A DNA stretch of 64,000 bases from Candidatus Rubrimentiphilum sp. (GTDB lineage: Bacteria > Vulcanimicrobiota > Vulcanimicrobiia > Vulcanimicrobiales > Vulcanimicrobiaceae): positions 122,742 through 186,741 of the forward strand of contig DASUIF010000003.1 of the NCBI GenBank assembly GCA_036273135.1, read 5' to 3'. Shown here piece after piece: positions 1 through 64,000 of the stretch. Every line of letters begins with the position of its first letter. Positions within the stretch are counted from its first letter, which is position 1. Position numbers and translations under genes: made by a program. The notes below the pieces were generated by a model. It did not search any database, was not told the DNA's origin, and saw nothing but the letters and a program-made list of their open reading frames with translations.

Positions 1-1
1 C

Positions 2-637
2 GCCGATTCGCACTTTTCGAAGAGCGGCATCGAGTCTTACCTCGGCGTGGAGCCGGAACGGATAACGGTCGTGCCGCTGGCCGCGGACGAACGCTTCACG
101 CCCGGTAAGCCCGAAGAGCTTCCCGCGCCGCTGCGGGATCGACGGTACGTCCTCTACGTCGGAACGCTCGAAGAGCGTAAAAATGTCGCAACGCTGATTG
201 CAGCGTGGCGCAACGCTTTGGCGCCGCGAGGCATCGCGCTGGCGGCCGTGAGCGGCGGCGATCGTCTTCCTGACGGCGTGGTCGCGCTGCGCGATCTCGC
301 CCCCGGGCGCTTTCGCGACATCTATCGCGGCGCGTTGTGTCTGGCTTTTCCCACATTGTATGAAGGCTTCGGACTGCCGGCGCTCGAGGCGATGGCGTGC
401 GGCACACCCGCCGCGGTCTCGCGCGTCGCCTCTTTGCCGGAAGTCTGCGGCGAAGCCGCGTGGTACGTCGATGAACCGCAAAGCGTCCCGGCCTGGGAGG
501 CGGCGCTGCTCGACATTGCATCCTCGGAGGAGCTGCGCGCGGACCTGTCGCGGCGCGGTCTGGAACAAGCGGCAAAATTTTCCTGGGATGCAACCGCGCG
601 CGCGACGCTCGACGCACTCGTAGAGGCGGGCGCGTGA
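2..637 (+). CDS. Glycosyltransferase family 1 (GT-B), C-terminal part; 5' end lies upstream of the window
   Basis: The frame is open from nt 2 (ADSHFSKSGIESYLGVEPERITVVP...), so the GTG at 47 in the ORF track is not the true start. Carries the GT1 block FPTLYEGFGLPALEAMACGTPAAVSRVASLPEV. Confidence 0.8.
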   Translation, partial: ADSHFSKSGIESYLGVEPERITVVPLAADERFTPGKPEELPAPLRDRRYVLYVGTLEERKNVATLIAAWRNALAPRGIALAAVSGGDRLPDGVVALRDLAPGRFRDIYRGALCLAFPTLYEGFGLPALEAMACGTPAAVSRVASLPEVCGEAAWYVDEPQSVPAWEAALLDIASSEELRADLSRRGLEQAAKFSWDATARATLDALVEAGA

Positions 638-1521
638 GCGCGATGCGTTCGGCGGCGCATCTGATCGTCGGATCGCGCGAGGAGCCGTTCTTAGGGTCGC
701 TGCTCGAATCGATCGCCGGCGCTGTGGACGCGCTGGTTGTAAACGACAATTCGCTCGGGGTCTCGCCGCACGAAGAAACGCTGCGCGCCAGCTGGTTCGG
801 ACGCACGGGACGGCTCTTCGTCGACCGGGCGCCGTTCAGGGATTTTTCCGCGGCCCGCAACCGGTGTTTGGATCTGCACGCGCAGATCGGCGGCGGCGCG
901 TGGGCGGCTTTCGTCGATGCCGACGAAGTGCACGGTGAAGCGTTCCGCCGGCTTGCGCGCAACGTCGATACGGTGCCTCCGGAGTATGACTTTGTGGATG
1001 CGTACACGTGGCATTTCTTTCAGTCTTTCGATCTTTACACGTCGATCGAGCGCCGGATGGCGTTTTTTCGGGTCAAGTCCGGCGTGCGTTGGGAAGGCCC
1101 GGTTCACGAGCAGCTGCGCGGACTCGGCGGCCGGCGGCTCGCGCTGCCGTACGTGTACGCGCATTACGGGCACGTGCTGCCGCCGCGGCGGCATGCCGAA
1201 AAGGGACGGCAGTACGCGGGCCTTGGGCAGATCGGCGAGGTCGTTCCCGAGGAAAGGCTCGACGCGATCGATCCGGCCGTCTATTTTCGCAACATCTGGC
1301 CGATCGTTTTACGGTTCACGGCGCGGCACCCTGAAGCCGCGCGAGCGGTGGTCGCCGAACTGCGGCGAGAATACGCGGGCGAGCAGGCCCGGGCAGCGGA
1401 ACTCGCGCGGGCGGCGCAGCCGCCGCTGGTGCGGGTCCGCAACGCCGTCCTCAAACTCAATTACGAGCAGCGCTGGCGTTCGCGCTTTGCCAACCCGCTG
1501 GCCCGGCGTTTACTGCGCTAA
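634..1521 (+). CDS. Glycosyltransferase family 2-like protein
   Basis: 295 aa. GTGA start/stop overlap with the upstream GT1 gene. GT-A style layout: LIVGSREEP...VVNDNS...DFSAARNRCLDL...FVDADEV. Confidence 0.55.
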   Translation: MSAMRSAAHLIVGSREEPFLGSLLESIAGAVDALVVNDNSLGVSPHEETLRASWFGRTGRLFVDRAPFRDFSAARNRCLDLHAQIGGGAWAAFVDADEVHGEAFRRLARNVDTVPPEYDFVDAYTWHFFQSFDLYTSIERRMAFFRVKSGVRWEGPVHEQLRGLGGRRLALPYVYAHYGHVLPPRRHAEKGRQYAGLGQIGEVVPEERLDAIDPAVYFRNIWPIVLRFTARHPEAARAVVAELRREYAGEQARAAELARAAQPPLVRVRNAVLKLNYEQRWRSRFANPLARRLLR

Positions 1522-2538
1522 GTTTTGCGCGATCGCTTTGGAGAACGCGTCGACGTCCTCCGGGCGCGTGGCGTGGTGCGTCATCCACCGCACCTCGGGC
1601 ATCGTTTCGTTGAAGACGTAAAAGAAGAAGTGCTTTTGAATGCGTTCGATGGCGCCGCGGTCGAGGGTCGCGAAGACGGCGTTGCAGCGGACGGGGCGCG
1701 TGATGCGCACGCCGGGAATGCCGGAAAGCGCGCTTTCCAATCTCTTGGCCATGGCATTGGCGTGGCCGGCGTATGTGCGCCAACGCTCGTCTTGCAGCAG
1801 CGCCGAAAATTGAGCCGCGATAAAACGCATTTTTGAAGCCAGCTGCATTCCTTGTTTGCGCGCGAACGGCGCGGCGCCGCGGTGCAGGCTGCCGTCGAAA
1901 AAAACGACGGCCTCGCCTCCCATGAGCCCGTTCTTGGTTCCCCCGAAGCTCAGGACGTCGATACCGAGATCGCGAGAAGCTTCGCGCAAGCCTAAGCCAA
2001 GCGCCGCCGCGGCATTCGAAATACGGGCGCCGTCCATGTGGACGTACCAGCCTTGTGCGTGCGCGAAGTCGCAGAGCTCGCGCAGTTCGGCCGGTTCGTA
2101 CAGCGTGCCGAACTCCGTCGATTGCGAGATCGAAACGACCCGCGGCTGAACGTGATGCTCCTCGCGGGAGGGATGCGCGAAAGCTTTCAAGTCTTCGAGC
2201 GTCAGTTTTCCGTCGACGCACTCAACCGCCAGCAGTTTGCAGCCGGCAAAGCGTTCGAACGCGCCGCATTCGTCGGTCTGCAGATGAGCGGTTGCGGGGC
2301 AGATGACGGCTTCGTACGGCTGCGTGAGACAGCTCAACGCTACGACGTTGGCGCCGGTGCCGTTAAACGTAAAATACACGTCGCTCTCGGATCCGAAGAT
2401 CTCTCCGAACGTCGCCTTCGCGCGATCGGTGTACGGATCGTGCCCGTAACCGACGGCGTCGCCATCGTTTGCCCCGACGATCGCTTGCAGAATCTCGGCG
2501 GCGATCGGCGCGTTGTTGTCGCTGGCGAAGGTGCGCAC
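1510..2538 (-). CDS. ltaE: Low-specificity L-threonine aldolase (PLP-dependent, beta-eliminating lyase family)
   Basis: 342 aa. N-terminus FASDNNAPI, then YGHDPYT, FTFNGTGANVVAL, HMDGARISNA, and SFGGTKNG (PLP lysine). GTG start 1 nt after the stop of the upstream gene. Confidence 0.85.
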   Translation of the reverse strand: MRTFASDNNAPIAAEILQAIVGANDGDAVGYGHDPYTDRAKATFGEIFGSESDVYFTFNGTGANVVALSCLTQPYEAVICPATAHLQTDECGAFERFAGCKLLAVECVDGKLTLEDLKAFAHPSREEHHVQPRVVSISQSTEFGTLYEPAELRELCDFAHAQGWYVHMDGARISNAAAALGLGLREASRDLGIDVLSFGGTKNGLMGGEAVVFFDGSLHRGAAPFARKQGMQLASKMRFIAAQFSALLQDERWRTYAGHANAMAKRLESALSGIPGVRITRPVRCNAVFATLDRGAIERIQKHFFFYVFNETMPEVRWMTHHATRPEDVDAFSKAIAQNLAQ

Positions 2539-2539
2539 G

Positions 2540-4294
2540 TTACGTAGGTTGGGCCTGCAGCGCCTGCATCTCGGCGCGAATCAATTCGCGCAGCAGGCCG
2601 ATGTCGACACCCTCGTACCGCGGTCCTTCGCGCGTCAGCAATTCGTACGCGGTACCGGCGCGATGCGCGACGAGCGCGAGCGCATCGATCTCCTCGTTCA
2701 AGTAGTGCGTACGTTCGCGTTTGGGGCCGCAGACCAGCGCGCCCAGCAGCGCGCCGCGCACGGTCATCGGCAGCAGCAGCGCTTCGCTTAGCGGGTGCTC
2801 GCCCAACTCCATTTCGAAGGGCTCGTTCCAACGGCGCAGCCGGACGATCACAGGATCGTTGACGCCCAGCTCGCCGGGCGCGTGGGTACCGCGTTTGAGC
2901 TCGTACCTGTTGCCGTCTTCGAGATAGATCCCGGCATACGTGCCTTCGATATTCTCGCGCACCGTGCCGTAGACGAGATCCAAGAGCGAGCGTGTATCGG
3001 TGACGACGTCGGCCTCTAATGCGAGCCTTCGCAGCGCTGCCATCGCTTTTTCGCGTTTACCGAAGAAGAAGGCGTTCAGTTTACCCTCTACCGCCGCGTG
3101 TATCGATCGCGCCGAGAGCCCGACGCCCAGTGCGATCGCCAGCGGCACGGCTTTTCCCACCCATCCGCGAGCAACGTCCGCTCCTAAGCCGCGCTCCACA
3201 ATCTGTGCGGCCACCCATTCGCCGGCAATGAAGAGCGCGACGAGCGTAATAGAGACAAAACCGAAGATAGCCGCCCGGCTAAAGACGATCGTGAGATCGA
3301 CCAAGCGGTGGCGCAGAACCGCGTAGGCGATCGCGAGCAGCGGAACGTCTTGAAAGAGCGACATCCACGGAAACCATGGCTGCGGGTTGGGATCGATCAT
3401 GAGGCTGACGTTCAGCGGTAGCCAGCCGAGCTGAGAGAGAATGAGCGCGCCGCCGACCCAGCGCATTTGGGCGCGATGATCTTCCCCGGCGCGCAGCATC
3501 CCTTCGAAAGCGCCCCCCAGCAACACGATCGAGATGAAGATCCACACTAAACTTTGCAGCCACAGGGGGGCTGCGGAACCGGCGATTTGCGTGAGCTGAG
3601 CTGCCGGTACGATAAAAGCGGCGTAGATCCACAATTGCACGGCGGCCGCGACGGCGATGAGCGGAAACGCCATCCGGCGCAATACGGTTCTAAACGGTGA
3701 CGTAAACGGCGGAAAATTGCACACGATAAGCAGCAGCATGTAGGTGTTCACCCAGCTGGCGGCGGAGCCCAAGACGTTGCCGGAGAATGAAAGTGCCGGC
3801 GAACTTGCCACGTTCGCGTACCAATAGAACGCCATTTGCATCGCGTAGGCCACAAAAAATAACGCCAGCCAGTGGGCAATTTTGCCCGCGCCGCGCAACG
3901 CGACCAGTACGCCCGTCGCCGCGAAAAGCATCAACACGATCAGCGCGAGCGGCCCCTGCTCCAGGGGTTTTGTCGCGGTGTACTCGGTTGTCACGATGTG
4001 CGCCAAGCGGACCTTTCCATCTCGCACGAGCGGAAGCGTCAATGGCTGCCCCGCGCGACTGTAGGCGATGGCAAAATTTTCACGCGCCGTCAGTCGGGTA
4101 AGCGCAATAACGTCCCCGGCGCGCAGCCCTTGCTGCTGCGCGGACGATTGCGGATAGACACGGGTGACGACCGGGTCGCCGTTGTCGAGCGTGCGAAAAT
4201 CGAAACCGATCATGCCGCCCCGGTACGGTTGGGTGAGGGCGAAAATCCCGAGCGCTACGGCAACAAAGGCCAGCGCTAATACAGCCAGCTTCAT
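2540..4294 (-). CDS. Polytopic membrane protein with N-terminal PDZ-like and C-terminal GAF-like domains
   Basis: 584 aa. Signal/TM, then a PDZ-like segment (GLRAGDVIALTRL). About 9 hydrophobic helices follow, then a soluble C-terminus with a GAF-like pattern (LLLPMTVRGALLGALVCGPK...YLNEEIDALALVAHRAG). Confidence 0.6.
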   Translation of the reverse strand: MKLAVLALAFVAVALGIFALTQPYRGGMIGFDFRTLDNGDPVVTRVYPQSSAQQQGLRAGDVIALTRLTARENFAIAYSRAGQPLTLPLVRDGKVRLAHIVTTEYTATKPLEQGPLALIVLMLFAATGVLVALRGAGKIAHWLALFFVAYAMQMAFYWYANVASSPALSFSGNVLGSAASWVNTYMLLLIVCNFPPFTSPFRTVLRRMAFPLIAVAAAVQLWIYAAFIVPAAQLTQIAGSAAPLWLQSLVWIFISIVLLGGAFEGMLRAGEDHRAQMRWVGGALILSQLGWLPLNVSLMIDPNPQPWFPWMSLFQDVPLLAIAYAVLRHRLVDLTIVFSRAAIFGFVSITLVALFIAGEWVAAQIVERGLGADVARGWVGKAVPLAIALGVGLSARSIHAAVEGKLNAFFFGKREKAMAALRRLALEADVVTDTRSLLDLVYGTVRENIEGTYAGIYLEDGNRYELKRGTHAPGELGVNDPVIVRLRRWNEPFEMELGEHPLSEALLLPMTVRGALLGALVCGPKRERTHYLNEEIDALALVAHRAGTAYELLTREGPRYEGVDIGLLRELIRAEMQALQAQPT

Positions 4295-4309
4295 GGCCGT
4301 TCTCTTCGA

Positions 4310-5806
4310 CTATTCGGCCGCCATTGCCGCTGCCGCGGCCGCGGCCCGCCGCGAGGGCCGCATGAAGATGACCAGCGGCGCGCACGCGAAGAAAATGATC
4401 GCCGAGAGCCTGAAGAGATAGTCGTAGGCGTTCAGGGCCGATTGCTGCGCGACCAAGCTGGTGAGGATCGGTATCGAATACCCGTGTGCGTTGGTAACGC
4501 CCGAGGCCAGTTCGCTCCACGCGATCGCGCTCTGACGCGCAAGCAGCGTCGTGAGAATCGCGATGCCGAAACTGCCGCCGAGCTGGCGGATCAGCGCCGA
4601 GACGCCGGTCGCGCCCGCGAGTTCTTCCTTAGGAACGGCTCCCAGCGTCACAGTCGTGAGCGGCACGAACATGAAGCCGAGTGCGAGCCCCTGCCAGACG
4701 CGCGGCCAAAAAACGTCCCAGTATCCGGCGTCTTGCGTCAGGCCGCCCATCCACCACGTCGAAAGGCCGAAAAGCAGCATTCCGAAGATCACCATTGCGC
4801 GCGAGTCTATGAACCGCATCAGCGCACCCACCATCAGCATGCTGATCGCCGTCGCGATCGCGCCCGGCAGCAGCGCCATTCCCGTTTGGAATGCCGTGAA
4901 TCCGAGGATGGTTTGAAAGAAGAGCGGCAAGATCAAACTCGTCCCGAATAATCCGAATCCCAAGACGATGCCGATGATGTTGCCGATCGTAAACGTCCGG
5001 AACCGGAAGACGCGGATATCCACCAGCGGATAACGGTCGCGGATCGTCTTGTAAACGAACCACGTCAGCGCGACGACCGCGACGATCGAAAGCGTCCAAA
5101 TCGTGCCCGAATCAAACCAGTCGTCGTGCTGTCCGCGCTCGAGGACGTACTGCAATGACGCGAGGCCCGCGGTGAGCAGCCCAAGACCTATCCAGTCGAC
5201 GCCGCCTTTGGGTTTCTCCAAGAAGTGCGGGTTGGGGATGAACATGAGCGTCATCAAGAAAGCCGTAACGCCGATCGGAATGTTGATGTAGAAAATGAGC
5301 GGCCAGGTGTAGTTGTCGATGATGTATCCGCCCAGCGTCGGACCGACTGCCGGACCAACCATCGCTCCGAGTCCGAAGATTGCCATCGCCGCGCCGCGCT
5401 TTGCCGGCGGATAGGTTTCGAACAAGATCGCTTGCGCGGTCGGCTGCAGCGCGCCGCCCCCGAAGCCTTGGATCACGCGATAAAAAACCAGCTGCCAAAT
5501 GCTGTGCGCGGTGCCGCACAGCAGCGACGCAATCGTGAAGATCGCCAGGCAGCCGGCATAGAAATTTTTGCGTCCGAGATAGGCGGTCAGCCAGCCGTTG
5601 AGCGGCATGACGACGACGCTGGCCAAAATATAGCCCGTCGCTACCCAAGCGACCTCGTCGATCGACGCACCCAAGTTTCCGGCGATGTCGTTGAGCGCTA
5701 CGTTCACGATCGTCGCGTCGATAATGGCCATGATCAGCCCGAGCATGACGGTGATCGTGATCAGTGCGACCGGCGCGTTCGCGCGCGCGCGGAAGGGGTT
5801 GGACAC
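4310..5806 (-). CDS. MFS transporter, DHA2 (EmrB/QacA-like, 14-TM) family
   Basis: 498 aa, 14 hydrophobic segments. Motifs: IVNVALNDIAGNLGAS, GWLTAYLGRKNFY (motif A-like), GFGGGAL. Paralog at 22750-24273. Confidence 0.85.
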   Translation of the reverse strand: MSNPFRARANAPVALITITVMLGLIMAIIDATIVNVALNDIAGNLGASIDEVAWVATGYILASVVVMPLNGWLTAYLGRKNFYAGCLAIFTIASLLCGTAHSIWQLVFYRVIQGFGGGALQPTAQAILFETYPPAKRGAAMAIFGLGAMVGPAVGPTLGGYIIDNYTWPLIFYINIPIGVTAFLMTLMFIPNPHFLEKPKGGVDWIGLGLLTAGLASLQYVLERGQHDDWFDSGTIWTLSIVAVVALTWFVYKTIRDRYPLVDIRVFRFRTFTIGNIIGIVLGFGLFGTSLILPLFFQTILGFTAFQTGMALLPGAIATAISMLMVGALMRFIDSRAMVIFGMLLFGLSTWWMGGLTQDAGYWDVFWPRVWQGLALGFMFVPLTTVTLGAVPKEELAGATGVSALIRQLGGSFGIAILTTLLARQSAIAWSELASGVTNAHGYSIPILTSLVAQQSALNAYDYLFRLSAIIFFACAPLVIFMRPSRRAAAAAAAMAAE

Positions 5807-5824
5807 TAGGGCTCCGGCCGCCGC

Positions 5825-6031
5825 ATGGCATATCCTGATGGCATGAAGGTGCTGCTCGAGATCTTAATCGCGATAATCCTGCATCCGGTTGCATGGATAT
5901 TGGTCTTGATCGATCTTGCCGGCCGCGACGATCTAACGACGGCGCAGAAATTCATCTGGGGCGTTTTTTCGATCCTCTGGGGAATCGGGCCGATTCTCTA
6001 CATCCTCGTGGGTGGAGGCAGCCTCTGGTAA
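5825..6031 (+). CDS. Small membrane protein, PLD-nuclease-N-terminal (PLDc_N)-like
   Basis: 68 aa, two TM helices, KFIWGVFSILWGIGPILYILVGG signature. The true start may be the ATG at 5843 (MKVLLEIL). Confidence 0.55.
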   Translation: MAYPDGMKVLLEILIAIILHPVAWILVLIDLAGRDDLTTAQKFIWGVFSILWGIGPILYILVGGGSLW

Positions 6032-6256
6032 CTAGGTAACCGGCCCTCGCAGGTCAGCGATCATCCTGCACATCTCGATCGCGTAAAACTCGAAAGCCTT
6101 CACCCGAAGGTGCGTTTCGGGCAAGTTTCTTCCGATCATTTCCTGGAGCAATCGCTCGCACTCGGCGTCAAAGGGCATCGGGCGATCCGAAGCCGCGTAG
6201 GTCTTCGCATATGCCTTCATCTCGTCCCAGAGCGCGAACGTCGAGTTCATCATCAT
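6032..6256 (-). CDS. Hypothetical protein (74 aa)
   Basis: ORF with balanced composition, divergent from the MCO-ZIP gene. No recognisable motif. Confidence 0.3.
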   Translation of the reverse strand: MMMNSTFALWDEMKAYAKTYAASDRPMPFDAECERLLQEMIGRNLPETHLRVKAFEFYAIEMCRMIADLRGPVT

Positions 6257-6272
6257 AAATGCAACGGGGCAT

Positions 6273-6288
6273 CTTTCTGCTCAGAAAG
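6273..6288. promoter_or_regulatory. 16-bp palindrome CTTTCTG-CT-CAGAAAG in a divergent intergenic region (candidate operator)
   Basis: Read directly. 7+2+7 perfect inverted repeat between the starts at 6256 (-) and 6331 (+). Confidence 0.3.
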
Positions 6289-6330
6289 CAGTCAAAGATA
6301 GTCGTACCCGGATAAACTTCTATTCATCCG

Positions 6331-8259
6331 GTGCCCGAAATAAATGAGGCAAAGCCTCATCCCCTGAACAAATTAGGCGTGCCGAATTCGATCGTCAGGC
6401 GAGGCTTATTCGCCTTAGTGCTGCTCTTAGGGGTCCTCAGCGTAGGCCCGGCCTGGGCGGACACCGACGAGACGACGCCCGGCGTCGATCCGGCCGCGGT
6501 CGGCATGCAGCCTCTGCGCGGAGCTATCCCCGCCGCGACCCCTTACCCGGGCGAATCCAGGTTGAGCCGCCGCGAGGACGGGACGTTCGCAGCCGTTGCG
6601 CAATCCAGCGGCCGCACGCGGACCTTTCACCTGGTGGAGCGCGATGCCCCGTGGACGCTGCAGCCCGGGCTGACGGTGATGGCCAAGACCTATAACGGCG
6701 TCGTCCCCGGGCCGACGCTGGTCGTACGTCAAGGCGATCGCGTCGTTATCGATTACCGCAACGAACAGAGCGTTCCCGACACGCTGCATCTGCACGGCAT
6801 CCACGAGATTCCCGTGAGCATGGACGGCGTGGCGGGCATTTCGCAGCCGCTCGTCATGCAAGGCCTATCTTACCGATACGTTTTCACCGCGGATACGCCC
6901 GGCACGTTCATCTATCACTCTCACGACAACGAGGAGATGGTTAACAGCGGTCTCTATGGCGCGATCGTCGTCTTACCGGCCCATCCCTCAGGTGCGGAAC
7001 GATCGGATCGCGACGACGTCGAGGTGCTGTCGTCGTGGGCGATCCAAAGTCTGAGCGAAAATCATTTCACGATCAACGGAAAAGAGTATCCGTACACGGC
7101 GCCTATCGAGGTGCGCAAAGGGCAGCGCGTTCGCGTTCGCTGGATCAACGTTTCGGGCGAAAGCATGCACACGATGCATACGCACGGACATTATCAGCGT
7201 ATCGTCGCACGCGACGCGCAGCCGGTCACGTACCAAGATATCGAGGATACGGTTTTCTTGGGGCCGGGAGAGCGCGTGGACGTCATTATCCAAGCCAATC
7301 AAATGCCCGGAACGTGGGTCGTGCACTGTCACGTGCTCGACCACGCCGAAGACGGTTCGGGCTTGCCCGACGGCCTCATTACCGCAATTCATTATGAGGG
7401 TACGCCATATACCGGCGCGGCCATGAACAAAGCCATGCGCGCGATGCTGCCGTCGTTCGGCCATCCGCGCAGCGGTCTCTCATTCGGAATGACCGTGCTG
7501 TTGGGCGCGATCGCGGGACTCACGATATTTTTCGGATTGCCGGTCGCGCGAATGCGCAACGTTTCGCCTTCGGTGATGGCCGCCCTCAATGCGCTGGCGA
7601 TCGGGATCCTCGTCTACTTAGTTGTGGAGATCGCCGGAAGTGCGACGGCGCCGCTCGTCCAGGCCGCGCGCTTCTGGCATGGCGGCGGTGCGCCTCTAGG
7701 AGTCATTTCCCTCGCGATCGCCTATGTGGGCGGCCTCTTTGCCGGGCTCGTCGGCTTGGGCTTCGTTGCCAACAAACTCAGCAGCCGCGCCGCGTCGTCG
7801 GTTCACCAGCCGCTGGTGCTGGCAGCGGTCATCGCGATCGGCATCGGCGCGCATAACTTTGCCGAGGGCCTGGCTATCGGCGCTTCGGCCGCAAGCGGCG
7901 CGACCGCGATCGCGATCGGGTTGATCGTCGGATTCGCGCTTCACAACGCGACGGAAGGTTTCGGAATCGCCGCGCCGCTTGCAGGGCGGGTGATTCCGTC
8001 TTGGCCGCAGCTCGGCTTGGCCGGGCTCGTCGCCGGCGGTCCGACGTTCCTGGGTACCGTTGTCGGCTACACGTTTCAATCGCCGATCCTTTCCGTGTTG
8101 TTCTTGGCGACGGCGATCGGTGCGCTCGTTTTCGTCATCGGAGAGATTTGGGCGGTGCTCAGGCGCAACTTGGGCATCACGCCGCTGGTTACATCGATGC
8201 TCGCGTGCGGATTTTTGATCGCGCTGACGACCGAGCTGTTCTTGGATTTAAGCGGATAA
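6331..8259 (+). CDS. Fusion protein: multicopper oxidase (cupredoxin) domain + ZIP-family metal permease domain
   Basis: 642 aa continuous ORF. The N-terminal half carries the copper-ligand motifs HLHGIH, YHSHDN, HTMHTHGH and HCHVLDHAEDG. The C-terminal half is polytopic with the ZIP/ZupT-like motifs HNFAEGLAIG and HNATEGFGIA. Confidence 0.75.
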   Translation: MPEINEAKPHPLNKLGVPNSIVRRGLFALVLLLGVLSVGPAWADTDETTPGVDPAAVGMQPLRGAIPAATPYPGESRLSRREDGTFAAVAQSSGRTRTFHLVERDAPWTLQPGLTVMAKTYNGVVPGPTLVVRQGDRVVIDYRNEQSVPDTLHLHGIHEIPVSMDGVAGISQPLVMQGLSYRYVFTADTPGTFIYHSHDNEEMVNSGLYGAIVVLPAHPSGAERSDRDDVEVLSSWAIQSLSENHFTINGKEYPYTAPIEVRKGQRVRVRWINVSGESMHTMHTHGHYQRIVARDAQPVTYQDIEDTVFLGPGERVDVIIQANQMPGTWVVHCHVLDHAEDGSGLPDGLITAIHYEGTPYTGAAMNKAMRAMLPSFGHPRSGLSFGMTVLLGAIAGLTIFFGLPVARMRNVSPSVMAALNALAIGILVYLVVEIAGSATAPLVQAARFWHGGGAPLGVISLAIAYVGGLFAGLVGLGFVANKLSSRAASSVHQPLVLAAVIAIGIGAHNFAEGLAIGASAASGATAIAIGLIVGFALHNATEGFGIAAPLAGRVIPSWPQLGLAGLVAGGPTFLGTVVGYTFQSPILSVLFLATAIGALVFVIGEIWAVLRRNLGITPLVTSMLACGFLIALTTELFLDLSG

Positions 8260-8260
8260 C

Positions 8261-9178
8261 GTGACGGCCCGCGCGCAATTCCCCGGCGAGCAAAGCGGCG
8301 GCGAGTTTCAGCGCCAGGGCGATGCTTTCCGCGAGCCGATTGCGGGAGAAGCCGGGCGTTATCATCTCTATATTTCGTGGGCGTGTCCTTGGGCTTCACG
8401 CACGATCATCGCGCGCAAGCTGAAGGGCCTCGAGGACGCGATCGGCATGAGCGCCGTCGATCCGATCCGCGACGAACGCGGCTGGGCGTTCCGGGACGGT
8501 CCCGGATACTCGCGTGACCCGATCAACGGCTTTTCGTTTTTGAGCGAAGCCTATGCCGCCGCCGATCCGCAGTACCGCGGACGTGTGACGGTGCCGGCGC
8601 TTTGGGACAAGCATACCGGAAGGATCGTCAATAATTCCGACGACGACATCATGCGCGCATTCGAAACGCAGTTCGAAGCATTTGCAACAAAACACGTCGA
8701 TCTCTATCCCGCGGCACACCGCGACGAGATCGACGCGCTCAACGAGCTCATCTACGAAACGGTCAATAACGGCGTCTACCGCGCGGGCTTTGCGACGTCG
8801 CAAGAATCTTATGAAAGGGCGGCATACGGCGTCTTTGAGACGCTCGACCGTTTAGAAGAGCGCTTGGCGCACCGCCGGTATTTGATCGCCGGGCATCCTG
8901 TGGAGACCGACTGGAAGCTGTTCGTGACGCTGATCCGTTTTGACGCGGTCTACTTCGGCCATTTCAAATGCAACCTGCGCCGCATCGTCGACTATCCTCA
9001 CCTTTGGGGCTATCTGCGCGATCTCTATCAGATGGACGGCATTGCCGAAACCGTGAATTTCGACCACATTAAACGTCACTATTACGTGACGCACGATGAG
9101 ATCAATCCCACGCGGATCGTTCCGATCGGACCGACCCTCGATCTCTTGGCGCCCTCGGGCCGCGAGAAACTCACCTAA
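8261..9178 (+). CDS. yqjG: Glutathionyl-hydroquinone reductase (Xi-class GST, YqjG/ECM4 family)
   Basis: 305 aa. Motifs: YHLYISWACPWASRT (CPWA catalytic motif), GRVTVPALWDK, VNNGVYRAGFATSQESY, HFKCNLRRI, GIAETVNFDHIKRHYY. Starts 1 nt after the stop of the MCO-ZIP gene. Confidence 0.9.
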   Translation: MTARAQFPGEQSGGEFQRQGDAFREPIAGEAGRYHLYISWACPWASRTIIARKLKGLEDAIGMSAVDPIRDERGWAFRDGPGYSRDPINGFSFLSEAYAAADPQYRGRVTVPALWDKHTGRIVNNSDDDIMRAFETQFEAFATKHVDLYPAAHRDEIDALNELIYETVNNGVYRAGFATSQESYERAAYGVFETLDRLEERLAHRRYLIAGHPVETDWKLFVTLIRFDAVYFGHFKCNLRRIVDYPHLWGYLRDLYQMDGIAETVNFDHIKRHYYVTHDEINPTRIVPIGPTLDLLAPSGREKLT

Positions 9179-9878
9179 GAATCCCGAGCGCCGGAAAGCT
9201 GACGTTTTGCAGAACGAGCGTGCTCGAAAAAGCGCCATCCCTTGAATTGGGCGCCGGTTGCCAATTGGCGTCGATCTCGGATATCCACCACACCGCCTGC
9301 GGGCCGTACGGTTTGAAAGAATAGTCGATTGTCGCGCTCCAACCGCCGGGGTTTTCCGCGTACGTCAGCTTGCGAACCTGGAACGTCGTACGATCGACCC
9401 AGAGCGCGCGCAGCGGATACTGATTGGGAGCGTTGAGCGGCCGCAAGAGCAAGTGATAGACGGCCGAGTCGTCGAGTTGCTCTTCGCCCGCGAGCGTGAC
9501 GTCGTAATGCGCGGCCCGTACCTGTGCGATGACGGGGAGTTTGGAAGGCGCAAACGGATCGGGCTGCGCGCTGCCCGGATAGACCGACGAAATGTTGAAA
9601 CCGAGCGGAGAATATGCCGGGCCTTCGCAGTTGGGACCTCGGCTCGTTTTTGGTTGATCCAGTCCTTGGTCGATCTCCACGGTCGCGCACCAATGATCGA
9701 ACGTGCGCAGCACGACGTGTTCGTTTCCGCGGGTGATGGCGCCGGCTGCGTCGCGGTGCGTGATCGCCGTGTCGAAAGCAACGTACGGGGGAAGCGCGCG
9801 AGCCTCCCAGGCGTCTTCGGCGTGAAAGAAGATCTGAAGCGGCGTGAGAACCGCGGCGAACATCGCGGCCGGCAGCAT
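9171..9878 (-). CDS. Hypothetical exported protein (possibly LolA-like fold)
   Basis: 235 aa with a hydrophobic N-terminus and beta-rich composition. No diagnostic motif. Confidence 0.45.
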   Translation of the reverse strand: MLPAAMFAAVLTPLQIFFHAEDAWEARALPPYVAFDTAITHRDAAGAITRGNEHVVLRTFDHWCATVEIDQGLDQPKTSRGPNCEGPAYSPLGFNISSVYPGSAQPDPFAPSKLPVIAQVRAAHYDVTLAGEEQLDDSAVYHLLLRPLNAPNQYPLRALWVDRTTFQVRKLTYAENPGGWSATIDYSFKPYGPQAVWWISEIDANWQPAPNSRDGAFSSTLVLQNVSFPALGILR

Positions 9879-9900
9879 GCTAACGCCTCATCACGCGGGG

Positions 9901-10353
9901 CTAGGAGCTGTAGCGGCGGCTGATCTCCTGGGCGCGCTGATACGTCTGCGTCGCGCGCGAATGAAACATGGCAGTTCCCGACGCTTCGGGCGGCATGCGC
10001 AAGACGATGTGAGTGCCTTGCGCGCTTGCCTCGACGGTGAGCGGAACGCGCGTTCCCAGCAGTATCGCGCGGCGGTACTCGTTGTGATCGACGCCGATTG
10101 CCGGCGGTCCCTGCGCGTACAAGTGAATGGTCGGGCCGGCCATCTCGCTCTCGACGGAAACGGCCAGCGCCCAATGCCCGCGTTCGGTTTCGGCCGCAAG
10201 CAACTCACCGAGCACCAGTTCGAGCGCAAACAGGTCCGCGCCCGGATCGCCGGCGAGCCCTCGTACCTCGTCAATGGCGCTGCGGCGCACGCGCGCGACC
10301 GAGAACGCGTCGGCGGAGTCGATCGACCAGTTCATCCATCTCAGTTCTTCCAC
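9901..10353 (-). CDS. Hypothetical protein, RsbW/SpoIIAB-like (GHKL anti-sigma-kinase-like) pattern with apparently degenerate catalytic residues
   Basis: 150 aa. The segment ALELVLGELLAAETERGHWALAV...IHLYAQGP resembles the N-box/G1 region of anti-sigma serine kinases but lacks the Asn and Asp. Weak, by-eye call. Confidence 0.35.
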   Translation of the reverse strand: MEELRWMNWSIDSADAFSVARVRRSAIDEVRGLAGDPGADLFALELVLGELLAAETERGHWALAVSVESEMAGPTIHLYAQGPPAIGVDHNEYRRAILLGTRVPLTVEASAQGTHIVLRMPPEASGTAMFHSRATQTYQRAQEISRRYSS

Positions 10354-10582
10354 AATTCCGGACTTGCCACGCCGGGCAAGCGTGTGATAGACTCCGCCGT
10401 GACATGTCCCGGCATCACCAACCCTTTGCGGTTCAAGAGATTTTCTTTTTCACGGCGTTGTTACCAATCGCTTGGTTGTTTACGCTGCTTTTCGGGCACA
10501 AGATCTTTGACCGCCTTCACCGTGGCCGCCGCTCGGGCCGTGGTCTCCTGACCCAGCCGGCTGAGTAGACCCCCCTCTACCC

Positions 10583-10611
10583 TTGTAGTGATTTTGGGCG
10601 GGTGATATACT
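10583..10611 (+). promoter_or_regulatory. Candidate sigma70-type promoter for rpoB: TTGTAG-17 nt-TATACT
   Basis: -35 at 10583-10588, 17-nt spacer, -10 at 10606-10611. About 145 nt upstream of the rpoB start. The upstream gene is divergent. Confidence 0.5.
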
Positions 10612-10647
10612 ATTCGCCTGTGCCCTGGCCGCTAGGCATATAAAAAG

Positions 10648-10692
10648 AAAGAACGAGTCACCACGAGCGGGGTGGTCGGCGTCGTTCTTTTT
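10648..10692 (+). promoter_or_regulatory. Long terminator-like hairpin in the rpoB leader (candidate attenuator)
   Basis: AAAGAACGA (10648-10656) pairs with TCGTTCTTT (10682-10690). Inner helix ACCAC/GTGGT; about 17 bp in total with two bulges. The 3' arm runs into TTTTT. Confidence 0.4.
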
Positions 10693-10754
10693 CGTGTGCT
10701 CGGGGCGGGCACGATCCGCTTCCTTCCTTATATACCACCGAAGAGAGAGAGATA

Positions 10755-14666
<3,912 letters not shown>

Positions 14667-14670
14667 AGAA

Positions 14671-14694
14671 AAGGGCCCCCGTCCGGGGGCCCTT
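14671..14694 (+). terminator. GC-rich hairpin immediately after the rpoB stop
   Basis: AAGGGCCCCC-GTCC-GGGGGCCCTT: perfect 10-bp stem, 4-nt loop, starting 5 nt after the TAG. Only a short T-run follows. Confidence 0.6.
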
Positions 14695-14758
14695 TCCCTG
14701 TCCTGAGTGAGCCGAAGAGTTAAAAAGGGATTAGAGTGAGCTGAGGGAATCCGCCCTG

Positions 14759-14782
14759 ATAGGCAGGCTTCAGCCTACCTAT
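14759..14782 (+). promoter_or_regulatory. Imperfect inverted repeat ATAGGCAGGC-TTCA-GCCTACCTAT upstream of the barrel gene
   Basis: 10-bp arms with one mismatch, about 40 nt upstream of the ATG at 14821. Confidence 0.25.
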
Positions 14783-14820
14783 TATTAGCGGCGCTATTTG
14801 CAAATCTGAAAGGGAAGCTC

Positions 14821-17800
14821 ATGAGCTCTTTTCATGGCAAGCAAAGTGCGCGGACGATTTTACATTTGTTCGCGGCACTTTTCATCGCTTGCTCGTTGCT
14901 CGTACAAACATGCGCGCCGGCGTTTGCTGGAACCACGGGGATCCTCAGCGGAACCGCAACGGATTCCGCAACGCAGGCACCATTAGCAGGCGTCCAAGTC
15001 GTCGCACTCGCGCCGACCGGACGCTATACGGCAACAACCAATAACAGTGGATTCTATTCCATAGCGGGCCTATCGCCCGACACGTACTCAGTTTCATTCA
15101 ATCTCTCCGGATACGAGCCGGTCTCGATCCCCGGTCAAAACGTCTTCGCCGATTTGACGACGACCGTCAGCACGACGCTGGTGAAGTCGCTGCGCACGAT
15201 CGCGCACGTGACCTCGCGCAGCGCGGGCGGCGCGTTCCAACCGAATCAAACGGTGAACACGTACAGCGTTACCCAGCATCAGGTCCAAACGATTCTGGGA
15301 ACGGCGCTGAACCTGGCGGAATCGACCCTGATCACCTCGCTGCCGGGCGGCTCGGCCGACTCGAGCGGCTATCCGGTTATTCGCGGCGGCCGCGAAAACG
15401 AAGAGAACTTCGAATTCGAAGGCATTCCGTATACCGACGCGTTCACCAACCAGTTCACCAACTCGCTGAGTACGCCCGGCTTGGGTGTGCAGAGCGCGCA
15501 GTTGACGCCGGGTCTTGGAAATGCGTCACAGGATAACTACGGAACGGGCACGTTCAACCTGATCGCCAGGCGCGGAACATATCCGGGCTTTGCGACGGGC
15601 CAGTTTGCAGTGGGCGCGCCGGCCTTCCGGCACCAGGCAAACTTGGAATGGGGATTCGCATCGCCCAACGGGCGGATCTCGGCCTACATGGCGCTGTCGG
15701 ACAACAACCAGAACAGCGCGTTCAACACGCTCACTACCCCCTGCACGCTGATCGGCACGTGCTTCTCGCGATTGTATCAGTTCAAACGCGAGTTCTTAGG
15801 GAACGTCGTTTACAAGTTCGGTAACAACAACAACCAAGCACTCCAGCTTTTCACGGACATCGCCCAGAACAACTTCTTCACAGGGTACGGGTTCGGGGGA
15901 AACAACGGCAACGGGCTGTGCATGGCGACCTGCGATCCGTTTACGCTGCAGCAGATGGCGGCATTTTCCGGATTTGCGAGCAACCCGATAAATGGGATAA
16001 CCTGTCCTTCGCCGCTGAACTGCGCGGGATACACGGCGCCTCCGCTGGGCAACCCGCCCAGTGCGGCCGCGCTTCTCGCCTATACCCGGATCCAGGGAAT
16101 TCAGAGCCTCCTACAGCTCTATCCCGGACAAACATCGGTCAATCAGACGTTGGGTTCGAACGGCTCGATGCCGCAGACCAATTATCAGCCTAACGCCGCA
16201 TTCAAGCTCGGCTACATTTGGAACATCAACAGCTCGAGCGTGCTCGAGATGATGGCGTACCATCTGGACGCCGTCACCACATTCGATCTTCCGCTTGCCG
16301 GCGGATATTCGTCCTTCAATGTCGCTCGCCAGCAGTTGCAAGGCGGCAGAACGTCGGGTTACAAACTCGACTATACCAAGCAGATGGGCGATAAGAACCT
16401 GCTCAAAGCCGGCGGTGAGTACAAGTACCTCATTCCGGTATTCGATGCGCCCGCCAACGACTTTGGGTTCATCAACGTGATGTTCGAGCATAGCGAACAG
16501 TACGATTTCTGGACACCCGCGCAATGCACGGCGATGAACACAGCGGCGGTCGGAATCCCCCCTGCCGCCTGTGGTTACATCTACAACAACGGCGTTTCCA
16601 ACGTAGCCTCACCGCAGACCCTTCCGAGGGCCTACGAGAACACGTCGGTCGAACGGCACGACTACGCCGCTTACATCGACGACACGTGGTCGCCGAACGA
16701 TAAGCTGAAGCTCGAAGGCGGTATCCGTTTCGACGGATCGAGCCTGGGTTATCCGAAGGCGCAGATCGATCCCTATACCTGCACCTCGGTCTTCTTGCCG
16801 ACGTACTCGACGGACGCCAACGGCGTTCTGCTGACGACGCCGAGCACGAACCCGAATGCTCAAACAACCTACACCAATCCGGTCACCAATCTGCCCGCGG
16901 TGAGCCCGCTCGGCACGTGTCCGGTGGCGACGTTCCCGCAATTGACCACGCTCTCGCGGCGTCCGCTCGTTCCTGAGCCGATTGTCGCGGCGACCTACCG
17001 TCTGGGCGCGAACGATTCCGTCCGCGCGTCATGGGGACGTTCGGTCGGCATGCCCAATCTGGGCCTGGTCGATTTCTCTGCCAACATCAACTATTTTGGC
17101 GGGCCGAATCGGCAGTTCTTCAAGATCCCCGGCTATACGGGAGATTGCGGAGTTCTTTCAGACCAAGTCTGTGCGAACTACGCCGAGCAACTCTACTGGG
17201 ATAACGCCCGCGAGTTCGCCGGCGGCGTTCCGCTGATGCCCGTTCGCCCGACGGTCTTCGTGAACGCGGACTTCTCCTGGGAACACCAATTCACGCGCGG
17301 ACTCTTGAACGGCGTTTCGTTCAAGCTGACGCCGTGGTACCGCAAAGCTCAAGATGAGACCGCCCTGGTTACAACGCCAAAGGTTGTCGGCGGCGTCATT
17401 CTTACCAATCCGATCAACGGCGCGATCATCTTCAACCCGTCGACGGCCAACAACCTCGGTAAGAACCAGGCGACCGGCGTCGAGATGCAGTTCACGAAAG
17501 AGCAAACCTACGGCCTCTCGGGTCAGGTGAGCTTCACGTATCAGAACGAACTCTCGAGTGTCATCCCGACCTCGGGCAGCGAGGACTTCTATCCGTCAAT
17601 CCCGGCGCAATCGGTATTGCTCGGGAACGTCTACCGCGCGGGGTTCCTCTCGCCATTCGTGGCGTCGTTCGACCTCTCGTACCAAACGCACAACGGCTGG
17701 AGAATCTCGCCTCAAACCCAATGGAACATCGGTTATCCGATCAGCCCCGGACTTATCACCTCGGCCTTTGTTAACGGTCAGCCCTACAACTTACCGTTTA

Positions 17801-18237
17801 CAAACGCTTGCCCCGGCTGCTCGACTTCGGGCACCGGACAGTGGGTCGATCCGATGAACCCGGGCTCGTTCTTCGCACCGAATGTCGCGGCCAACCGCGG
17901 TATTCCGATGCAGGCGGCCAACGGCGGCAAACTCTCGCACCCGAGTTCGTTCACCAACCTCACCATCGAATACAATGCTCCGAAGACATGGACCGCCGGC
18001 GTGGAGGTCTTCAATCTTTTCGGTGCACTGTACGGCGGACCGTCGCTCAACGGACGCTGGCAGCCGCTTGCCAATGGAATTTCAGGCCCGCTGACGGGCC
18101 AGAACTCCACCGGCCTGAACTTCCCGCAATACGGCATGATCGGAAACTACGGAGCCTTGCGTCACGGTACGAACGCGTACATCGACACACCGAACGGCAT
18201 CCGGAGCTTCGTGTTCTACTTCCAAGTGAAAATGTAA
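14821..18237 (+). CDS. Outer-membrane TonB-dependent-receptor-like protein with N-terminal carboxypeptidase-regulatory-like domain
   Basis: 1138 aa. Signal peptide (CAPAFAGT). CarboxypepD_reg pattern GILSGTATDSATQAPLAGVQVVALAPTGRYTATTNNSGFYSIAGLSPDTYSV. Plug-like segment GYPVIRGGRENEENFEFEGIPYTD. Long beta-rich barrel ending ...SFVFYFQVKM. Confidence 0.85.
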   Translation: MSSFHGKQSARTILHLFAALFIACSLLVQTCAPAFAGTTGILSGTATDSATQAPLAGVQVVALAPTGRYTATTNNSGFYSIAGLSPDTYSVSFNLSGYEPVSIPGQNVFADLTTTVSTTLVKSLRTIAHVTSRSAGGAFQPNQTVNTYSVTQHQVQTILGTALNLAESTLITSLPGGSADSSGYPVIRGGRENEENFEFEGIPYTDAFTNQFTNSLSTPGLGVQSAQLTPGLGNASQDNYGTGTFNLIARRGTYPGFATGQFAVGAPAFRHQANLEWGFASPNGRISAYMALSDNNQNSAFNTLTTPCTLIGTCFSRLYQFKREFLGNVVYKFGNNNNQALQLFTDIAQNNFFTGYGFGGNNGNGLCMATCDPFTLQQMAAFSGFASNPINGITCPSPLNCAGYTAPPLGNPPSAAALLAYTRIQGIQSLLQLYPGQTSVNQTLGSNGSMPQTNYQPNAAFKLGYIWNINSSSVLEMMAYHLDAVTTFDLPLAGGYSSFNVARQQLQGGRTSGYKLDYTKQMGDKNLLKAGGEYKYLIPVFDAPANDFGFINVMFEHSEQYDFWTPAQCTAMNTAAVGIPPAACGYIYNNGVSNVASPQTLPRAYENTSVERHDYAAYIDDTWSPNDKLKLEGGIRFDGSSLGYPKAQIDPYTCTSVFLPTYSTDANGVLLTTPSTNPNAQTTYTNPVTNLPAVSPLGTCPVATFPQLTTLSRRPLVPEPIVAATYRLGANDSVRASWGRSVGMPNLGLVDFSANINYFGGPNRQFFKIPGYTGDCGVLSDQVCANYAEQLYWDNAREFAGGVPLMPVRPTVFVNADFSWEHQFTRGLLNGVSFKLTPWYRKAQDETALVTTPKVVGGVILTNPINGAIIFNPSTANNLGKNQATGVEMQFTKEQTYGLSGQVSFTYQNELSSVIPTSGSEDFYPSIPAQSVLLGNVYRAGFLSPFVASFDLSYQTHNGWRISPQTQWNIGYPISPGLITSAFVNGQPYNLPFTNACPGCSTSGTGQWVDPMNPGSFFAPNVAANRGIPMQAANGGKLSHPSSFTNLTIEYNAPKTWTAGVEVFNLFGALYGGPSLNGRWQPLANGISGPLTGQNSTGLNFPQYGMIGNYGALRHGTNAYIDTPNGIRSFVFYFQVKM

Positions 18238-18246
18238 GGAGCAATC

Positions 18247-19410
18247 TTGACTAACTACAAATACATCGCCGCCGTAGTGGTCGGAGTGCTCCTTGCGGGG
18301 TGCTCCGCCAACGGTACCGCGAGCCCGCCGACTTCGGTCGTATCGAACCTAAACGCAGACGTCCTTCAACTCGCCGTAGGTACGGCGAACATGGGACAAG
18401 ATGGGGGCGCGATTGGCCTGAACGTCGTAACGACGTTCAGGCAGCCCAACGGGAATTCGGCGGCGTTGGTCAACACGCCAACGATCACTGGCCCCGCGGG
18501 GCTTGTCGTGCCTGCTTGCGGGTCAGGCTGCATAGATGCGGGTACAAACCACATGAGCGCAGCGCCGCAAAACGTCAACCCCGGCGTAGCCAACCCTGTT
18601 ACGGTCTTCGGTCAGACAAACGGCGTTTTTTCTTACGCGATCGCGCCGGATAACACGTCGACGAGCGGGGCGGCTTCGTACAACCTAAACCTCCAGCCGT
18701 TTTTCGCTACGGTCGGAAACTTGCGATACATAGGCGGCCCTCCCGCGTACCCGTTCTTTAAAGACGGAACCTACCCGGGTGGAACCGCCTCAATATCGTC
18801 TGGCGGTTCGACCACAAGCTTCTTCAATGGCTACACGCAAGGCTTTACGGAATTTCAACTGACTCCAGTCGCTGGATCCTATACGCTGAGCGACCTCGTT
18901 GCCACGGGCAATGCCGGGAGCCAGACCTTTACCGCTTCAAGCACCCTGTCGAATCTGACGCCGTTGCCCGCTTTAGCTGCGCCAACGTTCGTAAAGGACG
19001 GATTAGGCGGTGGAAATGGCACGGTGACCGTTCCTGCGGATGCACGCGTTGTCGAAACCATGATCTACGTCAACGATCTGGTGCCGGTTTTTGGCGGCTC
19101 GGTGACCGAACCGCGCTGGTACACGATTGGCCCGATTCGGGGCACTGGTGTGCAAGCGTTCACGTTACCTGACTTCCTGGGACCTTGCGGCGGCGCCGCC
19201 GGGACCGGCTGTCAGAACAACTCTGCAACACGCACGCAGACTATCTTGACCGGAACGACGTTCCGGATCTACGCGGCAACATACGATTATCCGGCGTTCG
19301 AAGCTTCACCGCCGGGAAATACTCAACAGTCCCCGACAATCAACGGCGGCGCGGCCACCAGCAACCAAGCGGACATCACGACCTCACCCTTTGTGTCGGC
19401 GGTTTACTAA
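18247..19410 (+). CDS. Lipoprotein, function unknown
   Basis: 387 aa. Lipobox LLAGCSANG. Thr/Gly/Ser/Pro-rich and beta-rich. Starts 9 nt after the barrel gene. Confidence 0.7.
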   Translation: MTNYKYIAAVVVGVLLAGCSANGTASPPTSVVSNLNADVLQLAVGTANMGQDGGAIGLNVVTTFRQPNGNSAALVNTPTITGPAGLVVPACGSGCIDAGTNHMSAAPQNVNPGVANPVTVFGQTNGVFSYAIAPDNTSTSGAASYNLNLQPFFATVGNLRYIGGPPAYPFFKDGTYPGGTASISSGGSTTSFFNGYTQGFTEFQLTPVAGSYTLSDLVATGNAGSQTFTASSTLSNLTPLPALAAPTFVKDGLGGGNGTVTVPADARVVETMIYVNDLVPVFGGSVTEPRWYTIGPIRGTGVQAFTLPDFLGPCGGAAGTGCQNNSATRTQTILTGTTFRIYAATYDYPAFEASPPGNTQQSPTINGGAATSNQADITTSPFVSAVY

Positions 19411-19436
19411 GAGCGAACCGTCGCCGCAAGCAATCG

Positions 19437-19470
19437 GGCCCCGGCATTTATGCCGGGGCCTTTTGTTTTG
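19437..19470 (+). terminator. Rho-independent terminator
   Basis: GGCCCCGGCA-TTTA-TGCCGGGGCC (perfect 10-bp stem) followed by TTTTGTTTTG. Confidence 0.8.
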
Positions 19471-19670
19471 GGTAAGAGCAACGCAGTGCAAGAAACCGTG
19501 CTGGTCATCGCAGAGCCGATCGAACGCGAGGAGCGCCGCGTCGTTCTCCCGATTCGCGTCAGCGCGCGTCCGCGCGACTATTTTGCGTCGGCGTGTTTGC
19601 TGGCTTTTATGGGATTCTTCTGGATGCTGGTCTTCAGTCTACGGTTCTTCGTTCAGAGCCATCATCTGCG

Positions 19671-19937
19671 CTAACGCGCGTCGGCGCTGTTCTTGTCAGA
19701 CGTGATCTCGCCGCGGGTATTGCGCGCGCGCCGCGCTTCGGCGCTCAGCTGCTGGAGCTCCCGGACGTAGAAGGCGACGAGGCGCCGGTCGATGTCGCGG
19801 CCCAGGTTCTCGTGGATGATCCGCCGCAGATCGCGCTCCATCTGATCGATCCCCGGCGGCGCCGGTAGACGGGAATACTCCGCAGCAAGATCTTTGATGC
19901 TGCGCCAAACCCTATCGGGGGCGCCGGGACCGTCCAT
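19671..19937 (-). CDS. Hypothetical protein (88 aa, helical)
   Basis: ORF with plausible composition and no motif recognised. Confidence 0.3.
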   Translation of the reverse strand: MDGPGAPDRVWRSIKDLAAEYSRLPAPPGIDQMERDLRRIIHENLGRDIDRRLVAFYVRELQQLSAEARRARNTRGEITSDKNSADAR

Positions 19938-19981
19938 TCACGGTCCTATGCCCAAGTTCGGCAAAAATAAAACACCGGCCG

Positions 19982-20080
19982 CTAGGCGCGGCGGTTCGAT
20001 TCCGCGATCCCGCCCATATACATCAAGATAGTGACCACGATGCCGGCGGCGGCGATGAGCAGAACGATCGTTTGGTTCAT
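19982..20080 (-). CDS. Possible 32-aa single-TM peptide (MNQTIVLLIAAAGIVVTILMYMGGIAESNRRA)
   Basis: Translated by hand; below the ORF-track length cutoff. ATG start, hydrophobic core, basic tail. Confidence 0.2.
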   Translation of the reverse strand: MNQTIVLLIAAAGIVVTILMYMGGIAESNRRA

Positions 20081-20110
20081 GCCGCCCAAGTTAGCCGCCG
20101 GGGCCGGGCG

Positions 20111-20479
20111 TTACTGCGGCAGGGTGATGCGGTAAGCCGCGACCTTGCCGTCGGAGTCGAAGCGCACGATAACCGGGGCCGTACCGTTGCTGAAGTTTGC
20201 GCGGTAGGTATACTCGTTCTTGAGTCCGTCGTTGCTGACATACGTCAGACCCTTGTAGTCGCCCAGCTTGTGCAGTTTGTCGGAGAGCAGGCCGACTTGC
20301 GCCCGCGTGACTTGTTTCTGCAGCGCGCTGTCGAAGTTTTGGGTGACGGCAGCGCCGTCGTCATTGTAGACGGCTTTGGTAACGCCGTCGGCTTGATTTT
20401 GGGCGTTGGCGGCAGGCGACCCGCAGCTCGCCAGCCCCGCGCCGAGAATCAGGCATACGATAAGGCGCGGTGTGCGCAT
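20111..20479 (-). CDS. Small lipoprotein, function unknown
   Basis: 122 aa, lipobox GAGLASCGS. Directly abuts the upstream gene (20480). Confidence 0.65.
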   Translation of the reverse strand: MRTPRLIVCLILGAGLASCGSPAANAQNQADGVTKAVYNDDGAAVTQNFDSALQKQVTRAQVGLLSDKLHKLGDYKGLTYVSNDGLKNEYTYRANFSNGTAPVIVRFDSDGKVAAYRITLPQ

Positions 20480-20929
20480 TTAGAGCTGACCCCATCCGTA
20501 GTTGACCATCGAGACCTGCCTGCTCGGACCGTACGCCGCCGCCGCGACGCGCGTTCTCGGCCGGCTCCCAAATCCGGTCTGCATGGCGGTCTGGCGCCTT
20601 TGCTGGACGATCACCGAGTGTTGGTACGCCACTTCACGCTTGAGATCGACGATCTCGGCAAGCGCGTTGTTGTAGGCGCTGCGCTCGCTCGTGTATGCAG
20701 CCTGCATGTTGCTGTTCTGGGATTCCAATGCTGCCTGCCGGCGCGCGTCTTCCGCGTAACGCTCGTGAACCTTCCGGTTATGCTGAATGATCAAATAGGT
20801 CGCCAAGCCGGCGCCTAATAGGATGTTGCGCGTGCTTGCCGCGCCGTCGGCGAGCGCGGCGGAGGGGGCCGCGGCGGCCAGCATGGCAGCCATGGTCGTT
20901 CCGGCGATCGCCCGTTTCCAGATATTCAT
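20480..20929 (-). CDS. Exported protein with coiled-coil-like middle, function unknown
   Basis: 149 aa, signal peptide ...AAAPSAALADGA, one further hydrophobic segment, Gln/Ala/Arg-rich helix. Confidence 0.55.
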   Translation of the reverse strand: MNIWKRAIAGTTMAAMLAAAAPSAALADGAASTRNILLGAGLATYLIIQHNRKVHERYAEDARRQAALESQNSNMQAAYTSERSAYNNALAEIVDLKREVAYQHSVIVQQRRQTAMQTGFGSRPRTRVAAAAYGPSRQVSMVNYGWGQL

Positions 20930-20999
20930 TCCTCCAGTATTCCCTTCTGGAGAAAAATCACGGGCAGGCGGTCGCCAGCTGAGCGCAAATTCCTGGGCC

Positions 21000-21701
21000 G
21001 TGGTTCACACGGAAGAACGGATTTCACTCGACGACGGCGCGCAGACGACGCTGGAACGCTGGGGAGACCGCGGACCGGCGATTCTTGCGATTCACGGCAT
21101 GACGGGTTCGCGCAAAGCCTGGGAGCAGCTGGCCGCCCACTATGGTGACCGGGCCCGAATCTACGCCTACGATCAGCGCGGCCACGGTGACGGGCCGCCG
21201 GGCGGCCCGATGACCCTGCACCGCTCCCTGCTCGACCTCTACAACGTCATGGCCGCGATTCCGGAAGGCGTCGATACGCTGATCGGACATTCGTGGGGCG
21301 GCGCTATCGCCGTACTGGGCGGACGCCGTTTTGACTGCGCCCGCGTCATCGCGATCGATCCGATGATCCGCCAGTCCGATGCGGCGTGGTACGACGCCTT
21401 TTTGCGCGAGCTGAAAAAGCAGAAGATTCCAAACAAGGCAATCAAAAATCTGCGCGACGAGAATCCGCCGGCAACGTGGGATCTGCGCGCGGATCTCGAG
21501 CGTTATCCCAAACCGCTGCTTCTGGCCGTCGGTGAAGGCCCCGACAGCTTGTTTACGCTCGACGATATGAAATTCGTGCGCGAACGCGGCGGTCCGAACG
21601 TCGCGCTGCGCGTCTTCGAAGGCCAAGGCCACAATCTGCACCGCACCGATTTCGAACGCTTCACGCGCGAATTCGACACGTTCCTCGCGCGCACGCCCTA
21701 A
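21000..21701 (+). CDS. Alpha/beta-fold hydrolase
   Basis: AILAIHGMTGSRKAWEQ (HG oxyanion motif), nucleophile elbow GHSWGG, C-terminal GQGHNLH. The ORF-track start (20823) overlaps the convergently oriented start region of the 20480-20929 gene. The in-frame GTG at 21000 is preferred, but the start is uncertain. Confidence 0.75.
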   Translation: MVHTEERISLDDGAQTTLERWGDRGPAILAIHGMTGSRKAWEQLAAHYGDRARIYAYDQRGHGDGPPGGPMTLHRSLLDLYNVMAAIPEGVDTLIGHSWGGAIAVLGGRRFDCARVIAIDPMIRQSDAAWYDAFLRELKKQKIPNKAIKNLRDENPPATWDLRADLERYPKPLLLAVGEGPDSLFTLDDMKFVRERGGPNVALRVFEGQGHNLHRTDFERFTREFDTFLARTP

Positions 21702-21704
21702 GCG

Positions 21705-22706
21705 TCACGGCGCGGTCTTCATGCCGGCGGTGCCCGGAGGCGCAGAAGGCGTCCAATCAGGAGAACAGACGCGCATATAGACCGCACCCGGCACGGCTTG
21801 GCACGGCGGCGGAACGTCGCCACCCGTAGGTCCGCTCGTTCCGGAGTCGTCTCCTTGCTCCGTATCGAAGAGCGCCCAACTATAGCCGCCATCGTAACTT
21901 TCGTAATACTGCGACGTCGTCGTCTGCCTCCAAACGTATTTAGGCCATTCCGCGTTGGAGCACTCCGAATGACTGGGGCAATCTTCCCAGTGTCCGATGA
22001 CCTGAGCGGTGACGATCGCAGCCGTGAGGCGACCTTGCGGCGGCGAAGCGGAAGGCGCGGGCGTATACCGCAGCACGATGGTGAACCCGCTGGGCGCGGT
22101 TTGCGTAGAAAGTTGCAGTTCGCGAGCGACGTGCGCGGACGTTAAGCGCACATAGGTAATCTGATTGCCGCCCGCGAGCCACGGCTGCGTGCGATCGAAA
22201 TGCACTTCCGCCGCATGAAGTTCGGCGGATCGATATAGCTCTGTGTAAACGAGCGAACCGGGGTCTTGCAGTGCTGTAACCGGATAGGTTCGCGCGAAAA
22301 ATCCTCCGACGCCGGAAACCGGTGCGCCATCCGCTACCGGCATGCCGCCCGGTTTCGCGTAGAGCAGCCGTTGAATGCGGCGATTCGCTTTGTCATAGCA
22401 ATAGGCGATGAAGTGTGCACGATTCTGCGCATCGCGGAAGAAGAAATCCACTTCGTGTCCGTCGGCATTGGAAGAGCCGTAGGCGTCGAGCGGGGGCGTG
22501 AAGATCGCCCACGCGGAGTCTTCCTCGGCCTCCAGGCGATCCGCCAGCGATTCGATCGCCGTTTCGGCGGTGCGTTGCTGCGCGAACAAAGCATTCCAGC
22601 GCAGCACCTGGGCGGCGGAGGTCAAGATAAGAACGCCGATAACGGTGACGACGGCCGCGGCGATGACCGTTTCGAGCAGTGAAAAGCCGCGCTGCGAGCG
22701 CTTCAC
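21705..22706 (-). CDS. Large prepilin-type N-terminal cleavage/methylation-domain protein (pseudopilin-like)
   Basis: VKRSQRGFSLLETVIAAAVVTVIGVLIL is a class III signal (G|FSLLE). The GTG at 22706 gives a canonical short leader. The ORF-track start at 22847 would overlap the divergent MFS gene. Confidence 0.7.
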   Translation of the reverse strand: MKRSQRGFSLLETVIAAAVVTVIGVLILTSAAQVLRWNALFAQQRTAETAIESLADRLEAEEDSAWAIFTPPLDAYGSSNADGHEVDFFFRDAQNRAHFIAYCYDKANRRIQRLLYAKPGGMPVADGAPVSGVGGFFARTYPVTALQDPGSLVYTELYRSAELHAAEVHFDRTQPWLAGGNQITYVRLTSAHVARELQLSTQTAPSGFTIVLRYTPAPSASPPQGRLTAAIVTAQVIGHWEDCPSHSECSNAEWPKYVWRQTTTSQYYESYDGGYSWALFDTEQGDDSGTSGPTGGDVPPPCQAVPGAVYMRVCSPDWTPSAPPGTAGMKTAP

Positions 22707-22749
22707 GCCCTTTACAAGTGCCCGTCGTTGAGCCGCCGAAGGCTGCGGA

Positions 22750-24273
22750 GTGTCGAAGTCGCTCGAAAAACGGGGAACGCTCGTGCTTGCGGCCGCAATT
22801 TTCGGCTCGGGAATGGCGCTGCTCGACGGAACGGCGGTCAACGTCATTCTGCCGCTCGTTCAGCGCGATCTCCATGCGGGCGCGCAGTTCGTTCAATGGG
22901 TGGTCGAGGGCTACGCGTTGTTTGCGTCGGCGCTCATACTCGTCGGCGGCGCGCTCGGCGACGCTTACGGGCGGCGCAAGATGTTCGTCACGGGTACGGC
23001 GCTCTTCGCTGCAGCTTCGATCGGTTGTGCGATGGCGCAGACGATCGAAGAGCTGGTCATCGCGCGCTGCGTCCAGGGTGTGGGCGCGGCGTTGCTGGTC
23101 CCGGAAAGTTTAGCGCTCATCAGCGCGCAGTTCGATCCAAGGGCACGCGGCAAAGCGATCGGAAGCTGGGCGGCATTTTCCGCAATCAGCGGAGCGATCG
23201 GCCCGGTGCTAGGCGGCGTGATCGCGCAAAATGTTTCATGGCGTTGGGTATTCTTACTGAACGTACCGCTTGGCGCGCTCGTCATTTTCATTTCGTCGTG
23301 CTGGATAAAAGAAAGCCGCGACGAATCGGCCGGTCCACATATCGATTTTGCCGGCGCTGCCTTGGCTACTGCGGGACTTGGCGGGCTCGTTTATGCGCTG
23401 ATCGGGCTGCAGGGGTCCTATAACACGCTGTCGCTTGCGACCGGCATCGTGTCCCTCGCCGTCCTCGCCGCTTTCGTCGTGTATGAGGGACGCGAGAAGT
23501 CGCCGATGATGCCGTTGCGTTTTTTTGGATCGCGCGACTTCGCGTCTGCGAACGCGTACACGTTTTTGCTCTACGCCGGATTAGGGGGAAGTCTTTTCTT
23601 CGTCCCGTTCGATTTGATCAACGTGCAGCATTACACGCCGGTCGAGGCCGGTGCCTCGATGCTGCCCATGACGACATTACTCTTTCTATTCTCGCGCTTC
23701 AGCGGCGCGCTGCAGACGCGGTTCGGCGCGCGCGCCATGCTTTCGAGCGGTGCTTTCGTGGCCGCCATGGGGTTTCTGCTGTTCGCGATCGCAGGCGAAG
23801 GGAAGAGCTACTGGTTGTCATTTTTCCCGGCGTCGGTCGTTTTGGGAATCGGCGCGGCGATCTTCGTCGCGCCGCTCACGGCGACGGTGATGAACTCGCT
23901 GGAAACCGCTCACGCGGGCGTAGCCTCCGGCGTGAACAACGCCATCTCGCGCGCTGCCGGACTGATTGCGGTGGCGGCGTTAGGCCTGGTGCTTAGCGCC
24001 GTGTTCTATCGCGTCTACGACGCGCAAATCGCCCGGGCTCCAATTGCGGTGCAGACGCGGCGGACTCTAGCCCGCGACCGCGCGCGGCTATTGACCGGAT
24101 ACGTCTCGGGAAATATTGCGGCCGCCGACCGGCCGGTGGTGCGGGCCATCGTGGACCGCTCGTTCGTCGGGGGATTCGCGTGGGCGATGGCGGCCTCGGC
24201 CTCCCTCGCGCTGGCGGCGGCCGTGATTGCAAAATTTTCGTTCGGTCGCCTGCGGGCGGCTAGAACTCGCTGA
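22750..24273 (+). CDS. MFS transporter, DHA2 (EmrB/QacA-like) family
   Basis: 507 aa, 14 hydrophobic segments. Motifs: LDGTAVNVILPLVQRDL, GALGDAYGRRKMF, VQGVGAALLVP. Confidence 0.85.
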   Translation: MSKSLEKRGTLVLAAAIFGSGMALLDGTAVNVILPLVQRDLHAGAQFVQWVVEGYALFASALILVGGALGDAYGRRKMFVTGTALFAAASIGCAMAQTIEELVIARCVQGVGAALLVPESLALISAQFDPRARGKAIGSWAAFSAISGAIGPVLGGVIAQNVSWRWVFLLNVPLGALVIFISSCWIKESRDESAGPHIDFAGAALATAGLGGLVYALIGLQGSYNTLSLATGIVSLAVLAAFVVYEGREKSPMMPLRFFGSRDFASANAYTFLLYAGLGGSLFFVPFDLINVQHYTPVEAGASMLPMTTLLFLFSRFSGALQTRFGARAMLSSGAFVAAMGFLLFAIAGEGKSYWLSFFPASVVLGIGAAIFVAPLTATVMNSLETAHAGVASGVNNAISRAAGLIAVAALGLVLSAVFYRVYDAQIARAPIAVQTRRTLARDRARLLTGYVSGNIAAADRPVVRAIVDRSFVGGFAWAMAASASLALAAAVIAKFSFGRLRAARTR

Positions 24274-24329
24274 CCTCGCGTGCAACTCTACAGGGAGCGC
24301 GGCTGCCTTGCAGCCGGGCGCCTTTTAAC

Positions 24330-24659
24330 ATGCGGGACATCGAAACGCGGGTTATCTTCCTGGATGGCGATTGGGACATCGCCCGGCGGGACGAGCTCGA
24401 GCGGCTCCTGAAGCCGGCCTACGACTCGCCGGGCAACCTGATCGTGGACATGCACGCGGTGAACTATGCCGACAGCACGATTTTGGCGGCGCTGATCGTC
24501 TTGCGGAACCGGCGGCGGAGCAAGGGCTTGGCGTTGCCGAGCCTGGTCATCGGCTCGCGCCAGGTGCGCCGGCTGCTGAGCATCTCGGGCCTCATCGAGG
24601 CCTTTCCGCTCTACGAGACTCTCGAGGAGGCAAAAGCCGGCGACTCCTTGACCCCCTAG
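24330..24659 (+). CDS. STAS-domain protein (anti-sigma-factor antagonist family)
   Basis: 109 aa. LDGDWDIARRDEL...LIVDMHAVNYADSTILAALIVL...GSRQVRRLLSISGL matches the SpoIIAA/RsbV layout, including a Ser in the DS(T/S) position. Confidence 0.8.
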   Translation: MRDIETRVIFLDGDWDIARRDELERLLKPAYDSPGNLIVDMHAVNYADSTILAALIVLRNRRRSKGLALPSLVIGSRQVRRLLSISGLIEAFPLYETLEEAKAGDSLTP

Positions 24660-24676
24660 GGCCCGCGCCGTATAAT
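24648..24676 (+). promoter_or_regulatory. Near-consensus sigma70-type promoter for rpoC: TTGACC-17 nt-TATAAT
   Basis: -35 at 24648-24653 (inside the last codons of the STAS gene), 17-nt spacer containing the STAS stop, -10 at 24671-24676. About 115 nt upstream of the rpoC TTG start. Confidence 0.55.
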
Positions 24677-24790
24677 AACCGTCTGTGCCCGCGCTTGGCG
24701 GCCAGCGGCAACGGTGGGCCTCCTTACGTGACCACGTGAGACGAACGCCCTGCGTAAGCCCGGCCAACGCGCGACGGCCCCGGAGAATCC

Positions 24791-28606
<3,816 letters not shown>

Positions 28607-28612
28607 GCAGAA

Positions 28613-29236
28613 GTGAAGGGCCGCGCCGCCGTCTTCGTCCGGTACCGCAGCGGCGACGGCGCGGGACACGTCGGCTGGGCGTTCGAGTACGAACCGCCCA
28701 CGCAAATCGACGCGGGCTCGGTTGAGAATCACTCGGGAGGCATCCATGCGGATGCCTCCCACATGGATTTTTGGAACGAGCTGAGCTCCGATCCCGTCGC
28801 ATGTATGCGCAAGAACGAGTACGACGACGTCAAGTACGTGGACGTGGACGATGCCGATCCGGTCAGCGCGTACGAAACGGTGCTCTGGATCGAAAAGCAT
28901 GCCTACGCCGCGATCTTGCGCAACTGCTTGGACGACGCATACGACGTGTTGCGCGCCTACGGCGTCGCCGATCTCGAACCGCCTTCGCACGATTGGTTTC
29001 CGAAGAACTGGTTCGCCCATTTCAACGGGACGCAGCGTCCCGTGGCCGAGTTCGATTGGAACGATGGCCGCACCGAACAGGCCGGAAGAAAGAACGATCT
29101 GCCGGATCCCAATTCGCTCGAACCCAAAGCTCCCGATTGGCGCAATCCGATGCGCGCCGTCTTTTCGTTATTTCGGCTGGAGCTGTTCCGCGATTTCTTT
29201 CGGGGACTCTTTCACCGCCGCCGGCGCCGCGCCTAG
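28613..29236 (+). CDS. Hypothetical protein; possible permuted papain-like (LRAT/NlpC-P60-like) His...Asn-Cys arrangement
   Basis: 207 aa. GTG 6 nt after the rpoC stop, with strong G/C third-position bias. Contains GHVGWAFEY and, later, YAAILRNCLDDAYDVL. The last 69 nt overlap the 3' end of the convergent helicase gene. Confidence 0.5.
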   Translation: MKGRAAVFVRYRSGDGAGHVGWAFEYEPPTQIDAGSVENHSGGIHADASHMDFWNELSSDPVACMRKNEYDDVKYVDVDDADPVSAYETVLWIEKHAYAAILRNCLDDAYDVLRAYGVADLEPPSHDWFPKNWFAHFNGTQRPVAEFDWNDGRTEQAGRKNDLPDPNSLEPKAPDWRNPMRAVFSLFRLELFRDFFRGLFHRRRRRA

Positions 29237-32200
29237 ACTGACCGCCTGCGCGGCCTCCTGATACGCGCAGAGGAGGTTCACCAGCGCCATCTGATCGGGC
29301 GTCTTGCAGGGCGATTCCAGCAGCCGCGGGCTGCAGACGATGACCGACGCGCACTGAGCCCGCGAGATCGCCACATTGAAACGATTTTTATCGAACAGGA
29401 AAGCGGCATCGCGCGGCAGCGTTTGAGAGCTCGACGTCGCCATGCTGTAGATAACGACCGCCGCCTCTTGGCCCTGAAACTTGTCGACGGTGCCGACGCG
29501 CACGCATGCGTATCCCGCCGCCTCCAATAACTCTTTGATGCGGATTCGCTGCAAGTTGTACGGCGCGACGATCAAGATGTCGTCTTGCGTCATCGGCCGG
29601 GCGGGAGCGCTTCCGATGGTCACGCGGCCTTGCAGCAGCCGCCCGACGGCGCCGGCGATCCACGCGGCTTCCTCATCGGATTTGCGTCCGTTGCCGTCGT
29701 GCTCGACCGGCTCGAAAACGGGACCGGCGGTACCGAAGCCCGGCGCATCGATCGCGTTGCTTTCCGTCGAGGGCGCGTGGTGAAGGCGGCCGTCGTAGAT
29801 GTTTTCCGAAATAAAACGGCTAAGCGCGGGCTGCAACCGGTACGTCGTATCCAAAAAGACGCCGCGATCCGGCGGAATGGTGCGATCGCCCGCTAGGAGA
29901 TGCTCCAGGATGGAGAGATCCGTGCCGGCCGGATGCGTGCCTTTCGTTACTTGCGGGAGCTGGAGCGGATCGCCCAGCAGCACGACGTTCTTCCCGGCCA
30001 AAGACGCGATCAACGCATCGGCCAGCGAGACTTGCCCGGCCTCGTCGATGAAAACGTAGTCGAACTCGCGCACGAGACTTTCATCCGCCCACGCGTATGT
30101 CGTGCCGGCCGCGAGCAGACAAAGTTCTGAAGTGAGCGCGGCGATGTCGTCCAAGCTTTCCATCATGGGCCAATCGCTCAGCGCTTCGTACTTCGATCCT
30201 TCGGTCGTCTTGCTTTCCTTGTGGCATCCGTGGAATCGAAACGCGCGTCCTTTAGCAACTTCCTCGACCTTGCGCAGCAAATTGTGCACCGCCTTGTGGC
30301 TCTGCGCCACGACGCCGACGCGCTTGCCCGCTTGCATCAGGTCGACGATCGCGTGAGCTCCGGCAGTCGTTTTTCCCGAGCCGGGCGGCCCTTGCACGAA
30401 GAGCGCGCTGCGATCGAGATTGCCGATGACGCTCGACACCGAAGCCGCCGTAACGCGCCCGGGCTGAATCGCCCCTGCCTGTTTTAGCGCCGGCGCGCGC
30501 GCGAGAAGCATCTGCAACGTCGCAGGGTGGTCGTTCTGCAGCGTTCCGGCGGCATAGGCTTGCGCGAGCCGCTCCATGGCGGCTTGCTTCTTTGCTATGG
30601 GAATGGGCGTTCCCGGAATGAGCGCGCGCAGCGCATCGGGCTCGATCGTTTTGGTGAGTTTGATCTCCAGTTCGCGCTTTGCACCGTCGATGCAAACGAT
30701 TTCGCCGGCTCCTTTCCGCGAGTAGGGATCGTGGCAACCCTTGAACGGGATCCGGTGCTCCTGCGGCGGGAACGCGTACGTGTAGACGAGGTTGCGGTCT
30801 TCGGGACTCCGTTTGTAAGGAGCGACATCTGAGCGCAGCGCGAGACCGCCGAGCGCCTCATCATCGTACTCTTGCAGATCTTGCGGGCTCGCGCAGCGGT
30901 CGAAATACTTCCACCACTCGGGCTTGTCTTCGCGCCGATGGTATTGCAACAGATTGCCGAGCAGCCAGCGGGCGCGCGGCTCGTCGGTCCAGTCGCGCAA
31001 CTCGGCGGCCGAATCCGGCGCCGGAAGACCGTCGAGGAAGGTTTTCTCGAGATCGGTTTGGCCGGCTTCGGAGGCCTTGACCTCCGGCGCGCCGCGCCAC
31101 TCGAGCGGCTTTTCACGCCCGGCGTTGAGCTCGTCGCGCAGAACGCGCAGCCATTCCCGCAGCCGGAACGTGGAGCGGCAGTCGTCTTCGTTATACGCGC
31201 GGATGTCTTCCAAGATGCTGTCCTCGGGTTTGTCGAGCCACGACTCGAACATGACGATGGACTCGTCGCCGCCTTTGACGTGCGTCTCGCGCTGCAAACC
31301 GTAGAACGCTTCCACTTTCTTGATTGAATAGGAAGGCTGTGAGATGACTAGGCCTTGCCGCACGACCGGATAGAGATCGACGAAGACGCCTTGCCGCAAA
31401 AAGTCGTCGATCTCGCGTTCGCGCGAGCCGTAGCGCCCCATCAATCGCTTGAGGACGGAGATTTCATAAGAGGCGTAGTGGTAGACGTGCGCGCCCTGAA
31501 ACTCTTTGCGGCGCTGTACGACGAAATCGACGAACGATTCGAAGGCCTTGCGCTCCAGCTGCGGGTCGGTTCCCCAAAAAGCGCGGTACGTCTCCTCGGC
31601 CGGGAGATAGAGACCCCATAGATATTCGAGGCCGCGGTCGGCGCGATACAGCGGGTCGCCCTCGATATCGAAGAAGATGTCGCCCGGGTCGGGCTCGGGA
31701 AGTTTGGCAAATCCGCCGAGTTCGTCGCACGAGCGGAACTTGTAGAAATGTTCTCCTGCGCCGTTCTTGCGCGAAACGCGGTGCAGATGCTGCTGCTGCG
31801 CCTGATCCTTTAGCCGCTCGAACGTGCCCTCCGTCATCTTTTGCGGTTTCTCGCCGGCGGCGGCTAACTGCGCAAGCGTGTGTATTCCGCCTTTTTCGAG
31901 CTTGGCGATTTGATCGCGCCGGATCCCCGCGACCAAACTCAAATGATCGTCGTCGTCGCGTCGTTTGGTGCACCGCGCATTCCACGGACAGACGACGCAA
32001 TGGGCGCACTCGACCGGGTAGACGCCGGCGCCCGTTTCGACGCTCGTCAAAAACGATCGTTTTAAGTGCCGGTAATACGCGGCGTAATCGGCTAGCCTGA
32101 AGGGCGCATTTTCGCCGCTACCCAGGACGATGTGTCCGAATTCCGGGGCCGTGCCTTGCACGCGCTCGACGTGCTCGCTGTAGTTGCAGAGCTGAACGAG

Positions 32201-32647
32201 AAAATACGGTTTGGGGTGGAGCGCGAGCTTCGTGTCGATGACTTCGTAGCTCCAGTCCCAATGTGCCGACTTCGTTTCAATCCGTCGCAAAAAATCTGCG
32301 TGGCCCATGAACATGCCGTCGAAAAACGTGGCCTGGTAAATGTACCGTACGCCCCGCTCCATCGCGCGCACCGTCCGGGCTTCGGCTTCGCGCAGGCCGG
32401 CAAGCGTATGTTCCGCGGGACGATCGACTATTTCGACCTCTCCCTGGAGCGCGGTCAAGCGCTGAAGGTAGTGCCCCTCGTGCTCCTCGCCCTTGCGCGC
32501 GATGAGCTCCGTCATCGGCTCGACGCTGACCGGACGCTCTAGCTCCCCGAGCGCGACCAGCCGGTCCAGCTCGGTGAGGTGCCGGCATTCGAGAAAGTTG
32601 TTGAGGTCGGAAGCCGAGTAGACGGCGACGCCTTCGATGCGCTGCAT
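29168..32647 (-). CDS. Cas4/RecB-like PD-(D/E)XK nuclease (TM0106-type) + RNase-H-like domain + SF1B (DNA2/Upf1-like) helicase
   Basis: 1159 aa. N-terminus SASDLNNFLECRHL...GHADFL...YEVIDTKLA, plus the Cys cluster CAHCVVCPWNARC. Middle IFFDIEGDPL...YLWGL. C-terminus GPPGSGKT, FIDEAGQ, LLGDPLQLPQV, TTYRL, VDKFQGQEAAVVIYS, FNVAISRAQ. Confidence 0.9.
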   Translation of the reverse strand: MQRIEGVAVYSASDLNNFLECRHLTELDRLVALGELERPVSVEPMTELIARKGEEHEGHYLQRLTALQGEVEIVDRPAEHTLAGLREAEARTVRAMERGVRYIYQATFFDGMFMGHADFLRRIETKSAHWDWSYEVIDTKLALHPKPYFLVQLCNYSEHVERVQGTAPEFGHIVLGSGENAPFRLADYAAYYRHLKRSFLTSVETGAGVYPVECAHCVVCPWNARCTKRRDDDDHLSLVAGIRRDQIAKLEKGGIHTLAQLAAAGEKPQKMTEGTFERLKDQAQQQHLHRVSRKNGAGEHFYKFRSCDELGGFAKLPEPDPGDIFFDIEGDPLYRADRGLEYLWGLYLPAEETYRAFWGTDPQLERKAFESFVDFVVQRRKEFQGAHVYHYASYEISVLKRLMGRYGSREREIDDFLRQGVFVDLYPVVRQGLVISQPSYSIKKVEAFYGLQRETHVKGGDESIVMFESWLDKPEDSILEDIRAYNEDDCRSTFRLREWLRVLRDELNAGREKPLEWRGAPEVKASEAGQTDLEKTFLDGLPAPDSAAELRDWTDEPRARWLLGNLLQYHRREDKPEWWKYFDRCASPQDLQEYDDEALGGLALRSDVAPYKRSPEDRNLVYTYAFPPQEHRIPFKGCHDPYSRKGAGEIVCIDGAKRELEIKLTKTIEPDALRALIPGTPIPIAKKQAAMERLAQAYAAGTLQNDHPATLQMLLARAPALKQAGAIQPGRVTAASVSSVIGNLDRSALFVQGPPGSGKTTAGAHAIVDLMQAGKRVGVVAQSHKAVHNLLRKVEEVAKGRAFRFHGCHKESKTTEGSKYEALSDWPMMESLDDIAALTSELCLLAAGTTYAWADESLVREFDYVFIDEAGQVSLADALIASLAGKNVVLLGDPLQLPQVTKGTHPAGTDLSILEHLLAGDRTIPPDRGVFLDTTYRLQPALSRFISENIYDGRLHHAPSTESNAIDAPGFGTAGPVFEPVEHDGNGRKSDEEAAWIAGAVGRLLQGRVTIGSAPARPMTQDDILIVAPYNLQRIRIKELLEAAGYACVRVGTVDKFQGQEAAVVIYSMATSSSQTLPRDAAFLFDKNRFNVAISRAQCASVIVCSPRLLESPCKTPDQMALVNLLCAYQEAAQAVSLGAAPAAVKESPKEIAEQLQPK

Positions 32648-32715
32648 GTGCCGAGCTTACCGTGGCAGTGTGCCATACGCCTGGCACACGGAGCTAAGGA
32701 TGTGTGGAGAGCGGC

Positions 32716-33573
32716 TTAGACCGGATGCGGTTTACGGCTAGCCAGGCGGAGGCGGCGCCGGAGCTCTTGGCTCGGCACGCGGACGTGGTCGGCCAGCCGG
32801 ACGAGCCAGAGCAACCGGATCGTCCACCAGGTCATGTCGATTTCGTACCATGCCATGCCGTGACGCGCCGAGTACGGGAAGGCATGATGGTTGTTGTGCC
32901 AGCCCTCGCCGAACGAAAGGATCGCGACCCACCATGAGTTGGTCGAACGATCAGTCGTTTTGTAGGTCCGGTAACCGAACATGTGCGTGGCGCTATTGAC
33001 CAGCCAAGTCGAGTGATAGGCGAAGACCAAGCGTGCGAATATGGCCCACACGACAAACGGCCAGCCGCCGAGCGCGAACATCAGACCGCCAAAGGCGAGT
33101 TGTATCGGAAAGTTCAGCCGGTAAAGTGCGCGGTAGAAACGGTCGTTCCAGAGGTCGGGGCAATATTTTTGAAACTCGGGAACGCTGCGCGGCACGTCGG
33201 GATTCGGCTTGAAAATCCACTCGATGTGTGCCCAGCCGAAGCCGCGGCGCACGTCGTGCGGGTCGCCGTTTTGATCGGCATGTGCGTGGTGGCGGCGGTG
33301 TGTCGCCACCCATGATATCGGGTCGCCTTGCATCGCCAGCAAACCCATGATTGCGGTTGCGTATTCGACGGGTTTGACGAGCCGGACGCTGCGATGCGTC
33401 AACGTGCGATGATAACAAAGCGTAATTCCGAGGGCGCCCGTCGCATACGCGACGATGGCCGCCGCGATGATCGCGGGCCAGGAGAAGAAGATCGGCACGA
33501 AAACTGCCAGGGCACACAGGTGAATGAGCAAGAGGCCTATGCCGTTTGGCCAGTTTGGACGTGCGTTAACCAT
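32716..33573 (-). CDS. Acyl-CoA/acyl-lipid delta-9 fatty acid desaturase (membrane di-iron)
   Basis: 285 aa with three His boxes: HRTLTHRS, HRRHHAHAD, HNNHHAFP. Confidence 0.9.
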   Translation of the reverse strand: MVNARPNWPNGIGLLLIHLCALAVFVPIFFSWPAIIAAAIVAYATGALGITLCYHRTLTHRSVRLVKPVEYATAIMGLLAMQGDPISWVATHRRHHAHADQNGDPHDVRRGFGWAHIEWIFKPNPDVPRSVPEFQKYCPDLWNDRFYRALYRLNFPIQLAFGGLMFALGGWPFVVWAIFARLVFAYHSTWLVNSATHMFGYRTYKTTDRSTNSWWVAILSFGEGWHNNHHAFPYSARHGMAWYEIDMTWWTIRLLWLVRLADHVRVPSQELRRRLRLASRKPHPV

Positions 33574-33618
33574 CTCTAGATCTTTCCCATCAGCCGTTCA
33601 TTTAAAGCGTGCCGGAGA

Positions 33619-34053
33619 TTAAACTAGGCCGGCACGTATGGCGTGTACGGCGACTTGTGTGCGCGCCGTCAGGTTCATCTTCGCCAAAACATGCGAAATA
33701 TGATTCTTTACGGTCTTGTCGCTGAGCTTGAGACGGCTCGAAATCTCTTTGTTCGAAAGCCCCTCGGCGACCAAACGCACGACTTCCAATTCGCGATCGG
33801 ACAATGTTGAAAATGCACGGACGGCAGGGCTGGGCACCGGTTTAAGAGGCGGCACGGGAGGCTCATGCGACATGCGCTTGAGCGTATCGATGGCTTCGGC
33901 GATGGTCATGGTCCGCAAGGTGGCGGCCAGGGAAGAGGCCTCGCCGAGGACTGCGATGTGCTGCTCCAGATCGAGCAGTCTGCCCAGCGTCCCCGAAATG
34001 ACCGGGTCGGAGCCGTAAAAGACGTCTCCGGCAGCTTCCTGAGAAACAGCCAT
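33619..34053 (-). CDS. LuxR-family HTH transcriptional regulator (no receiver domain)
   Basis: 144 aa. C-terminus LSDRELEVVRLVAEGLSNKEISSRLKLSDKTVKNHISHVLAKMNL. Lies upstream of, and on the same strand as, the desaturase. Confidence 0.8.
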   Translation of the reverse strand: MAVSQEAAGDVFYGSDPVISGTLGRLLDLEQHIAVLGEASSLAATLRTMTIAEAIDTLKRMSHEPPVPPLKPVPSPAVRAFSTLSDRELEVVRLVAEGLSNKEISSRLKLSDKTVKNHISHVLAKMNLTARTQVAVHAIRAGLV

Positions 34054-34088
34054 ATCCGAAGAGGGTACCGGGAGAACTTGTCCTGGGC

Positions 34089-34127
34089 CTTACGGCCTAT
34101 AACAAGCTCCTTACAAAGTGCTTACAA
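34089..34127. repeat. Four phased heptamer direct repeats (CTTACGG / ATAACAA / CTTACAA / CTTACAA) at 10-11-11 bp spacing
   Basis: Repeat starts at 34089, 34099, 34110 and 34121. They lie in the divergent intergenic region between the luxR-like gene (start 34053, -) and the STAND/BTAD gene (start 34181, +). Confidence 0.45.
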
Positions 34128-34180
34128 GAGTGGGCCCATTCCGAGAGTCGGGCCGCGGTGCGCCGTCGTAAGAGAGGCCG

Positions 34181-37051
34181 ATGGGGGCCGGTCTAAAGAC
34201 TGCTGGACTAGAGATCCGGCGCGATGTTCTCCTTGACCGGCTCGAGAAGGCCCGGCCGAAGATTCTCGCGCTCCTGGCGCCGGCAGGCTTCGGGAAATCG
34301 ACGCTCGCGCGTCAGCTGCTCGCAGGCAAGACGAATGCCGCCGTCTGCGACGCTTCCGGCGTCTCGGGAGATCTCGAACTCGCCCGCAGGCTGATTCCGG
34401 CCCTGGCCGCGGAGAACCCGCGGCGTACGCAGACACTCACGCAGCGCGAACTCATGATGGGTGACGCCGGCACCGCTGTTGCGGATCGCGTGAACCTCGC
34501 TCTTGAAGCATGGAAAGAACCGATCGAAGATTCGACCTTCGTTTTTGAAAACGCCGAGCATTTGGCGCGCGATGCCGCGGCGCGCGAATTTTTCAGCCGG
34601 CTGCTTGCGCAGCGTCCGCCCGGCCGCGACGTCGTCATCTGTTCGCGCGAGAACCTTCGCGTACACCTGACGAGATTTGCGCCGCCTCACGAAATTTTGA
34701 CACTGCGTGCCGAAGATTTGGCCTTCGATCGATCCGAGCTGAACGAGCTCTTCGGATCGTACGGCGAGCGGCCGGGATTCCTCGCGCGCATCATGCAGCT
34801 CTCTCAAGGCTGGCCGATTGCAGTCTTCTTGCTCCGGCGGTTTGCAAGTGAAGGCCGGATCGATAGCTTGCTCGAGAGCCTGAACGACGTCGCCTTCGAA
34901 GAGCTGCACGACTATCTCGCCGATCAAGTTCTGGCATCGCTCGATCCGCGGCTGGTCGATGCACTATTTGCGTGCGCGTGCATCCCGAACGCCCGCGCCG
35001 CGGACCTGCGCGCCGCACTTCCCGAAGAGCGGGCCGTCGCGGCGCTTGTGGATTTCGCAAAAAGTTCGCCGTTCATCACGCGTTCCGACGAGACGTTCGT
35101 GCTGCATCCATTACTGAGCTCGTTGCTGACGGAGCGCCGCGGCGAAGAGCGTGCCGATCTGCTGGCGCGCGTCGCCGGCGCTCATACGCAGGCTCAGCGT
35201 TATCAGCGCGCCGCCGAGCTTCACTTGGCGCGGGACGATCAAGAAGCGGCGGCGGACGTCCTGGCGCGCCACGAAGTCATCCGCGACCGGGCGCCCTCGA
35301 TGGAATACGCGCGCGTCTTAGCATCCCTCGATCACTCGCTGGTTCAACGGTATCCGCGGCTTTGGGCGGTGACGGCGATGCTGCGCATGTTCTGCATCGA
35401 TTGCGAAGAGCTGCTCGACGAGGCCGAATCGCTTTGGCGTACGCTTTCACCGGAGGTCAGTGCTCCCGAACGCGGTTACGTCATGCTGTTCCGCATCATG
35501 CTGATGAGCTACATCGGCTTGATCGAGGACGCCGAAACGATGCTCGGCCAGTTTCTTTCCGGCCGGCGCAGTCCGGTGCAAAGCAAGGATTACGTCGATG
35601 CGTATCTGGGCTATGTTTTGGGCGTCATGCGCTCGCGCGTGGGCCGGCTCGAGCAGGCCGAACGCGATCTCACGATCGCGCTTCCGAAAATCGGCAGCAC
35701 CGACATTGCCGGCTCCGGCGCACTGCTGACGCTGGGCGCCGACATCGCCCGCGTACGCGGCGAGTTCGCGGTCGCCCGGCAGTTCGTCGATCGCGCGCTG
35801 GAGGGCGCGCGCCGCTCGGGTCTGTGGAACTTCATTGCTTTCGACCTGGCCGAAGCGTGTTTCGGGGCATGGTTTGCCGGCGACGATGCGGCATTTGTTC
35901 GCTACGGCATCGAACTCGACGAAGTCGTGCACCGGAATGGCGTGCGCTGCCTGGCATTCTTCGCCGCGGCTGCGCGCGGGCGCACCGAGCAGCCCGCTGA
36001 TGCCGACCTGCTAAAATTCGTGGCTTGCGGACAAATGATTGCGGCGGCCGCCTCGCACGACCGCAGAACGGCCGTCCGTCACGCGCGGGCCGCCGTTACC
36101 GCCGCGCAGCAGCTACGCTCGCCATTTACGCTCTGCTTAGCGTTCTTAACGCTCGCGGTGTACGACGACGCAAGCGCCTCCGATTATTTTGTGGGCGCGG
36201 TTGAAGCCGCGGCGCGATGCGAATCGCCGCCGCTGAACAATGCCGTGCGCGCCGTTGCGGAAGGCCGCGCGGACTATGGAATGCTCAATCCGTTCATGAT
36301 GCGTCTTCAACACGAACGAACCGGAGCTGCGCCATCGCTGGAAGTGTTGCTCACGGCCGGCGTGGTGCGGACCGCCGGGCAAGAAATGGCGCTCTCGGAA
36401 CGAGAGTTTGCATTGCTGGCGGCGCTTTCAATCCGCCGCGAAACCGTTCCGCGAGCGCGCTTGACCGATCTGTTGTGGCCGGAGCTGGACGAGTCGTCGG
36501 GGCGTAACGCGCTCAGCGTCTGTCTTCATCGCTTGCGGCAGCACCTCAATATCGATCAAAGCGTCGTGCGCAAGAAAGACGGATACGCGTTGCACGACGA
36601 CGTGCGCGTCGATCTTTGGGAGATCGATCGCGCCGTGACGGCACTGCGGTCGCGCGCCGCGCTGGCCGACGCCGAACGCGCACTCCTTTCCGAGGTCTAC
36701 GAACAGTTACGGCGCAAGCGGCCGGAGCGGATGCTGCGGTGGGACTGGTTCGAGCCGACCGAGCGGCATATTCGAGAACTGCGGCTGGAAGTGGCGCACC
36801 GGCTTGCCGCCGACGCGCTGAGTCACGGGCAAGTGCACCGTGCGCTCGAGCTGGCCGAAGAAATGATCGGCTACGACCCCTGCGACGAGGCCGGACGCGA
36901 ACTCGCCATCACGGCACATTTGCGCCGCGGAGATCGCGCCGCCGCGATGCGGCAGTACCGGCAATACCGCGATACGCTGCTCGCGGAATTGCAATGCGAG
37001 CCGTCTGACGAGATCAAGCAACTTGTCGGCCTTGCGCAACACACGGCGTGA
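34181..37051 (+). CDS. STAND-type ATPase regulator: MalT-like N-terminal NTPase + helical-repeat sensor + C-terminal OmpR-type wHTH and BTAD (SARP-like) domains
   Basis: 956 aa. Walker A LLAPAGFGKST, Walker B-like FVFENAEH, MalT-like GWPIAVFLL. C-terminus LSEREFALLAALSIRRETVPRARLTDLLWPE...LSVCLHRLRQHL (wHTH). This is followed by BTAD-like ...HRALELAEEMIGYDPCDEAGRELAITAHLRRGDRAAAMRQYRQYRDTLLAELQCEPSDE. Confidence 0.8.
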   Translation: MGAGLKTAGLEIRRDVLLDRLEKARPKILALLAPAGFGKSTLARQLLAGKTNAAVCDASGVSGDLELARRLIPALAAENPRRTQTLTQRELMMGDAGTAVADRVNLALEAWKEPIEDSTFVFENAEHLARDAAAREFFSRLLAQRPPGRDVVICSRENLRVHLTRFAPPHEILTLRAEDLAFDRSELNELFGSYGERPGFLARIMQLSQGWPIAVFLLRRFASEGRIDSLLESLNDVAFEELHDYLADQVLASLDPRLVDALFACACIPNARAADLRAALPEERAVAALVDFAKSSPFITRSDETFVLHPLLSSLLTERRGEERADLLARVAGAHTQAQRYQRAAELHLARDDQEAAADVLARHEVIRDRAPSMEYARVLASLDHSLVQRYPRLWAVTAMLRMFCIDCEELLDEAESLWRTLSPEVSAPERGYVMLFRIMLMSYIGLIEDAETMLGQFLSGRRSPVQSKDYVDAYLGYVLGVMRSRVGRLEQAERDLTIALPKIGSTDIAGSGALLTLGADIARVRGEFAVARQFVDRALEGARRSGLWNFIAFDLAEACFGAWFAGDDAAFVRYGIELDEVVHRNGVRCLAFFAAAARGRTEQPADADLLKFVACGQMIAAAASHDRRTAVRHARAAVTAAQQLRSPFTLCLAFLTLAVYDDASASDYFVGAVEAAARCESPPLNNAVRAVAEGRADYGMLNPFMMRLQHERTGAAPSLEVLLTAGVVRTAGQEMALSEREFALLAALSIRRETVPRARLTDLLWPELDESSGRNALSVCLHRLRQHLNIDQSVVRKKDGYALHDDVRVDLWEIDRAVTALRSRAALADAERALLSEVYEQLRRKRPERMLRWDWFEPTERHIRELRLEVAHRLAADALSHGQVHRALELAEEMIGYDPCDEAGRELAITAHLRRGDRAAAMRQYRQYRDTLLAELQCEPSDEIKQLVGLAQHTA

Positions 37052-37057
37052 CCTAGC

Positions 37058-37666
37058 GTGATCGGGATGCTCCTGGCCGCGCTGGCCGCGACGGCGTCTC
37101 CCGTTCCCTCACCGTCCGCTTCGCCGGTGTTGCGGTACGACGTGCTCGTTTCGGCGGGACATGAAGGACGGCCGGTCAGCTGTCCGCGTTTCCCTAAGCG
37201 CAAATGCAATCTTGGCGCCGCCGGCGAGCGCCAGTGGACGCCAATCGTCGCCGACGAAATAACGCGCTCGCTGCGCGCCTCGGGAATCAACGTTGCGCGC
37301 GAACCTGCGGACTTCGACGGCTTTTTTGACGTGAAGGCCGCCGTGTTTATTCACTTCGACGGCAGCGAGCGTCCCTGTTCCACCGGAGCGTCCATCGGCT
37401 ATCACGACGCGGGCTCGAGCGCCGCGGCGAAATTGTGGCGCGACATGTATTCGCACTACTTTCCGTTCACGTTCATGCCCGATAACTTTACGGTCAATTT
37501 GCGCGACTACTATGGATTCCGTCAGGTGCATGCGGCCGACGGAGCGCTGGTGATCGAGTTGGGCGAAATCTCCTGTCCCGCGCAGCGGGAGTGGCTTTCG
37601 TCACGGCTGAAGCCGGTATCCGACTTCGCCGCTGACTTTATCCGGCGGCTGATCGCCAAGAAGTGA
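37058..37666 (+). CDS. Exported protein, N-acetylmuramoyl-L-alanine amidase (Amidase_3)-like pattern
   Basis: 202 aa with a signal-like N-terminus. VLVSAGHEG...GAAGERQWTPIVADEITRSLRASGINV...AVFIHFDGS parallels the GHGG...E...SIHAN zinc-ligand layout. By-eye call. Confidence 0.45.
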   Translation: MIGMLLAALAATASPVPSPSASPVLRYDVLVSAGHEGRPVSCPRFPKRKCNLGAAGERQWTPIVADEITRSLRASGINVAREPADFDGFFDVKAAVFIHFDGSERPCSTGASIGYHDAGSSAAAKLWRDMYSHYFPFTFMPDNFTVNLRDYYGFRQVHAADGALVIELGEISCPAQREWLSSRLKPVSDFAADFIRRLIAKK

Positions 37667-37696
37667 ATGCCATAATCCACGGCTAAGAGCGCTCCT

Positions 37697-40600
37697 ATGC
37701 GCCGATGGGTTCTTGCATTTGCCTTCCTAGCCGCGTGTCTGCCGCAAATTGCCGTCGCGGCCGAAAAAAAAGAGGCGCCGAAACCTTCGCCCACGCCGGG
37801 CTTTTTCGATCAACTGCGTTTTCGCAGTCTTGGGCCGGCGGTCTCCGGGGGGCGTCTGGGCGCCGTGGCGGGGACCGATGCGGATCCTTCGCTCTATTAC
37901 GTGGGCGCAGCCGGCGGCGGTGTTTGGCGCAGCACGAACAGCGGTCAAACGTTTTCGCCCGTTTTCGACTCGCAAGATGTCGGATCGATCGGGGCGGTCG
38001 TTATCGATCCGCACGACTCGAAGATCGTGTGGGTAGGCACGGGGGAAGGCGCGCCTCGCAACGACGTTTCGCAAGGCGACGGCGTATACCGCAGCGCGGA
38101 CGGCGGGAGGACGTGGAGTCGCGTACTCGCTTTACCGGACGCGCTCGTCGCCGCGATCCTGGTCGATCCGCGCGATTCGAACACAGTGCTGGTCGCGGTT
38201 CTGGGCGATCCTTTTGCGGACAACGAGGCGCGAGGAATGTACCGCACGTCAGACGGCGGAAAAACGTGGCAGAAGACGTTGTACGTGGACGCGCGTACGG
38301 GCGCGTCGGATATTGCCGCTTCGGCTAAAGAGCCGGGCATTGTCTACGGCGGAATGTGGCCATACCGGCGAACCGGCTGGAGTTCGGAAAGCGGCGGTAC
38401 GCAAGGCGGCCTCTACAAATCCTCCGACTTCGGCGCTACGTGGCAGAAACTGACCGGCAACGGATTGCCTGAAGGTGAGACGGGGCGGATCGGCGTTGCG
38501 GTGGCGCCGTCGGATCCGCAACGCGTCTACGCGCTGATCGAATCGAAGCAAGGATTGCTTTGGCGCAGCGATGACGGCGGCGCGACCTGGAAGCTTGCGA
38601 GCACGAACACGCTCATTAACGAAAGACCATTTTATTATACGCACGTCTTCGTCGATCCGACCAACGAAGATCACCTCTGGGCGCTTTCAGTTCACCTGGC
38701 GGCAAGCAACGACGGCGGCAAGACATGGAGAATCGGCGCGCGCGGCGTGCACGGCGACAATCACGCCATGTGGATATCGAAAGACGCTAAACGCATCATC
38801 GAAGGGAACGATGGCGGCCCCTCGTTTTCATATGACGACGGCGCGACCTGGCAGATGCCGCACAATCTGCCAATTGGGCAACTCTACCACATCGGGTTTG
38901 ACCGTCAGAATCCTTATCACGTGTGCGCCCCGCTGCAAGATAACGGCGTGTGGTGCGCACCCAGCGATGGATTGAGCGGTGGAATCAGCTCGAGCCAGTG
39001 GCAGAACATGGGCGGCGGCGACGGCGTATGGGTGGTCCCCGACCCGTTGCATCCATGGATCGTTTGGTTGACCAGCGGCGGCGGCAACTTCGCCGGGGAG
39101 CTCGACGTCATCAACACGCGTACCAATGAGGTCCGCACCGTCTCGCCGTTTCTTCACGATCAAAACGTCGTCGATCCGCGCGATCTCAAGTACCGGTTTA
39201 ACTGGGAAACGCCGATTGCGTTCGATCCCTTCGACCCGCAAACGGTCTATACGGCCGGCGACGTTCTGTTCAAGACGCGAAATGCCGGCCAGCACTGGAA
39301 GGCGATCAGTGGAGATCTGACGCGGAATGCTCGCAGCCACGAGGTCGTCACCGGCGGCATCACGCTCGACGGCACGGGCGCCGAGACATCGGAGACTATC
39401 CTTTATATAGAGCCGTCCCGCGTGAAGCGCGGGCAGGTGTGGATTGGGACCGATGACGGCTACATTCAGCTCACCCAAGATGGAGGGAAGAGCTGGCGGA
39501 ACGTTACGCCGCCGGGCGTGCGTCCTTTTGGGCGGTTTGCCAGTCTATCCGCGTCGGTGCATAATGCTGGGATTTTGTATGCGGCCTACGATCTGCATAT
39601 GCTAGGCGATCGCGCGCCGCATGTGTTTATGACCGCAGACTTCGGGCGGCACTGGCGCGACATTGCGGCAAATTTGCCCGCCGGCCAGGAAGTTCGCAGC
39701 GTGCGCGCCGATCCGCACAATGCGAAACTCGTCTATGCCGGACTCGAAAATAGTCTGTGGGCCACTTTCGACGGCGGGTCGCACTGGCGCAACATCAATC
39801 TCAATCTGCCCCCAACCTCGGTGCGCGATATTGCCGTGCAGCCCGACCGCAATGATTTGCTGCTTGCAACGCATGGACGAAGCGTTTGGATCTTAGACGA
39901 CCTCTCACCGTTGCAAGACCTGCAAGCAGCACAAAGCGCGAGTTCGGGCGTGTATATTTTTCCGTCACGCCCGGCCATCCAGTGGAACGAACGCAATTAT
40001 TTTGGAACGCGCACCGACGGCGCCGGACCCCCGTATGGAACGATCGTTACATATTACTTGAAACGGCCGGCGGCATTTGCGCCGACTGCGGAGATTTTGG
40101 ACTCGTCCGGGCGCGTCGTACGCCATTTTCAGGCAAAGAATCTCAGCAATCAGGCTGGCTTGAATCGTTTTACATGGGATACCGGCGAGGACGCGCCGCC
40201 GGTCTGGAAATTCACGCCCACCTGGAACCAAGGCGGGGCCTTCAGTCAAGAAAGCGTGACGGTTCTGCCCGGCAGATACACGCTCGTCTTGCACGCCGGC
40301 GTCACGGTGCGCAGAACGATTATGGTGCAGCAGGATCCGCGCACGCGATTTACGGCCGCGCAACTACGCCAAAACTACGCCGCGATGAGCCAGGTCTTCG
40401 GCGATTTCGGCCGGGTCAATGTGGCGTTGAATACGCTCTCGACGGTGTTGAACGAGGCGCCGCTGCGCACGGCGGCGCTCAATCGAGCGCAGAACGGCAC
40501 GCTGGCGTTACGCGTTGCTGCCGCAGCATCGCAAGCCAGACTCCTGTTGCTTTCGATCACGCAAAACCCGGTGAACGATCAGGACGACGATTTCTTCACC

Positions 40601-40870
40601 GACGTGTTACGCGAACGCTTGCAAACGCAAATGGGCACGTTCGGAGGATCGGCCGGGCCTCCGACGGCGGCGCAGCTGTCGGAAAATGCCGCCCTCCACG
40701 CCCTGACCAACGAGCGGCTGCGCGCAGTGGCCGGTTTTGAGTCCGGCGCACTGCGACGGGTCGACGCCGCGCTGCGTGCAGTGAAATTGCCGCCCCTGAC
40801 GGCGCTCACCCAACAACCCAAAGTTTACGACGAGGCCGTGGGCGGACGTCGGGGGGACGACTCGCTTTAA
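37697..40870 (+). CDS. BNR/Asp-box repeat protein, sortilin/VPS10-like (glycosyl-hydrolase-like beta-propellers)
   Basis: 1057 aa with a signal peptide. At least 10 Asp-box repeats: STNSGQTF, SADGGRTW, TSDGGKTW, SSDFGATW, SDDGGATW, SNDGGKTW, YDDGATW, TQDGGKSW, TADFGRHW, TFDGGSHW. Confidence 0.85.
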   Translation: MRRWVLAFAFLAACLPQIAVAAEKKEAPKPSPTPGFFDQLRFRSLGPAVSGGRLGAVAGTDADPSLYYVGAAGGGVWRSTNSGQTFSPVFDSQDVGSIGAVVIDPHDSKIVWVGTGEGAPRNDVSQGDGVYRSADGGRTWSRVLALPDALVAAILVDPRDSNTVLVAVLGDPFADNEARGMYRTSDGGKTWQKTLYVDARTGASDIAASAKEPGIVYGGMWPYRRTGWSSESGGTQGGLYKSSDFGATWQKLTGNGLPEGETGRIGVAVAPSDPQRVYALIESKQGLLWRSDDGGATWKLASTNTLINERPFYYTHVFVDPTNEDHLWALSVHLAASNDGGKTWRIGARGVHGDNHAMWISKDAKRIIEGNDGGPSFSYDDGATWQMPHNLPIGQLYHIGFDRQNPYHVCAPLQDNGVWCAPSDGLSGGISSSQWQNMGGGDGVWVVPDPLHPWIVWLTSGGGNFAGELDVINTRTNEVRTVSPFLHDQNVVDPRDLKYRFNWETPIAFDPFDPQTVYTAGDVLFKTRNAGQHWKAISGDLTRNARSHEVVTGGITLDGTGAETSETILYIEPSRVKRGQVWIGTDDGYIQLTQDGGKSWRNVTPPGVRPFGRFASLSASVHNAGILYAAYDLHMLGDRAPHVFMTADFGRHWRDIAANLPAGQEVRSVRADPHNAKLVYAGLENSLWATFDGGSHWRNINLNLPPTSVRDIAVQPDRNDLLLATHGRSVWILDDLSPLQDLQAAQSASSGVYIFPSRPAIQWNERNYFGTRTDGAGPPYGTIVTYYLKRPAAFAPTAEILDSSGRVVRHFQAKNLSNQAGLNRFTWDTGEDAPPVWKFTPTWNQGGAFSQESVTVLPGRYTLVLHAGVTVRRTIMVQQDPRTRFTAAQLRQNYAAMSQVFGDFGRVNVALNTLSTVLNEAPLRTAALNRAQNGTLALRVAAAASQARLLLLSITQNPVNDQDDDFFTDVLRERLQTQMGTFGGSAGPPTAAQLSENAALHALTNERLRAVAGFESGALRRVDAALRAVKLPPLTALTQQPKVYDEAVGGRRGDDSL

Positions 40871-41021
40871 GCGCAGCCTGAAATTTTGCAGCCACGCGTG
40901 ACGTAAGCAGAGTCTTCGCTGCGAAGTTCATCGGAGCTGCGCCGTGTGACGGCAGCGAGCATACGCCGCAAGAGTGAGAGCTGTATGCATAGTGCGCGAG
41001 CCGTACTGCAATTGCTGTATG

Positions 41022-43751
41022 GTTCAAATGTCCCGGCCCCGCTTAAGATCTTTACAGAGCCTCTCCCGGGTGTGGCCGTTGTCGCGGAGGGGCTCCAAAT
41101 CTTTCGTCGTAGGTCGCGGGGTGACGCGGCTGGCCGACGCTGCACGACCCGCCGGACCGGCAACGCTTTCGCCGATCGTTCGTCCGCGGATATCGCAGCG
41201 CATCGATGCCGCCGCTGCCGGCAGAATCGTTCTGATCGTCGCCCCTGCGGGATATGGAAAATCGCTGGCGCTCTCGCACTGGCTCGTTTCCCAGCGGCGA
41301 TATCTGCGCTTCGACGTGCAGGCCGAACACAATACGCTGTTGGGATTTGCGCGCGGGATCGCCGAGGCGTTTTCTGAATTTCCCGCATTGCGTAAGACGG
41401 TCGCAACCGCATTCAAAAACAGCGCCTCAGCGGCGGCACCCGGGCATGAAATGGCGCGCTGGATGGCGGCGCATCTCGAGGGGTTTGACGGTATCATCGC
41501 GATCGACGATTTTCACCGCGCGAGCGATGATATCGAAGTTTCGCGGTTTCTCGCCTCGCTCATCGCCCGAACCAAGCCAAACGTTCGGTGGGTCTTGGCT
41601 ACGCGCTCGACGTTGGACTTGCCGGTCGCGAGTTGGCTTGCCTATGGTGAGTCGCAGTTTGTTATCGGCGACCGCGACCTCACGTTTCAAGATGACGAAA
41701 CACTCGAACTCTCCGAAAGTCGCGGCCAGGTCCTGTCGACGCGAGCGCTCCGGGGTGTCATGGAGGCCACGTCGGGCTGGCCCGTCGCATTAGGACTCGC
41801 GCTGCGAAGCGAGAGCGTGCTGAACGGAGGCGCCGAGCTATCTCACTCTACGCGCGAAGTTCTGTTCCGGTACCTGGCGGAGCAAGTTTATGCCGAGCTT
41901 TCGAACGAAGAGCGCGACCTGCTGCACTTCGCAGCCTATTTACCATCGATCGACGTCAGCGTAATCGAGATCGCCGGCTACCATAGCGCGGCGCGCGTCT
42001 TAGAAAACGTGCGGCGCAAGGCGACGTTTCTTTCGCTGAAGTCTCCGGGCAAATACGCATGCCACGATCTCTTCCGCGAATTCTTGCGCGGACAGATCGA
42101 GTTCATTGACCCATCCGAGGCAAAGCGCTTACAAGAGAAAGCGGCATCAGCTTTAGACCGCAACGGAGATATTGTGGCGGCACTTCGCCTGTATACGCAG
42201 CTGCACGCGTCCGATGTTGTGCTGCGTCTCCTGCGCGAGAACGGCTTCAGCCTCATGGACCACTCTCACGGCGATGTGGTCGAGAGCGCGTTGCGAGCCG
42301 TGCCGGCAGATTCGCGATCGTCTGACGCCATTATCCTAGGCCTGCGCGCCCAACGTGCGGCCGATGCCGGCCACTTTGAACGCGCTGAATCCTTGTTTAG
42401 GAGTGCATTGAACGCAGCGGACGAGAGCAACACTGTGGCGATGTTGGTCCTTAGGTTAGCCGTGATGATGATCAACGAAGGCAGGTCCCCTGCAGACTTG
42501 CTCGAGTTGTCGACGGACGTTCCCTCTGCAAACCTGCGAGCCGAGGTACTAAGTCTGCTTTCCGCGGACTATTCGAACCGTGGCGATGTAGAAAAAGCAA
42601 GATGGGCCATTTCTGAAGCGGAACGCCTCTGCGTCGCGCTTGATGACCAAGCAGTTATTGCTAAGGTAAATTTGCGGACATCGGTGGCCGGGATGAATAT
42701 CGGTTGCCCGGCGGCGCAAGTAAGGCGCGCTGCGCTGACCGCAGCGGATATGGCTACCCAAGCCGGCCTGTTAATGCTCGTCGGACGGGCATACACTGCA
42801 CTCGCGACCATCAGCCTGTTCCTTGACAATGATCTGCGGAAGCATGTCTATTATGCGCAAGCGGCGATGAAGCAGGCTGTGGAAAGCGGCGATCGAGATT
42901 GTCTTGAAACTGCGCTGCTTCAATTGGCATGCGCTGAGGCTCAGTTGGGTGATGGGCAACGCTTGCGGCGCTTCCTGGATGATCTCAGGAATCTACCGAA
43001 CGCACAGCGACACGACGGCATGCTGGAATCCCTGCGAGCGGTGACATTCGTTTGGGATGGCGACTTCGAAAAAGCAGAGCGCCTTATTTCGCTATTTAGG
43101 AGGCGCGGCTATAACCCCTATTATACTTTTGACAAAGCCGTAGATATGGCTTGGCACGCCCTATGTTGTGTCGCGATCGGCGACGCGGCTAACGGGTTAT
43201 CGATTTCCCATGAAGCGCTGACAATCTTTAGGGCACCGCCTATCCCGCATCCGTACGCCAAAGCGCAGTACGAGATTGCCGAGGTCATTTGCGAAATGGC
43301 ACAGGTTATGGGTCGCAGGTTGCTCGGGCTTCGTGGCCGCCGACCGGAGGTCACAAGAATCGAAACCCCGGTCGCGCTAGCGCTCAAGAGTGCCTTAACG
43401 GTTTTAAGCGAGATTGATTCGCCGGAAATCTATGAACGCGCGGTTTCGGTAGCGCTGCAAGAACTCGCGCTATACGACTCGGGCGGTATTTCCAAAACCA
43501 TTGTAGCCTGCATCGGTGCCGCAGCAGTTGCTATGCGCACACAAAATCAAGAAGAGTTACCACTAACGCCAGCGGAACTAAGCGTTATGAAAGCTGTTGG
43601 TCAGGGGTTAAGCAGTAAAGAAATAGCTTCCCAAACAGGGCGCAGCGTTCACACCGTTAGAACGCTTATCCAAAGGGCAATCGCGAAACTGGGGTGCACG
43701 AGGCGGCATGAAGCGGTTCAGGCGTTGCGCCACCGTGGGATCAAATTATAG
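41022..43751 (+). CDS. MalT/LuxR-family STAND ATPase transcriptional regulator (paralog 1)
   Basis: Walker A LIVAPAGYGKS, Walker B IIAIDDFH, GWPVALGLAL, long helical-repeat region. C-terminal LuxR HTH LTPAELSVMKAVGQGLSSKEIASQTGRSVHTVRTLIQRAIAKLG. Start uncertain: ORF track 40974, first ATG 41022, and the GTG at 41121 gives an N-terminus matching paralog 2. Confidence 0.85.
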   Translation, partial: VQMSRPRLRSLQSLSRVWPLSRRGSKSFVVGRGVTRLADAARPAGPATLSPIVRPRISQRIDAAAAGRIVLIVAPAGYGKSLALSHWLVSQRRYLRFDVQAEHNTLLGFARGIAEAFSEFPALRKTVATAFKNSASAAAPGHEMARWMAAHLEGFDGIIAIDDFHRASDDIEVSRFLASLIARTKPNVRWVLATRSTLDLPVASWLAYGESQFVIGDRDLTFQDDETLELSESRGQVLSTRALRGVMEATSGWPVALGLALRSESVLNGGAELSHSTREVLFRYLAEQVYAELSNEERDLLHFAAYLPSIDVSVIEIAGYHSAARVLENVRRKATFLSLKSPGKYACHDLFREFLRGQIEFIDPSEAKRLQEKAASALDRNGDIVAALRLYTQLHASDVVLRLLRENGFSLMDHSHGDVVESALRAVPADSRSSDAIILGLRAQRAADAGHFERAESLFRSALNAADESNTVAMLVLRLAVMMINEGRSPADLLELSTDVPSANLRAEVLSLLSADYSNRGDVEKARWAISEAERLCVALDDQAVIAKVNLRTSVAGMNIGCPAAQVRRAALTAADMATQAGLLMLVGRAYTALATISLFLDNDLRKHVYYAQAAMKQAVESGDRDCLETALLQLACAEAQLGDGQRLRRFLDDLRNLPNAQRHDGMLESLRAVTFVWDGDFEKAERLISLFRRRGYNPYYTFDKAVDMAWHALCCVAIGDAANGLSISHEALTIFRAPPIPHPYAKAQYEIAEVICEMAQVMGRRLLGLRGRRPEVTRIETPVALALKSALTVLSEIDSPEIYERAVSVALQELALYDSGGISKTIVACIGAAAVAMRTQNQEELPLTPAELSVMKAVGQGLSSKEIASQTGRSVHTVRTLIQRAIAKLGCTRRHEAVQALRHRGIKL

Positions 43752-43820
43752 TCCCGCATTCGAGCGCACCTTAGAGCGCATAAGAGGAGCGAAGCCCGCC
43801 TCCTCGTAAGCGTCGTACAG

Positions 43821-46457
43821 ATGATCAGGCCCGTTTCTTCCGACGGTCGCGTGGATACCGGCGGTGTTTTTGAACCGATTGTTCGGCAGCGGATCGTAGA
43901 ACGCGTTGCGGCAGCTGCATTTCAGCCCATCGTGTTGATCGTTGCTCCCGCCGGTTATGGAAAGTCGGTAGCCGTCCGACAATATCTCGGAAGTATCGAC
44001 GGTGCTAAAGTTCGCTACGATGTGCGTTCCGAGCACAGTAACCTGCTAGGCTTCTTGCGCGGTTTCGCTGAGGCGTTTTCCGAAGTCGCTCCTGGTGCAC
44101 GTAAGACGCTCTCCGGCGCCTACGAGAAGAACCGCTCGTCGGTATCTCCAGCTTCCGACTTGGCGATGTGGATGTACGCGCACATTAAGACCTATACCGG
44201 CATTATAGCTATTGACGATTTTCACATAACCGAGAATGATCCCGAAATTGCCCGCTTTTTAGTTTCGCTCATAGAAAGAACCAAGGGTAGGGCACGTTGG
44301 ATCCTTGCCTCGCGCTCGACGACCAATCTTCCAGTCGGATCCTGGTTAGCGTACGGCCATATGGACCTAACTGTCGACGAACAAGACTTACGATTTACTC
44401 CAGAAGAAGCCCGGCAGGCGGCAAAGTCCACCCGCGTTTCGGTGCGCGATGAGGAACTTAACGAGATACTTTCCATGACGCACGGCTGGCCGACGGCTTT
44501 GAGTTTTGCCCTGCGGAGCTCAACGCGGTCGGTCGACCTCAGAAATATCACGGCTACCACCCGCGAAATGATCTATCAGTATCTCGCCGAGCAAGTTTAT
44601 AACACGCTTGGTGCCGAGGAGCGCGATCTTTTGCACTTATCGTCGTATCTCGGTGAGATTAACGCTGACATCCTCAGGCGAGCTGGCTACGATACCGCTC
44701 GCGGAGCCATAGAATCTCTACGTCAACGCGTGGCATTTATTTATCCTGACAGCCCGGGAACCTATAAATGTCATGATCTCTTTAAAGATTTCTTGCAACA
44801 TCAACTGGAGCTCCAGGGAGACCGGGCCGTCGAATACACACGGCTACGCGCGGCGAAGGCTCTCGAGGCGGCGGGCCGCCCGGCAGCGGCCCTCTCGCTT
44901 TACGGTCAGGCGCTGGCGATGCCGGACGTTTTGCGTATTCTTGGCAGCCATGGTTTTCAACTCGCGGACGAAGGGCATGCCGACGTGGTCGATACAGCGT
45001 TAGAAAGCTTGCCCGCTGGTGTTCGAGCGACGAACCCTCTGGTTCTCGGGCTACGGGCGCTGGCAGAGGAGGATCATGGGCGGCTCGACCGAGCCGAATC
45101 TTTGCTGCAGCGCGCCCTTTCTAAGAAATGTGGAAAGAAACTTTGCGTTGAGTTGTCGCTGCGTCTAGCGTTGATTCTTATCAATCAAATGCGCGACGTT
45201 TCGGAAATGCTACAGCCGCTCGGTGGCGACCCTGATCTTCCAGTCAACCTTCAGGGCGAGATAGCAAGTCTCTTGGCCATCGCGCATGCTTATGCGGGCC
45301 GATCGAGCGAAGCCTTAGCCGCGATTGCGAAGGCGAAAGAAGCGCTAACGCATCTTGAAAGCAACGCTGACCGAGCGAAGATACTGCAACGCATCGGCGT
45401 AGCCGGTTTGCGGCTAGGCCTCCCGTTGGAAGAAACGAGGGGTGCACAGATTCGCGCCGCGTCGCTGGCGTCCGAGGAAGGCATGTTCGCTCTAGCCGGT
45501 CGCGCATTTGTAGCCCTAGCTAGCATCGCTCTCTCGTACGAGGACGATCCGGTGAAGGAGGTGTGGTATTCCCAGCAAGCTGCAAATGCGGCAATGAAGG
45601 CGGGCGACCTTGTCAACCTCCAAACCGCGTTACTGCACCTTTTGACCGTCGAGGGTAGGCGTGGAAATGTCGAACGTATTAAAGCTTTAGAGCAACAAAT
45701 CGCGCCGATTTCAACGTCCGACTCGCGGCGCATGTCATACGTGATTCCAATACGCGCGTATGTAGCGGCGTGGGAGGGCCGATTCGATGATGCTCATCGT
45801 TTAATGTCAACCATCGCTGGGAGTGATCGGTTTTTCGCACATGACCGGGCGGTAAACGCGGCTTCGGATACGCTGTTCCTGATGGCGCTTGGCCAGCGAG
45901 ATTCAGCAATTTCGATGATGAGAACGGTTTTCGCAGAGATTGAAAAAACCGACTCGAATCTGCTGTACGCGAGGCGGCAAGTCGAGATTGCAAAACTCCT
46001 GGTTGCCTTGGCGGAGAGCTTAGCGGGACGAAAGACATACGCGCAACGTGCCCTCGCGAAGGTCCCGGAACACGACGATGTTGTGACCAAGTCTTTAAGA
46101 GAAGCGGTGTTCGCAGCGTTCAAAGCCACGCAAGAGCCAGCCCTGGAAGTCGAAATTGACGAGTCCATCGACCGGCTCCACTCGATCGGATGCGGCGGAA
46201 TCGGCCTCCTAGTGAAAAGCGTATATATGGCCTGCAAACCTAGCCACTCGAACGTTAATTGCCTGGGGTTAACACCTGCCGAAACCGACGTGCTGCAAGC
46301 GCTAGCGAAAGGCCAACGACCCAAAGATATAGCCCAGGACTCTGGCCGCAGCACCTACACCGTGCAGGCTCATATCCAAAATATTATAAGGAAGCTGGGG
46401 TGTAGTGGCCGGGCCGAGGCTCTGAAAATCGCGCGCGCGAGAGGCCTAATAGCCTAA
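43821..46457 (+). CDS. MalT/LuxR-family STAND ATPase transcriptional regulator (paralog 2)
   Basis: 878 aa. Motifs: LIVAPAGYGKS, IIAIDDFH, GWPTALSFAL. C-terminal LTPAETDVLQALAKGQRPKDIAQDSGRSTYTVQAHIQNIIRKLG. Colinear similarity to paralog 1 along its whole length. Confidence 0.85.
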   Translation: MIRPVSSDGRVDTGGVFEPIVRQRIVERVAAAAFQPIVLIVAPAGYGKSVAVRQYLGSIDGAKVRYDVRSEHSNLLGFLRGFAEAFSEVAPGARKTLSGAYEKNRSSVSPASDLAMWMYAHIKTYTGIIAIDDFHITENDPEIARFLVSLIERTKGRARWILASRSTTNLPVGSWLAYGHMDLTVDEQDLRFTPEEARQAAKSTRVSVRDEELNEILSMTHGWPTALSFALRSSTRSVDLRNITATTREMIYQYLAEQVYNTLGAEERDLLHLSSYLGEINADILRRAGYDTARGAIESLRQRVAFIYPDSPGTYKCHDLFKDFLQHQLELQGDRAVEYTRLRAAKALEAAGRPAAALSLYGQALAMPDVLRILGSHGFQLADEGHADVVDTALESLPAGVRATNPLVLGLRALAEEDHGRLDRAESLLQRALSKKCGKKLCVELSLRLALILINQMRDVSEMLQPLGGDPDLPVNLQGEIASLLAIAHAYAGRSSEALAAIAKAKEALTHLESNADRAKILQRIGVAGLRLGLPLEETRGAQIRAASLASEEGMFALAGRAFVALASIALSYEDDPVKEVWYSQQAANAAMKAGDLVNLQTALLHLLTVEGRRGNVERIKALEQQIAPISTSDSRRMSYVIPIRAYVAAWEGRFDDAHRLMSTIAGSDRFFAHDRAVNAASDTLFLMALGQRDSAISMMRTVFAEIEKTDSNLLYARRQVEIAKLLVALAESLAGRKTYAQRALAKVPEHDDVVTKSLREAVFAAFKATQEPALEVEIDESIDRLHSIGCGGIGLLVKSVYMACKPSHSNVNCLGLTPAETDVLQALAKGQRPKDIAQDSGRSTYTVQAHIQNIIRKLGCSGRAEALKIARARGLIA

Positions 46458-46757
46458 CGCGTAGGGCCGACGTTAAATCGTCTAGTGAATTTTAACTAGA
46501 GACGGACCTGGGCAGAGGCCGTTATCCTCAAACTGCACCCGTAGCTGTTTGAGGAGGCCTTTAGTGGACTGGATTATTGACTTAGCTATCATCGTCGCGG
46601 CTGAAATCCCGCCGACCGTAGGATAAGCGCCACGGAAGAGATTCTAGGCCCGCGTCCCAATAGACAGAGCCCCATTTCCCTGGGGGCGGACCTTCCGCGG
46701 CTCACAAAAGCCGTTATCGAGCAGCTTCAGGATCCGACTTTAGTCGGCGATTCCGGC

Positions 46758-47621
46758 TTGGAAGGATCGATTGAAGCGCTGCTGGACCGGCTGTACATGT
46801 CGGTGAACCTTTCGAAACCTGTTGGCCTAAGCAATTGGGCCGAACGGGAAGGCAACCGGCTTGGAATTGCGCGCGCTAGCGAACTCGCGTCGGCTACCGT
46901 TCACGTGGTGACCGGCGAAGCCGTCCGGTTCGATCTGGACCACGCGCGCATGCTGGCGTTCATGGAAGTGCTGCGTTCCGAGATTGTATCGGCATTAGCA
47001 TCGCACAAGAATGGCGTTCGCAACGAACCGCCCGAATATTCCGAGAGCACGCGCGCCTTATTGGCGATGTTGGGCGAGCGGGACGCGGCGACGTGTTGCC
47101 ATTCCCGCGCCACCGGCGAATGGGCTCGCCGCCTATGCGCGGCTTTGGCGATTCCGTCCGAGACAGCGGAGCTGATAAAGCTGTGTGCGGTCTTGCATGA
47201 CATCGGCAAGATCTCCACGCCCGAGGCCATTCTTTTCAAGCGCGGCACGTTCACGGAAGAAGAGTGGGCGATCATGCGCGACCATTCAGCCACCGGGCAG
47301 CGCATACTGGATCAAATACCGACTTTGGCAAAATGCGCCCTGATCGTAAGGGCGCATCACGAGCGCTGGGACGGCACGGGTTATCCCGACGGACTGGCCG
47401 GCGAAAATATTCCGTTTGAAGCGCGCGTGGTCGCCGTCGCCGATGCTTTCCACGCAATGATCAGTGAACGTCCCTACCGGAAGGCCATCCCGCCGCGGCA
47501 GGCGCTGGAGATTCTGGAGGCGGGCCGCGGCACGCAGTGGGACGCTAGCGTCGTCGACGCGATGCTGGGCTTGTTCCGGAAATCCCGTGAGCGCCAAGAG
47601 GTCCGAGCCTCGAGCGCCTAG
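46758..47621 (+). CDS. HD-GYP domain protein (probable c-di-GMP phosphodiesterase)
   Basis: 287 aa. Motifs: LHDIGKISTP, HHERWDGTGYPDGL, VADAFHAMISERPYRKA. TTG start; the true start may be further downstream. Confidence 0.85.
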   Translation: MEGSIEALLDRLYMSVNLSKPVGLSNWAEREGNRLGIARASELASATVHVVTGEAVRFDLDHARMLAFMEVLRSEIVSALASHKNGVRNEPPEYSESTRALLAMLGERDAATCCHSRATGEWARRLCAALAIPSETAELIKLCAVLHDIGKISTPEAILFKRGTFTEEEWAIMRDHSATGQRILDQIPTLAKCALIVRAHHERWDGTGYPDGLAGENIPFEARVVAVADAFHAMISERPYRKAIPPRQALEILEAGRGTQWDASVVDAMLGLFRKSRERQEVRASSA

Positions 47622-47645
47622 CCCAAAGCTTACCGGGTAGTGGGC

Positions 47646-47680
47646 AGGGCGCACCGCGGGGTGCGCCCTTTGCTTTGTGC
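47646..47680 (+). terminator. Rho-independent terminator after the HD-GYP gene
   Basis: AGGGCGCACC-GCGG-GGTGCGCCCT (10-bp stem) followed by TTGCTTTGTG. Confidence 0.7.
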
Positions 47681-47716
47681 CACCCAGTTGGCACTCGGAA
47701 GCATCATACTCGCATC

Positions 47717-48166
47717 ATGGAGTACATGATCGGCGCGGGAGCCATTCTGGAGACGGGCGAGGCGGCCAAAGTCACGGCAGCAATGCTTCATGCCCGTGTA
47801 GACCCCATGCTGGCTCGGTCGGTCAAGGCCGCGGCCGTGGATTTTGATGGGAACTCCCCGGACACGCTGCGCCGGCTCCTGGTCCTGGTCCCCGGCTGGA
47901 ATGCCGGCCGATTTCGTTCTCGCGTGACCCATCCGCTTATCGAGCGCGGCACGTGCTCCCTGGCCGACGTACTCAGCATGCTTGCCGTTGCTGCTCAAGC
48001 GCCCGAAATCCACCTCTTCGCGCACTGGCTTCCCGATGATGCGACCTGCGCGGCCTTGGCCAAACGTGGGATCGGACTGGTCGTCCATCCATTGGAAGCC
48101 ATCGAATCCGCGGCGCTCGTCGCCGGCCAGCGGCACACGCGGTGGAAGGCGGCCCGGGCAGCCTAG
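47717..48166 (+). CDS. Hypothetical protein
   Basis: The plus-strand ORF has normal composition, whereas the overlapping minus ORF (47630-48205) is Gly/Arg-rich. The ATG at 47717 lies just past the terminator. No motif recognised. Confidence 0.4.
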   Translation: MEYMIGAGAILETGEAAKVTAAMLHARVDPMLARSVKAAAVDFDGNSPDTLRRLLVLVPGWNAGRFRSRVTHPLIERGTCSLADVLSMLAVAAQAPEIHLFAHWLPDDATCAALAKRGIGLVVHPLEAIESAALVAGQRHTRWKAARAA

Positions 48167-48207
48167 TTCAGCCATCTCTAAGGGTGAGCACCCACCATCA
48201 GTCATAC

Positions 48208-48891
48208 ATGCCCGATATGCAACCGGCTCGCATCGCGGTGGTCGACGACGACCGTTTCGTCCGCGAGATGCTCGAACTCGGCCTCTCCCGTGAGGGCTTC
48301 ATCGTAAGAACTGCAGCCGACGGCGCCGCCGCGCTTCAGCTCGTGCGTGAGTGGGTGCCCGAAGCCATCGTGCTCGACGTCATGATGCCGAAGATCGACG
48401 GACTGGCGCTATTGCCCAAGCTCCGCGAAATCACGCAGTGTCCGATCTTGATGCTGACCGCCAAGGGCGAAACCGCGGACAAGGTCGCCACGCTCGGCGC
48501 CGGCGCCGACGACTATTTGGTCAAGCCGTTCATTTTTGAAGAGCTGATCGCGCGGCTGCAAGCGAAGTTGCGGCGGCCGCAGTTGATTGAAGAACAAGTC
48601 TTGCGCTGGCACGACGTCGCGATTAACCCCGATACGCGCGAAGCATGGCACGGCCGCGACGCGCTCGATCTGACGCAGCGGGAATTCGATTTGCTAGCGG
48701 TATTCATGCGCGAGCCGCGGCGTGTCTTTAGTAAGGATCACTTGCTCGAACTCGTCTGGGGTCATGACTTCGAAGGCGGTCCGAATATCGTCGAAACCTA
48801 TATTTCATACCTGCGCGCGAAAATCGACCGGCCGGATCAAGGTTCGTTCTTTCGTACGGTGCGCGGCGTCGGCTACGGCCTGGCGCAATAA
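48208..48891 (+). CDS. OmpR-family response regulator
   Basis: RIAVVDDD...LDVMMPKIDG...LTAKG...GADDYLVKPF receiver domain, plus C-terminal wHTH LTQREFDLLAVFM...VRGVGYGL. Start at ATG 48208 or 48217, not 48142. Confidence 0.9.
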   Translation: MPDMQPARIAVVDDDRFVREMLELGLSREGFIVRTAADGAAALQLVREWVPEAIVLDVMMPKIDGLALLPKLREITQCPILMLTAKGETADKVATLGAGADDYLVKPFIFEELIARLQAKLRRPQLIEEQVLRWHDVAINPDTREAWHGRDALDLTQREFDLLAVFMREPRRVFSKDHLLELVWGHDFEGGPNIVETYISYLRAKIDRPDQGSFFRTVRGVGYGLAQ

Positions 48892-50382
48892 GTGATGAGA
48901 AGTTCGCTGGCTTCCCGTTTAGCGGGCCTTTACACGCTGCTGCTGGGGATAACCGTATTTCTGGTTATCGTCGCGTCTTCGATCGCGCTTATTTACGAAC
49001 TGACCGGGTTTAGCCGCGATATCATCGTCGCCAAACACGACGAAGCGCGCGGCCTGGCCGAACAGTATCGGATGCAAGGCGTGAGTTTAAGTAAGGCTGC
49101 GCCCGCGCTCGCGCGCGAACTGAGCGGCATCGGTTTACAGGTGGCGGTCTTCGACGAAAAAGGGAAATATTTGGCAGGCGATCGGAATTTACGCCCGCCG
49201 CTGCTCGCGCGCGTGCTCAGCGGCCAGATAGAGATGACGCAGCCGTCAGAATCGCGGACCAGGGGTTTGGGTCCTTTCCCGATCGCGCTTCCCACGGGGC
49301 GCACGGAGATGACGATTCGTCGCGGAACGGACTTCAGCGGCCCGGTCCGCGGTCGGGAATTCCGGTACTTAATAGGCGTCGTTGGCGGATTTGTGGCGTT
49401 TATGCCGTCGCCCTGGATCATTTTTGCAAATCTTGGGCCGTATTGGCTGATCATTGTCTCGATAGGCATCGTTGCGATCTTGCTCTCGTGGTTTATCGGC
49501 CGCGTCTTTTCGCGTCACGCGCTCGCGCCGTTGACCGAAGTCACGGGCTCGCTGCAGGCGCTTGCACTCGGAGACTACACGCAGCGTAGGTTTATCGCAG
49601 CCGGCGGCGACGAGATCGCGCAGTTGACCGAAGCCTACAATGATGCGGCCGCCAGCGTTGCAAGCGCGATGGACGAGCGAAAGCATACCGAAGCCCGCAT
49701 GCGCCAGTTTGTGGCCGACGCCGGTCACGAGCTGCGCACGCCATTGACCGTTATCGCAGGTTACATAGACGTTCTGCGCCGCGGCGCGATCGAAGAGCCG
49801 AAGGTCGCCAAGCAGATCCTGGCAACGATGGCGCTCGAAAAAGAACATATGCGCGGCTTGATCGATCGTTTGATGCGATTGGCGCGCATGGATGCCGAGG
49901 CGCCGCCCGAGCCGATGCCGATCGACGTCCGCGAGTTCTTGCGCGATCAATCCGATGCCGCACGCAGGCTCGATGAAGCGCGGCATATCGACTACAGCGT
50001 CGAGGGCGTCACCGAGATCTTTGCGGATCGGGGCGAACTGGGCGAAGCGTTTTGGAACATCCTTGAAAACGCTCTAAAATACGCGCCGGAAGCTCCCGTG
50101 CACTTGCGCGCGACCGTCGAAGGTGACGAAGTCGTGCTGACCGTCAGCGATCAGGGCCCCGGAATGACCGAGGGCGAGCGGCTCCATGCGTTCGAGCGTT
50201 TCTACCGCGGTGACGCGCGCGGCGAAATGCCGGGCACCGGCCTGGGCCTAGCGATTGCCAAACGGGCGGTCGATCGTGCCGGGGGCACGATTCGCATCGA
50301 CAGCGCGCCCGGGCACGGAACAACTGTAACTATCCGTCTTCCTCAGGTATTTCCCAAGGGTGAAGTGGTAAAAGAATCTTGA
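48892..50382 (+). CDS. Sensor histidine kinase (two TM, periplasmic loop, HAMP, HisKA, HATPase_c)
   Basis: 496 aa. H-box ADAGHELRTPLT, N-box NILENALKYAP, G-boxes SDQGPGM and GTGLGLAI. Start abuts the response regulator stop. Confidence 0.9.
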   Translation: MMRSSLASRLAGLYTLLLGITVFLVIVASSIALIYELTGFSRDIIVAKHDEARGLAEQYRMQGVSLSKAAPALARELSGIGLQVAVFDEKGKYLAGDRNLRPPLLARVLSGQIEMTQPSESRTRGLGPFPIALPTGRTEMTIRRGTDFSGPVRGREFRYLIGVVGGFVAFMPSPWIIFANLGPYWLIIVSIGIVAILLSWFIGRVFSRHALAPLTEVTGSLQALALGDYTQRRFIAAGGDEIAQLTEAYNDAAASVASAMDERKHTEARMRQFVADAGHELRTPLTVIAGYIDVLRRGAIEEPKVAKQILATMALEKEHMRGLIDRLMRLARMDAEAPPEPMPIDVREFLRDQSDAARRLDEARHIDYSVEGVTEIFADRGELGEAFWNILENALKYAPEAPVHLRATVEGDEVVLTVSDQGPGMTEGERLHAFERFYRGDARGEMPGTGLGLAIAKRAVDRAGGTIRIDSAPGHGTTVTIRLPQVFPKGEVVKES

Positions 50383-53300
50383 TGCGCCGTCTTATTGCCT
50401 TTCTTTTGACGTTAACGCTCGTTGCGACCCTGACGCCGGCCGCCCGGGCGCAATCCGATACGGGTGAAATTTGGATCACGGTGCAAGACGCGGGCTCCAA
50501 AGCGCCGGTCATTTTAGCGCGCGTCTTACTGGACGGTCCGGTAGTCACCACCGAGTACACCGGCAACGACGGGAAAGTTCACTTCATCGACGTGCCCGAT
50601 GGAATCTATCGCGCGCGCGTTTTCGCGCGCGGCTTTGAGGCGGTGACGTCTGCGAATTTCGAAGTGACCAATGGCCGTTCGGTGACTGTTGCCGTCGAAT
50701 TGGCTCAGTCAACGGCGTCGCCTCTGCGCACGATTGCTTCGGTCGTTTCAAAATCCACGGCGACCGTTTCGGCGACCGCCGTAACGGCGAACAGCGCCCA
50801 ACGCAAACTTTCCGATACGCTAGCCGACGCGCTCGGCACGCTCTCGGGTGTGAATTTGACGACATCGAGCAACGACAGCGATGCAACCCAAACCATTTCA
50901 CTCGAGGGTCAAGACGCGAGTCAAACGGCGCTCTCCGTCAATGGGATTCCGCTAAACGGGCCCGGCTCGGCCGGTAACGTCCGCGCGATCAACTCCGATC
51001 TGTTTACGGGGGCGAACGTTTCGTTCGGTCCGCAAACCGGCGGATTTGGCGGAGGCGGCGTCGGCTTCTCAACGCTGCAGCCGACGCTGTCATGGCAGAG
51101 CGAGTTTTCGCTCTCGGCCGGCAGCAACGGCAAAAACAATTACCTGGCAGCGGAGAGCGGCTCTATCGGGAAGCTCGGATTTGCGTTCACGCATACGTTT
51201 CGCGCAACGCCCAGTCTCCTCGATGGAATGACGTTCCTCGACGCGAGTGGCTTGACGTATAGCCACAACGGCGACCGCAACAGCAGCGGAACGCTGCTCA
51301 ACATGCGCTATCAGTTAACTGACGCGCAGACACTCAGCGCGCTCTTCATGCACTCGGTGAACTCTGCAAACATCGTTTGCACGCAATTTACCGGGCCGGT
51401 GCCTTGCGGCTACGGCCCCGATAACACGACGAATACCAACTTCGATCTGTATTCGTTGACTGACAACGCGCTCATCGGCGACACACAGGTCGCGGCGTCG
51501 TTTTACGGGACGCGCGTGAACACGCTCAACGATATGCTGAACCGGTTTGTCGGCGGCGTGGCCCAGCCAACCGGCACCCAGTCGACGAATTATTCCAATG
51601 GTTTTACATTGAACGCGACGCTGCCGGCACGCGATCGGCATACGATTTCGATTACGGCCAATACCAGTAACAGCCGAAGTGCCTTTACGCCGCTGGTTGC
51701 CGCAGCGGCTCCGTATACGTTCAACGGTCAAACCAACAGTTATTCGTCGGTCACGATCAACGATTCCATTCGCGCGAATCCGAAGCTGCGCTTCAACGAT
51801 TCGATCGGGATAAGCCGTTCGAGCACCGGTCCCGGCACCTTACTCTTAGGCTTCAGTACGAATTGGGCGCCGACAACGAGCGACACGTACGCATTTAATT
51901 ATAACATCGGTGGCAACGGCGCACGCCTCGGGCGCGAAGGCGTTCTTTCGGATCCCGCACAGCTGCGTTTCGACTGCAACGGAGGCATTGCGTTCGGCAG
52001 CGCGCCGGGCGATAATGCTACGGCTAGCTCCTCTATCTCGACGCGCCTCAGCTACACGCACAAAATGAACGGCGGCCTAATCAGCGCGCAGGTCTACCGC
52101 CAGACGCAGAACGGCGTCGTTCTGCCGGTCGATGTGAACGGCACCGCGCTCGTCGGCAACGGAATCTTCCCGCCCAACTATTTTGCCATCGCGCAGAACA
52201 CGTACGTCAACGAATGCGGCGTTCCGGTGGTAAGTGGTTTTGGCCCGCAGAACACCTATTTCTCGACGCCTATCTCCGGCGTGCAGCGCGTCTACGAAGG
52301 CTTCTCGCTCAACGGGTACTTCACGCTGGGAAATCTGGTCGTGGAGCCGTTTTACGATACGCAGGTCGCTAAGGCGAACAGCAGCGATCCGCGTTTCGTC
52401 AACCCGTACGCGATCACCATTTCAGGCGCGCAGCTTCCGAACGTCCCGCTCCATCGCGCGGGGTTGACGCTCGACTATAAGCCGCCGCGCTCGGCCTTTG
52501 AATGGCTGGCCAGGGCGAATTACACCGGCAGCAATAATTCACAGAACTTGCCCGCGTACACGACAATTGACGCAGGGATCAATTACCATGCATCGCGCGG
52601 GGATCTCACCTTTGCGGCAAGCAACATCACCAATGTCTACGGCGGGATTTTTGCCACGTCGCAAGGCGCGGTCCCGTACGTGACGCAGCTCGGAACGATC
52701 ATTCCAACCGTCGCTCGGCCGAATCCGCCGCGGCAGTACTCGGTCACGTACACCGTTCGCTTTGGTCAAAACGTGCCGCAAAGCTCCGGCACATCGACTC
52801 TTAACTCGGCTATCGGCGGAAGAGAAGGCGGGGGGCCCGGCGGCCGCGGCGGCCCGGGCGGTATATTCTTCCGCCAGTTGACGCAGCTCCCGCAGAGCCC
52901 GCCCTCGAATCCGTTCGCGCTCAACTCTTCGACCCAACTGTGCAACGCCGACTCGCAGAAGATCGTGCAGCCGATTCTGACGGCACTCAAAGGTTACACT
53001 TCACAGATCGAAGCTGCCAAGTCGCCGGCGGGGTATCCGGCGACCGCGCCGCCGCCGCCGGTCATACCGGGAGTCTCGGTACAATATCACCCGTTGGGCA
53101 CGACCTACGCATTATCGATTTCGACGAGCAAGACGGCCCTGTTGCGCCCGGTCTTCACGTGCTCGACGTTCCATATCGCCGATCAGCAAACGGCCGATCA
53201 GCGTAAGCTCTTCGTCGAACCGAACGGCGGCATCTTTGCCGGGCCGACGCTAACCTTTATGCCGGCCGTCGGGCTGTATATCGCGCGCACGCCTCCGGCT

Positions 53301-53888
53301 CCCGGAACGGAAACGTTCCGCACGTACAAACTTCCGACGGCGCCCCCGAAAAATGCACTCGTTTATAATCCGAAGAGTCCGACGTGCACGACGGCGCAGA
53401 TGCGCACGACGGCGCAAACCGCCGTAGCCGAATTGCAAGCGCACTTTGCCAAAGGCGCTGCGGCTCCGGATTGGACGATCACGCCGAACGCGGCAAAAGC
53501 CGGAACATGGTATGCGCTTGTCCCTGAAGATATTACGTGGGTTCCAGCGCTCCTCAACTGCGGCCACGTCGCTTCGGCTACGCGCGACGATCTCACAAAA
53601 CTCGGTTGGGACGGAGCGAACCCGCCGAGCCTGAGCTACTCGCCCACGCTGGGTCTCTACCTCGTTACCGGCGGTTTCCAGCGTCAAGGCGGACCAAATC
53701 CCAACCCTAGCGGTTCACCGGGACCCAACGGTCAGCGGCGCGCGGGTGGTGGAGAAGGCGGCGGCTTTGGCGGCGGATTCATCATCCCGCTCTTCGGGGG
53801 CGGTCAGCGCCGGCCGGGAGCAAGTCCGTCTCCGTCGCCCGCCGCATCGCCATCGCCCGCGCCGGCGCCCGCGGCAACCCCGCACTAA
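50379..53888 (+). CDS. Outer-membrane TonB-dependent-receptor-like protein with CarboxypepD_reg domain and a 374-aa C-terminal extension
   Basis: 1169 aa with a signal peptide ...TPAARAQS. CarboxypepD_reg pattern GEIWITVQDAGSKAPVILARVLLDG...GNDGKVHFIDVPDGIYRARV. Plug-like ISLEGQDASQTALSVNGIPLN. The barrel ends at ...RQYSVTYTVRF (nt 52763). A Gly/Pro-rich extension follows. The TTG at 50379 / ATG at 50382 overlap the kinase stop (TGATG). Confidence 0.85.
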   Translation: MMRRLIAFLLTLTLVATLTPAARAQSDTGEIWITVQDAGSKAPVILARVLLDGPVVTTEYTGNDGKVHFIDVPDGIYRARVFARGFEAVTSANFEVTNGRSVTVAVELAQSTASPLRTIASVVSKSTATVSATAVTANSAQRKLSDTLADALGTLSGVNLTTSSNDSDATQTISLEGQDASQTALSVNGIPLNGPGSAGNVRAINSDLFTGANVSFGPQTGGFGGGGVGFSTLQPTLSWQSEFSLSAGSNGKNNYLAAESGSIGKLGFAFTHTFRATPSLLDGMTFLDASGLTYSHNGDRNSSGTLLNMRYQLTDAQTLSALFMHSVNSANIVCTQFTGPVPCGYGPDNTTNTNFDLYSLTDNALIGDTQVAASFYGTRVNTLNDMLNRFVGGVAQPTGTQSTNYSNGFTLNATLPARDRHTISITANTSNSRSAFTPLVAAAAPYTFNGQTNSYSSVTINDSIRANPKLRFNDSIGISRSSTGPGTLLLGFSTNWAPTTSDTYAFNYNIGGNGARLGREGVLSDPAQLRFDCNGGIAFGSAPGDNATASSSISTRLSYTHKMNGGLISAQVYRQTQNGVVLPVDVNGTALVGNGIFPPNYFAIAQNTYVNECGVPVVSGFGPQNTYFSTPISGVQRVYEGFSLNGYFTLGNLVVEPFYDTQVAKANSSDPRFVNPYAITISGAQLPNVPLHRAGLTLDYKPPRSAFEWLARANYTGSNNSQNLPAYTTIDAGINYHASRGDLTFAASNITNVYGGIFATSQGAVPYVTQLGTIIPTVARPNPPRQYSVTYTVRFGQNVPQSSGTSTLNSAIGGREGGGPGGRGGPGGIFFRQLTQLPQSPPSNPFALNSSTQLCNADSQKIVQPILTALKGYTSQIEAAKSPAGYPATAPPPPVIPGVSVQYHPLGTTYALSISTSKTALLRPVFTCSTFHIADQQTADQRKLFVEPNGGIFAGPTLTFMPAVGLYIARTPPAPGTETFRTYKLPTAPPKNALVYNPKSPTCTTAQMRTTAQTAVAELQAHFAKGAAAPDWTITPNAAKAGTWYALVPEDITWVPALLNCGHVASATRDDLTKLGWDGANPPSLSYSPTLGLYLVTGGFQRQGGPNPNPSGSPGPNGQRRAGGGEGGGFGGGFIIPLFGGGQRRPGASPSPSPAASPSPAPAPAATPH

Positions 53889-54403
53889 CGCTCGGTTGAG
53901 GTGCCCGCGAGGCGGGCGCGATCGACCATCTCTTTCATGCGCGGGTGATCGCCGGGAATCGTCGTGACCCATTTTTCGAATTTGGGAACCGGCTGACAAA
54001 CGCGGAAGAGAAAATACCAGACGTTCATCTCGCCCATGAACTTGAATCTGCGCTTGATGTCGGCGCTGAGCGCGGCGTACGTCGGAAACGACTGCAGATA
54101 CTTTTCGAAACCCTTGTGCGCGCGATCGAGGTCGAGTAGGGTCTGCGCGTTATGCAGAGTTGCGCGAATCTTCCGGGCGCTGTGCAGAATACCGGGAGCA
54201 TGAAGAAGACGATCGACGTCGCCTTCGGTGTACGCCGCGACCTTCGCGACGTCGAACGATTCGAATGCCTCCCGAAACGATTCCCAGCGCTGGGCGATCG
54301 AAGCCCAACTCAGACCGGCCTGGAAGACAGCTCGCGTCATGACTTCTAAATAGTCGTTTAAAGCCGGAGTGTCGACCTGCCCGGGGATGGTCGAGTGCGC
54401 CAC
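53885..54403 (-). CDS. tag: DNA-3-methyladenine glycosylase I-like protein (divergent Tag)
   Basis: FQAGLSWASIAQRWESFREAFESFDVAKVAAYTEGDVDRLLHAPGILHSARKIRATLHNA matches the Tag helix-hairpin-helix core. The GTG at 54403 overlaps the upstream stop by 1 nt (TAGTG). The Arg-rich 5' part of the ORF-track ORF was discarded. Confidence 0.7.
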   Translation of the reverse strand: MAHSTIPGQVDTPALNDYLEVMTRAVFQAGLSWASIAQRWESFREAFESFDVAKVAAYTEGDVDRLLHAPGILHSARKIRATLHNAQTLLDLDRAHKGFEKYLQSFPTYAALSADIKRRFKFMGEMNVWYFLFRVCQPVPKFEKWVTTIPGDHPRMKEMVDRARLAGTSTER

Positions 54404-55581
54404 TACGGTGCGTGCGCCGGTGCGTCGAAAGCGAGCGCGGTCATCATCGCAACGCCGGCGGGTAGCGCGGCCTCGTCGATGTCGAAGGTGCTTGAATGGT
54501 GAGGGTTCGCCGTTTCGCTTTTGCCGCGCGCTCCGAGCGTGTAAAAACATGCCGGCACACGCTGAGCGAAAAACGAGAAATCTTCGGCTCCCATCAATTT
54601 ATCCGCCGCGAAAACGCGTGCGTCGCCAAAGAGCTTGCGGGCCAGACCTTCGGCATACTGCGACTGACCCGGATCGTTGGCCGTGACCGGGTAGCGCTTG
54701 AGATACCGGTAGTCGTACGACGCGCCGGCCGCGTCGCAGGACGCCTTGAGGATCCGCTCTATTCTGCCCGGCATTGAATCGCGCAGCTCTTCGGAAAACG
54801 CGCGTACCGTGCCGAGCATGCGAACGGTGCGCGGAATCACGTTATGGATCGTCCCGCCGTGGATGGCGCCGATCGTGACGACCGCAGGTTCGAGCGGGTC
54901 GACGTTGCGGCTAACTATCTGCTGCAGCGACGTGACGAACTCGGCCGCCGTCAAAATGGGATCGATCGTATCGTGCGGAGCCGCGCCGTGACCACCTTTT
55001 CCCAGCACTTCGATTTCGATGGAATCGCTCGACGCGTAGAACGGACCGCTGCGAAAGCCCAGCGTTCCCGTCTCGTATTTGGAACTCAGATGCAGACCGT
55101 AGGCGCGCTCGATTCCAAAACGATCGATGACGCCTTCTTCGACCATGGCTTGCGCGCCGCCCTGACCTTCCTCGGCCGGCTGGAAAACCAGGCAGAGGGT
55201 TCCCGTGAGTTCTTCGCGGCGCTCCGCGATCAGTTCGGCGGCGCCGAGCAAAATAGCGACGTGACCATCGTGGCCGCAGGCGTGCATGACGCCGTCGTTG
55301 CGCGATCGGTACGGGTGCGAATTCTCCTCGACTATCGGCAGCGCGTCCATGTCGGCGCGCAGCATGATCGTGCGCCCGGGTCTCGCTCCGCGCATGATTC
55401 CGACCACGCCGGTGCGCGCGATGCCGGTATGAACGTCGTAGCCCAGACTTCTTAGGCGCTCGGCGATGATTCCGGCCGTGCGCTCTTCCTGAAAACCGAG
55501 TTCGGGATGCATATGCAGGTCCCGGCGAGTGCTGACGACCTGGCCGGCGAGCTTCGCGGGCACCTCGATGGTAGCGGTCAT
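54403..55581 (-). CDS. M20-family amidohydrolase (N-acyl-amino-acid amidohydrolase / hippuricase-like)
   Basis: RRDLHMHPELGFQEERTAGIIAERL, RADMDALP, MHACGHDGH, FQPAEEG. Start taken at ATG 55581 (MTATIEV); the ORF track extends to 55707. Confidence 0.85.
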   Translation of the reverse strand: MTATIEVPAKLAGQVVSTRRDLHMHPELGFQEERTAGIIAERLRSLGYDVHTGIARTGVVGIMRGARPGRTIMLRADMDALPIVEENSHPYRSRNDGVMHACGHDGHVAILLGAAELIAERREELTGTLCLVFQPAEEGQGGAQAMVEEGVIDRFGIERAYGLHLSSKYETGTLGFRSGPFYASSDSIEIEVLGKGGHGAAPHDTIDPILTAAEFVTSLQQIVSRNVDPLEPAVVTIGAIHGGTIHNVIPRTVRMLGTVRAFSEELRDSMPGRIERILKASCDAAGASYDYRYLKRYPVTANDPGQSQYAEGLARKLFGDARVFAADKLMGAEDFSFFAQRVPACFYTLGARGKSETANPHHSSTFDIDEAALPAGVAMMTALAFDAPAHAP

Positions 55582-55728
55582 GGAGAAGCTGTTCGCCCTC
55601 GGGGTGCGGGTGACCCCATAAGGCTCAGGCGGCGGCCCGCCGGGGTCTTCCTTTTCGGCAAATCGCGTGGTAGGATTTGCCGCAAGCGAATCCACCAACC
55701 AATCCACCTGAGTAAGGAGTCCCGTTTA

Positions 55729-56046
55729 GTGTACGTCGATGAAATGTTGAACTGCGTGGACTGCGGACGTCAATTTGCGTTCACGGCCGGCGAACAGCAG
55801 TTCTACGCCACCAAAGGTTTTCAAAATAAGCCCAACCGTTGTCCCGATTGCCGCCAGGCGCGCAAGCAAATGCGTTCGCAAAGCGGCGGCGGAATGAGCG
55901 GAGGCGGCGGTGGCCAGCGCAACCGCGAAATGTTCCAAGCCACGTGCAGCCAGTGCGGCGGCGTAGCCGAAGTGCCGTTCCAGCCGCGCGGCGACAAGCC
56001 GGTATACTGTCGCGATTGCTTCGCGTCGCGCCCGAACTACCGCTAA
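55729..56046 (+). CDS. Zinc-ribbon protein (two CxxC pairs x2, Gly-rich linker)
   Basis: AAGGAG at 55713-55718, 10 nt before the GTG at 55729. Motifs: CVDCGRQFAFTAGEQQFYATKGFQNKPNRCPDCR and CSQCGG...VYCRDC. Confidence 0.7.
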   Translation: MYVDEMLNCVDCGRQFAFTAGEQQFYATKGFQNKPNRCPDCRQARKQMRSQSGGGMSGGGGGQRNREMFQATCSQCGGVAEVPFQPRGDKPVYCRDCFASRPNYR

Positions 56047-56064
56047 CTTTCGCTGTTTCCAAGA

Positions 56065-57525
56065 CTAGCCCGCCGGTACGCCGGCGGGCTTTTTCTTTTC
56101 GGGAAATGCGAGCGCGATCAGGATGCAGATTGCCGCGTTGATGAGCAGCGCATAGAAGCCGCCGTTTATTCCGCCGGGAGCGATTGCAAAGTGAACGGAA
56201 AAGTACCCTAAGCACTCTCCGGCAACCAATCCGGCCGCGACCGCCGCGGCTCCGACGCGCGGCCACGCGATCGCGAAGATTACGCCGGGCGCCAATTGAG
56301 TGATGCCGACGTAGTAGAAGAGCAGCAAATCGACGAGCGACGTTTTGAAGAAGATCCACAACGTGAGCGCCAGGAATGCTACGATTAGCACGAGTATGCG
56401 CGTCGCCATCGTGCGCTGGCGGTCGCCGGTGGCGGCATTGAGCCAATCGCCGAGTACATTCTTTGAAAAGACGCTGGCTGCGCCAAGCAGTAAGGTCGAA
56501 GCGGGCAGCAGTGCTGCCAGGCATCCCGCGCTCGCAACGATGCCGAGCGCGGCGGGCGAATAGTAGTGCTGCATCACCAGCATGAACGACTGATCGGCGG
56601 CGGGACCTTTCAAACCCGGTGTGACCGCCAACGCCGTGAGCCCCGCAAAAAAAGCGAACACCAGCACCAGCTGATAGAGCGGCATATAGACCATGTTGCG
56701 CCGAAGCGTCTCGGCATTTTTTGCCGAATAAATGGCCGGAGCGTTGGCCGGACCCATGAAGAAGCCGACCCCTGAGAGTAAAATCGTCGTGACGAACCAC
56801 GGCACGGTGTACGCCGCATTTGTCGCGCCGGGCGGCGGAAGCGTCAGCCAGTGGGGATGGAGTTTTAGCACGTGATCGATCATACCGAGCGGGGAACCAA
56901 AGAAACGGATCGGAATGGCAATTCCGGCAAACAGTATCGCGCCCAAGACGAGCGCGTCCTTTACGACGCTGGCCCATGCCGTGCCGCGCAGTCCGGCCGT
57001 GAAAACGAAGAGCGCCATCAAAGTAAAGGCGACGCTCACGGCGGCCGTGGCGTTGTACTGGCCGTATCCCGCAATCGTCAGCAAGATTTGCAATCCGGTG
57101 AGCTGCAGCGTAACGTATGGCACGACCAGTAGGAATTGAAGAACGGCAACCGCTATTCCGAGCGGCTTGCTTCCGTAGCGGTGTATGAAGAGGTCGGGGA
57201 GCGTCAGCAGTCCGTGGTCTTTGCCGAGCCGCCAAATGGGCGGCAGCAGGAAAAAACCGATACAATACGCGACGGTTCCGTACGCGAGAATATAAAATGT
57301 CGCGGCGCCTTTGCCGTAAGCCCAACCCGCCGCGCCCAAGAACGTGAAGCTCGTATAGATCTCGCCGGCGAGCAAGATCCACAACAGCAACGCACCGAAC
57401 GAACGGCTTCCGACGATGAATTCATGGGGGTCCATTTTCAAACGCCGCACGCTTAAGAGCGCAAAAGCGATCGTTCCGAGAATAACGGCGGCGATAATGG
57501 TGAGCGCCAGCGTCTCGGGCTTCAC
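56065..57525 (-). CDS. Sodium:solute symporter (SSS) family transporter
   Basis: 486 aa, about 13 TM. SSS-like blocks: GSRSFGALLLWILLAGEIYTSFTFLGAAGWAY and GLRGTAWASVVKD. Confidence 0.9.
   Translation of the reverse strand: MKPETLALTIIAAVILGTIAFALLSVRRLKMDPHEFIVGSRSFGALLLWILLAGEIYTSFTFLGAAGWAYGKGAATFYILAYGTVAYCIGFFLLPPIWRLGKDHGLLTLPDLFIHRYGSKPLGIAVAVLQFLLVVPYVTLQLTGLQILLTIAGYGQYNATAAVSVAFTLMALFVFTAGLRGTAWASVVKDALVLGAILFAGIAIPIRFFGSPLGMIDHVLKLHPHWLTLPPPGATNAAYTVPWFVTTILLSGVGFFMGPANAPAIYSAKNAETLRRNMVYMPLYQLVLVFAFFAGLTALAVTPGLKGPAADQSFMLVMQHYYSPAALGIVASAGCLAALLPASTLLLGAASVFSKNVLGDWLNAATGDRQRTMATRILVLIVAFLALTLWIFFKTSLVDLLLFYYVGITQLAPGVIFAIAWPRVGAAAVAAGLVAGECLGYFSVHFAIAPGGINGGFYALLINAAICILIALAFPEKKKPAGVPAG
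56067..56100 (+). terminator. Rho-independent terminator for the zinc-ribbon gene, embedded in the 3' codons of the convergent symporter gene
   Basis: AGCCCGCCGG-TACG-CCGGCGGGCT (10-bp stem) followed by TTTTCTTTTC. Confidence 0.65.
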
Positions 57526-57719
57526 GGAGTGCGCCTCAGACGATTAGCGGTCAGTAAAAAAACCGGTGTGACCGCGACCCAAAACACCATCCACGCCAGC
57601 AAGAACGGGAACCCGAGGATACGCGGCTCCTCGCGATTGGCGAACGGAATCGCCAGCGTGAGCATGATGGGCGGAATTGCCGCAAGAGCAGCCCGCGTAA
57701 AACGCGCGGCGGGTGTCAT
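57522..57719 (-). CDS. Small membrane protein, DUF3311-like (typical SSS-transporter partner)
   Basis: 65 aa from ATG 57719, two TM helices (PFLLAWMVFWVAVTPVFLL). 4-nt overlap with the SSS gene. The longer ORF-track start would overlap the divergent oxidoreductase gene. Confidence 0.6.
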   Translation of the reverse strand: MTPAARFTRAALAAIPPIMLTLAIPFANREEPRILGFPFLLAWMVFWVAVTPVFLLTANRLRRTP

Positions 57720-57748
57720 CTTGCGGATACTAGTAGTATAAGCGCCTT

Positions 57749-59332
57749 GTGAAAACCTATGACGCGATCGTCGTCGGCGCTGGGCATAATGGCCTGGTTG
57801 CGGCATGCTACCTGGCGCGCGCTAAACGCAAGGTCCTCGTCCTCGAACGGCGATACATCGTCGGCGGGGCGTGTGTGACGGAAGAGCGCACTTTCCCCGG
57901 TTACAAAGTCTCGACGGCCGCCTATGTGAACAGCCTTTTCCGCCCGGAGATCATTCGCGATCTCCGGTTGCGCGATTACGGTTTTGAGCTGCTGGAGCGC
58001 AATCCGGCTTCGTTTTCGCCCTTTCTCGACGGCCGCTATTTGATTTTAGGCTCCGACAAGAAGAGCGATGTGGACGAAATCACCAAATTCAGCCGTAAAG
58101 ACGCGCGCCGTTACGACGAGTACGAAAAGATGCTCGAACGAGTGGCAGCCGTCATCGAACCGACCCTCGGACAGAGACCACCCAACGTCGTCAGGCCGTC
58201 CGTTCTCGATCTCATAAAAATGGCGAAGCTCGGACGCGGCATGCAAAAACTCGGCCCTCAGATGGGTGAAGCGGTGGAGATTCTGACCGGCGCAGCGCGA
58301 CCAATCCTGGATCGCTGGTTCGAATCGGAAGAGCTCAAGGCGACGCTTGCGACGGACGCGATCATCGGCGCGTTCGCGCCGCCGTCGATGCCCGGTACCG
58401 CCTACGTCCTCTTTCATCACGTCATGGGCGAGACCAACGGTAGGCGCGGGGTGTGGGCGTACGTTCGCGGCGGTATGGGCGGGCTGACCCAGGCGCTGGC
58501 GAAAGCGGCGTCCGATCTTGGCGTCGAGATCAGAACCGAAGCGGAAGTCGCGCGCCTTTTGGTTGGCGACGGCGCCGTCCGTGGCGTGGCGCTTGTCAAT
58601 GGCGACGAATACGCAGCCCCGGTAGTCGCGAGCAATGCCGACTGCAACGTTACATTCAACAAGCTGCTCGGCCGCGAATATTTACCGCCGGATTTTGTCG
58701 ACGCCATCGACCGGATTAGTTACGACAGCGCGTCGGCGAAAATCAATGTCGCGCTCGAGCGTTTGCCGGATTTTACGGCGCTTCCGGGCACGCAGATCGG
58801 TCCGCAGCACCGCGGCACGGTTCACCTTTGCCCCGATCAAGATTTCATCGAGCGCGCCTATGACGATGCCAAGTACGGCAAGCCGTCGCGCGAGCCGGTC
58901 GTCGAATGCACGATACCGTCTTCGGTCGACGATACGGTTGCGCCGCCCGGGAAACACCTCATGTCGATGTTCGTGCAATACGCTCCGTTCGCGCCGAAAG
59001 GTGCGCCGTGGAACTCCGCCACGAAAGATGCATTTGCCGATAGCTGCTTCGACGTCGTCGAGCGTTACGCGCCCGGATTCAAGAACAGCGTTATCGATCG
59101 CCAAGTGCTCACGCCGCCGGATATCGAAAATATGTTTGGTCTGACGGGCGGAAACATTTTCCAAGGCGCGATGACACTCGACCATCTTTTCACGTTCAGG
59201 CCTGCGCCGGGCTACGCCGGGTACCGGATGCCCGTAAAAGGGTTATTTCTGTGCGGATCTGCAGCTCATCCGGGCGGCGGAGTAATGGGCGCCGCGGGTT
59301 TAAACGCCGCCAAGGAGATGCTAAAAACGTGA
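57749..59332 (+). CDS. FAD-dependent oxidoreductase, phytoene-desaturase (CrtI)-like family
   Basis: 527 aa. N-terminal dinucleotide fold YDAIVVGAGHNGLVAACYLARAKRKVLVLERRYIVGGA. C-terminal GLFLCGSAAHPGGGV. Confidence 0.85.
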   Translation: MKTYDAIVVGAGHNGLVAACYLARAKRKVLVLERRYIVGGACVTEERTFPGYKVSTAAYVNSLFRPEIIRDLRLRDYGFELLERNPASFSPFLDGRYLILGSDKKSDVDEITKFSRKDARRYDEYEKMLERVAAVIEPTLGQRPPNVVRPSVLDLIKMAKLGRGMQKLGPQMGEAVEILTGAARPILDRWFESEELKATLATDAIIGAFAPPSMPGTAYVLFHHVMGETNGRRGVWAYVRGGMGGLTQALAKAASDLGVEIRTEAEVARLLVGDGAVRGVALVNGDEYAAPVVASNADCNVTFNKLLGREYLPPDFVDAIDRISYDSASAKINVALERLPDFTALPGTQIGPQHRGTVHLCPDQDFIERAYDDAKYGKPSREPVVECTIPSSVDDTVAPPGKHLMSMFVQYAPFAPKGAPWNSATKDAFADSCFDVVERYAPGFKNSVIDRQVLTPPDIENMFGLTGGNIFQGAMTLDHLFTFRPAPGYAGYRMPVKGLFLCGSAAHPGGGVMGAAGLNAAKEMLKT

Positions 59333-59982
59333 ACTCAAAATCGTTCCTCGTGCCGGATGCGATCTACGAGTACATTCTGAAGACGACGCTCCGGGAGACG
59401 CCCGTGCAGCGCGAGTTACGCGAACGCACGGCGACGATGCCGCAGGCGCGGATGCAGACCGGTCCCGATCAGCTGCAGTTCATGCAGTTACTGGTCCGGG
59501 CAATTGGAGCGCGGCGGTGCATAGAGGTAGGCGTGTACACGGGTGCGAGCGCGTTGGCGGTGGCGCTGGCAATGCCCGATGACGGGAAGATTGTGGCCTG
59601 CGACGTCAGCGAGGAGTACACGGCGATCGCCCGGGAGTTTTGGGGACGCGCCGGAGTGGCCAACAAGATTGACCTGCGGCTGGCGCCCGGCGTAGAAACG
59701 CTGAAAGCGCTGCTCGAGCAGGGCGAATTTGATTTCGCCTACATCGATGCCGACAAGACGAATTACGACGCGTATTACGAGCTCGTGTTGCGCCTGTTGC
59801 GCCCGGGCGGATTAATCGCGATCGATAACGTCTTATGGGGCGGTGACGTCGCCGATCCGGCGGAGGCGGACGCGGATACGGTGGCGCTGCGCAAGATCAA
59901 CGAAAAGATCGGCCGCGACGACCGGGTGGACAGCAGCTTATTGACGATCGGCGATGGGCTTACCGTCGTTCGCAAGAGGTGA
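59329..59982 (+). CDS. Class I SAM-dependent O-methyltransferase (caffeoyl-CoA OMT-like)
   Basis: GTGA overlap with the upstream stop. Motifs: GARRCIEVGVYTGASALAVA (SAM motif I), DFAYIDADKTNY, GGLIAIDNVLWGG. Confidence 0.85.
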   Translation: MNSKSFLVPDAIYEYILKTTLRETPVQRELRERTATMPQARMQTGPDQLQFMQLLVRAIGARRCIEVGVYTGASALAVALAMPDDGKIVACDVSEEYTAIAREFWGRAGVANKIDLRLAPGVETLKALLEQGEFDFAYIDADKTNYDAYYELVLRLLRPGGLIAIDNVLWGGDVADPAEADADTVALRKINEKIGRDDRVDSSLLTIGDGLTVVRKR

Positions 59983-59983
59983 G

Positions 59984-60616
59984 ATGAGCGCCAAGTTTAC
60001 CGGCGGAAGCCTCGACAAAGCCAGACTGGATACACTGGTCGACGCCGTGTACGCGATCGCGCTGACCCTGTTGGTTTTGGATCTGAAGTTGCCCGACGGG
60101 CTGCGAACGTTTGAGGTGCCTGCTCACCTCCGCGACATGCTGCCAAAAATGGCTATCTATGCGATCGCGTTTTCGACCGTGGCATTGCTGTGGGTTTGCC
60201 ACCATTATTACTCCACGCTCGTCACGGGCACTGACTTCACGCACGTGATGCTCAATCTTTCGCCGCTCTTGCTCGTTTCGCTGGTCCCCTTTACTGCCGC
60301 CGCGATGGGCGCCTATCATAACTCGTCATGGGCGGTTGCGACATTCACGCTCAACGTCGCGCTGATTTGTTTTCTCTACGTTCTCAATTGGGCGCATTGC
60401 AGACGGCGGCTGGTTCCGGCGGAAGTCGACCGGCGCTTGCTCGATACGATGTCCGCGAACGCATGGTATTCACTCGCAGGTGAAATCGTAGCGACCGTCT
60501 TGGCATTCATCATGCCGGTTCTCGGTATTGCCGTTGCGGCCATTATGGTGCCCGCGGGATTCGCCGCGATGGCGCGCCTAGAACACCGTATTATGGACGC
60601 GGTGAAAGAGTGCTAA
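59984..60616 (+). CDS. TMEM175/DUF1211-family putative potassium channel
   Basis: 210 aa from ATG 59984, 1 nt after the OMT stop. TM1 signature RLDTLVDAVYAIALTLLVLDL. Six hydrophobic helices. Confidence 0.7.
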   Translation: MSAKFTGGSLDKARLDTLVDAVYAIALTLLVLDLKLPDGLRTFEVPAHLRDMLPKMAIYAIAFSTVALLWVCHHYYSTLVTGTDFTHVMLNLSPLLLVSLVPFTAAAMGAYHNSSWAVATFTLNVALICFLYVLNWAHCRRRLVPAEVDRRLLDTMSANAWYSLAGEIVATVLAFIMPVLGIAVAAIMVPAGFAAMARLEHRIMDAVKEC

Positions 60617-62148
60617 GCGCCGTACCAGCGAAGCCGCGGCCACAGTTCATTCAGGGGCGCGATGGGTTGCGTGCAAAGAAAAATCGGCGTAGGTCCCTCG
60701 ATCGCCCACCGCAGCGGGTCGACGAACGTGCCCGCCAAGACGACGCGGCGGAAAAGGACGCGGAGCAGATCGACTTGCGACGCCCCGATTGCCAGCACCG
60801 AGCTTCCGTCGTAACCGCCGGTGCCCCAAAGATAATACTGATTTTGCGCGCTGATCGGTTGGGGAAGCCCATATCGCGGGCCGTAAAACTCAATGGCGGC
60901 GGCGCCTGCGTACGTATCGGAAAATATCGCGGTGCGGCGGCGCCGGCTTTCGGGCAGTGCGTTGTACACATCCGCAACGCGGCGGGTGAGGCCCTCCCAT
61001 CCGAATTCGTCCGCGAAAAGTGGCTGGGTCAGACGCGCGGGCTCGTGGTCGCGCCCCGTTAGCCCGAGGAGTTTCGAATAACCGATGAGCCCCTGCGCTG
61101 AAAGCGCTGGAATAGTGAACGGCGCGAGCAGCGTTGCGGAAATCAACACGACACCGGCCGCAAGCGCGCGCCAAACCGGGCGCGTGTTCCAAGCGCGTTC
61201 GAGCGCGACCCACCCGGCGCAGATCAACGGCGTGTAAACTCCCGCGATGTAATAACCTTTGCCGTTAAGCAGCGCGGCCGCCGCCAGCAACAGCAGAAAC
61301 GCGATGGCGATAAAGCGGTACCGGCGGAGATCTGAAGCGCGGAAGAGCGCGACTGTGCCCGCGATCCATATGGGCGCCGCAACGGGGTTTGCAAACAACA
61401 GTTGCTCCAGGAAGAAGACGCCCGCGTTTACGAGCGGCTGCCGGAACTCGAACTGCATCCCGGAGTTAAAGACGTGCCGCCCCAGCACATCGCCGCGCAG
61501 TACCGCAAGCATCGGAAAGCCGTGCGCAGTCTGCCACCAAAGGTCGGGTGCGAGAACGACAAGCGTACCAAGCGCTGCCAGCGCGAACGCGCGACTGCGC
61601 AAAACAGCCCGCTCGGGCGTGAGCAGCAGCCCGGCCAGCACCGCCGCGGCCAGCAGAAACATCGAATACTTTCCATACAGTCCAAACGTGACGGCGGCGG
61701 CAATGGCTATCCACCAGCGCGGATCGCGCGTTCGCACCAAACGTATTACAAAATAGATTGCCAGCGCCCAGGTTAGCGGCTCATACGACGTCGTCGTCAG
61801 CGTCGTACCGAGAAAAAGATAGGCCGGCGTAAGGGCAGCCGTGAGTCCGGCAACGCGCTGCGACCAAACGCCGCCGCCAAGCTCGCAAGCGATGGCGCAC
61901 GCAAGATATGCTGTTGCGCCGGCTGCGATCGCAACGGTGAAACGCAGCGCAACGAGTTCGTAGTGGGCCGGCGCGGCCAGCCAAGAAACAAAAGCCGTGA
62001 GCGGCGGCATATCCACGTAGCCCCACGCCAAACGTTTCGCACACGCGATGAAGTAGAGCTCGTCGCGATAGTAACCGTAGCGCCAGGAGACCGCGATGTG
62101 CGTCACCGCCGTCAGAATCCCGAGCGCCGAAGCGAACCGCTTATCCAA
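60613..62148 (-). CDS. Membrane glycosyltransferase, ArnT/PMT-like (GT39/GT83-type)
   Basis: 511 aa, polytopic N-terminal two-thirds. Early loop motif YYRDELYFIACAKRLAWGYVDMPPL. Soluble C-terminal domain. Confidence 0.75.
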   Translation of the reverse strand: MDKRFASALGILTAVTHIAVSWRYGYYRDELYFIACAKRLAWGYVDMPPLTAFVSWLAAPAHYELVALRFTVAIAAGATAYLACAIACELGGGVWSQRVAGLTAALTPAYLFLGTTLTTTSYEPLTWALAIYFVIRLVRTRDPRWWIAIAAAVTFGLYGKYSMFLLAAAVLAGLLLTPERAVLRSRAFALAALGTLVVLAPDLWWQTAHGFPMLAVLRGDVLGRHVFNSGMQFEFRQPLVNAGVFFLEQLLFANPVAAPIWIAGTVALFRASDLRRYRFIAIAFLLLLAAAALLNGKGYYIAGVYTPLICAGWVALERAWNTRPVWRALAAGVVLISATLLAPFTIPALSAQGLIGYSKLLGLTGRDHEPARLTQPLFADEFGWEGLTRRVADVYNALPESRRRRTAIFSDTYAGAAAIEFYGPRYGLPQPISAQNQYYLWGTGGYDGSSVLAIGASQVDLLRVLFRRVVLAGTFVDPLRWAIEGPTPIFLCTQPIAPLNELWPRLRWYGA

Positions 62149-62155
62149 CGTCAGG

Positions 62156-63166
62156 TTAGGCGGCGTCCAGGCGCGGCGGTGTTACCGACGCGATGAAACT
62201 CAGCAGCAGCGAAAAGAGTCCCGCATAAAAGATCGTTCCTGCTGCAAAGAGCGGATCCCACCACGTGCCGCCCATGAATGCAACGGTGAAAAAAAACAAG
62301 ACGGCAGCGTAGATCGCGGGAACCGCAAATGCGAAGGAGCCAAACCAGCCGCGCGAGCTGAAATACGCCGGCGCGCGGGCGAGAAACGCATCCCCTGCGA
62401 TTCCGGCTGCGACGCTCGCTGCCAAGACCGAGACCACGTCGAGCCATCCGAGCGAATGGGCAATCGCGATGAGCCCGTTGCCCAGTACGAACAGTATCGT
62501 GAGGGCTCCCGGCCGCAGACAGAAGTTACGCACCAGGTAAAAAGCGGTTCCCATCATGAGCAAACTCTGAAGAACGACGGCGATCAGCGAACCGCCCTGC
62601 TGATAGAAATGAATGGTCATCAGCGTCAGCGCGTTTGCATCGAGTTCGTGCGGCACGAATACTCCGAGCGATCGCGCGGCGTCGGTGCGAAAGAAGACCT
62701 GCGTGCCCCAATGCATCAGTTCGAGGATGGCCGCCGCCGAGATGATCGCGGGTAATTGTTGCGCCAGCGTGGCGGGCCGCGGATTTTGGGAGACAGCGGC
62801 ACGGATCGGCCCCGAAATGATGAGCAGCACACCGGCGCCGATCACTTGGTGCGTCGGGCTCAAGAGCGCATCGAACCCCGCTTCGAAACCAAAGAAGAGG
62901 TGATTGATCATGTCGGCCATTCCGCCGAGCAAGAACACGAGCACGCCAACTGCCGACCACCAATATGCCGGGCCGAGCGCGGCGGAGAGAGTTTCGTTGC
63001 GGCGCCGCGCGCCGGCGTAGCGCGATCCGATCAAATACAGCAAAAGAAGAAGCCCGGAGTAGAGCAGAGCGTGCGCCCAGGTAAAAAATGTGTCGACGTC
63101 GTGGCGGATATGCCATCCGGCGTCGGTATATAAGCCGGCGATGGTCCAGTAACCGGCCAAGGCCAT
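62156..63166 (-). CDS. Polytopic membrane protein, function unknown
   Basis: About 10 hydrophobic helices; its stop lies 8 nt upstream of the ArnT-like start. Start taken at ATG 63166 to avoid overlap with the divergent lipoprotein gene (ORF track: 63253). Confidence 0.5.
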   Translation of the reverse strand: MALAGYWTIAGLYTDAGWHIRHDVDTFFTWAHALLYSGLLLLLYLIGSRYAGARRRNETLSAALGPAYWWSAVGVLVFLLGGMADMINHLFFGFEAGFDALLSPTHQVIGAGVLLIISGPIRAAVSQNPRPATLAQQLPAIISAAAILELMHWGTQVFFRTDAARSLGVFVPHELDANALTLMTIHFYQQGGSLIAVVLQSLLMMGTAFYLVRNFCLRPGALTILFVLGNGLIAIAHSLGWLDVVSVLAASVAAGIAGDAFLARAPAYFSSRGWFGSFAFAVPAIYAAVLFFFTVAFMGGTWWDPLFAAGTIFYAGLFSLLLSFIASVTPPRLDAA

Positions 63167-63231
63167 CGCCCAGTCGAACCGCCTCAAGAGTCCAGGGTTC
63201 GCAAGGTCATCATTCGAACCTGCGCAGCTCG

Positions 63232-63657
63232 ATGCGCGCACAGCCGATCGCATTTGCGGCCGCGCTCGCCCTGTTGGCGGCGTGCGGATCGCATCCCGAA
63301 GCCGGTCCTCAAAAAGATGTCACGATCGGCGTCGTCACGCCGTGGCCCGCCACCGTTTACGTACCCCAGAACGATCCGCCGAGGATCCTTGCCGCGCAGT
63401 TCTCGTCGTCGGTGATTCACGCCGGTCAGTGGTGGTCGGGAAAAGTTGCGACGACCAGCAACGTCGCGGTCGTCGAGCTGCGATCGCCGTCGTTTTCCTT
63501 CATCTTGCACCGGTCGGCCTACGGCCAATTTTCCTTCAGGACCAGGGTCCTGGCCGTGCCTTCGATTTACCGGCGCGGATTCGTCGCGGCACTGGTGGCC
63601 CGCGGCGCCGGCGGCGGATTAACCGACGCGCGCAGCGCCGAGCTCGTTTTTCGCTAA
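63232..63657 (+). CDS. Small lipoprotein, function unknown
   Basis: MRAQPIAFAAALALLAACGSHPE lipobox from ATG 63232. The Arg-rich 5' part of the ORF-track ORF was discarded. Confidence 0.5.
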   Translation: MRAQPIAFAAALALLAACGSHPEAGPQKDVTIGVVTPWPATVYVPQNDPPRILAAQFSSSVIHAGQWWSGKVATTSNVAVVELRSPSFSFILHRSAYGQFSFRTRVLAVPSIYRRGFVAALVARGAGGGLTDARSAELVFR

Positions 63658-64000
63658 CCGTAAGAGCGGCGTCGCGACCGCCGCGACGGCCAGATTGACC
63701 AGCAGCGCGTAAAACGCGATATATCCCGGCAAAGTGATGCCGGCATGCAGGGGAAAGATCGTCGTTGCAAACTTTGTTGACTGCGCCATCCACGTCGCGG
63801 TCGCCAGCCCGGCCGCCCAGCCCGCGAGCAAGGCGTGGCGGTGAAACCACACCGTGTATAAGCCCAGGATGACCGCCGGGAAAATTTGGACGATCCAAGA
63901 CCCGCCGAGCAACTGAAATTCGATCGCGTAAAGCGGCTTAATGGTGAGCGCGATCGCGAGCCCGCCTGCGAGCACGAGCAGCGCGATGATGCGCGCGGTG
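63619..64000 (-). CDS. Sodium:solute symporter family transporter, C-terminal part (5' end beyond the window)
   Basis: The frame stays open to nt 64000 (TARIIALLVLAGGLAIAL...). TM-rich, and similar to the C-terminus of the 56065-57525 paralog. Confidence 0.7.
   Translation of the reverse strand, partial: TARIIALLVLAGGLAIALTIKPLYAIEFQLLGGSWIVQIFPAVILGLYTVWFHRHALLAGWAAGLATATWMAQSTKFATTIFPLHAGITLPGYIAFYALLVNLAVAAVATPLLRLAKNELGAARVG

What the first reader, a model, noticed from the sequence alone, without database searches (positions are those of the whole stretch)
6331..8259. Single-polypeptide fusion of a multicopper oxidase and a ZIP metal permease, cotranscribed with a glutathionyl-hydroquinone reductase
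Seen in the sequence:
- One uninterrupted 642-aa ORF.
- Residues about 1-45 form a signal/TM segment.
- Residues about 60-370 contain the full set of MCO copper-ligand motifs: HLHGIH, YHSHDN, HTMHTHGH, HCHVLDHAEDG.
- From about residue 385 the protein is polytopic, with two ZIP/ZupT-type metal-site motifs: HNFAEGLAIG and HNATEGFGIA.
- yqjG starts 1 nt after its stop.
- A 16-bp palindrome (6273-6288) sits in the upstream divergent region.

Established: oxidase-permease coupling is known as separate proteins, such as yeast Fet3p ferroxidase with the Ftr1p permease. ZIP proteins move divalent cations.

Inference: a covalently coupled periplasmic oxidase and ZIP channel would be a compact metal oxidation/transport device for Fe, Mn or Cu. 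I do not know of a characterised example, though I cannot exclude that such fusions are already annotated in databases.
Basis: partly seen in the sequence, partly recalled or inferred. Interest (0 to 1): 0.65.

Follow-up and report, generated by a model that had tools for sequence, protein, structure and literature searches.

The report
Copper oxidase fused to ZIP importer
A soil bacterium of the phylum Eremiobacterota makes one protein that joins a secreted copper-dependent oxidase to a ZIP metal-import channel. The gene sits under the binding site of an iron/manganese-sensing (DtxR-type) repressor, so it is probably an unstudied oxidase-assisted system for taking up iron (or manganese).

Summary
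One open frame (6331-8259) encodes a signal peptide, a complete two-domain multicopper oxidase (MCO) and a complete 8-helix ZIP permease. All 11 copper ligands and both ZIP HNxxEG motifs are invariant in relatives.

Corrections:
- The real start is GTG 6379, giving 626 aa.
- Export is by Sec, not Tat.
- The 6273-6288 palindrome belongs to the divergent 74-aa ORF.
- The yqjG linkage is lineage-specific.

The fusion is not an assembly artefact. Four independent studies' contigs cross the junction, and about half of 301 sampled Eremiobacterota genomes carry it.

New here is a palindrome, TTAGG-N4-CCTAA, that overlaps the start codon (6373-6386).
- In a sister family (14/14 genomes) it precedes a DtxR-family repressor gene sitting directly upstream of the fusion.
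- In other soil bacteria it lies between divergent dtxR and stand-alone ZIP genes.
- In related genera it also precedes a Cyc2-like cytochrome-porin gene.

Best reading: a DtxR-repressed, oxidase-coupled ZIP importer, most likely for iron; manganese is the main rival. It resembles Fet3p-Ftr1p in logic only. No characterised example was found. It is a new variant of a known kind.

The parts
6373..6386 (.). Operator-like palindrome TTAGGCGTGCCGAA (TTAGG-N4-CCTAA type with one mismatch). Its central GTG (6379) is the start codon.
   Evidence: The site sits at the same place in 24/24 close orthologous loci. It is an exact TTAGG-N4-CCTAA in 13/16 genomes of the 60-68% clade. It lies before the dtxR-MCO-ZIP gene pair in 14/14 family-f3 genomes. 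It lies between divergent dtxR and ZIP genes in other soil bacteria. The exact 14-mer is unique in the window's own genome.
6345..6359 (.). TGAGG-N5-CCTCA inverted repeat (core of ATGAGGCAAAGCCTCAT). It may be a degenerate second operator copy or a 5'-UTR hairpin.
   Evidence: The repeat is seen directly in the sequence. In the 60-68% clade a second copy, AGG-N4-CCTA, lies about 22 bp upstream of the main site. In the window the spacing is about 27 bp, so the assignment is uncertain.
6379..8259 (+). MCO-ZIP fusion gene with the corrected start (626 aa).
6379..6459 (+). Sec-type signal peptide (MPNSIVRRGLFALVLLLGVLSVGPAWA), probably cleaved before the conserved DTDETT.
   Evidence: The alignment shows a hydrophobic core and a conserved AxA|D(T/A)D site. 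The RR pair is replaced by RL, RK, RC or WL in relatives. The structure model gives a helix at residues 20-37.
6613..6990 (+). MCO cupredoxin domain 1, with HLH (153-155) and HSH (196-198). There is no cysteine here, so no T1 copper site in this domain.
7003..7410 (+). MCO cupredoxin domain 2, with HTMHTH (280-285) and HCHVLDH (332-338). This domain holds the T1 copper site (H280, C333, H338).
7414..7446 (+). Short amphipathic linker helix AAMNKAMRAML. M365 is invariant and M369 nearly invariant.
7477..8256 (+). ZIP permease of eight helices. TM4 carries H508-N509-x-x-E512 and TM5 carries H538-N539-x-x-E542.
8261..9178 (+). yqjG-like Xi-class GST / glutathionyl-hydroquinone reductase (CPWA motif). 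It is probably co-transcribed in this genome, but the linkage is lineage-specific.
6273..6288 (.). It belongs to the divergent 74-aa ORF (6032-6256, minus strand) and is not part of the MCO-ZIP unit.
   Evidence: The element is only partly conserved. It stays next to the 74-aa ORF in L009, L010 and L013, and in L013 it lies about 440 nt from the MCO-ZIP start.

Best explanation
SHOWN:
- The gene encodes a Sec-exported two-domain multicopper oxidase. The T1 copper is in domain 2, and the eight histidines of the trinuclear cluster are split between the two domains.
- A roughly 20-residue linker joins the oxidase to the periplasmic N-terminus of a ZupT/BbZIP-like ZIP permease.
- It is the only ZIP in the genome.
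- The fusion is conserved across the class Eremiobacteria.
- A TTAGG-N4-CCTAA palindrome overlaps its start codon. The same palindrome precedes a dtxR-MCO-ZIP gene pair in a sister family.

INFERRED:
- The genome's single DtxR-family repressor binds this site when its metal is plentiful. The protein would then be made only under iron (less likely manganese) shortage.
- Like other two-domain MCOs, the oxidase would have to trimerise to build its oxygen-reducing copper cluster. That would place three ZIP pores under one oxidase cap.
- The oxidase takes an electron from the incoming metal, most likely Fe(II), right at the pore mouth. The ion is then handed on without release to the bulk. This gives iron-specific, high-affinity uptake in the manner of yeast Fet3p-Ftr1p, but built on a ZIP.
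- In related genera a Cyc2-like outer-membrane cytochrome-porin under the same operator would serve the outer-membrane step.
For: Architecture and conservation:
- Domain calls and structure matches: (AF2 pLDDT 89.5, pTM 0.72).
- The gene is real. Contigs from four independent studies cross the junction. Full-length homologues run in the hundreds. About 150 full-length places were printed among 301 sampled genomes of the phylum.
- Opposite-order ZIP-MCO fusions (P0126, P0130) and a ZIP-cupredoxin fusion (P0259) show recurrent, independent coupling.

Regulation:
- The operator is at the start codon in 24/24 close loci and is exact in 13/16 more distant loci.
- In 14/14 family-f3 genomes a gene with Fe_dep_repress, Fe_dep_repr_C and FeoA domains ends roughly 10-20 nt before the MCO-ZIP start where read exactly (3 loci). 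The operator (at most 1 mismatch in 13 of 14, 2 mismatches in one) precedes that gene.
- Exact operators lie between divergent dtxR and stand-alone ZIP genes in soil metagenomes.
- A reversed ZIP-MCO fusion also has a 1-mismatch site 38 nt upstream.

Iron rather than manganese or copper:
- All parsed Eremiobacterial regulators keep the DtxR/IdeR Cys102-x-x-Glu105-His106. The f3 regulators also keep Met10 (14/14).
- Regulators next to MCO-less ZIPs have Glu, Asp or Ala at position 102.
- In 6 of 8 related genomes the same doubled operator precedes a monohaem CxxCH + 16-strand porin protein, which is the Cyc2 architecture.
- There is no Fur box upstream of the fusion, although the genome's fur gene has a textbook one.
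Against: - No experiment exists; neither oxidase substrate nor transported ion is known.
- ZIPs are known to carry divalent ions. Close stand-alone relatives of this ZIP work without any oxidase, so oxidising Fe(II) to Fe(III) could destroy the substrate rather than create it.
- Many regulators beside those stand-alone ZIPs are MntR-like (Glu/Glu or Glu/Asp), which hints that the ZIP clade's ancestral cargo is Mn(II).
- The window's own regulator has Glu, not Met, at the Met10 position.
- The window's operator has a degenerate right arm, and no other site was found in its genome.
- The own genome has only distant paralogues (24-29% identity) of the Cyc2-like protein, and none carries the operator.
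- The T1 axial position is unresolved. The canonical position is Ser343 and is variable in the family. Position 345 is Leu here and Met in most relatives.
- The trimer and the docking over the pore were not modelled.
Confidence: 0.45

Rival explanations
1. It is a manganese importer. The ZIP carries Mn(II) and the system is switched on by Mn shortage. The oxidase either removes competing Fe(II) at the pore mouth (a ferroxidase 'filter') or conditions Mn itself.
For: - 23 of 64 stand-alone ZIP relatives have an adjacent DtxR-family gene.
- 9 of the 21 of those regulators that were parsed carry acidic residues at both selectivity positions (Glu/Glu or Glu/Asp). This is the MntR-type pattern by my own knowledge of B. 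subtilis MntR D8/E99.
- The three loci with Glu/Glu regulators have exact operators.
- The f1 regulators, including the window's own, have Glu at the Met10 position.
Against: - Every Eremiobacterial regulator keeps Cys102, and the f3 regulators also keep Met10.
- The genome already has two Nramp (MntH-type) transporters.
- The co-regulated Cyc2-like cytochrome-porin is an iron-associated architecture.
Confidence: 0.22
2. It is an anchored laccase. The MCO oxidises phenolic or humic ligands, or Fe/Mn-chelating catechols, of peat and litter at the cell surface. This frees a divalent metal for the ZIP. The quinones produced are detoxified by the downstream glutathionyl-hydroquinone reductase.
For: - The closest solved structures are two-domain laccases: 2zwn at 6e-48 and 3g5w at 5e-42.
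- There is no axial Met at the canonical position in this protein.
- yqjG with a CPWA motif follows after 1 nt, and about two thirds of the related loci keep it within about 1.8 kb.
- The organism comes from soil and leaf-litter metagenomes.
Against: - yqjG is missing next to the gene in the 60-68% clade.
- No substrate-pocket evidence was obtained.
- Covalent fusion, arising independently in both domain orders, argues for a hand-over of the metal itself.
Confidence: 0.12
3. It is a copper uptake system, as proposed for the MCO1 + ZIP gene pair of ammonia-oxidising archaea. The MCO oxidises Cu(I) to Cu(II), which the ZIP imports.
For: - The published hypothesis for Nitrososphaera viennensis rests on up-regulation of MCO1 and the adjacent ZIP under Cu limitation (PMC7785015).
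- The linker helix has a conserved M365-x3-M369. An MxxxM spacing is typical of Cu(I) sites (my own knowledge).
Against: - The regulator is of the DtxR family, which is not known to sense copper.
- Making a four-copper enzyme in order to acquire copper is paradoxical.
- No cop or cus genes, and no CsoR/CueR-type sites, were seen nearby.
Confidence: 0.08
4. It is an assembly or annotation artefact, or a decaying gene: two genes wrongly joined.
For: None found. One orthologue (L032) shows a frameshift.
Against: - Contigs from four independent studies are identical or near-identical across the junction, with no indels.
- The same architecture appears in hundreds of proteins from independent assemblies.
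- All catalytic residues are invariant.
Confidence: 0.01

Closest known systems
Yeast Fet3p-Ftr1p (and algal FOX1-FTR1) ferroxidase-permease complexes
   Same: Both combine an extracytoplasmic multicopper oxidase physically coupled to a membrane permease, are iron-starvation-controlled, and have a presumed direct hand-over of the ion. The Fet3p structure 1zpu is among the fold matches.
   Different: - Here the two parts are one polypeptide.
- The oxidase is a two-domain (presumably trimeric) MCO, not a three-domain one.
- The permease is a ZIP, not an FTR1/OFeT protein with REXXE motifs. ZIPs are known for divalent ions, not Fe(III).
MCO1 + adjacent ZIP permease gene pair of ammonia-oxidising archaea (Reyes et al. 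2020, PMC7785015; Kerou et al. 2016 as cited there)
   Same: A two-domain MCO is genetically linked to a ZIP permease. A Fet3p-like oxidase-then-permease model has been proposed, and it too is experimentally unvalidated.
   Different: - The archaeal system is two separate genes, and the proposed cargo is copper.
- Here the parts are fused and sit under a DtxR-type operator, which points to Fe or Mn.
- Orthology between the archaeal and Eremiobacterial parts was not tested here.
Two-domain multicopper oxidases: mgLAC (2zwn), Nitrosomonas europaea blue copper oxidase (3g5w), SLAC-type small laccases
   Same: The fold is the same (Foldseek E 2e-26, TM 0.78 on the target, 37% identity). The same eight histidines of the trinuclear cluster are split over two cupredoxin domains.
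   Different: - 2zwn and 3g5w have the T1 cysteine in domain 1 (HCH) and HDH in domain 2.
- This protein has HSH in domain 1 and HCH in domain 2, the SLAC-like 'type B' layout.
- None of the solved enzymes carries a membrane transporter.
BbZIP / E. coli ZupT (GufA-type bacterial ZIPs)
   Same: It has eight helices and HNxxE motifs in TM4 and TM5. The profile match to 5tsa is 2.8e-12 over residues 59-307 of that chain, and it matches the NCBIfam ZupT model.
   Different: - TM5 has H-N where BbZIP has Q-D.
- The BbZIP E240 position is Thr572.
- An N-terminal oxidase of about 340 residues is attached.
- The gene is under DtxR-type control rather than the usual zinc (Zur) control.
DtxR/IdeR iron boxes and MntR boxes
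   Same: TTAGG-N4-CCTAA equals the first 14 nt of the 19-bp iron-box consensus TTAGGTTAGCCTAACCTAA (my own knowledge). It is doubled at roughly two-helical-turn spacing, overlaps the start or promoter region, and precedes the regulator's own gene in family f3.
   Different: The palindrome is 14 bp, not 19 bp. Binding has not been shown. The metal sensed is unknown, because the primary-site residues are mixed (Glu or Met at position 10, Cys at 102).

Membership tests
Multicopper oxidase, two-domain class (2dMCO) | Two cupredoxin domains only (about 300 aa) | tested here: met
   Pfam finds Cu-oxidase_3 at 109-216 and Cu-oxidase_2 at 244-343, with no third domain. The best structure matches are 2dMCOs 2zwn and 3g5w.
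Multicopper oxidase, two-domain class (2dMCO) | Four HxH motifs giving eight histidine ligands of the trinuclear T2/T3 cluster | tested here: met
   H153/H155, H196/H198, H283/H285 and H332/H334 are invariant in 22 homologues.
Multicopper oxidase, two-domain class (2dMCO) | T1 blue-copper site (His, Cys, His) and its axial residue | tested here: inconclusive
   H280, C333 and H338 are invariant and lie in domain 2. Domain 1 has Ser197 in place of Cys. The axial residue is unresolved: the canonical H+5 position is Ser343 and varies in the family, while position 345 is Leu here and Met in most relatives.
Multicopper oxidase, two-domain class (2dMCO) | Homotrimer with the trinuclear cluster at subunit interfaces; oxidase activity | not testable with these tools
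   Only a monomer was modelled.
ZIP (SLC39 / ZupT; Pfam PF02535) | Significant match to the family model | tested here: met
   The single sequence scores 33.5 bits against a 35.1 cut-off, and 35.2 bits when summed in frame. All 22 members of alignment A3 hit Zip, with a best E of 1.4e-14. The profile against BbZIP 5tsa gives 2.8e-12.
ZIP (SLC39 / ZupT; Pfam PF02535) | Eight transmembrane helices with both termini outside | tested here: met
   The AF2 model has eight long helices between residues 385 and 640. An exported N-terminal domain and reversed C-terminal fusions both fit termini facing outward.
ZIP (SLC39 / ZupT; Pfam PF02535) | Metal-site motifs in TM4 (HNxxD/E) and TM5 (H/Q-N/D-xx-E) | tested here: met
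   H508-N509-E512 and H538-N539-E542 are invariant and align to BbZIP H177-N178-E181 and Q207-D208-E211.
Fet3p-Ftr1p type oxidase-permease iron uptake | Permease of the FTR1/OFeT family with REXXE motifs | tested here: not met
   The membrane part is a ZIP. The protein is therefore not a member, only an analogue in logic.
Fet3p-Ftr1p type oxidase-permease iron uptake | Ferroxidase activity, with an acidic Fe(II) site near T1 | not tested
   Conserved D337, E340 and D341 flank the T1 His338, but their geometry could not be examined.
DtxR/IdeR/MntR regulon member | Operator resembling the family's box at the promoter or start, linked to a DtxR-family gene | tested here: met
   TTAGG-N4-CCTAA lies at the start codon. 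It lies upstream of the dtxR-MCO-ZIP gene pair in 14/14 f3 genomes. It also lies between divergent dtxR and ZIP genes.
DtxR/IdeR/MntR regulon member | Metal-dependent binding of the regulator, with repression | not testable with these tools
   This needs EMSA or footprinting and expression data. The candidate RNA runs were uninformative.

The most novel reading that the evidence does not exclude
A class-wide bacterial oxidase-permease in which a ZIP accepts an ion that has just been oxidised by its own fused, trimeric multicopper oxidase: Fe(III), or Mn(III). This would be convergent with Fet3p-Ftr1p. It would be the first ZIP shown to work with an oxidase and possibly with a trivalent ion. 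It would work together with a co-regulated Cyc2-like outer-membrane cytochrome-porin as a two-membrane redox uptake route. It would also recast the long-puzzling archaeal MCO+ZIP gene pairs as Fe/Mn systems rather than Cu systems.
Probability: 0.2. Interest if true: 0.85.

Novelty: new variant of a known kind. Interest (0 to 1): 0.64.

Why it matters
- Oxidase-coupled metal uptake is textbook only for Fet3p-Ftr1p-type systems. A ZIP-based version has been suggested for archaeal gene pairs but never tested.
- A natural covalent fusion, arising independently in both domain orders, is strong 'Rosetta-stone' evidence that the two activities act together physically.
- The fusion offers a single-gene construct for biochemistry and cryo-EM.
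- The DtxR-type control found here argues that the cargo is iron or manganese, not copper. That bears directly on how the abundant MCO+ZIP pairs of ammonia-oxidising archaea are read.
- It also raises a structural question: how an obligately trimeric oxidase is combined with ZIPs, which are known as dimers.
- It adds a candidate metal-acquisition trait to Eremiobacterota, a widespread and nearly uncultured soil phylum.

Tried and rejected
- **Tat export.** The RR at residues 23-24 is not conserved; relatives have RL, RK, RC or WL. Rejected in favour of Sec.
- **ORF start at 6331.** Rejected, because orthologues have stop codons 2-3 codons before the conserved GTG or ATG.
- **The 6273-6288 palindrome as regulator of this gene.** Rejected, because it stays with the 74-aa ORF.
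- **A Fur box upstream.** GGATAAACTTCTATTCATCC matches the Fur consensus poorly and is not conserved. The genome's real Fur box sits before fur.
- **A riboswitch or known RNA.** Rfam at E<=1 found nothing in 6000-6600.
- **A sigma-70 promoter.** None was found.
- **TTAGGC as a general translation signal.** A genome-wide count was not convincing.
- **A wider regulon in the own genome.** Only 16 sites with at most 1 mismatch were found, fewer than the control pattern, and none made sense apart from this gene.
- **Conserved gene partners.** Apart from dtxR in family f3, none is conserved in the surveyed clades.
- **Stand-alone ZIP relatives next to MCO genes.** Not seen in 2 loci, nor in 64 metagenome loci. 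All 16 metagenome loci with an MCO were fusions.
- **Transcript evidence.** The candidate RNA runs gave only sparse contig fragments of unknown library type.
- **Fold match of the ZIP half.** The whole-model search was swamped by MCO hits. A sequence-profile search replaced it.
- **Pfam and NCBIfam on the Cyc2-like protein.** No hits.
Full report
**1. The observation**

The plus-strand ORF 6331-8259 (642 codons, GTG start) is open throughout.
- Pfam finds Cu-oxidase_3 (109-216, 1.4e-31), Cu-oxidase_2 (244-343, 9e-24) and Zip (488-601, 3.5e-8).
- NCBIfam adds CopA-, laccase- and nitrite-reductase-type MCO models and ZupT (387-599).
- The real start is very probably GTG 6379. Every orthologue with a definable N-terminus starts at the equivalent GTG or ATG (MPN/MPK...). 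In several, a stop codon lies only two or three codons upstream. The protein is therefore 626 aa.

**2. Anatomy**

- *Signal peptide.* Residues 17-43 are a signal peptide ending AWA, followed by the conserved DTDETT. The RR pair is not conserved (RL, RK, RC or WL elsewhere), so export by Sec is more likely than by Tat.
- *Oxidase.* Residues about 95-360 form a two-domain multicopper oxidase.
  - The best solved relatives are the two-domain laccase mgLAC (2zwn, 6e-48) and the Nitrosomonas enzyme (3g5w, 5e-42).
  - Foldseek on the model agrees (E 2e-26, TM 0.78 on the target).
  - Those two enzymes have HCH in domain 1 and HDH in domain 2. This protein has HSH in domain 1 and HCH in domain 2, so the T1 copper lies in domain 2, the SLAC-like layout.
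  - H153, H155, H196, H198, H280, H283, H285, H332, C333, H334 and H338 are invariant in 22 homologues of 44-92% identity.
  - The axial residue is unresolved. The canonical H+5 position is Ser343 and varies across the family (S, T, A, N, Q, M). Position 345 is Leu here and Met in most relatives.
- *Linker.* A short helix (362-372, AAMNKAMRAML; M365 invariant) leads into the membrane part.
- *Permease.* Eight long helices span residues 385-640 (pLDDT 89.5, pTM 0.72).
  - H508-N509-x-x-E512 and H538-N539-x-x-E542 are invariant. They align with the TM4 and TM5 metal-site residues of BbZIP.
  - A profile of this ZIP clade hits BbZIP 5tsa at 2.8e-12 over the whole transporter.
- *Topology and assembly.* By established knowledge, ZIP N- and C-termini face outward, so an exported N-terminal oxidase is topologically sound. 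Also by established knowledge, two-domain MCOs build their trinuclear cluster between subunits of a homotrimer. That implies a 3:3 oxidase-ZIP assembly. This is an inference and was not modelled.

**3. It is a real gene**

- Contigs from four independent studies cover 6200-8400 with no indels. Two of them are identical over the whole stretch.
- 977 of the 8000 scored database candidates matched at E <= 0.001. All 120 listed are near-full-length and of similar size, and 113 of them carry the same four Pfam domains. The named ones come from Candidatus Baltobacteraceae and Eremiobacterota.
- Thirty species-level genomes have it.
- In a sample of 301 genomes of the phylum, 187 had a hit at E <= 1e-20. 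About 150 full-length places were printed, in the window's own family (f1), a second family of the order (f2) and a sister family of the class (f3, 47-50% identity). Other classes gave only MCO-level hits.
- It is the only ZIP in this 2.4-Mb genome.
- At the 50% cluster level there are also fusions in the opposite order, ZIP-MCO (P0126, P0130), and a ZIP-cupredoxin fusion (P0259). The coupling has therefore arisen more than once.

*The palindrome.*
- The six bases before the start codon, TTAGGC, are invariant in all 24 close loci. With the start codon and the next two codons they form TTAGGCGTGCCGAA (6373-6386).
- In the 60-68% identity clade the same place holds an exact palindrome, TTAGG-N4-CCTAA, in 13 of 16 genomes, usually 0-2 nt before an ATG. 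A second copy lies about 22 bp upstream.
- The exact site is also present in deep-branching f1 genomes and in f2.
- The 14-mer is unique in the window's genome.

*Link to a DtxR-family regulator.*
- In family f3, all 14 genomes examined have a gene with Fe_dep_repress, Fe_dep_repr_C and FeoA domains immediately upstream on the same strand. In the three loci read exactly it ends 10-21 nt before the MCO-ZIP start. The palindrome precedes that regulator gene, with at most one mismatch in 13 of the 14 genomes and two mismatches in one, plus an upstream partial copy.
- Among 80 metagenome loci encoding relatives of the ZIP domain, 16 were MCO-ZIP fusions.
- Of the 64 stand-alone ZIPs, 23 had a DtxR-family gene beside them, nearly all divergently transcribed. 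Three of these (L126, L135, L152) have the exact palindrome in the intergenic gap.
- A reversed ZIP-MCO fusion has a one-mismatch site 38 nt upstream.
- I conclude, with about 85% confidence, that the palindrome is the operator of a DtxR-family repressor. It equals the first 14 nt of the classical 19-bp iron box (my own knowledge).
- The window's genome has a single such regulator (C8:4592-5254). It is 41% identical to the f3 protein, and its best-named solved relative is IdeR (8.5e-31).

*Which metal.*
- At the positions that distinguish Fe-sensing DtxR/IdeR (Met10, Cys102) from Mn-sensing MntR (Asp8, Glu99; my own knowledge), the f3 regulators are Met/Cys in 14 of 14.
- The f1 regulators are Glu/Cys in 25 of 26 parsed.
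- Regulators next to MCO-less ZIPs are Glu/Glu, Glu/Asp, His/Ala and similar.

*A second target.*
- Scanning eight related genomes for the palindrome gave one to three sites each.
- Besides the MCO-ZIP gene, six of the eight have it, again doubled, before a 371-aa secreted protein. That protein has a PLFAHQYGVxCxKCH haem motif followed by 16 beta strands.
- Its model (pLDDT 62.6, so moderate) matches OmpF/OmpC porins. This is the architecture of the Cyc2 fused cytochrome-porin. Cyc2-like genes have been reported in Eremiobacterota MAGs (PMC8357290).
- The window's own genome has only distant paralogues (24-29% identity), and none has the operator.

*No Fur control.* There is no Fur box before the fusion, whereas the fur gene has a textbook one.

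**5. Surroundings**

- yqjG (8261-9178) follows after one base and has the CPWA motif of Xi-class GSTs. No terminator-like site separates the two genes.
- Across relatives the linkage is not fixed. An F420_oxidored gene is inserted between them in the ~75% clade. An opposite-strand gene sits there in two close relatives. In the 60-68% clade yqjG is absent.
- The palindrome at 6273-6288 lies 17 nt from the start of the divergent 74-aa ORF (no Pfam hit). It is only partly conserved and stays with that ORF even when the ORF is 440 nt away from the MCO-ZIP gene.

**6. Mechanism**

*Shown:* an exported, complete oxidase covalently joined to a complete ZIP, conserved class-wide and placed under a DtxR-type operator.

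*Inferred:* repression when metal is plentiful and induction under starvation, hence an uptake function.
- I favour iron at about 50%. The reasons are Cys102 (plus Met10) in the regulators, the Cyc2-like partner, and the logic that a covalent link is most useful when the product is unstable in solution. Fe(III) is such a product.
- The main difficulty is that ZIPs carry divalent ions and that stand-alone relatives of this ZIP need no oxidase.
- Manganese is the chief rival, with the oxidase acting either on Mn or as a filter that removes competing Fe(II).
- A ligand-oxidising anchored laccase would give yqjG a role and is a lesser rival.
- The copper model from archaea is another lesser rival.

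**7. Comparison and novelty**

- It works like Fet3p-Ftr1p but is not a member, because the permease is a ZIP, not FTR1.
- It is closest in gene content to the archaeal MCO1+ZIP pairs, for which a Cu(I) oxidation and uptake model was published without validation (PMC7785015).
- Five literature searches found no paper on an MCO-ZIP fusion or on DtxR control of such a system.
- Databases already list the proteins under generic names.
- Earlier notes of this scan describe orthologues in other genomes and suggested metal-repressor control. I treated them as leads and tested the point independently here.

**8. Limits**

- No binding, expression, activity or transport data exist.
- The trimer and its docking on the pore were not modelled.
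- Orthology with the archaeal pairs was not tested.
- The window's operator has a degenerate right arm.

Noticed in passing
L070:1530-2645 (G073), also L069, L073, L074, L078, L079; own-genome paralogues at G000 C4:10249-11244, C25:88836-89456, C27:36175-36699: A family of about 371-aa secreted proteins has an N-terminal P-x-F-A-x-x-Y-x-x-x-C-x-x-C-H haem motif and a 16-strand porin-like barrel (Cyc2-like cytochrome-porin). All database homologues are 'hypothetical protein' with no Pfam domain. In 6 of 8 related genomes the gene is preceded by the same doubled TTAGG-N4-CCTAA operator as the MCO-ZIP gene.
   Followed up: partly
L126, L135, L152 and about 20 other metagenome loci among L122-L186: Stand-alone ZIPs 38-52% identical to the fusion's ZIP half often sit divergently next to a DtxR-family regulator, sometimes with the exact TTAGG-N4-CCTAA palindrome between the two genes. 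This looks like an undescribed DtxR/MntR-controlled ZIP clade in soil bacteria.
   Followed up: partly
P0126 (667 aa), P0130 (620 aa; L040:2046-3908), P0259 (593 aa): Opposite-order fusions exist (ZIP first, two-domain MCO or a single cupredoxin at the C-terminus), from unidentified organisms. L040 has a one-mismatch operator 38 nt upstream of the gene.
   Followed up: partly
window 6032-6256 (-) and 6273-6288: A 74-aa ORF with no Pfam hit (MMMNSTFALWDEMKAYAKTY...) is conserved in three close relatives together with the partly conserved CTTTCTGC...GAAGCAG element just upstream of its start. Its function is unknown.
   Followed up: partly
L041:7937-8617 (and the ~75% identity clade generally): A gene of the F420_oxidored (NADP oxidoreductase) family is inserted between the MCO-ZIP gene and yqjG. 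That gives a run of three redox-related genes on one strand.
   Followed up: no
G000 C13:32571-32960 (-) and its upstream: The genome's single fur gene is preceded by a perfect Fur-box-like palindrome, GAATGATTT-TGC-AAATCATTC. This suggests autoregulation and gives a reference Fur box for this phylum.
   Followed up: no
G295:C155:6700-8580 and 8645-9277: In one f1 genome a second, divergent DtxR-like gene (38% identical to the window genome's regulator) lies directly downstream of the MCO-ZIP gene.
   Followed up: no
G000 C27:33584-34852 (-), 36175-36699 (-), 48098-49507 (+): The window's genome has two further MCO-like genes on contig 27. One lies near a 598-aa cytochrome-porin paralogue that carries an extra C-terminal cytochrome c domain. 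This may be a separate metal-redox locus.
   Followed up: no
L032:7580-7605: One orthologue (a MAG from a long-read study) shows an apparent frameshift inside the ZIP half. It is probably a sequencing error, but it could be a pseudogene.
   Followed up: no
window 6357, 6415, 6427, 6432: Strain-level single-base variants are seen in contigs from two other studies (X4, X7). One of them (6357 T>C) falls in the upstream TGAGG-N5-CCTCA repeat.
   Followed up: no

Follow-up and report, generated by a model that had tools for sequence, protein, structure and literature searches.

The two RNA polymerase genes rpoB (beta subunit) and rpoC (beta' subunit) are separated by 10,124 nt (14667-24790) in the 64,000-nt stretch of Candidatus Rubrimentiphilum DNA analysed here (the window), and they were found apart in all the genomes and contigs of its family, Vulcanimicrobiaceae (phylum Eremiobacterota/Vulcanimicrobiota), that were examined. 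Our results support the split as a lineage trait of this family, previously unreported; the literature searched held no account of an rpoB/rpoC split in Eremiobacterota, nor of an rpoC-specific leader. Overall, the evidence is best explained if rpoB and rpoC are separate transcription units in Vulcanimicrobiaceae and if this arrangement predates the divergence of the sampled genera, which we consider very probable. New in this analysis are the rpoC promoter and the ~108-nt rpoC leader with its core, together with the rpoB promoter and its attenuator-like leader.

Gene content of the rpoB-rpoC interval

Both genes are intact and lie on the same strand, and their coordinates and Pfam domains (Table 1) agree with the distance given in the initial annotation of this DNA. 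Neither encoded protein is truncated or lacks a domain, and the locus is neither a fused rpoBC nor a split rpoC1/rpoC2. The rpoB product is 100% identical to the NCBI protein of a Candidatus Rubrimentiphilum MAG of the family Vulcanimicrobiaceae. The host is a soil bacterium, and the window comes from a metagenome-assembled genome. Upstream of rpoB lie genes for a multicopper oxidase, a GST and a LolA-like protein; the best coding-like ORF directly upstream (9901-10353) is on the minus strand, matching the earlier description of the upstream gene as divergent. The absence of rplJ and rplL upstream of rpoB, also noted earlier, was borne out by tblastn, which returned no match in the whole window or in any Eremiobacterota locus, and matches in 39 control loci.

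The hairpin previously described right after the rpoB stop codon (TAG, 14664-14666) was recovered as an 11-bp stem pairing 14670-14680 with 14685-14695. It was not called by our scan for terminator-like and promoter-like sites (range 10000-29500) because it has no U-tract, and it matches the intrinsic-terminator definition only in part, with the stem present and the U-tract absent. Hairpins of different sequence also follow rpoB in other lineages, and that of L169 carries a canonical U-tract. The strong terminator proposed at 19437-19470 proved to be the top terminator-like site of the scan (19436-19471), fitting the intrinsic-terminator definition with its GC-rich hairpin and U-tract.

Besides this terminator, some ten unrelated genes occupy the interval, four lying on the minus strand, and all of the gene identities first proposed (barrel, lipoprotein, two small exported proteins, hydrolase, pseudopilin, MFS, STAS) were recovered. 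The count of four opposite-strand genes also held, since the genes at 19671-19937, 20111-20479, 20480-20929 and 21705-22706 are all protein-conserved in relatives with coding-like GC by codon position; the hydrolase, originally placed among them, is on the plus strand. The TonB-like barrel was found in the gap only within the window's clade (L084, L086, L088, L095), and is a clade-specific insertion. Orthologues within this clade were 62–68% identical for the 387-aa lipoprotein and 56–79% identical for the pseudopilin, and the STAS gene was patchy among close relatives (not detected in L082 or L086). In each of the three clades the gap between rpoB and rpoC contains the 122-aa lipoprotein, with 49–92% identity. 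The two small proteins of the conserved gap core, of which one carries a lipoprotein signal and its partner a signal peptide, showed no connection in sequence to RNA polymerase. Homology of the hydrolase begins at ~21000 within its ORF (20823-21701), with a 34-aa internal deletion relative to orthologues, which lie upstream of rpoC in L081, L083 and many further loci.

Table 1 Features of the rpoB-rpoC locus (window coordinates)
Feature	Position	Strand	Description
rpoB promoter	10583-10611	+	-35 TTGTAG (10583-10588), 17-nt spacer, extended -10 TGaTATACT (10603-10611)
CTGTGCCC box	10618-10625	+	6 nt past the rpoB -10
rpoB leader hairpin	10646-10692	+	followed by UUUUU; attenuator-like
rpoB	10755-14666	+	beta subunit, 1303 aa; six Rpb2 Pfam domains
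Post-rpoB hairpin	14670-14695	+	11 bp, GC-rich, -23.2 kcal/mol, no U-tract
Outer-membrane barrel	14821-18237	+	1138 aa; CarboxypepD_reg and TonB-dependent-receptor-like (Pfam)
Lipoprotein	18247-19410	+	387 aa; lipobox LLAGC; no Pfam family
Terminator-like hairpin	19436-19471	+	11 pairs, 9 GC, then TTTGTTTT; best of scan
Small ORF	19450-19674	+	74 aa; 77–90% identity in L084-L087; clade-conserved
Small ORF	19671-19937	-	88 aa; 66–84% identity in relatives; codon-position GC 0.71/0.48/0.82
Small lipoprotein	20111-20479	-	122 aa; weak DUF3887 match; gap core
Small exported protein	20480-20929	-	149 aa; gap core
Alpha/beta hydrolase	21000-21701 (ORF opens 20823)	+	Abhydrolase_6, E = 5e-16; gap core
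Pseudopilin	21705-22706 (ORF to 22847)	-	PF07963 N-terminal methylation motif
MFS transporter	22750-24273	+	MFS_1, E = 1e-50
STAS-domain protein	24330-24659	+	Pfam
rpoC promoter	24648-24676	+	TTGACC, 17-nt spacer, TATAAT; 11/12 consensus bases
rpoC 5' leader	24683-24790	+	~108 nt: CTGTGCCC box, variable hairpin P1, core, Shine-Dalgarno GGAG
rpoC leader core (model R1)	24707-24760	+	54 nt; conserved, structured
rpoC	24791-28606	+	beta' subunit, TTG start, 1271 aa; five Rpb1 Pfam domains

Promoters and leaders of rpoB and rpoC

The rpoC promoter was the top promoter-like site in the scan, and fits sigma-70-type criteria (hexamers near consensus, a 16–18 nt spacer, conserved position). It is conserved across 20 loci, with the -10 at a fixed distance from the leader in 20/20 and the start codon, TTG or GTG, at a constant position; the -35 is near TTGAC in most loci and degenerate in L103, L110, L113 and L123. 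The rpoB promoter is conserved in 10 related loci, where it has the form TTGAC(G)...TGnTAnACT. These results strengthen the earlier suggestion of two independent promoters, and rpoC would be transcribed from its own near-consensus sigma-70-type promoter. An identical CTGTGCCC box stands at the same distance from the -10 in both promoters. Its form at the two is CT(A/G)TGCCC, and among Eremiobacterota loci the box with a -10 upstream is almost exclusive to the rpoB and rpoC promoters, making it a candidate common control point that might match beta with beta'.

The rpoB leader fits, by sequence, the definition of an attenuator, in that a terminator-like hairpin and U-run are conserved between promoter and start codon: all 10 loci have a hairpin of -18 to -26 kcal/mol with U4-5, 67–77 nt into the leader, and the stem sequences vary between these loci. 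It looks like a putative attenuator. Against Rfam 15, the rpoB leader gave chance-level matches only (E of at least 0.41, with scores far under the gathering threshold). We propose that transcription of rpoB starts at an extended -10 promoter of its own and passes through this attenuator-like hairpin and U-run, and that the unit would end at the hairpin after rpoB in most lineages; rpoB is not always monocistronic, because in L165 the next gene begins 3 nt after it.

The rpoC leader contains a conserved core, for which we built an alignment and a model (R1). In the alignment, 30/54 columns are invariant and 96.4% of cells are paired, as compared with 27–51% in slid controls. Covariation is thin because most pairs are invariant, with compensatory changes in 3/17 pairs and 11 pairs that never vary. 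R1 scored 79.5 bits on the window core and matched 25 loci, each time just upstream of rpoC (25/25), with no match in 1.4 Mb of control DNA. The rpoC leader had no Rfam match at E <= 10, and nothing in the whole window reached a gathering score (Rfam 15). Structural support comes from the curated core alignment only: the window leader by itself folded no better than shuffles (z = -0.22), and RNAalifold on the raw MAFFT whole-leader alignment recovered only the invariant outer helix. Two further candidates were rejected. For a closing helix that would pair the 5' CTGTGCCC box with the pre-Shine-Dalgarno region, duplex energies were no better than those of shuffled tails (mean z = 0.03), and a mini-ORF in the core was discarded, with indels that are not multiples of three and conservation that lacks 3-nt periodicity.

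The core appears to be under strong purifying selection, and most likely acts on the mRNA, via translation or stability, where it would set beta' output. A more specific reading, which we offer tentatively and as less likely than not, is that the core represents a new cis-regulatory RNA class sensing RNA polymerase or a free subunit and tuning beta', which together with the box and the attenuator would form a circuit replacing operon linkage. We consider it unlikely that the conserved stretch preceding rpoC serves as a DNA operator for a transcription factor, for example at the near-palindrome ACGTGACCACGT, and not as an RNA structure. Most core positions are indeed invariant, and conservation is therefore mainly at the sequence level, and the shuffle-based covariation signal is modest; however, two pairs of the inner hairpin have changed on both sides and still pair (L110, L127), the shape of P1 is kept despite unrelated sequences and lengths, and the core alone folds alike in 19/20 sequences.

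The genes might also be parted but coupled, with long read-through from rpoB or a plus-strand gap gene supplying most rpoC mRNA and the rpoC promoter playing a minor part. The post-rpoB hairpin without a U-tract would permit this, as would the MFS and STAS genes, which precede rpoC in the same orientation, the rpoC -35 box falling inside the 3' end of the STAS gene. Four minus-strand genes and a strong terminator nevertheless intervene, and the gene just upstream of rpoC varies by lineage and in many cases runs the other way (F420-like, hypothetical), whereas promoter and leader are always there. Read-through is implausible also because gaps reach 30–45 kb in relatives, and we judge this coupled arrangement quite improbable. 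The initial annotation had likewise called rpoB-rpoC cotranscription implausible, a judgement from sequence features (terminator, minus-strand genes, rpoC promoter) with which these results agree.

Family-wide distribution and origin of the split

The comparison of synteny in the nearest relatives, suggested as a check in the initial annotation, found rpoB and rpoC apart in all those examined. Measured gaps across the family ranged from ~3.3 kb to 45.3 kb. In genomes identified by their rpoB or rpoC and by no gap gene, the distance was 3,514 nt in L165 (2.66 Mb contig), 5,339 nt in L083 (3.9 Mb contig), 8,209 nt in L172, 29,963 nt in OY970388.1 and 45,288 nt in CAVZQC010000004.1, and it exceeded 10 kb in L081, in two assemblies of Candidatus Cybelea and in two MAGs of a further Vulcanimicrobiaceae species. 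The near-identical strain L084 had a gap of 10,059 nt. The contigs on which the split was seen include some of 0.9–3.9 Mb. Metagenome contigs anchored on the hydrolase showed the order rpoB...hydrolase...rpoC with gaps of ~3.3–10.1 kb, a set that was found through a gap gene and is therefore biased toward split genomes. Nine further related genomes, found via rpoB or rpoC alone, were all split, and the presence of the split in all Vulcanimicrobiaceae examined, these nine included, upholds its proposed use as a lineage marker. The sampling stays within this one family and covers members other than the cultured Vulcanimicrobium alpinum. As controls we took other-phyla matches with full rpoB from a scan of the genome collection, in which no close relative was among the matches listed; of these matches, rpoC lay 16–504 nt past the end of the rpoB alignment in 71/72 informative loci, consistent with the premise that adjacency is normal for bacteria.

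A core of the gap is kept across clades, consisting of two small exported proteins encoded on the minus strand, followed by a dehydrogenase/DUF5069/hydrolase cassette. The conserved core in the gap argues for an old split that expanded later, and the rearrangement first suggested for this locus is shared family-wide. We infer that an early wedge parted rpoB from rpoC, probably made up of the two opposite-strand small exported proteins and the dehydrogenase-DUF5069-hydrolase cassette, often with an opposite-strand F420-oxidoreductase-like gene. After linkage was lost, the interval would have been open to gene gain and loss, giving its present range of sizes; in the window, it holds the TonB-like barrel, lipoprotein, pseudopilin, MFS pump and STAS protein.

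It is very improbable that a mobile element or genomic island was recently inserted, at strain level, into a normal rpoBC operon. These five genes are clade-specific, gap content varies among relatives, and GC is slightly lower at 15–19 kb, as such an event might leave; but no integrase, transposase, tRNA or flanking repeat was found, searches for mobile-element borders in the gap (repeats and tRNAs) gave nothing meaningful and no composition break, and the split is shared, together with its core genes and the promoter and leader of rpoC, by lineages that have just 82% identity to the window in rpoC. The concern that an assembly or binning chimera had joined 10 kb in error between truly adjacent genes is effectively refuted, and deserves next to no credence: the window is metagenome-assembled and artefacts do occur in these data (L113 has a contig end with an anomalous, inverted fragment of rpoB), but the same order recurs in over 25 independent contigs, drawn from different projects, including L084 and contigs of 0.9–3.9 Mb, the gap genes keep a conserved order, and composition is continuous over both junctions.

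Relation to known arrangements and significance

Relative to the canonical rplKAJL-rpoBC of E. coli and most bacteria, the two genes here are equally intact, in the same order and orientation. In E. coli an attenuator lies between rplL and rpoB, and the terminator-like hairpin upstream of rpoB recalls it. The window differs in that no rplJL lies upstream and rpoC is 10.1 kb off (3.3–45 kb in relatives), with terminators and genes of the opposite strand in the intervening DNA and a dedicated promoter and leader for rpoC. The mycobacterial rpoB-rpoC operon has its own promoters and drug-responsive control (PMC6181997). In both systems the RNA polymerase core genes are on dedicated rather than ribosomal-protein promoters, but the mycobacterial rpoC adjoins rpoB and is co-transcribed, whereas rpoC here would be its own unit. 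The breaks described by Brandis separate one operon from another, or rplL from the gene that follows it. The shared evolutionary pattern is one in which selection for linkage weakens after a small insertion, and the neighbours come to lie far apart; the break in Vulcanimicrobiaceae falls within the rpoB-rpoC pair itself.

Fused rpoBC genes occur in Helicobacter and Wolbachia, and dispersed rpo genes in some green-algal plastids. Cyanobacteria and plastids have a split rpoC1/rpoC2. All of these are, like the present case, lineage-fixed departures from the standard rpoB-rpoC layout; they alter reading frames or sit in organelles, whereas here linkage alone is lost, in a free-living family. In an Acidimicrobiales MAG (JBBREA010000047.1, L047), rpoB and rpoC are likewise apart, by 6.2 kb, with unrelated genes on both strands. 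This is a single contig, and four other Acidimicrobiales-type loci have the two genes adjacent, so that nothing points to dedicated leaders or to a trait of the lineage as a whole.

The rpoB-rpoC pair is among the most conserved bacterial gene pairs, and the usual reasons given for its linkage are equal dosage, co-regulation and subunit assembly near the site of synthesis. A whole free-living family without this linkage, with gaps of up to 45 kb, offers a natural experiment on these explanations, and the conserved promoters and leaders provide concrete test sequences for how the balance of beta and beta' is maintained. Experiments are made feasible by the cultured family member Vulcanimicrobium alpinum (strain WC8-2, AP025523), which has a chromosome of 3,508,363 bp and whose rpoB bears the locus tag WPS_21400. 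Both the split and the leader motif serve as simple markers of the lineage in metagenomes, and the growing gap shows how a conserved linkage, once broken, opens a site to gene gain.

Separation of rpoB and rpoC in the window and its relatives

In the window (see table), rpoB and rpoC are both intact and encoded on the same strand 10,124 nt apart, and the uncoupling claimed in the initial annotation is therefore real. The GC hairpin that it placed after rpoB is present, with 11 bp rather than 10 bp; no U-tract follows it, and the terminator scan left it uncalled. The strong terminator claimed at around 19437-19470 corresponds to a hairpin and T-run that was the top terminator-like site in a scan of 10000-29500. 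As claimed for the region upstream of rpoB, no rplJ or rplL was found; tblastn detected neither anywhere in the window, nor did the window contain any tRNA or any Rfam match reaching the gathering score. The listed interval genes were largely borne out by Pfam domains and exported-protein features. The count of four minus-strand genes holds once the small ORF at 19671-19937 is included, although the hydrolase assigned to that strand shows plus-strand homology; these four genes are conserved as proteins in relatives and supported by GC per codon position.

Features of the window
Feature	Position	Strand	Remarks
Multicopper oxidase/ZIP-like ORF	6331-8259
rpoB promoter	10583-10611
rpoB box	10618-10625		CT(A/G)TGCCC
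rpoB leader hairpin and U-run	10646-10692
rpoB	10755-14666	+	1303 aa, six Rpb2 domains
rpoB-rpoC interval	14667-24790
Hairpin directly 3' of rpoB stop codon	14670-14695		11 bp, GC-rich
CarboxypepD_reg/TonB-barrel protein	14821-18237
Lipoprotein	18247-19410		387 aa
Terminator-like site	19436-19471		hairpin, T-run
Small ORF	19450-19674	+	clade-conserved
Small ORF	19671-19937	-	clade-conserved
Small exported lipoprotein	20111-20479	-	122 aa, weak DUF3887 match
Small exported protein	20480-20929	-	149 aa, signal peptide
Alpha/beta hydrolase	~21000-21701	+	extent of homology
N_methyl pseudopilin	21705-22706	-
MFS transporter	22750-24273
STAS protein	24330-24659
rpoC promoter	24648-24676		TTGACC-17-TATAAT
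rpoC leader core	24707-24760		54 nt
rpoC	24791-28606	+	TTG start, 1271 aa, five Rpb1 domains
RNase_H_2-like/superfamily-1 helicase gene	29168-32647	-	large, downstream of rpoC
Two tandem large LuxR/GerE-type regulators	40974-46457		925 and 878 aa

Control loci were taken from an rpoB-query scan with one genome per species, which yielded at least 80 loci in other phyla (Bacillota, Actinomycetota, Chloroflexota, Cyanobacteria, Patescibacteria, and others). Among the matches listed, 72 loci had enough downstream DNA to be informative, and rpoC started 16-504 nt past the rpoB alignment end in 71 of them, consistent with the claim that adjacency is the bacterial norm. The single exception among the listed controls, the Acidimicrobiales MAG JBBREA010000047.1 (L047), has a gap of 6.2 kb and is a second, independent case; therefore, separation occurs elsewhere, but is rare. 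The remaining Acidimicrobiales-type control loci have adjacent genes. On the minus strand, the L047 gap (8137-14301) encodes an ACT-domain protein, a SpoU methylase and a P450; its plus-strand genes are for an enoyl-CoA hydratase and a CoA-transferase.

At 100% identity, the window's rpoB matches an NCBI protein from a Candidatus Rubrimentiphilum MAG; this genus is placed in the Vulcanimicrobiaceae (formerly Baltobacteraceae), a family of the phylum Vulcanimicrobiota (Eremiobacterota, WPS-2). We reached relatives through rpoB or rpoC homologues (82-94% identity) on their own contigs, independently of gap content, and found the split in all nine further genomes. Gap lengths among relatives were 3,514 nt (L165, 2.66 Mb contig), 5,339 nt (L083, 3.9 Mb), 8,209 nt (L172, 0.87 Mb), 29,963 nt (OY970388.1, 2.28 Mb) and 45,288 nt (CAVZQC010000004.1, 0.94 Mb), and exceeded 10 kb in L081 (2.18 Mb), two Candidatus Cybelea assemblies (24-246 kb contigs) and two MAGs of another Vulcanimicrobiaceae species (72-216 kb contigs); on the 37 kb contig L082, an MFS gene instead of rpoB lies directly upstream of rpoC. 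About 20 further contigs with the order rpoB, hydrolase, rpoC came from a metagenome scan that used the gap hydrolase as its anchor; having been found via a gap gene, these are biased to split genomes and serve anatomy, not frequency. Hydrolase-anchored gaps measured 10,059 nt in L084, a strain near-identical to the window, 9,790 nt in L088, and ~3.3 kb in L103.

Since all nine genomes reached through rpoB or rpoC are split, two alternative explanations are excluded: misassembly, including the chimeric assembly considered initially, by recurrence of the split in further genomes and contigs such as L084, and strain-level insertion by its presence in relatives at 82-94% rpoB/rpoC identity. The window's gap lacks transposase and integrase genes, tRNAs and bordering repeats, and shows no sharp composition break. 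The suggestion of a lineage marker agrees with the split in every Vulcanimicrobiaceae genome reached. On a separate 155-kb contig (L113), a minus-strand fragment matching rpoB residues 1055-1192 lies at the very start (14-430), ~9.6 kb upstream of rpoC; an inversion, a pseudogene fragment or an artefact at the contig end might each account for it.

Gene content and probable history of the gap

Protein-level mapping revealed a gap core common to all three clades seen. Starting from rpoB, it comprises the minus-strand pair of small exported proteins, then a plus-strand cassette of an NAD-binding dehydrogenase, DUF5069 and the alpha/beta hydrolase, often followed by a small minus-strand F420-oxidoreductase-like gene before rpoC. 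The shortest gaps (L103, L106 and L165) hold scarcely more than this core. In the window's clade, the dehydrogenase and DUF5069 have been lost; new beside rpoB are the TonB-like barrel, the lipoprotein and two small ORFs, and the pseudopilin, MFS and sometimes STAS genes lie beside rpoC. Insertions in other lineages include polysaccharide-synthesis genes, toxin-antitoxin pairs, Kdp genes, and aldehyde/PQQ dehydrogenases. Because the core is shared, we infer that the split predates the divergence of the sampled genera. The pattern fits the decay described by Brandis for the ribosomal/RNA polymerase operon cluster, in which a small insertion relaxes linkage selection and neighbours then drift apart (PMC8046335).

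Copies of the dehydrogenase-hydrolase cassette, some including DUF5069 and some not, are also found with neither rpoB nor rpoC inside 10 kb on either side (loci L120, L131, L133, L143 and L152, hydrolase at ~10001 in each); therefore, either paralogous copies exist or these are lineages in which the genes have moved further apart.

The two small exported proteins hold their opposite-strand place family-wide (window, L093, L099, L103, L106, L110, L113 and L118), and their sequences show no link to RNA polymerase. Compared with the L081 and L083 orthologues, the window's hydrolase lacks an internal stretch of 34 aa, and still has the GHSWGG nucleophile and HNLH motifs. The STAS gene, whose 3' end contains the rpoC -35 box in the window, was found there and in L084 and L085, was undetected in L082 and L086 (rpoC 94-96% identical to the window's), and seemingly persists as a remnant in L088. 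Downstream, the RNase_H_2-like/helicase gene also lies near the rpoC 3' side in L082, L083, L084-L086 and L088, and ~8.5 kb off in L166; thus, this side of rpoC is steadier than its upstream side. Elsewhere in the window, the LuxR/GerE-type stretch has a GC content of 0.55-0.56 (vs ~0.61 elsewhere), and a single ORF unusually joins multicopper oxidase domains to a C-terminal region resembling ZIP zinc transporters.

Promoters and leaders of rpoC and rpoB

When the 260 nt preceding rpoC in 20 loci were aligned, a conserved promoter emerged (-35 near TTGAC, spacer of ~17 nt, -10 TAnAAT). The window's promoter matches 11 of 12 bases and ranked first among promoter-like sites in a scan of 19.5 kb. 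The gene directly upstream varies by lineage and is often on the opposite strand; the promoter and leader are always there. The leader (103-202 nt across loci, 108 nt in the window) consists of a CTGTGCCC box, a hairpin (P1) that varies freely in sequence and length and is absent from two loci, the core, and a GGAG Shine-Dalgarno sequence, ending at a TTG or GTG start codon of fixed position.

The core contains 30 invariant alignment columns. Its mean pairwise identity is 0.825, vs 0.654 for third codon positions in the neighbouring rpoC, which indicates that purifying selection acts directly on the nucleotide sequence. Folded alone, 19 of the 20 sequences gave the same interrupted stem and apical hairpin; in the curated alignment, 96.4% of cells were paired, vs 27-51% with slid partners. 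Three pairs had changed on both sides yet remained paired, and 11 of 17 were invariant. An RNA structure is thus supported but not proven. A covariance model of the core matched 25 loci (five outside the training set), once each and always directly upstream of rpoC, with no other match in ~1 Mb of Eremiobacterota DNA and none in 1.4 Mb of control DNA that included normal rpoB-rpoC spacers; Rfam 15 gave no match even at E ≤ 10. The leader is a candidate new cis-regulatory RNA. We found no literature description of an rpoC-specific leader, which, given incomplete literature coverage, is absence of evidence only.

Upstream of rpoB, ten loci share a -35 TTGAC(G), an extended -10 TGnTAnACT and, 6 nt past the -10, the same box as at rpoC. 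In the same ten loci, the rpoB leader has a strong hairpin followed by 4-5 U, 67-77 nt in; its stem sequences are unlike between lineages, and by form it is a putative attenuator. In several lineages a strong hairpin of unrelated sequence also follows rpoB, that of locus L169 with a canonical U-tract; in L165 the next gene begins 3 nt after rpoB. Across ~0.8 Mb of Eremiobacterota loci, a -10 with the box at 6 nt occurs at the rpoB and rpoC promoters and just one other site, and the box may serve both genes as a control element at initiation. A test for pairing between the box and the stretch preceding the Shine-Dalgarno sequence gave no support. The conserved promoters of rpoC (20 loci) and rpoB (10 loci) support the two independent promoters initially proposed; judging from comparative sequence, each gene would be expressed from its own promoter and leader.

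Comparison with known operon arrangements

The reviews and surveys searched describe rplKAJL-rpoBC as widely conserved, with exceptions given at rplKA/rplJL or rpoC1/rpoC2. The window locus lacks both the adjacency and the upstream rplJL of this canonical operon, and does not fall among the fused or split-gene rpo variants. It resembles the operon-cluster decay of Brandis (PMC8046335) in behaviour, but here it is the rpoB-rpoC pair itself that is broken. We found no report of the split in Eremiobacterota; literature coverage being incomplete, this is absence of evidence only. The locus would represent the known phenomenon of conserved gene-linkage loss, here with a candidate new cis-regulatory RNA attached. 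The comparisons support the split as a stable trait of the whole family Vulcanimicrobiaceae, in which rpoB and rpoC each seem to have conserved expression signals of their own. The split clearly departs from a rule that is nearly universal, and opens the reason behind this rule to testing.
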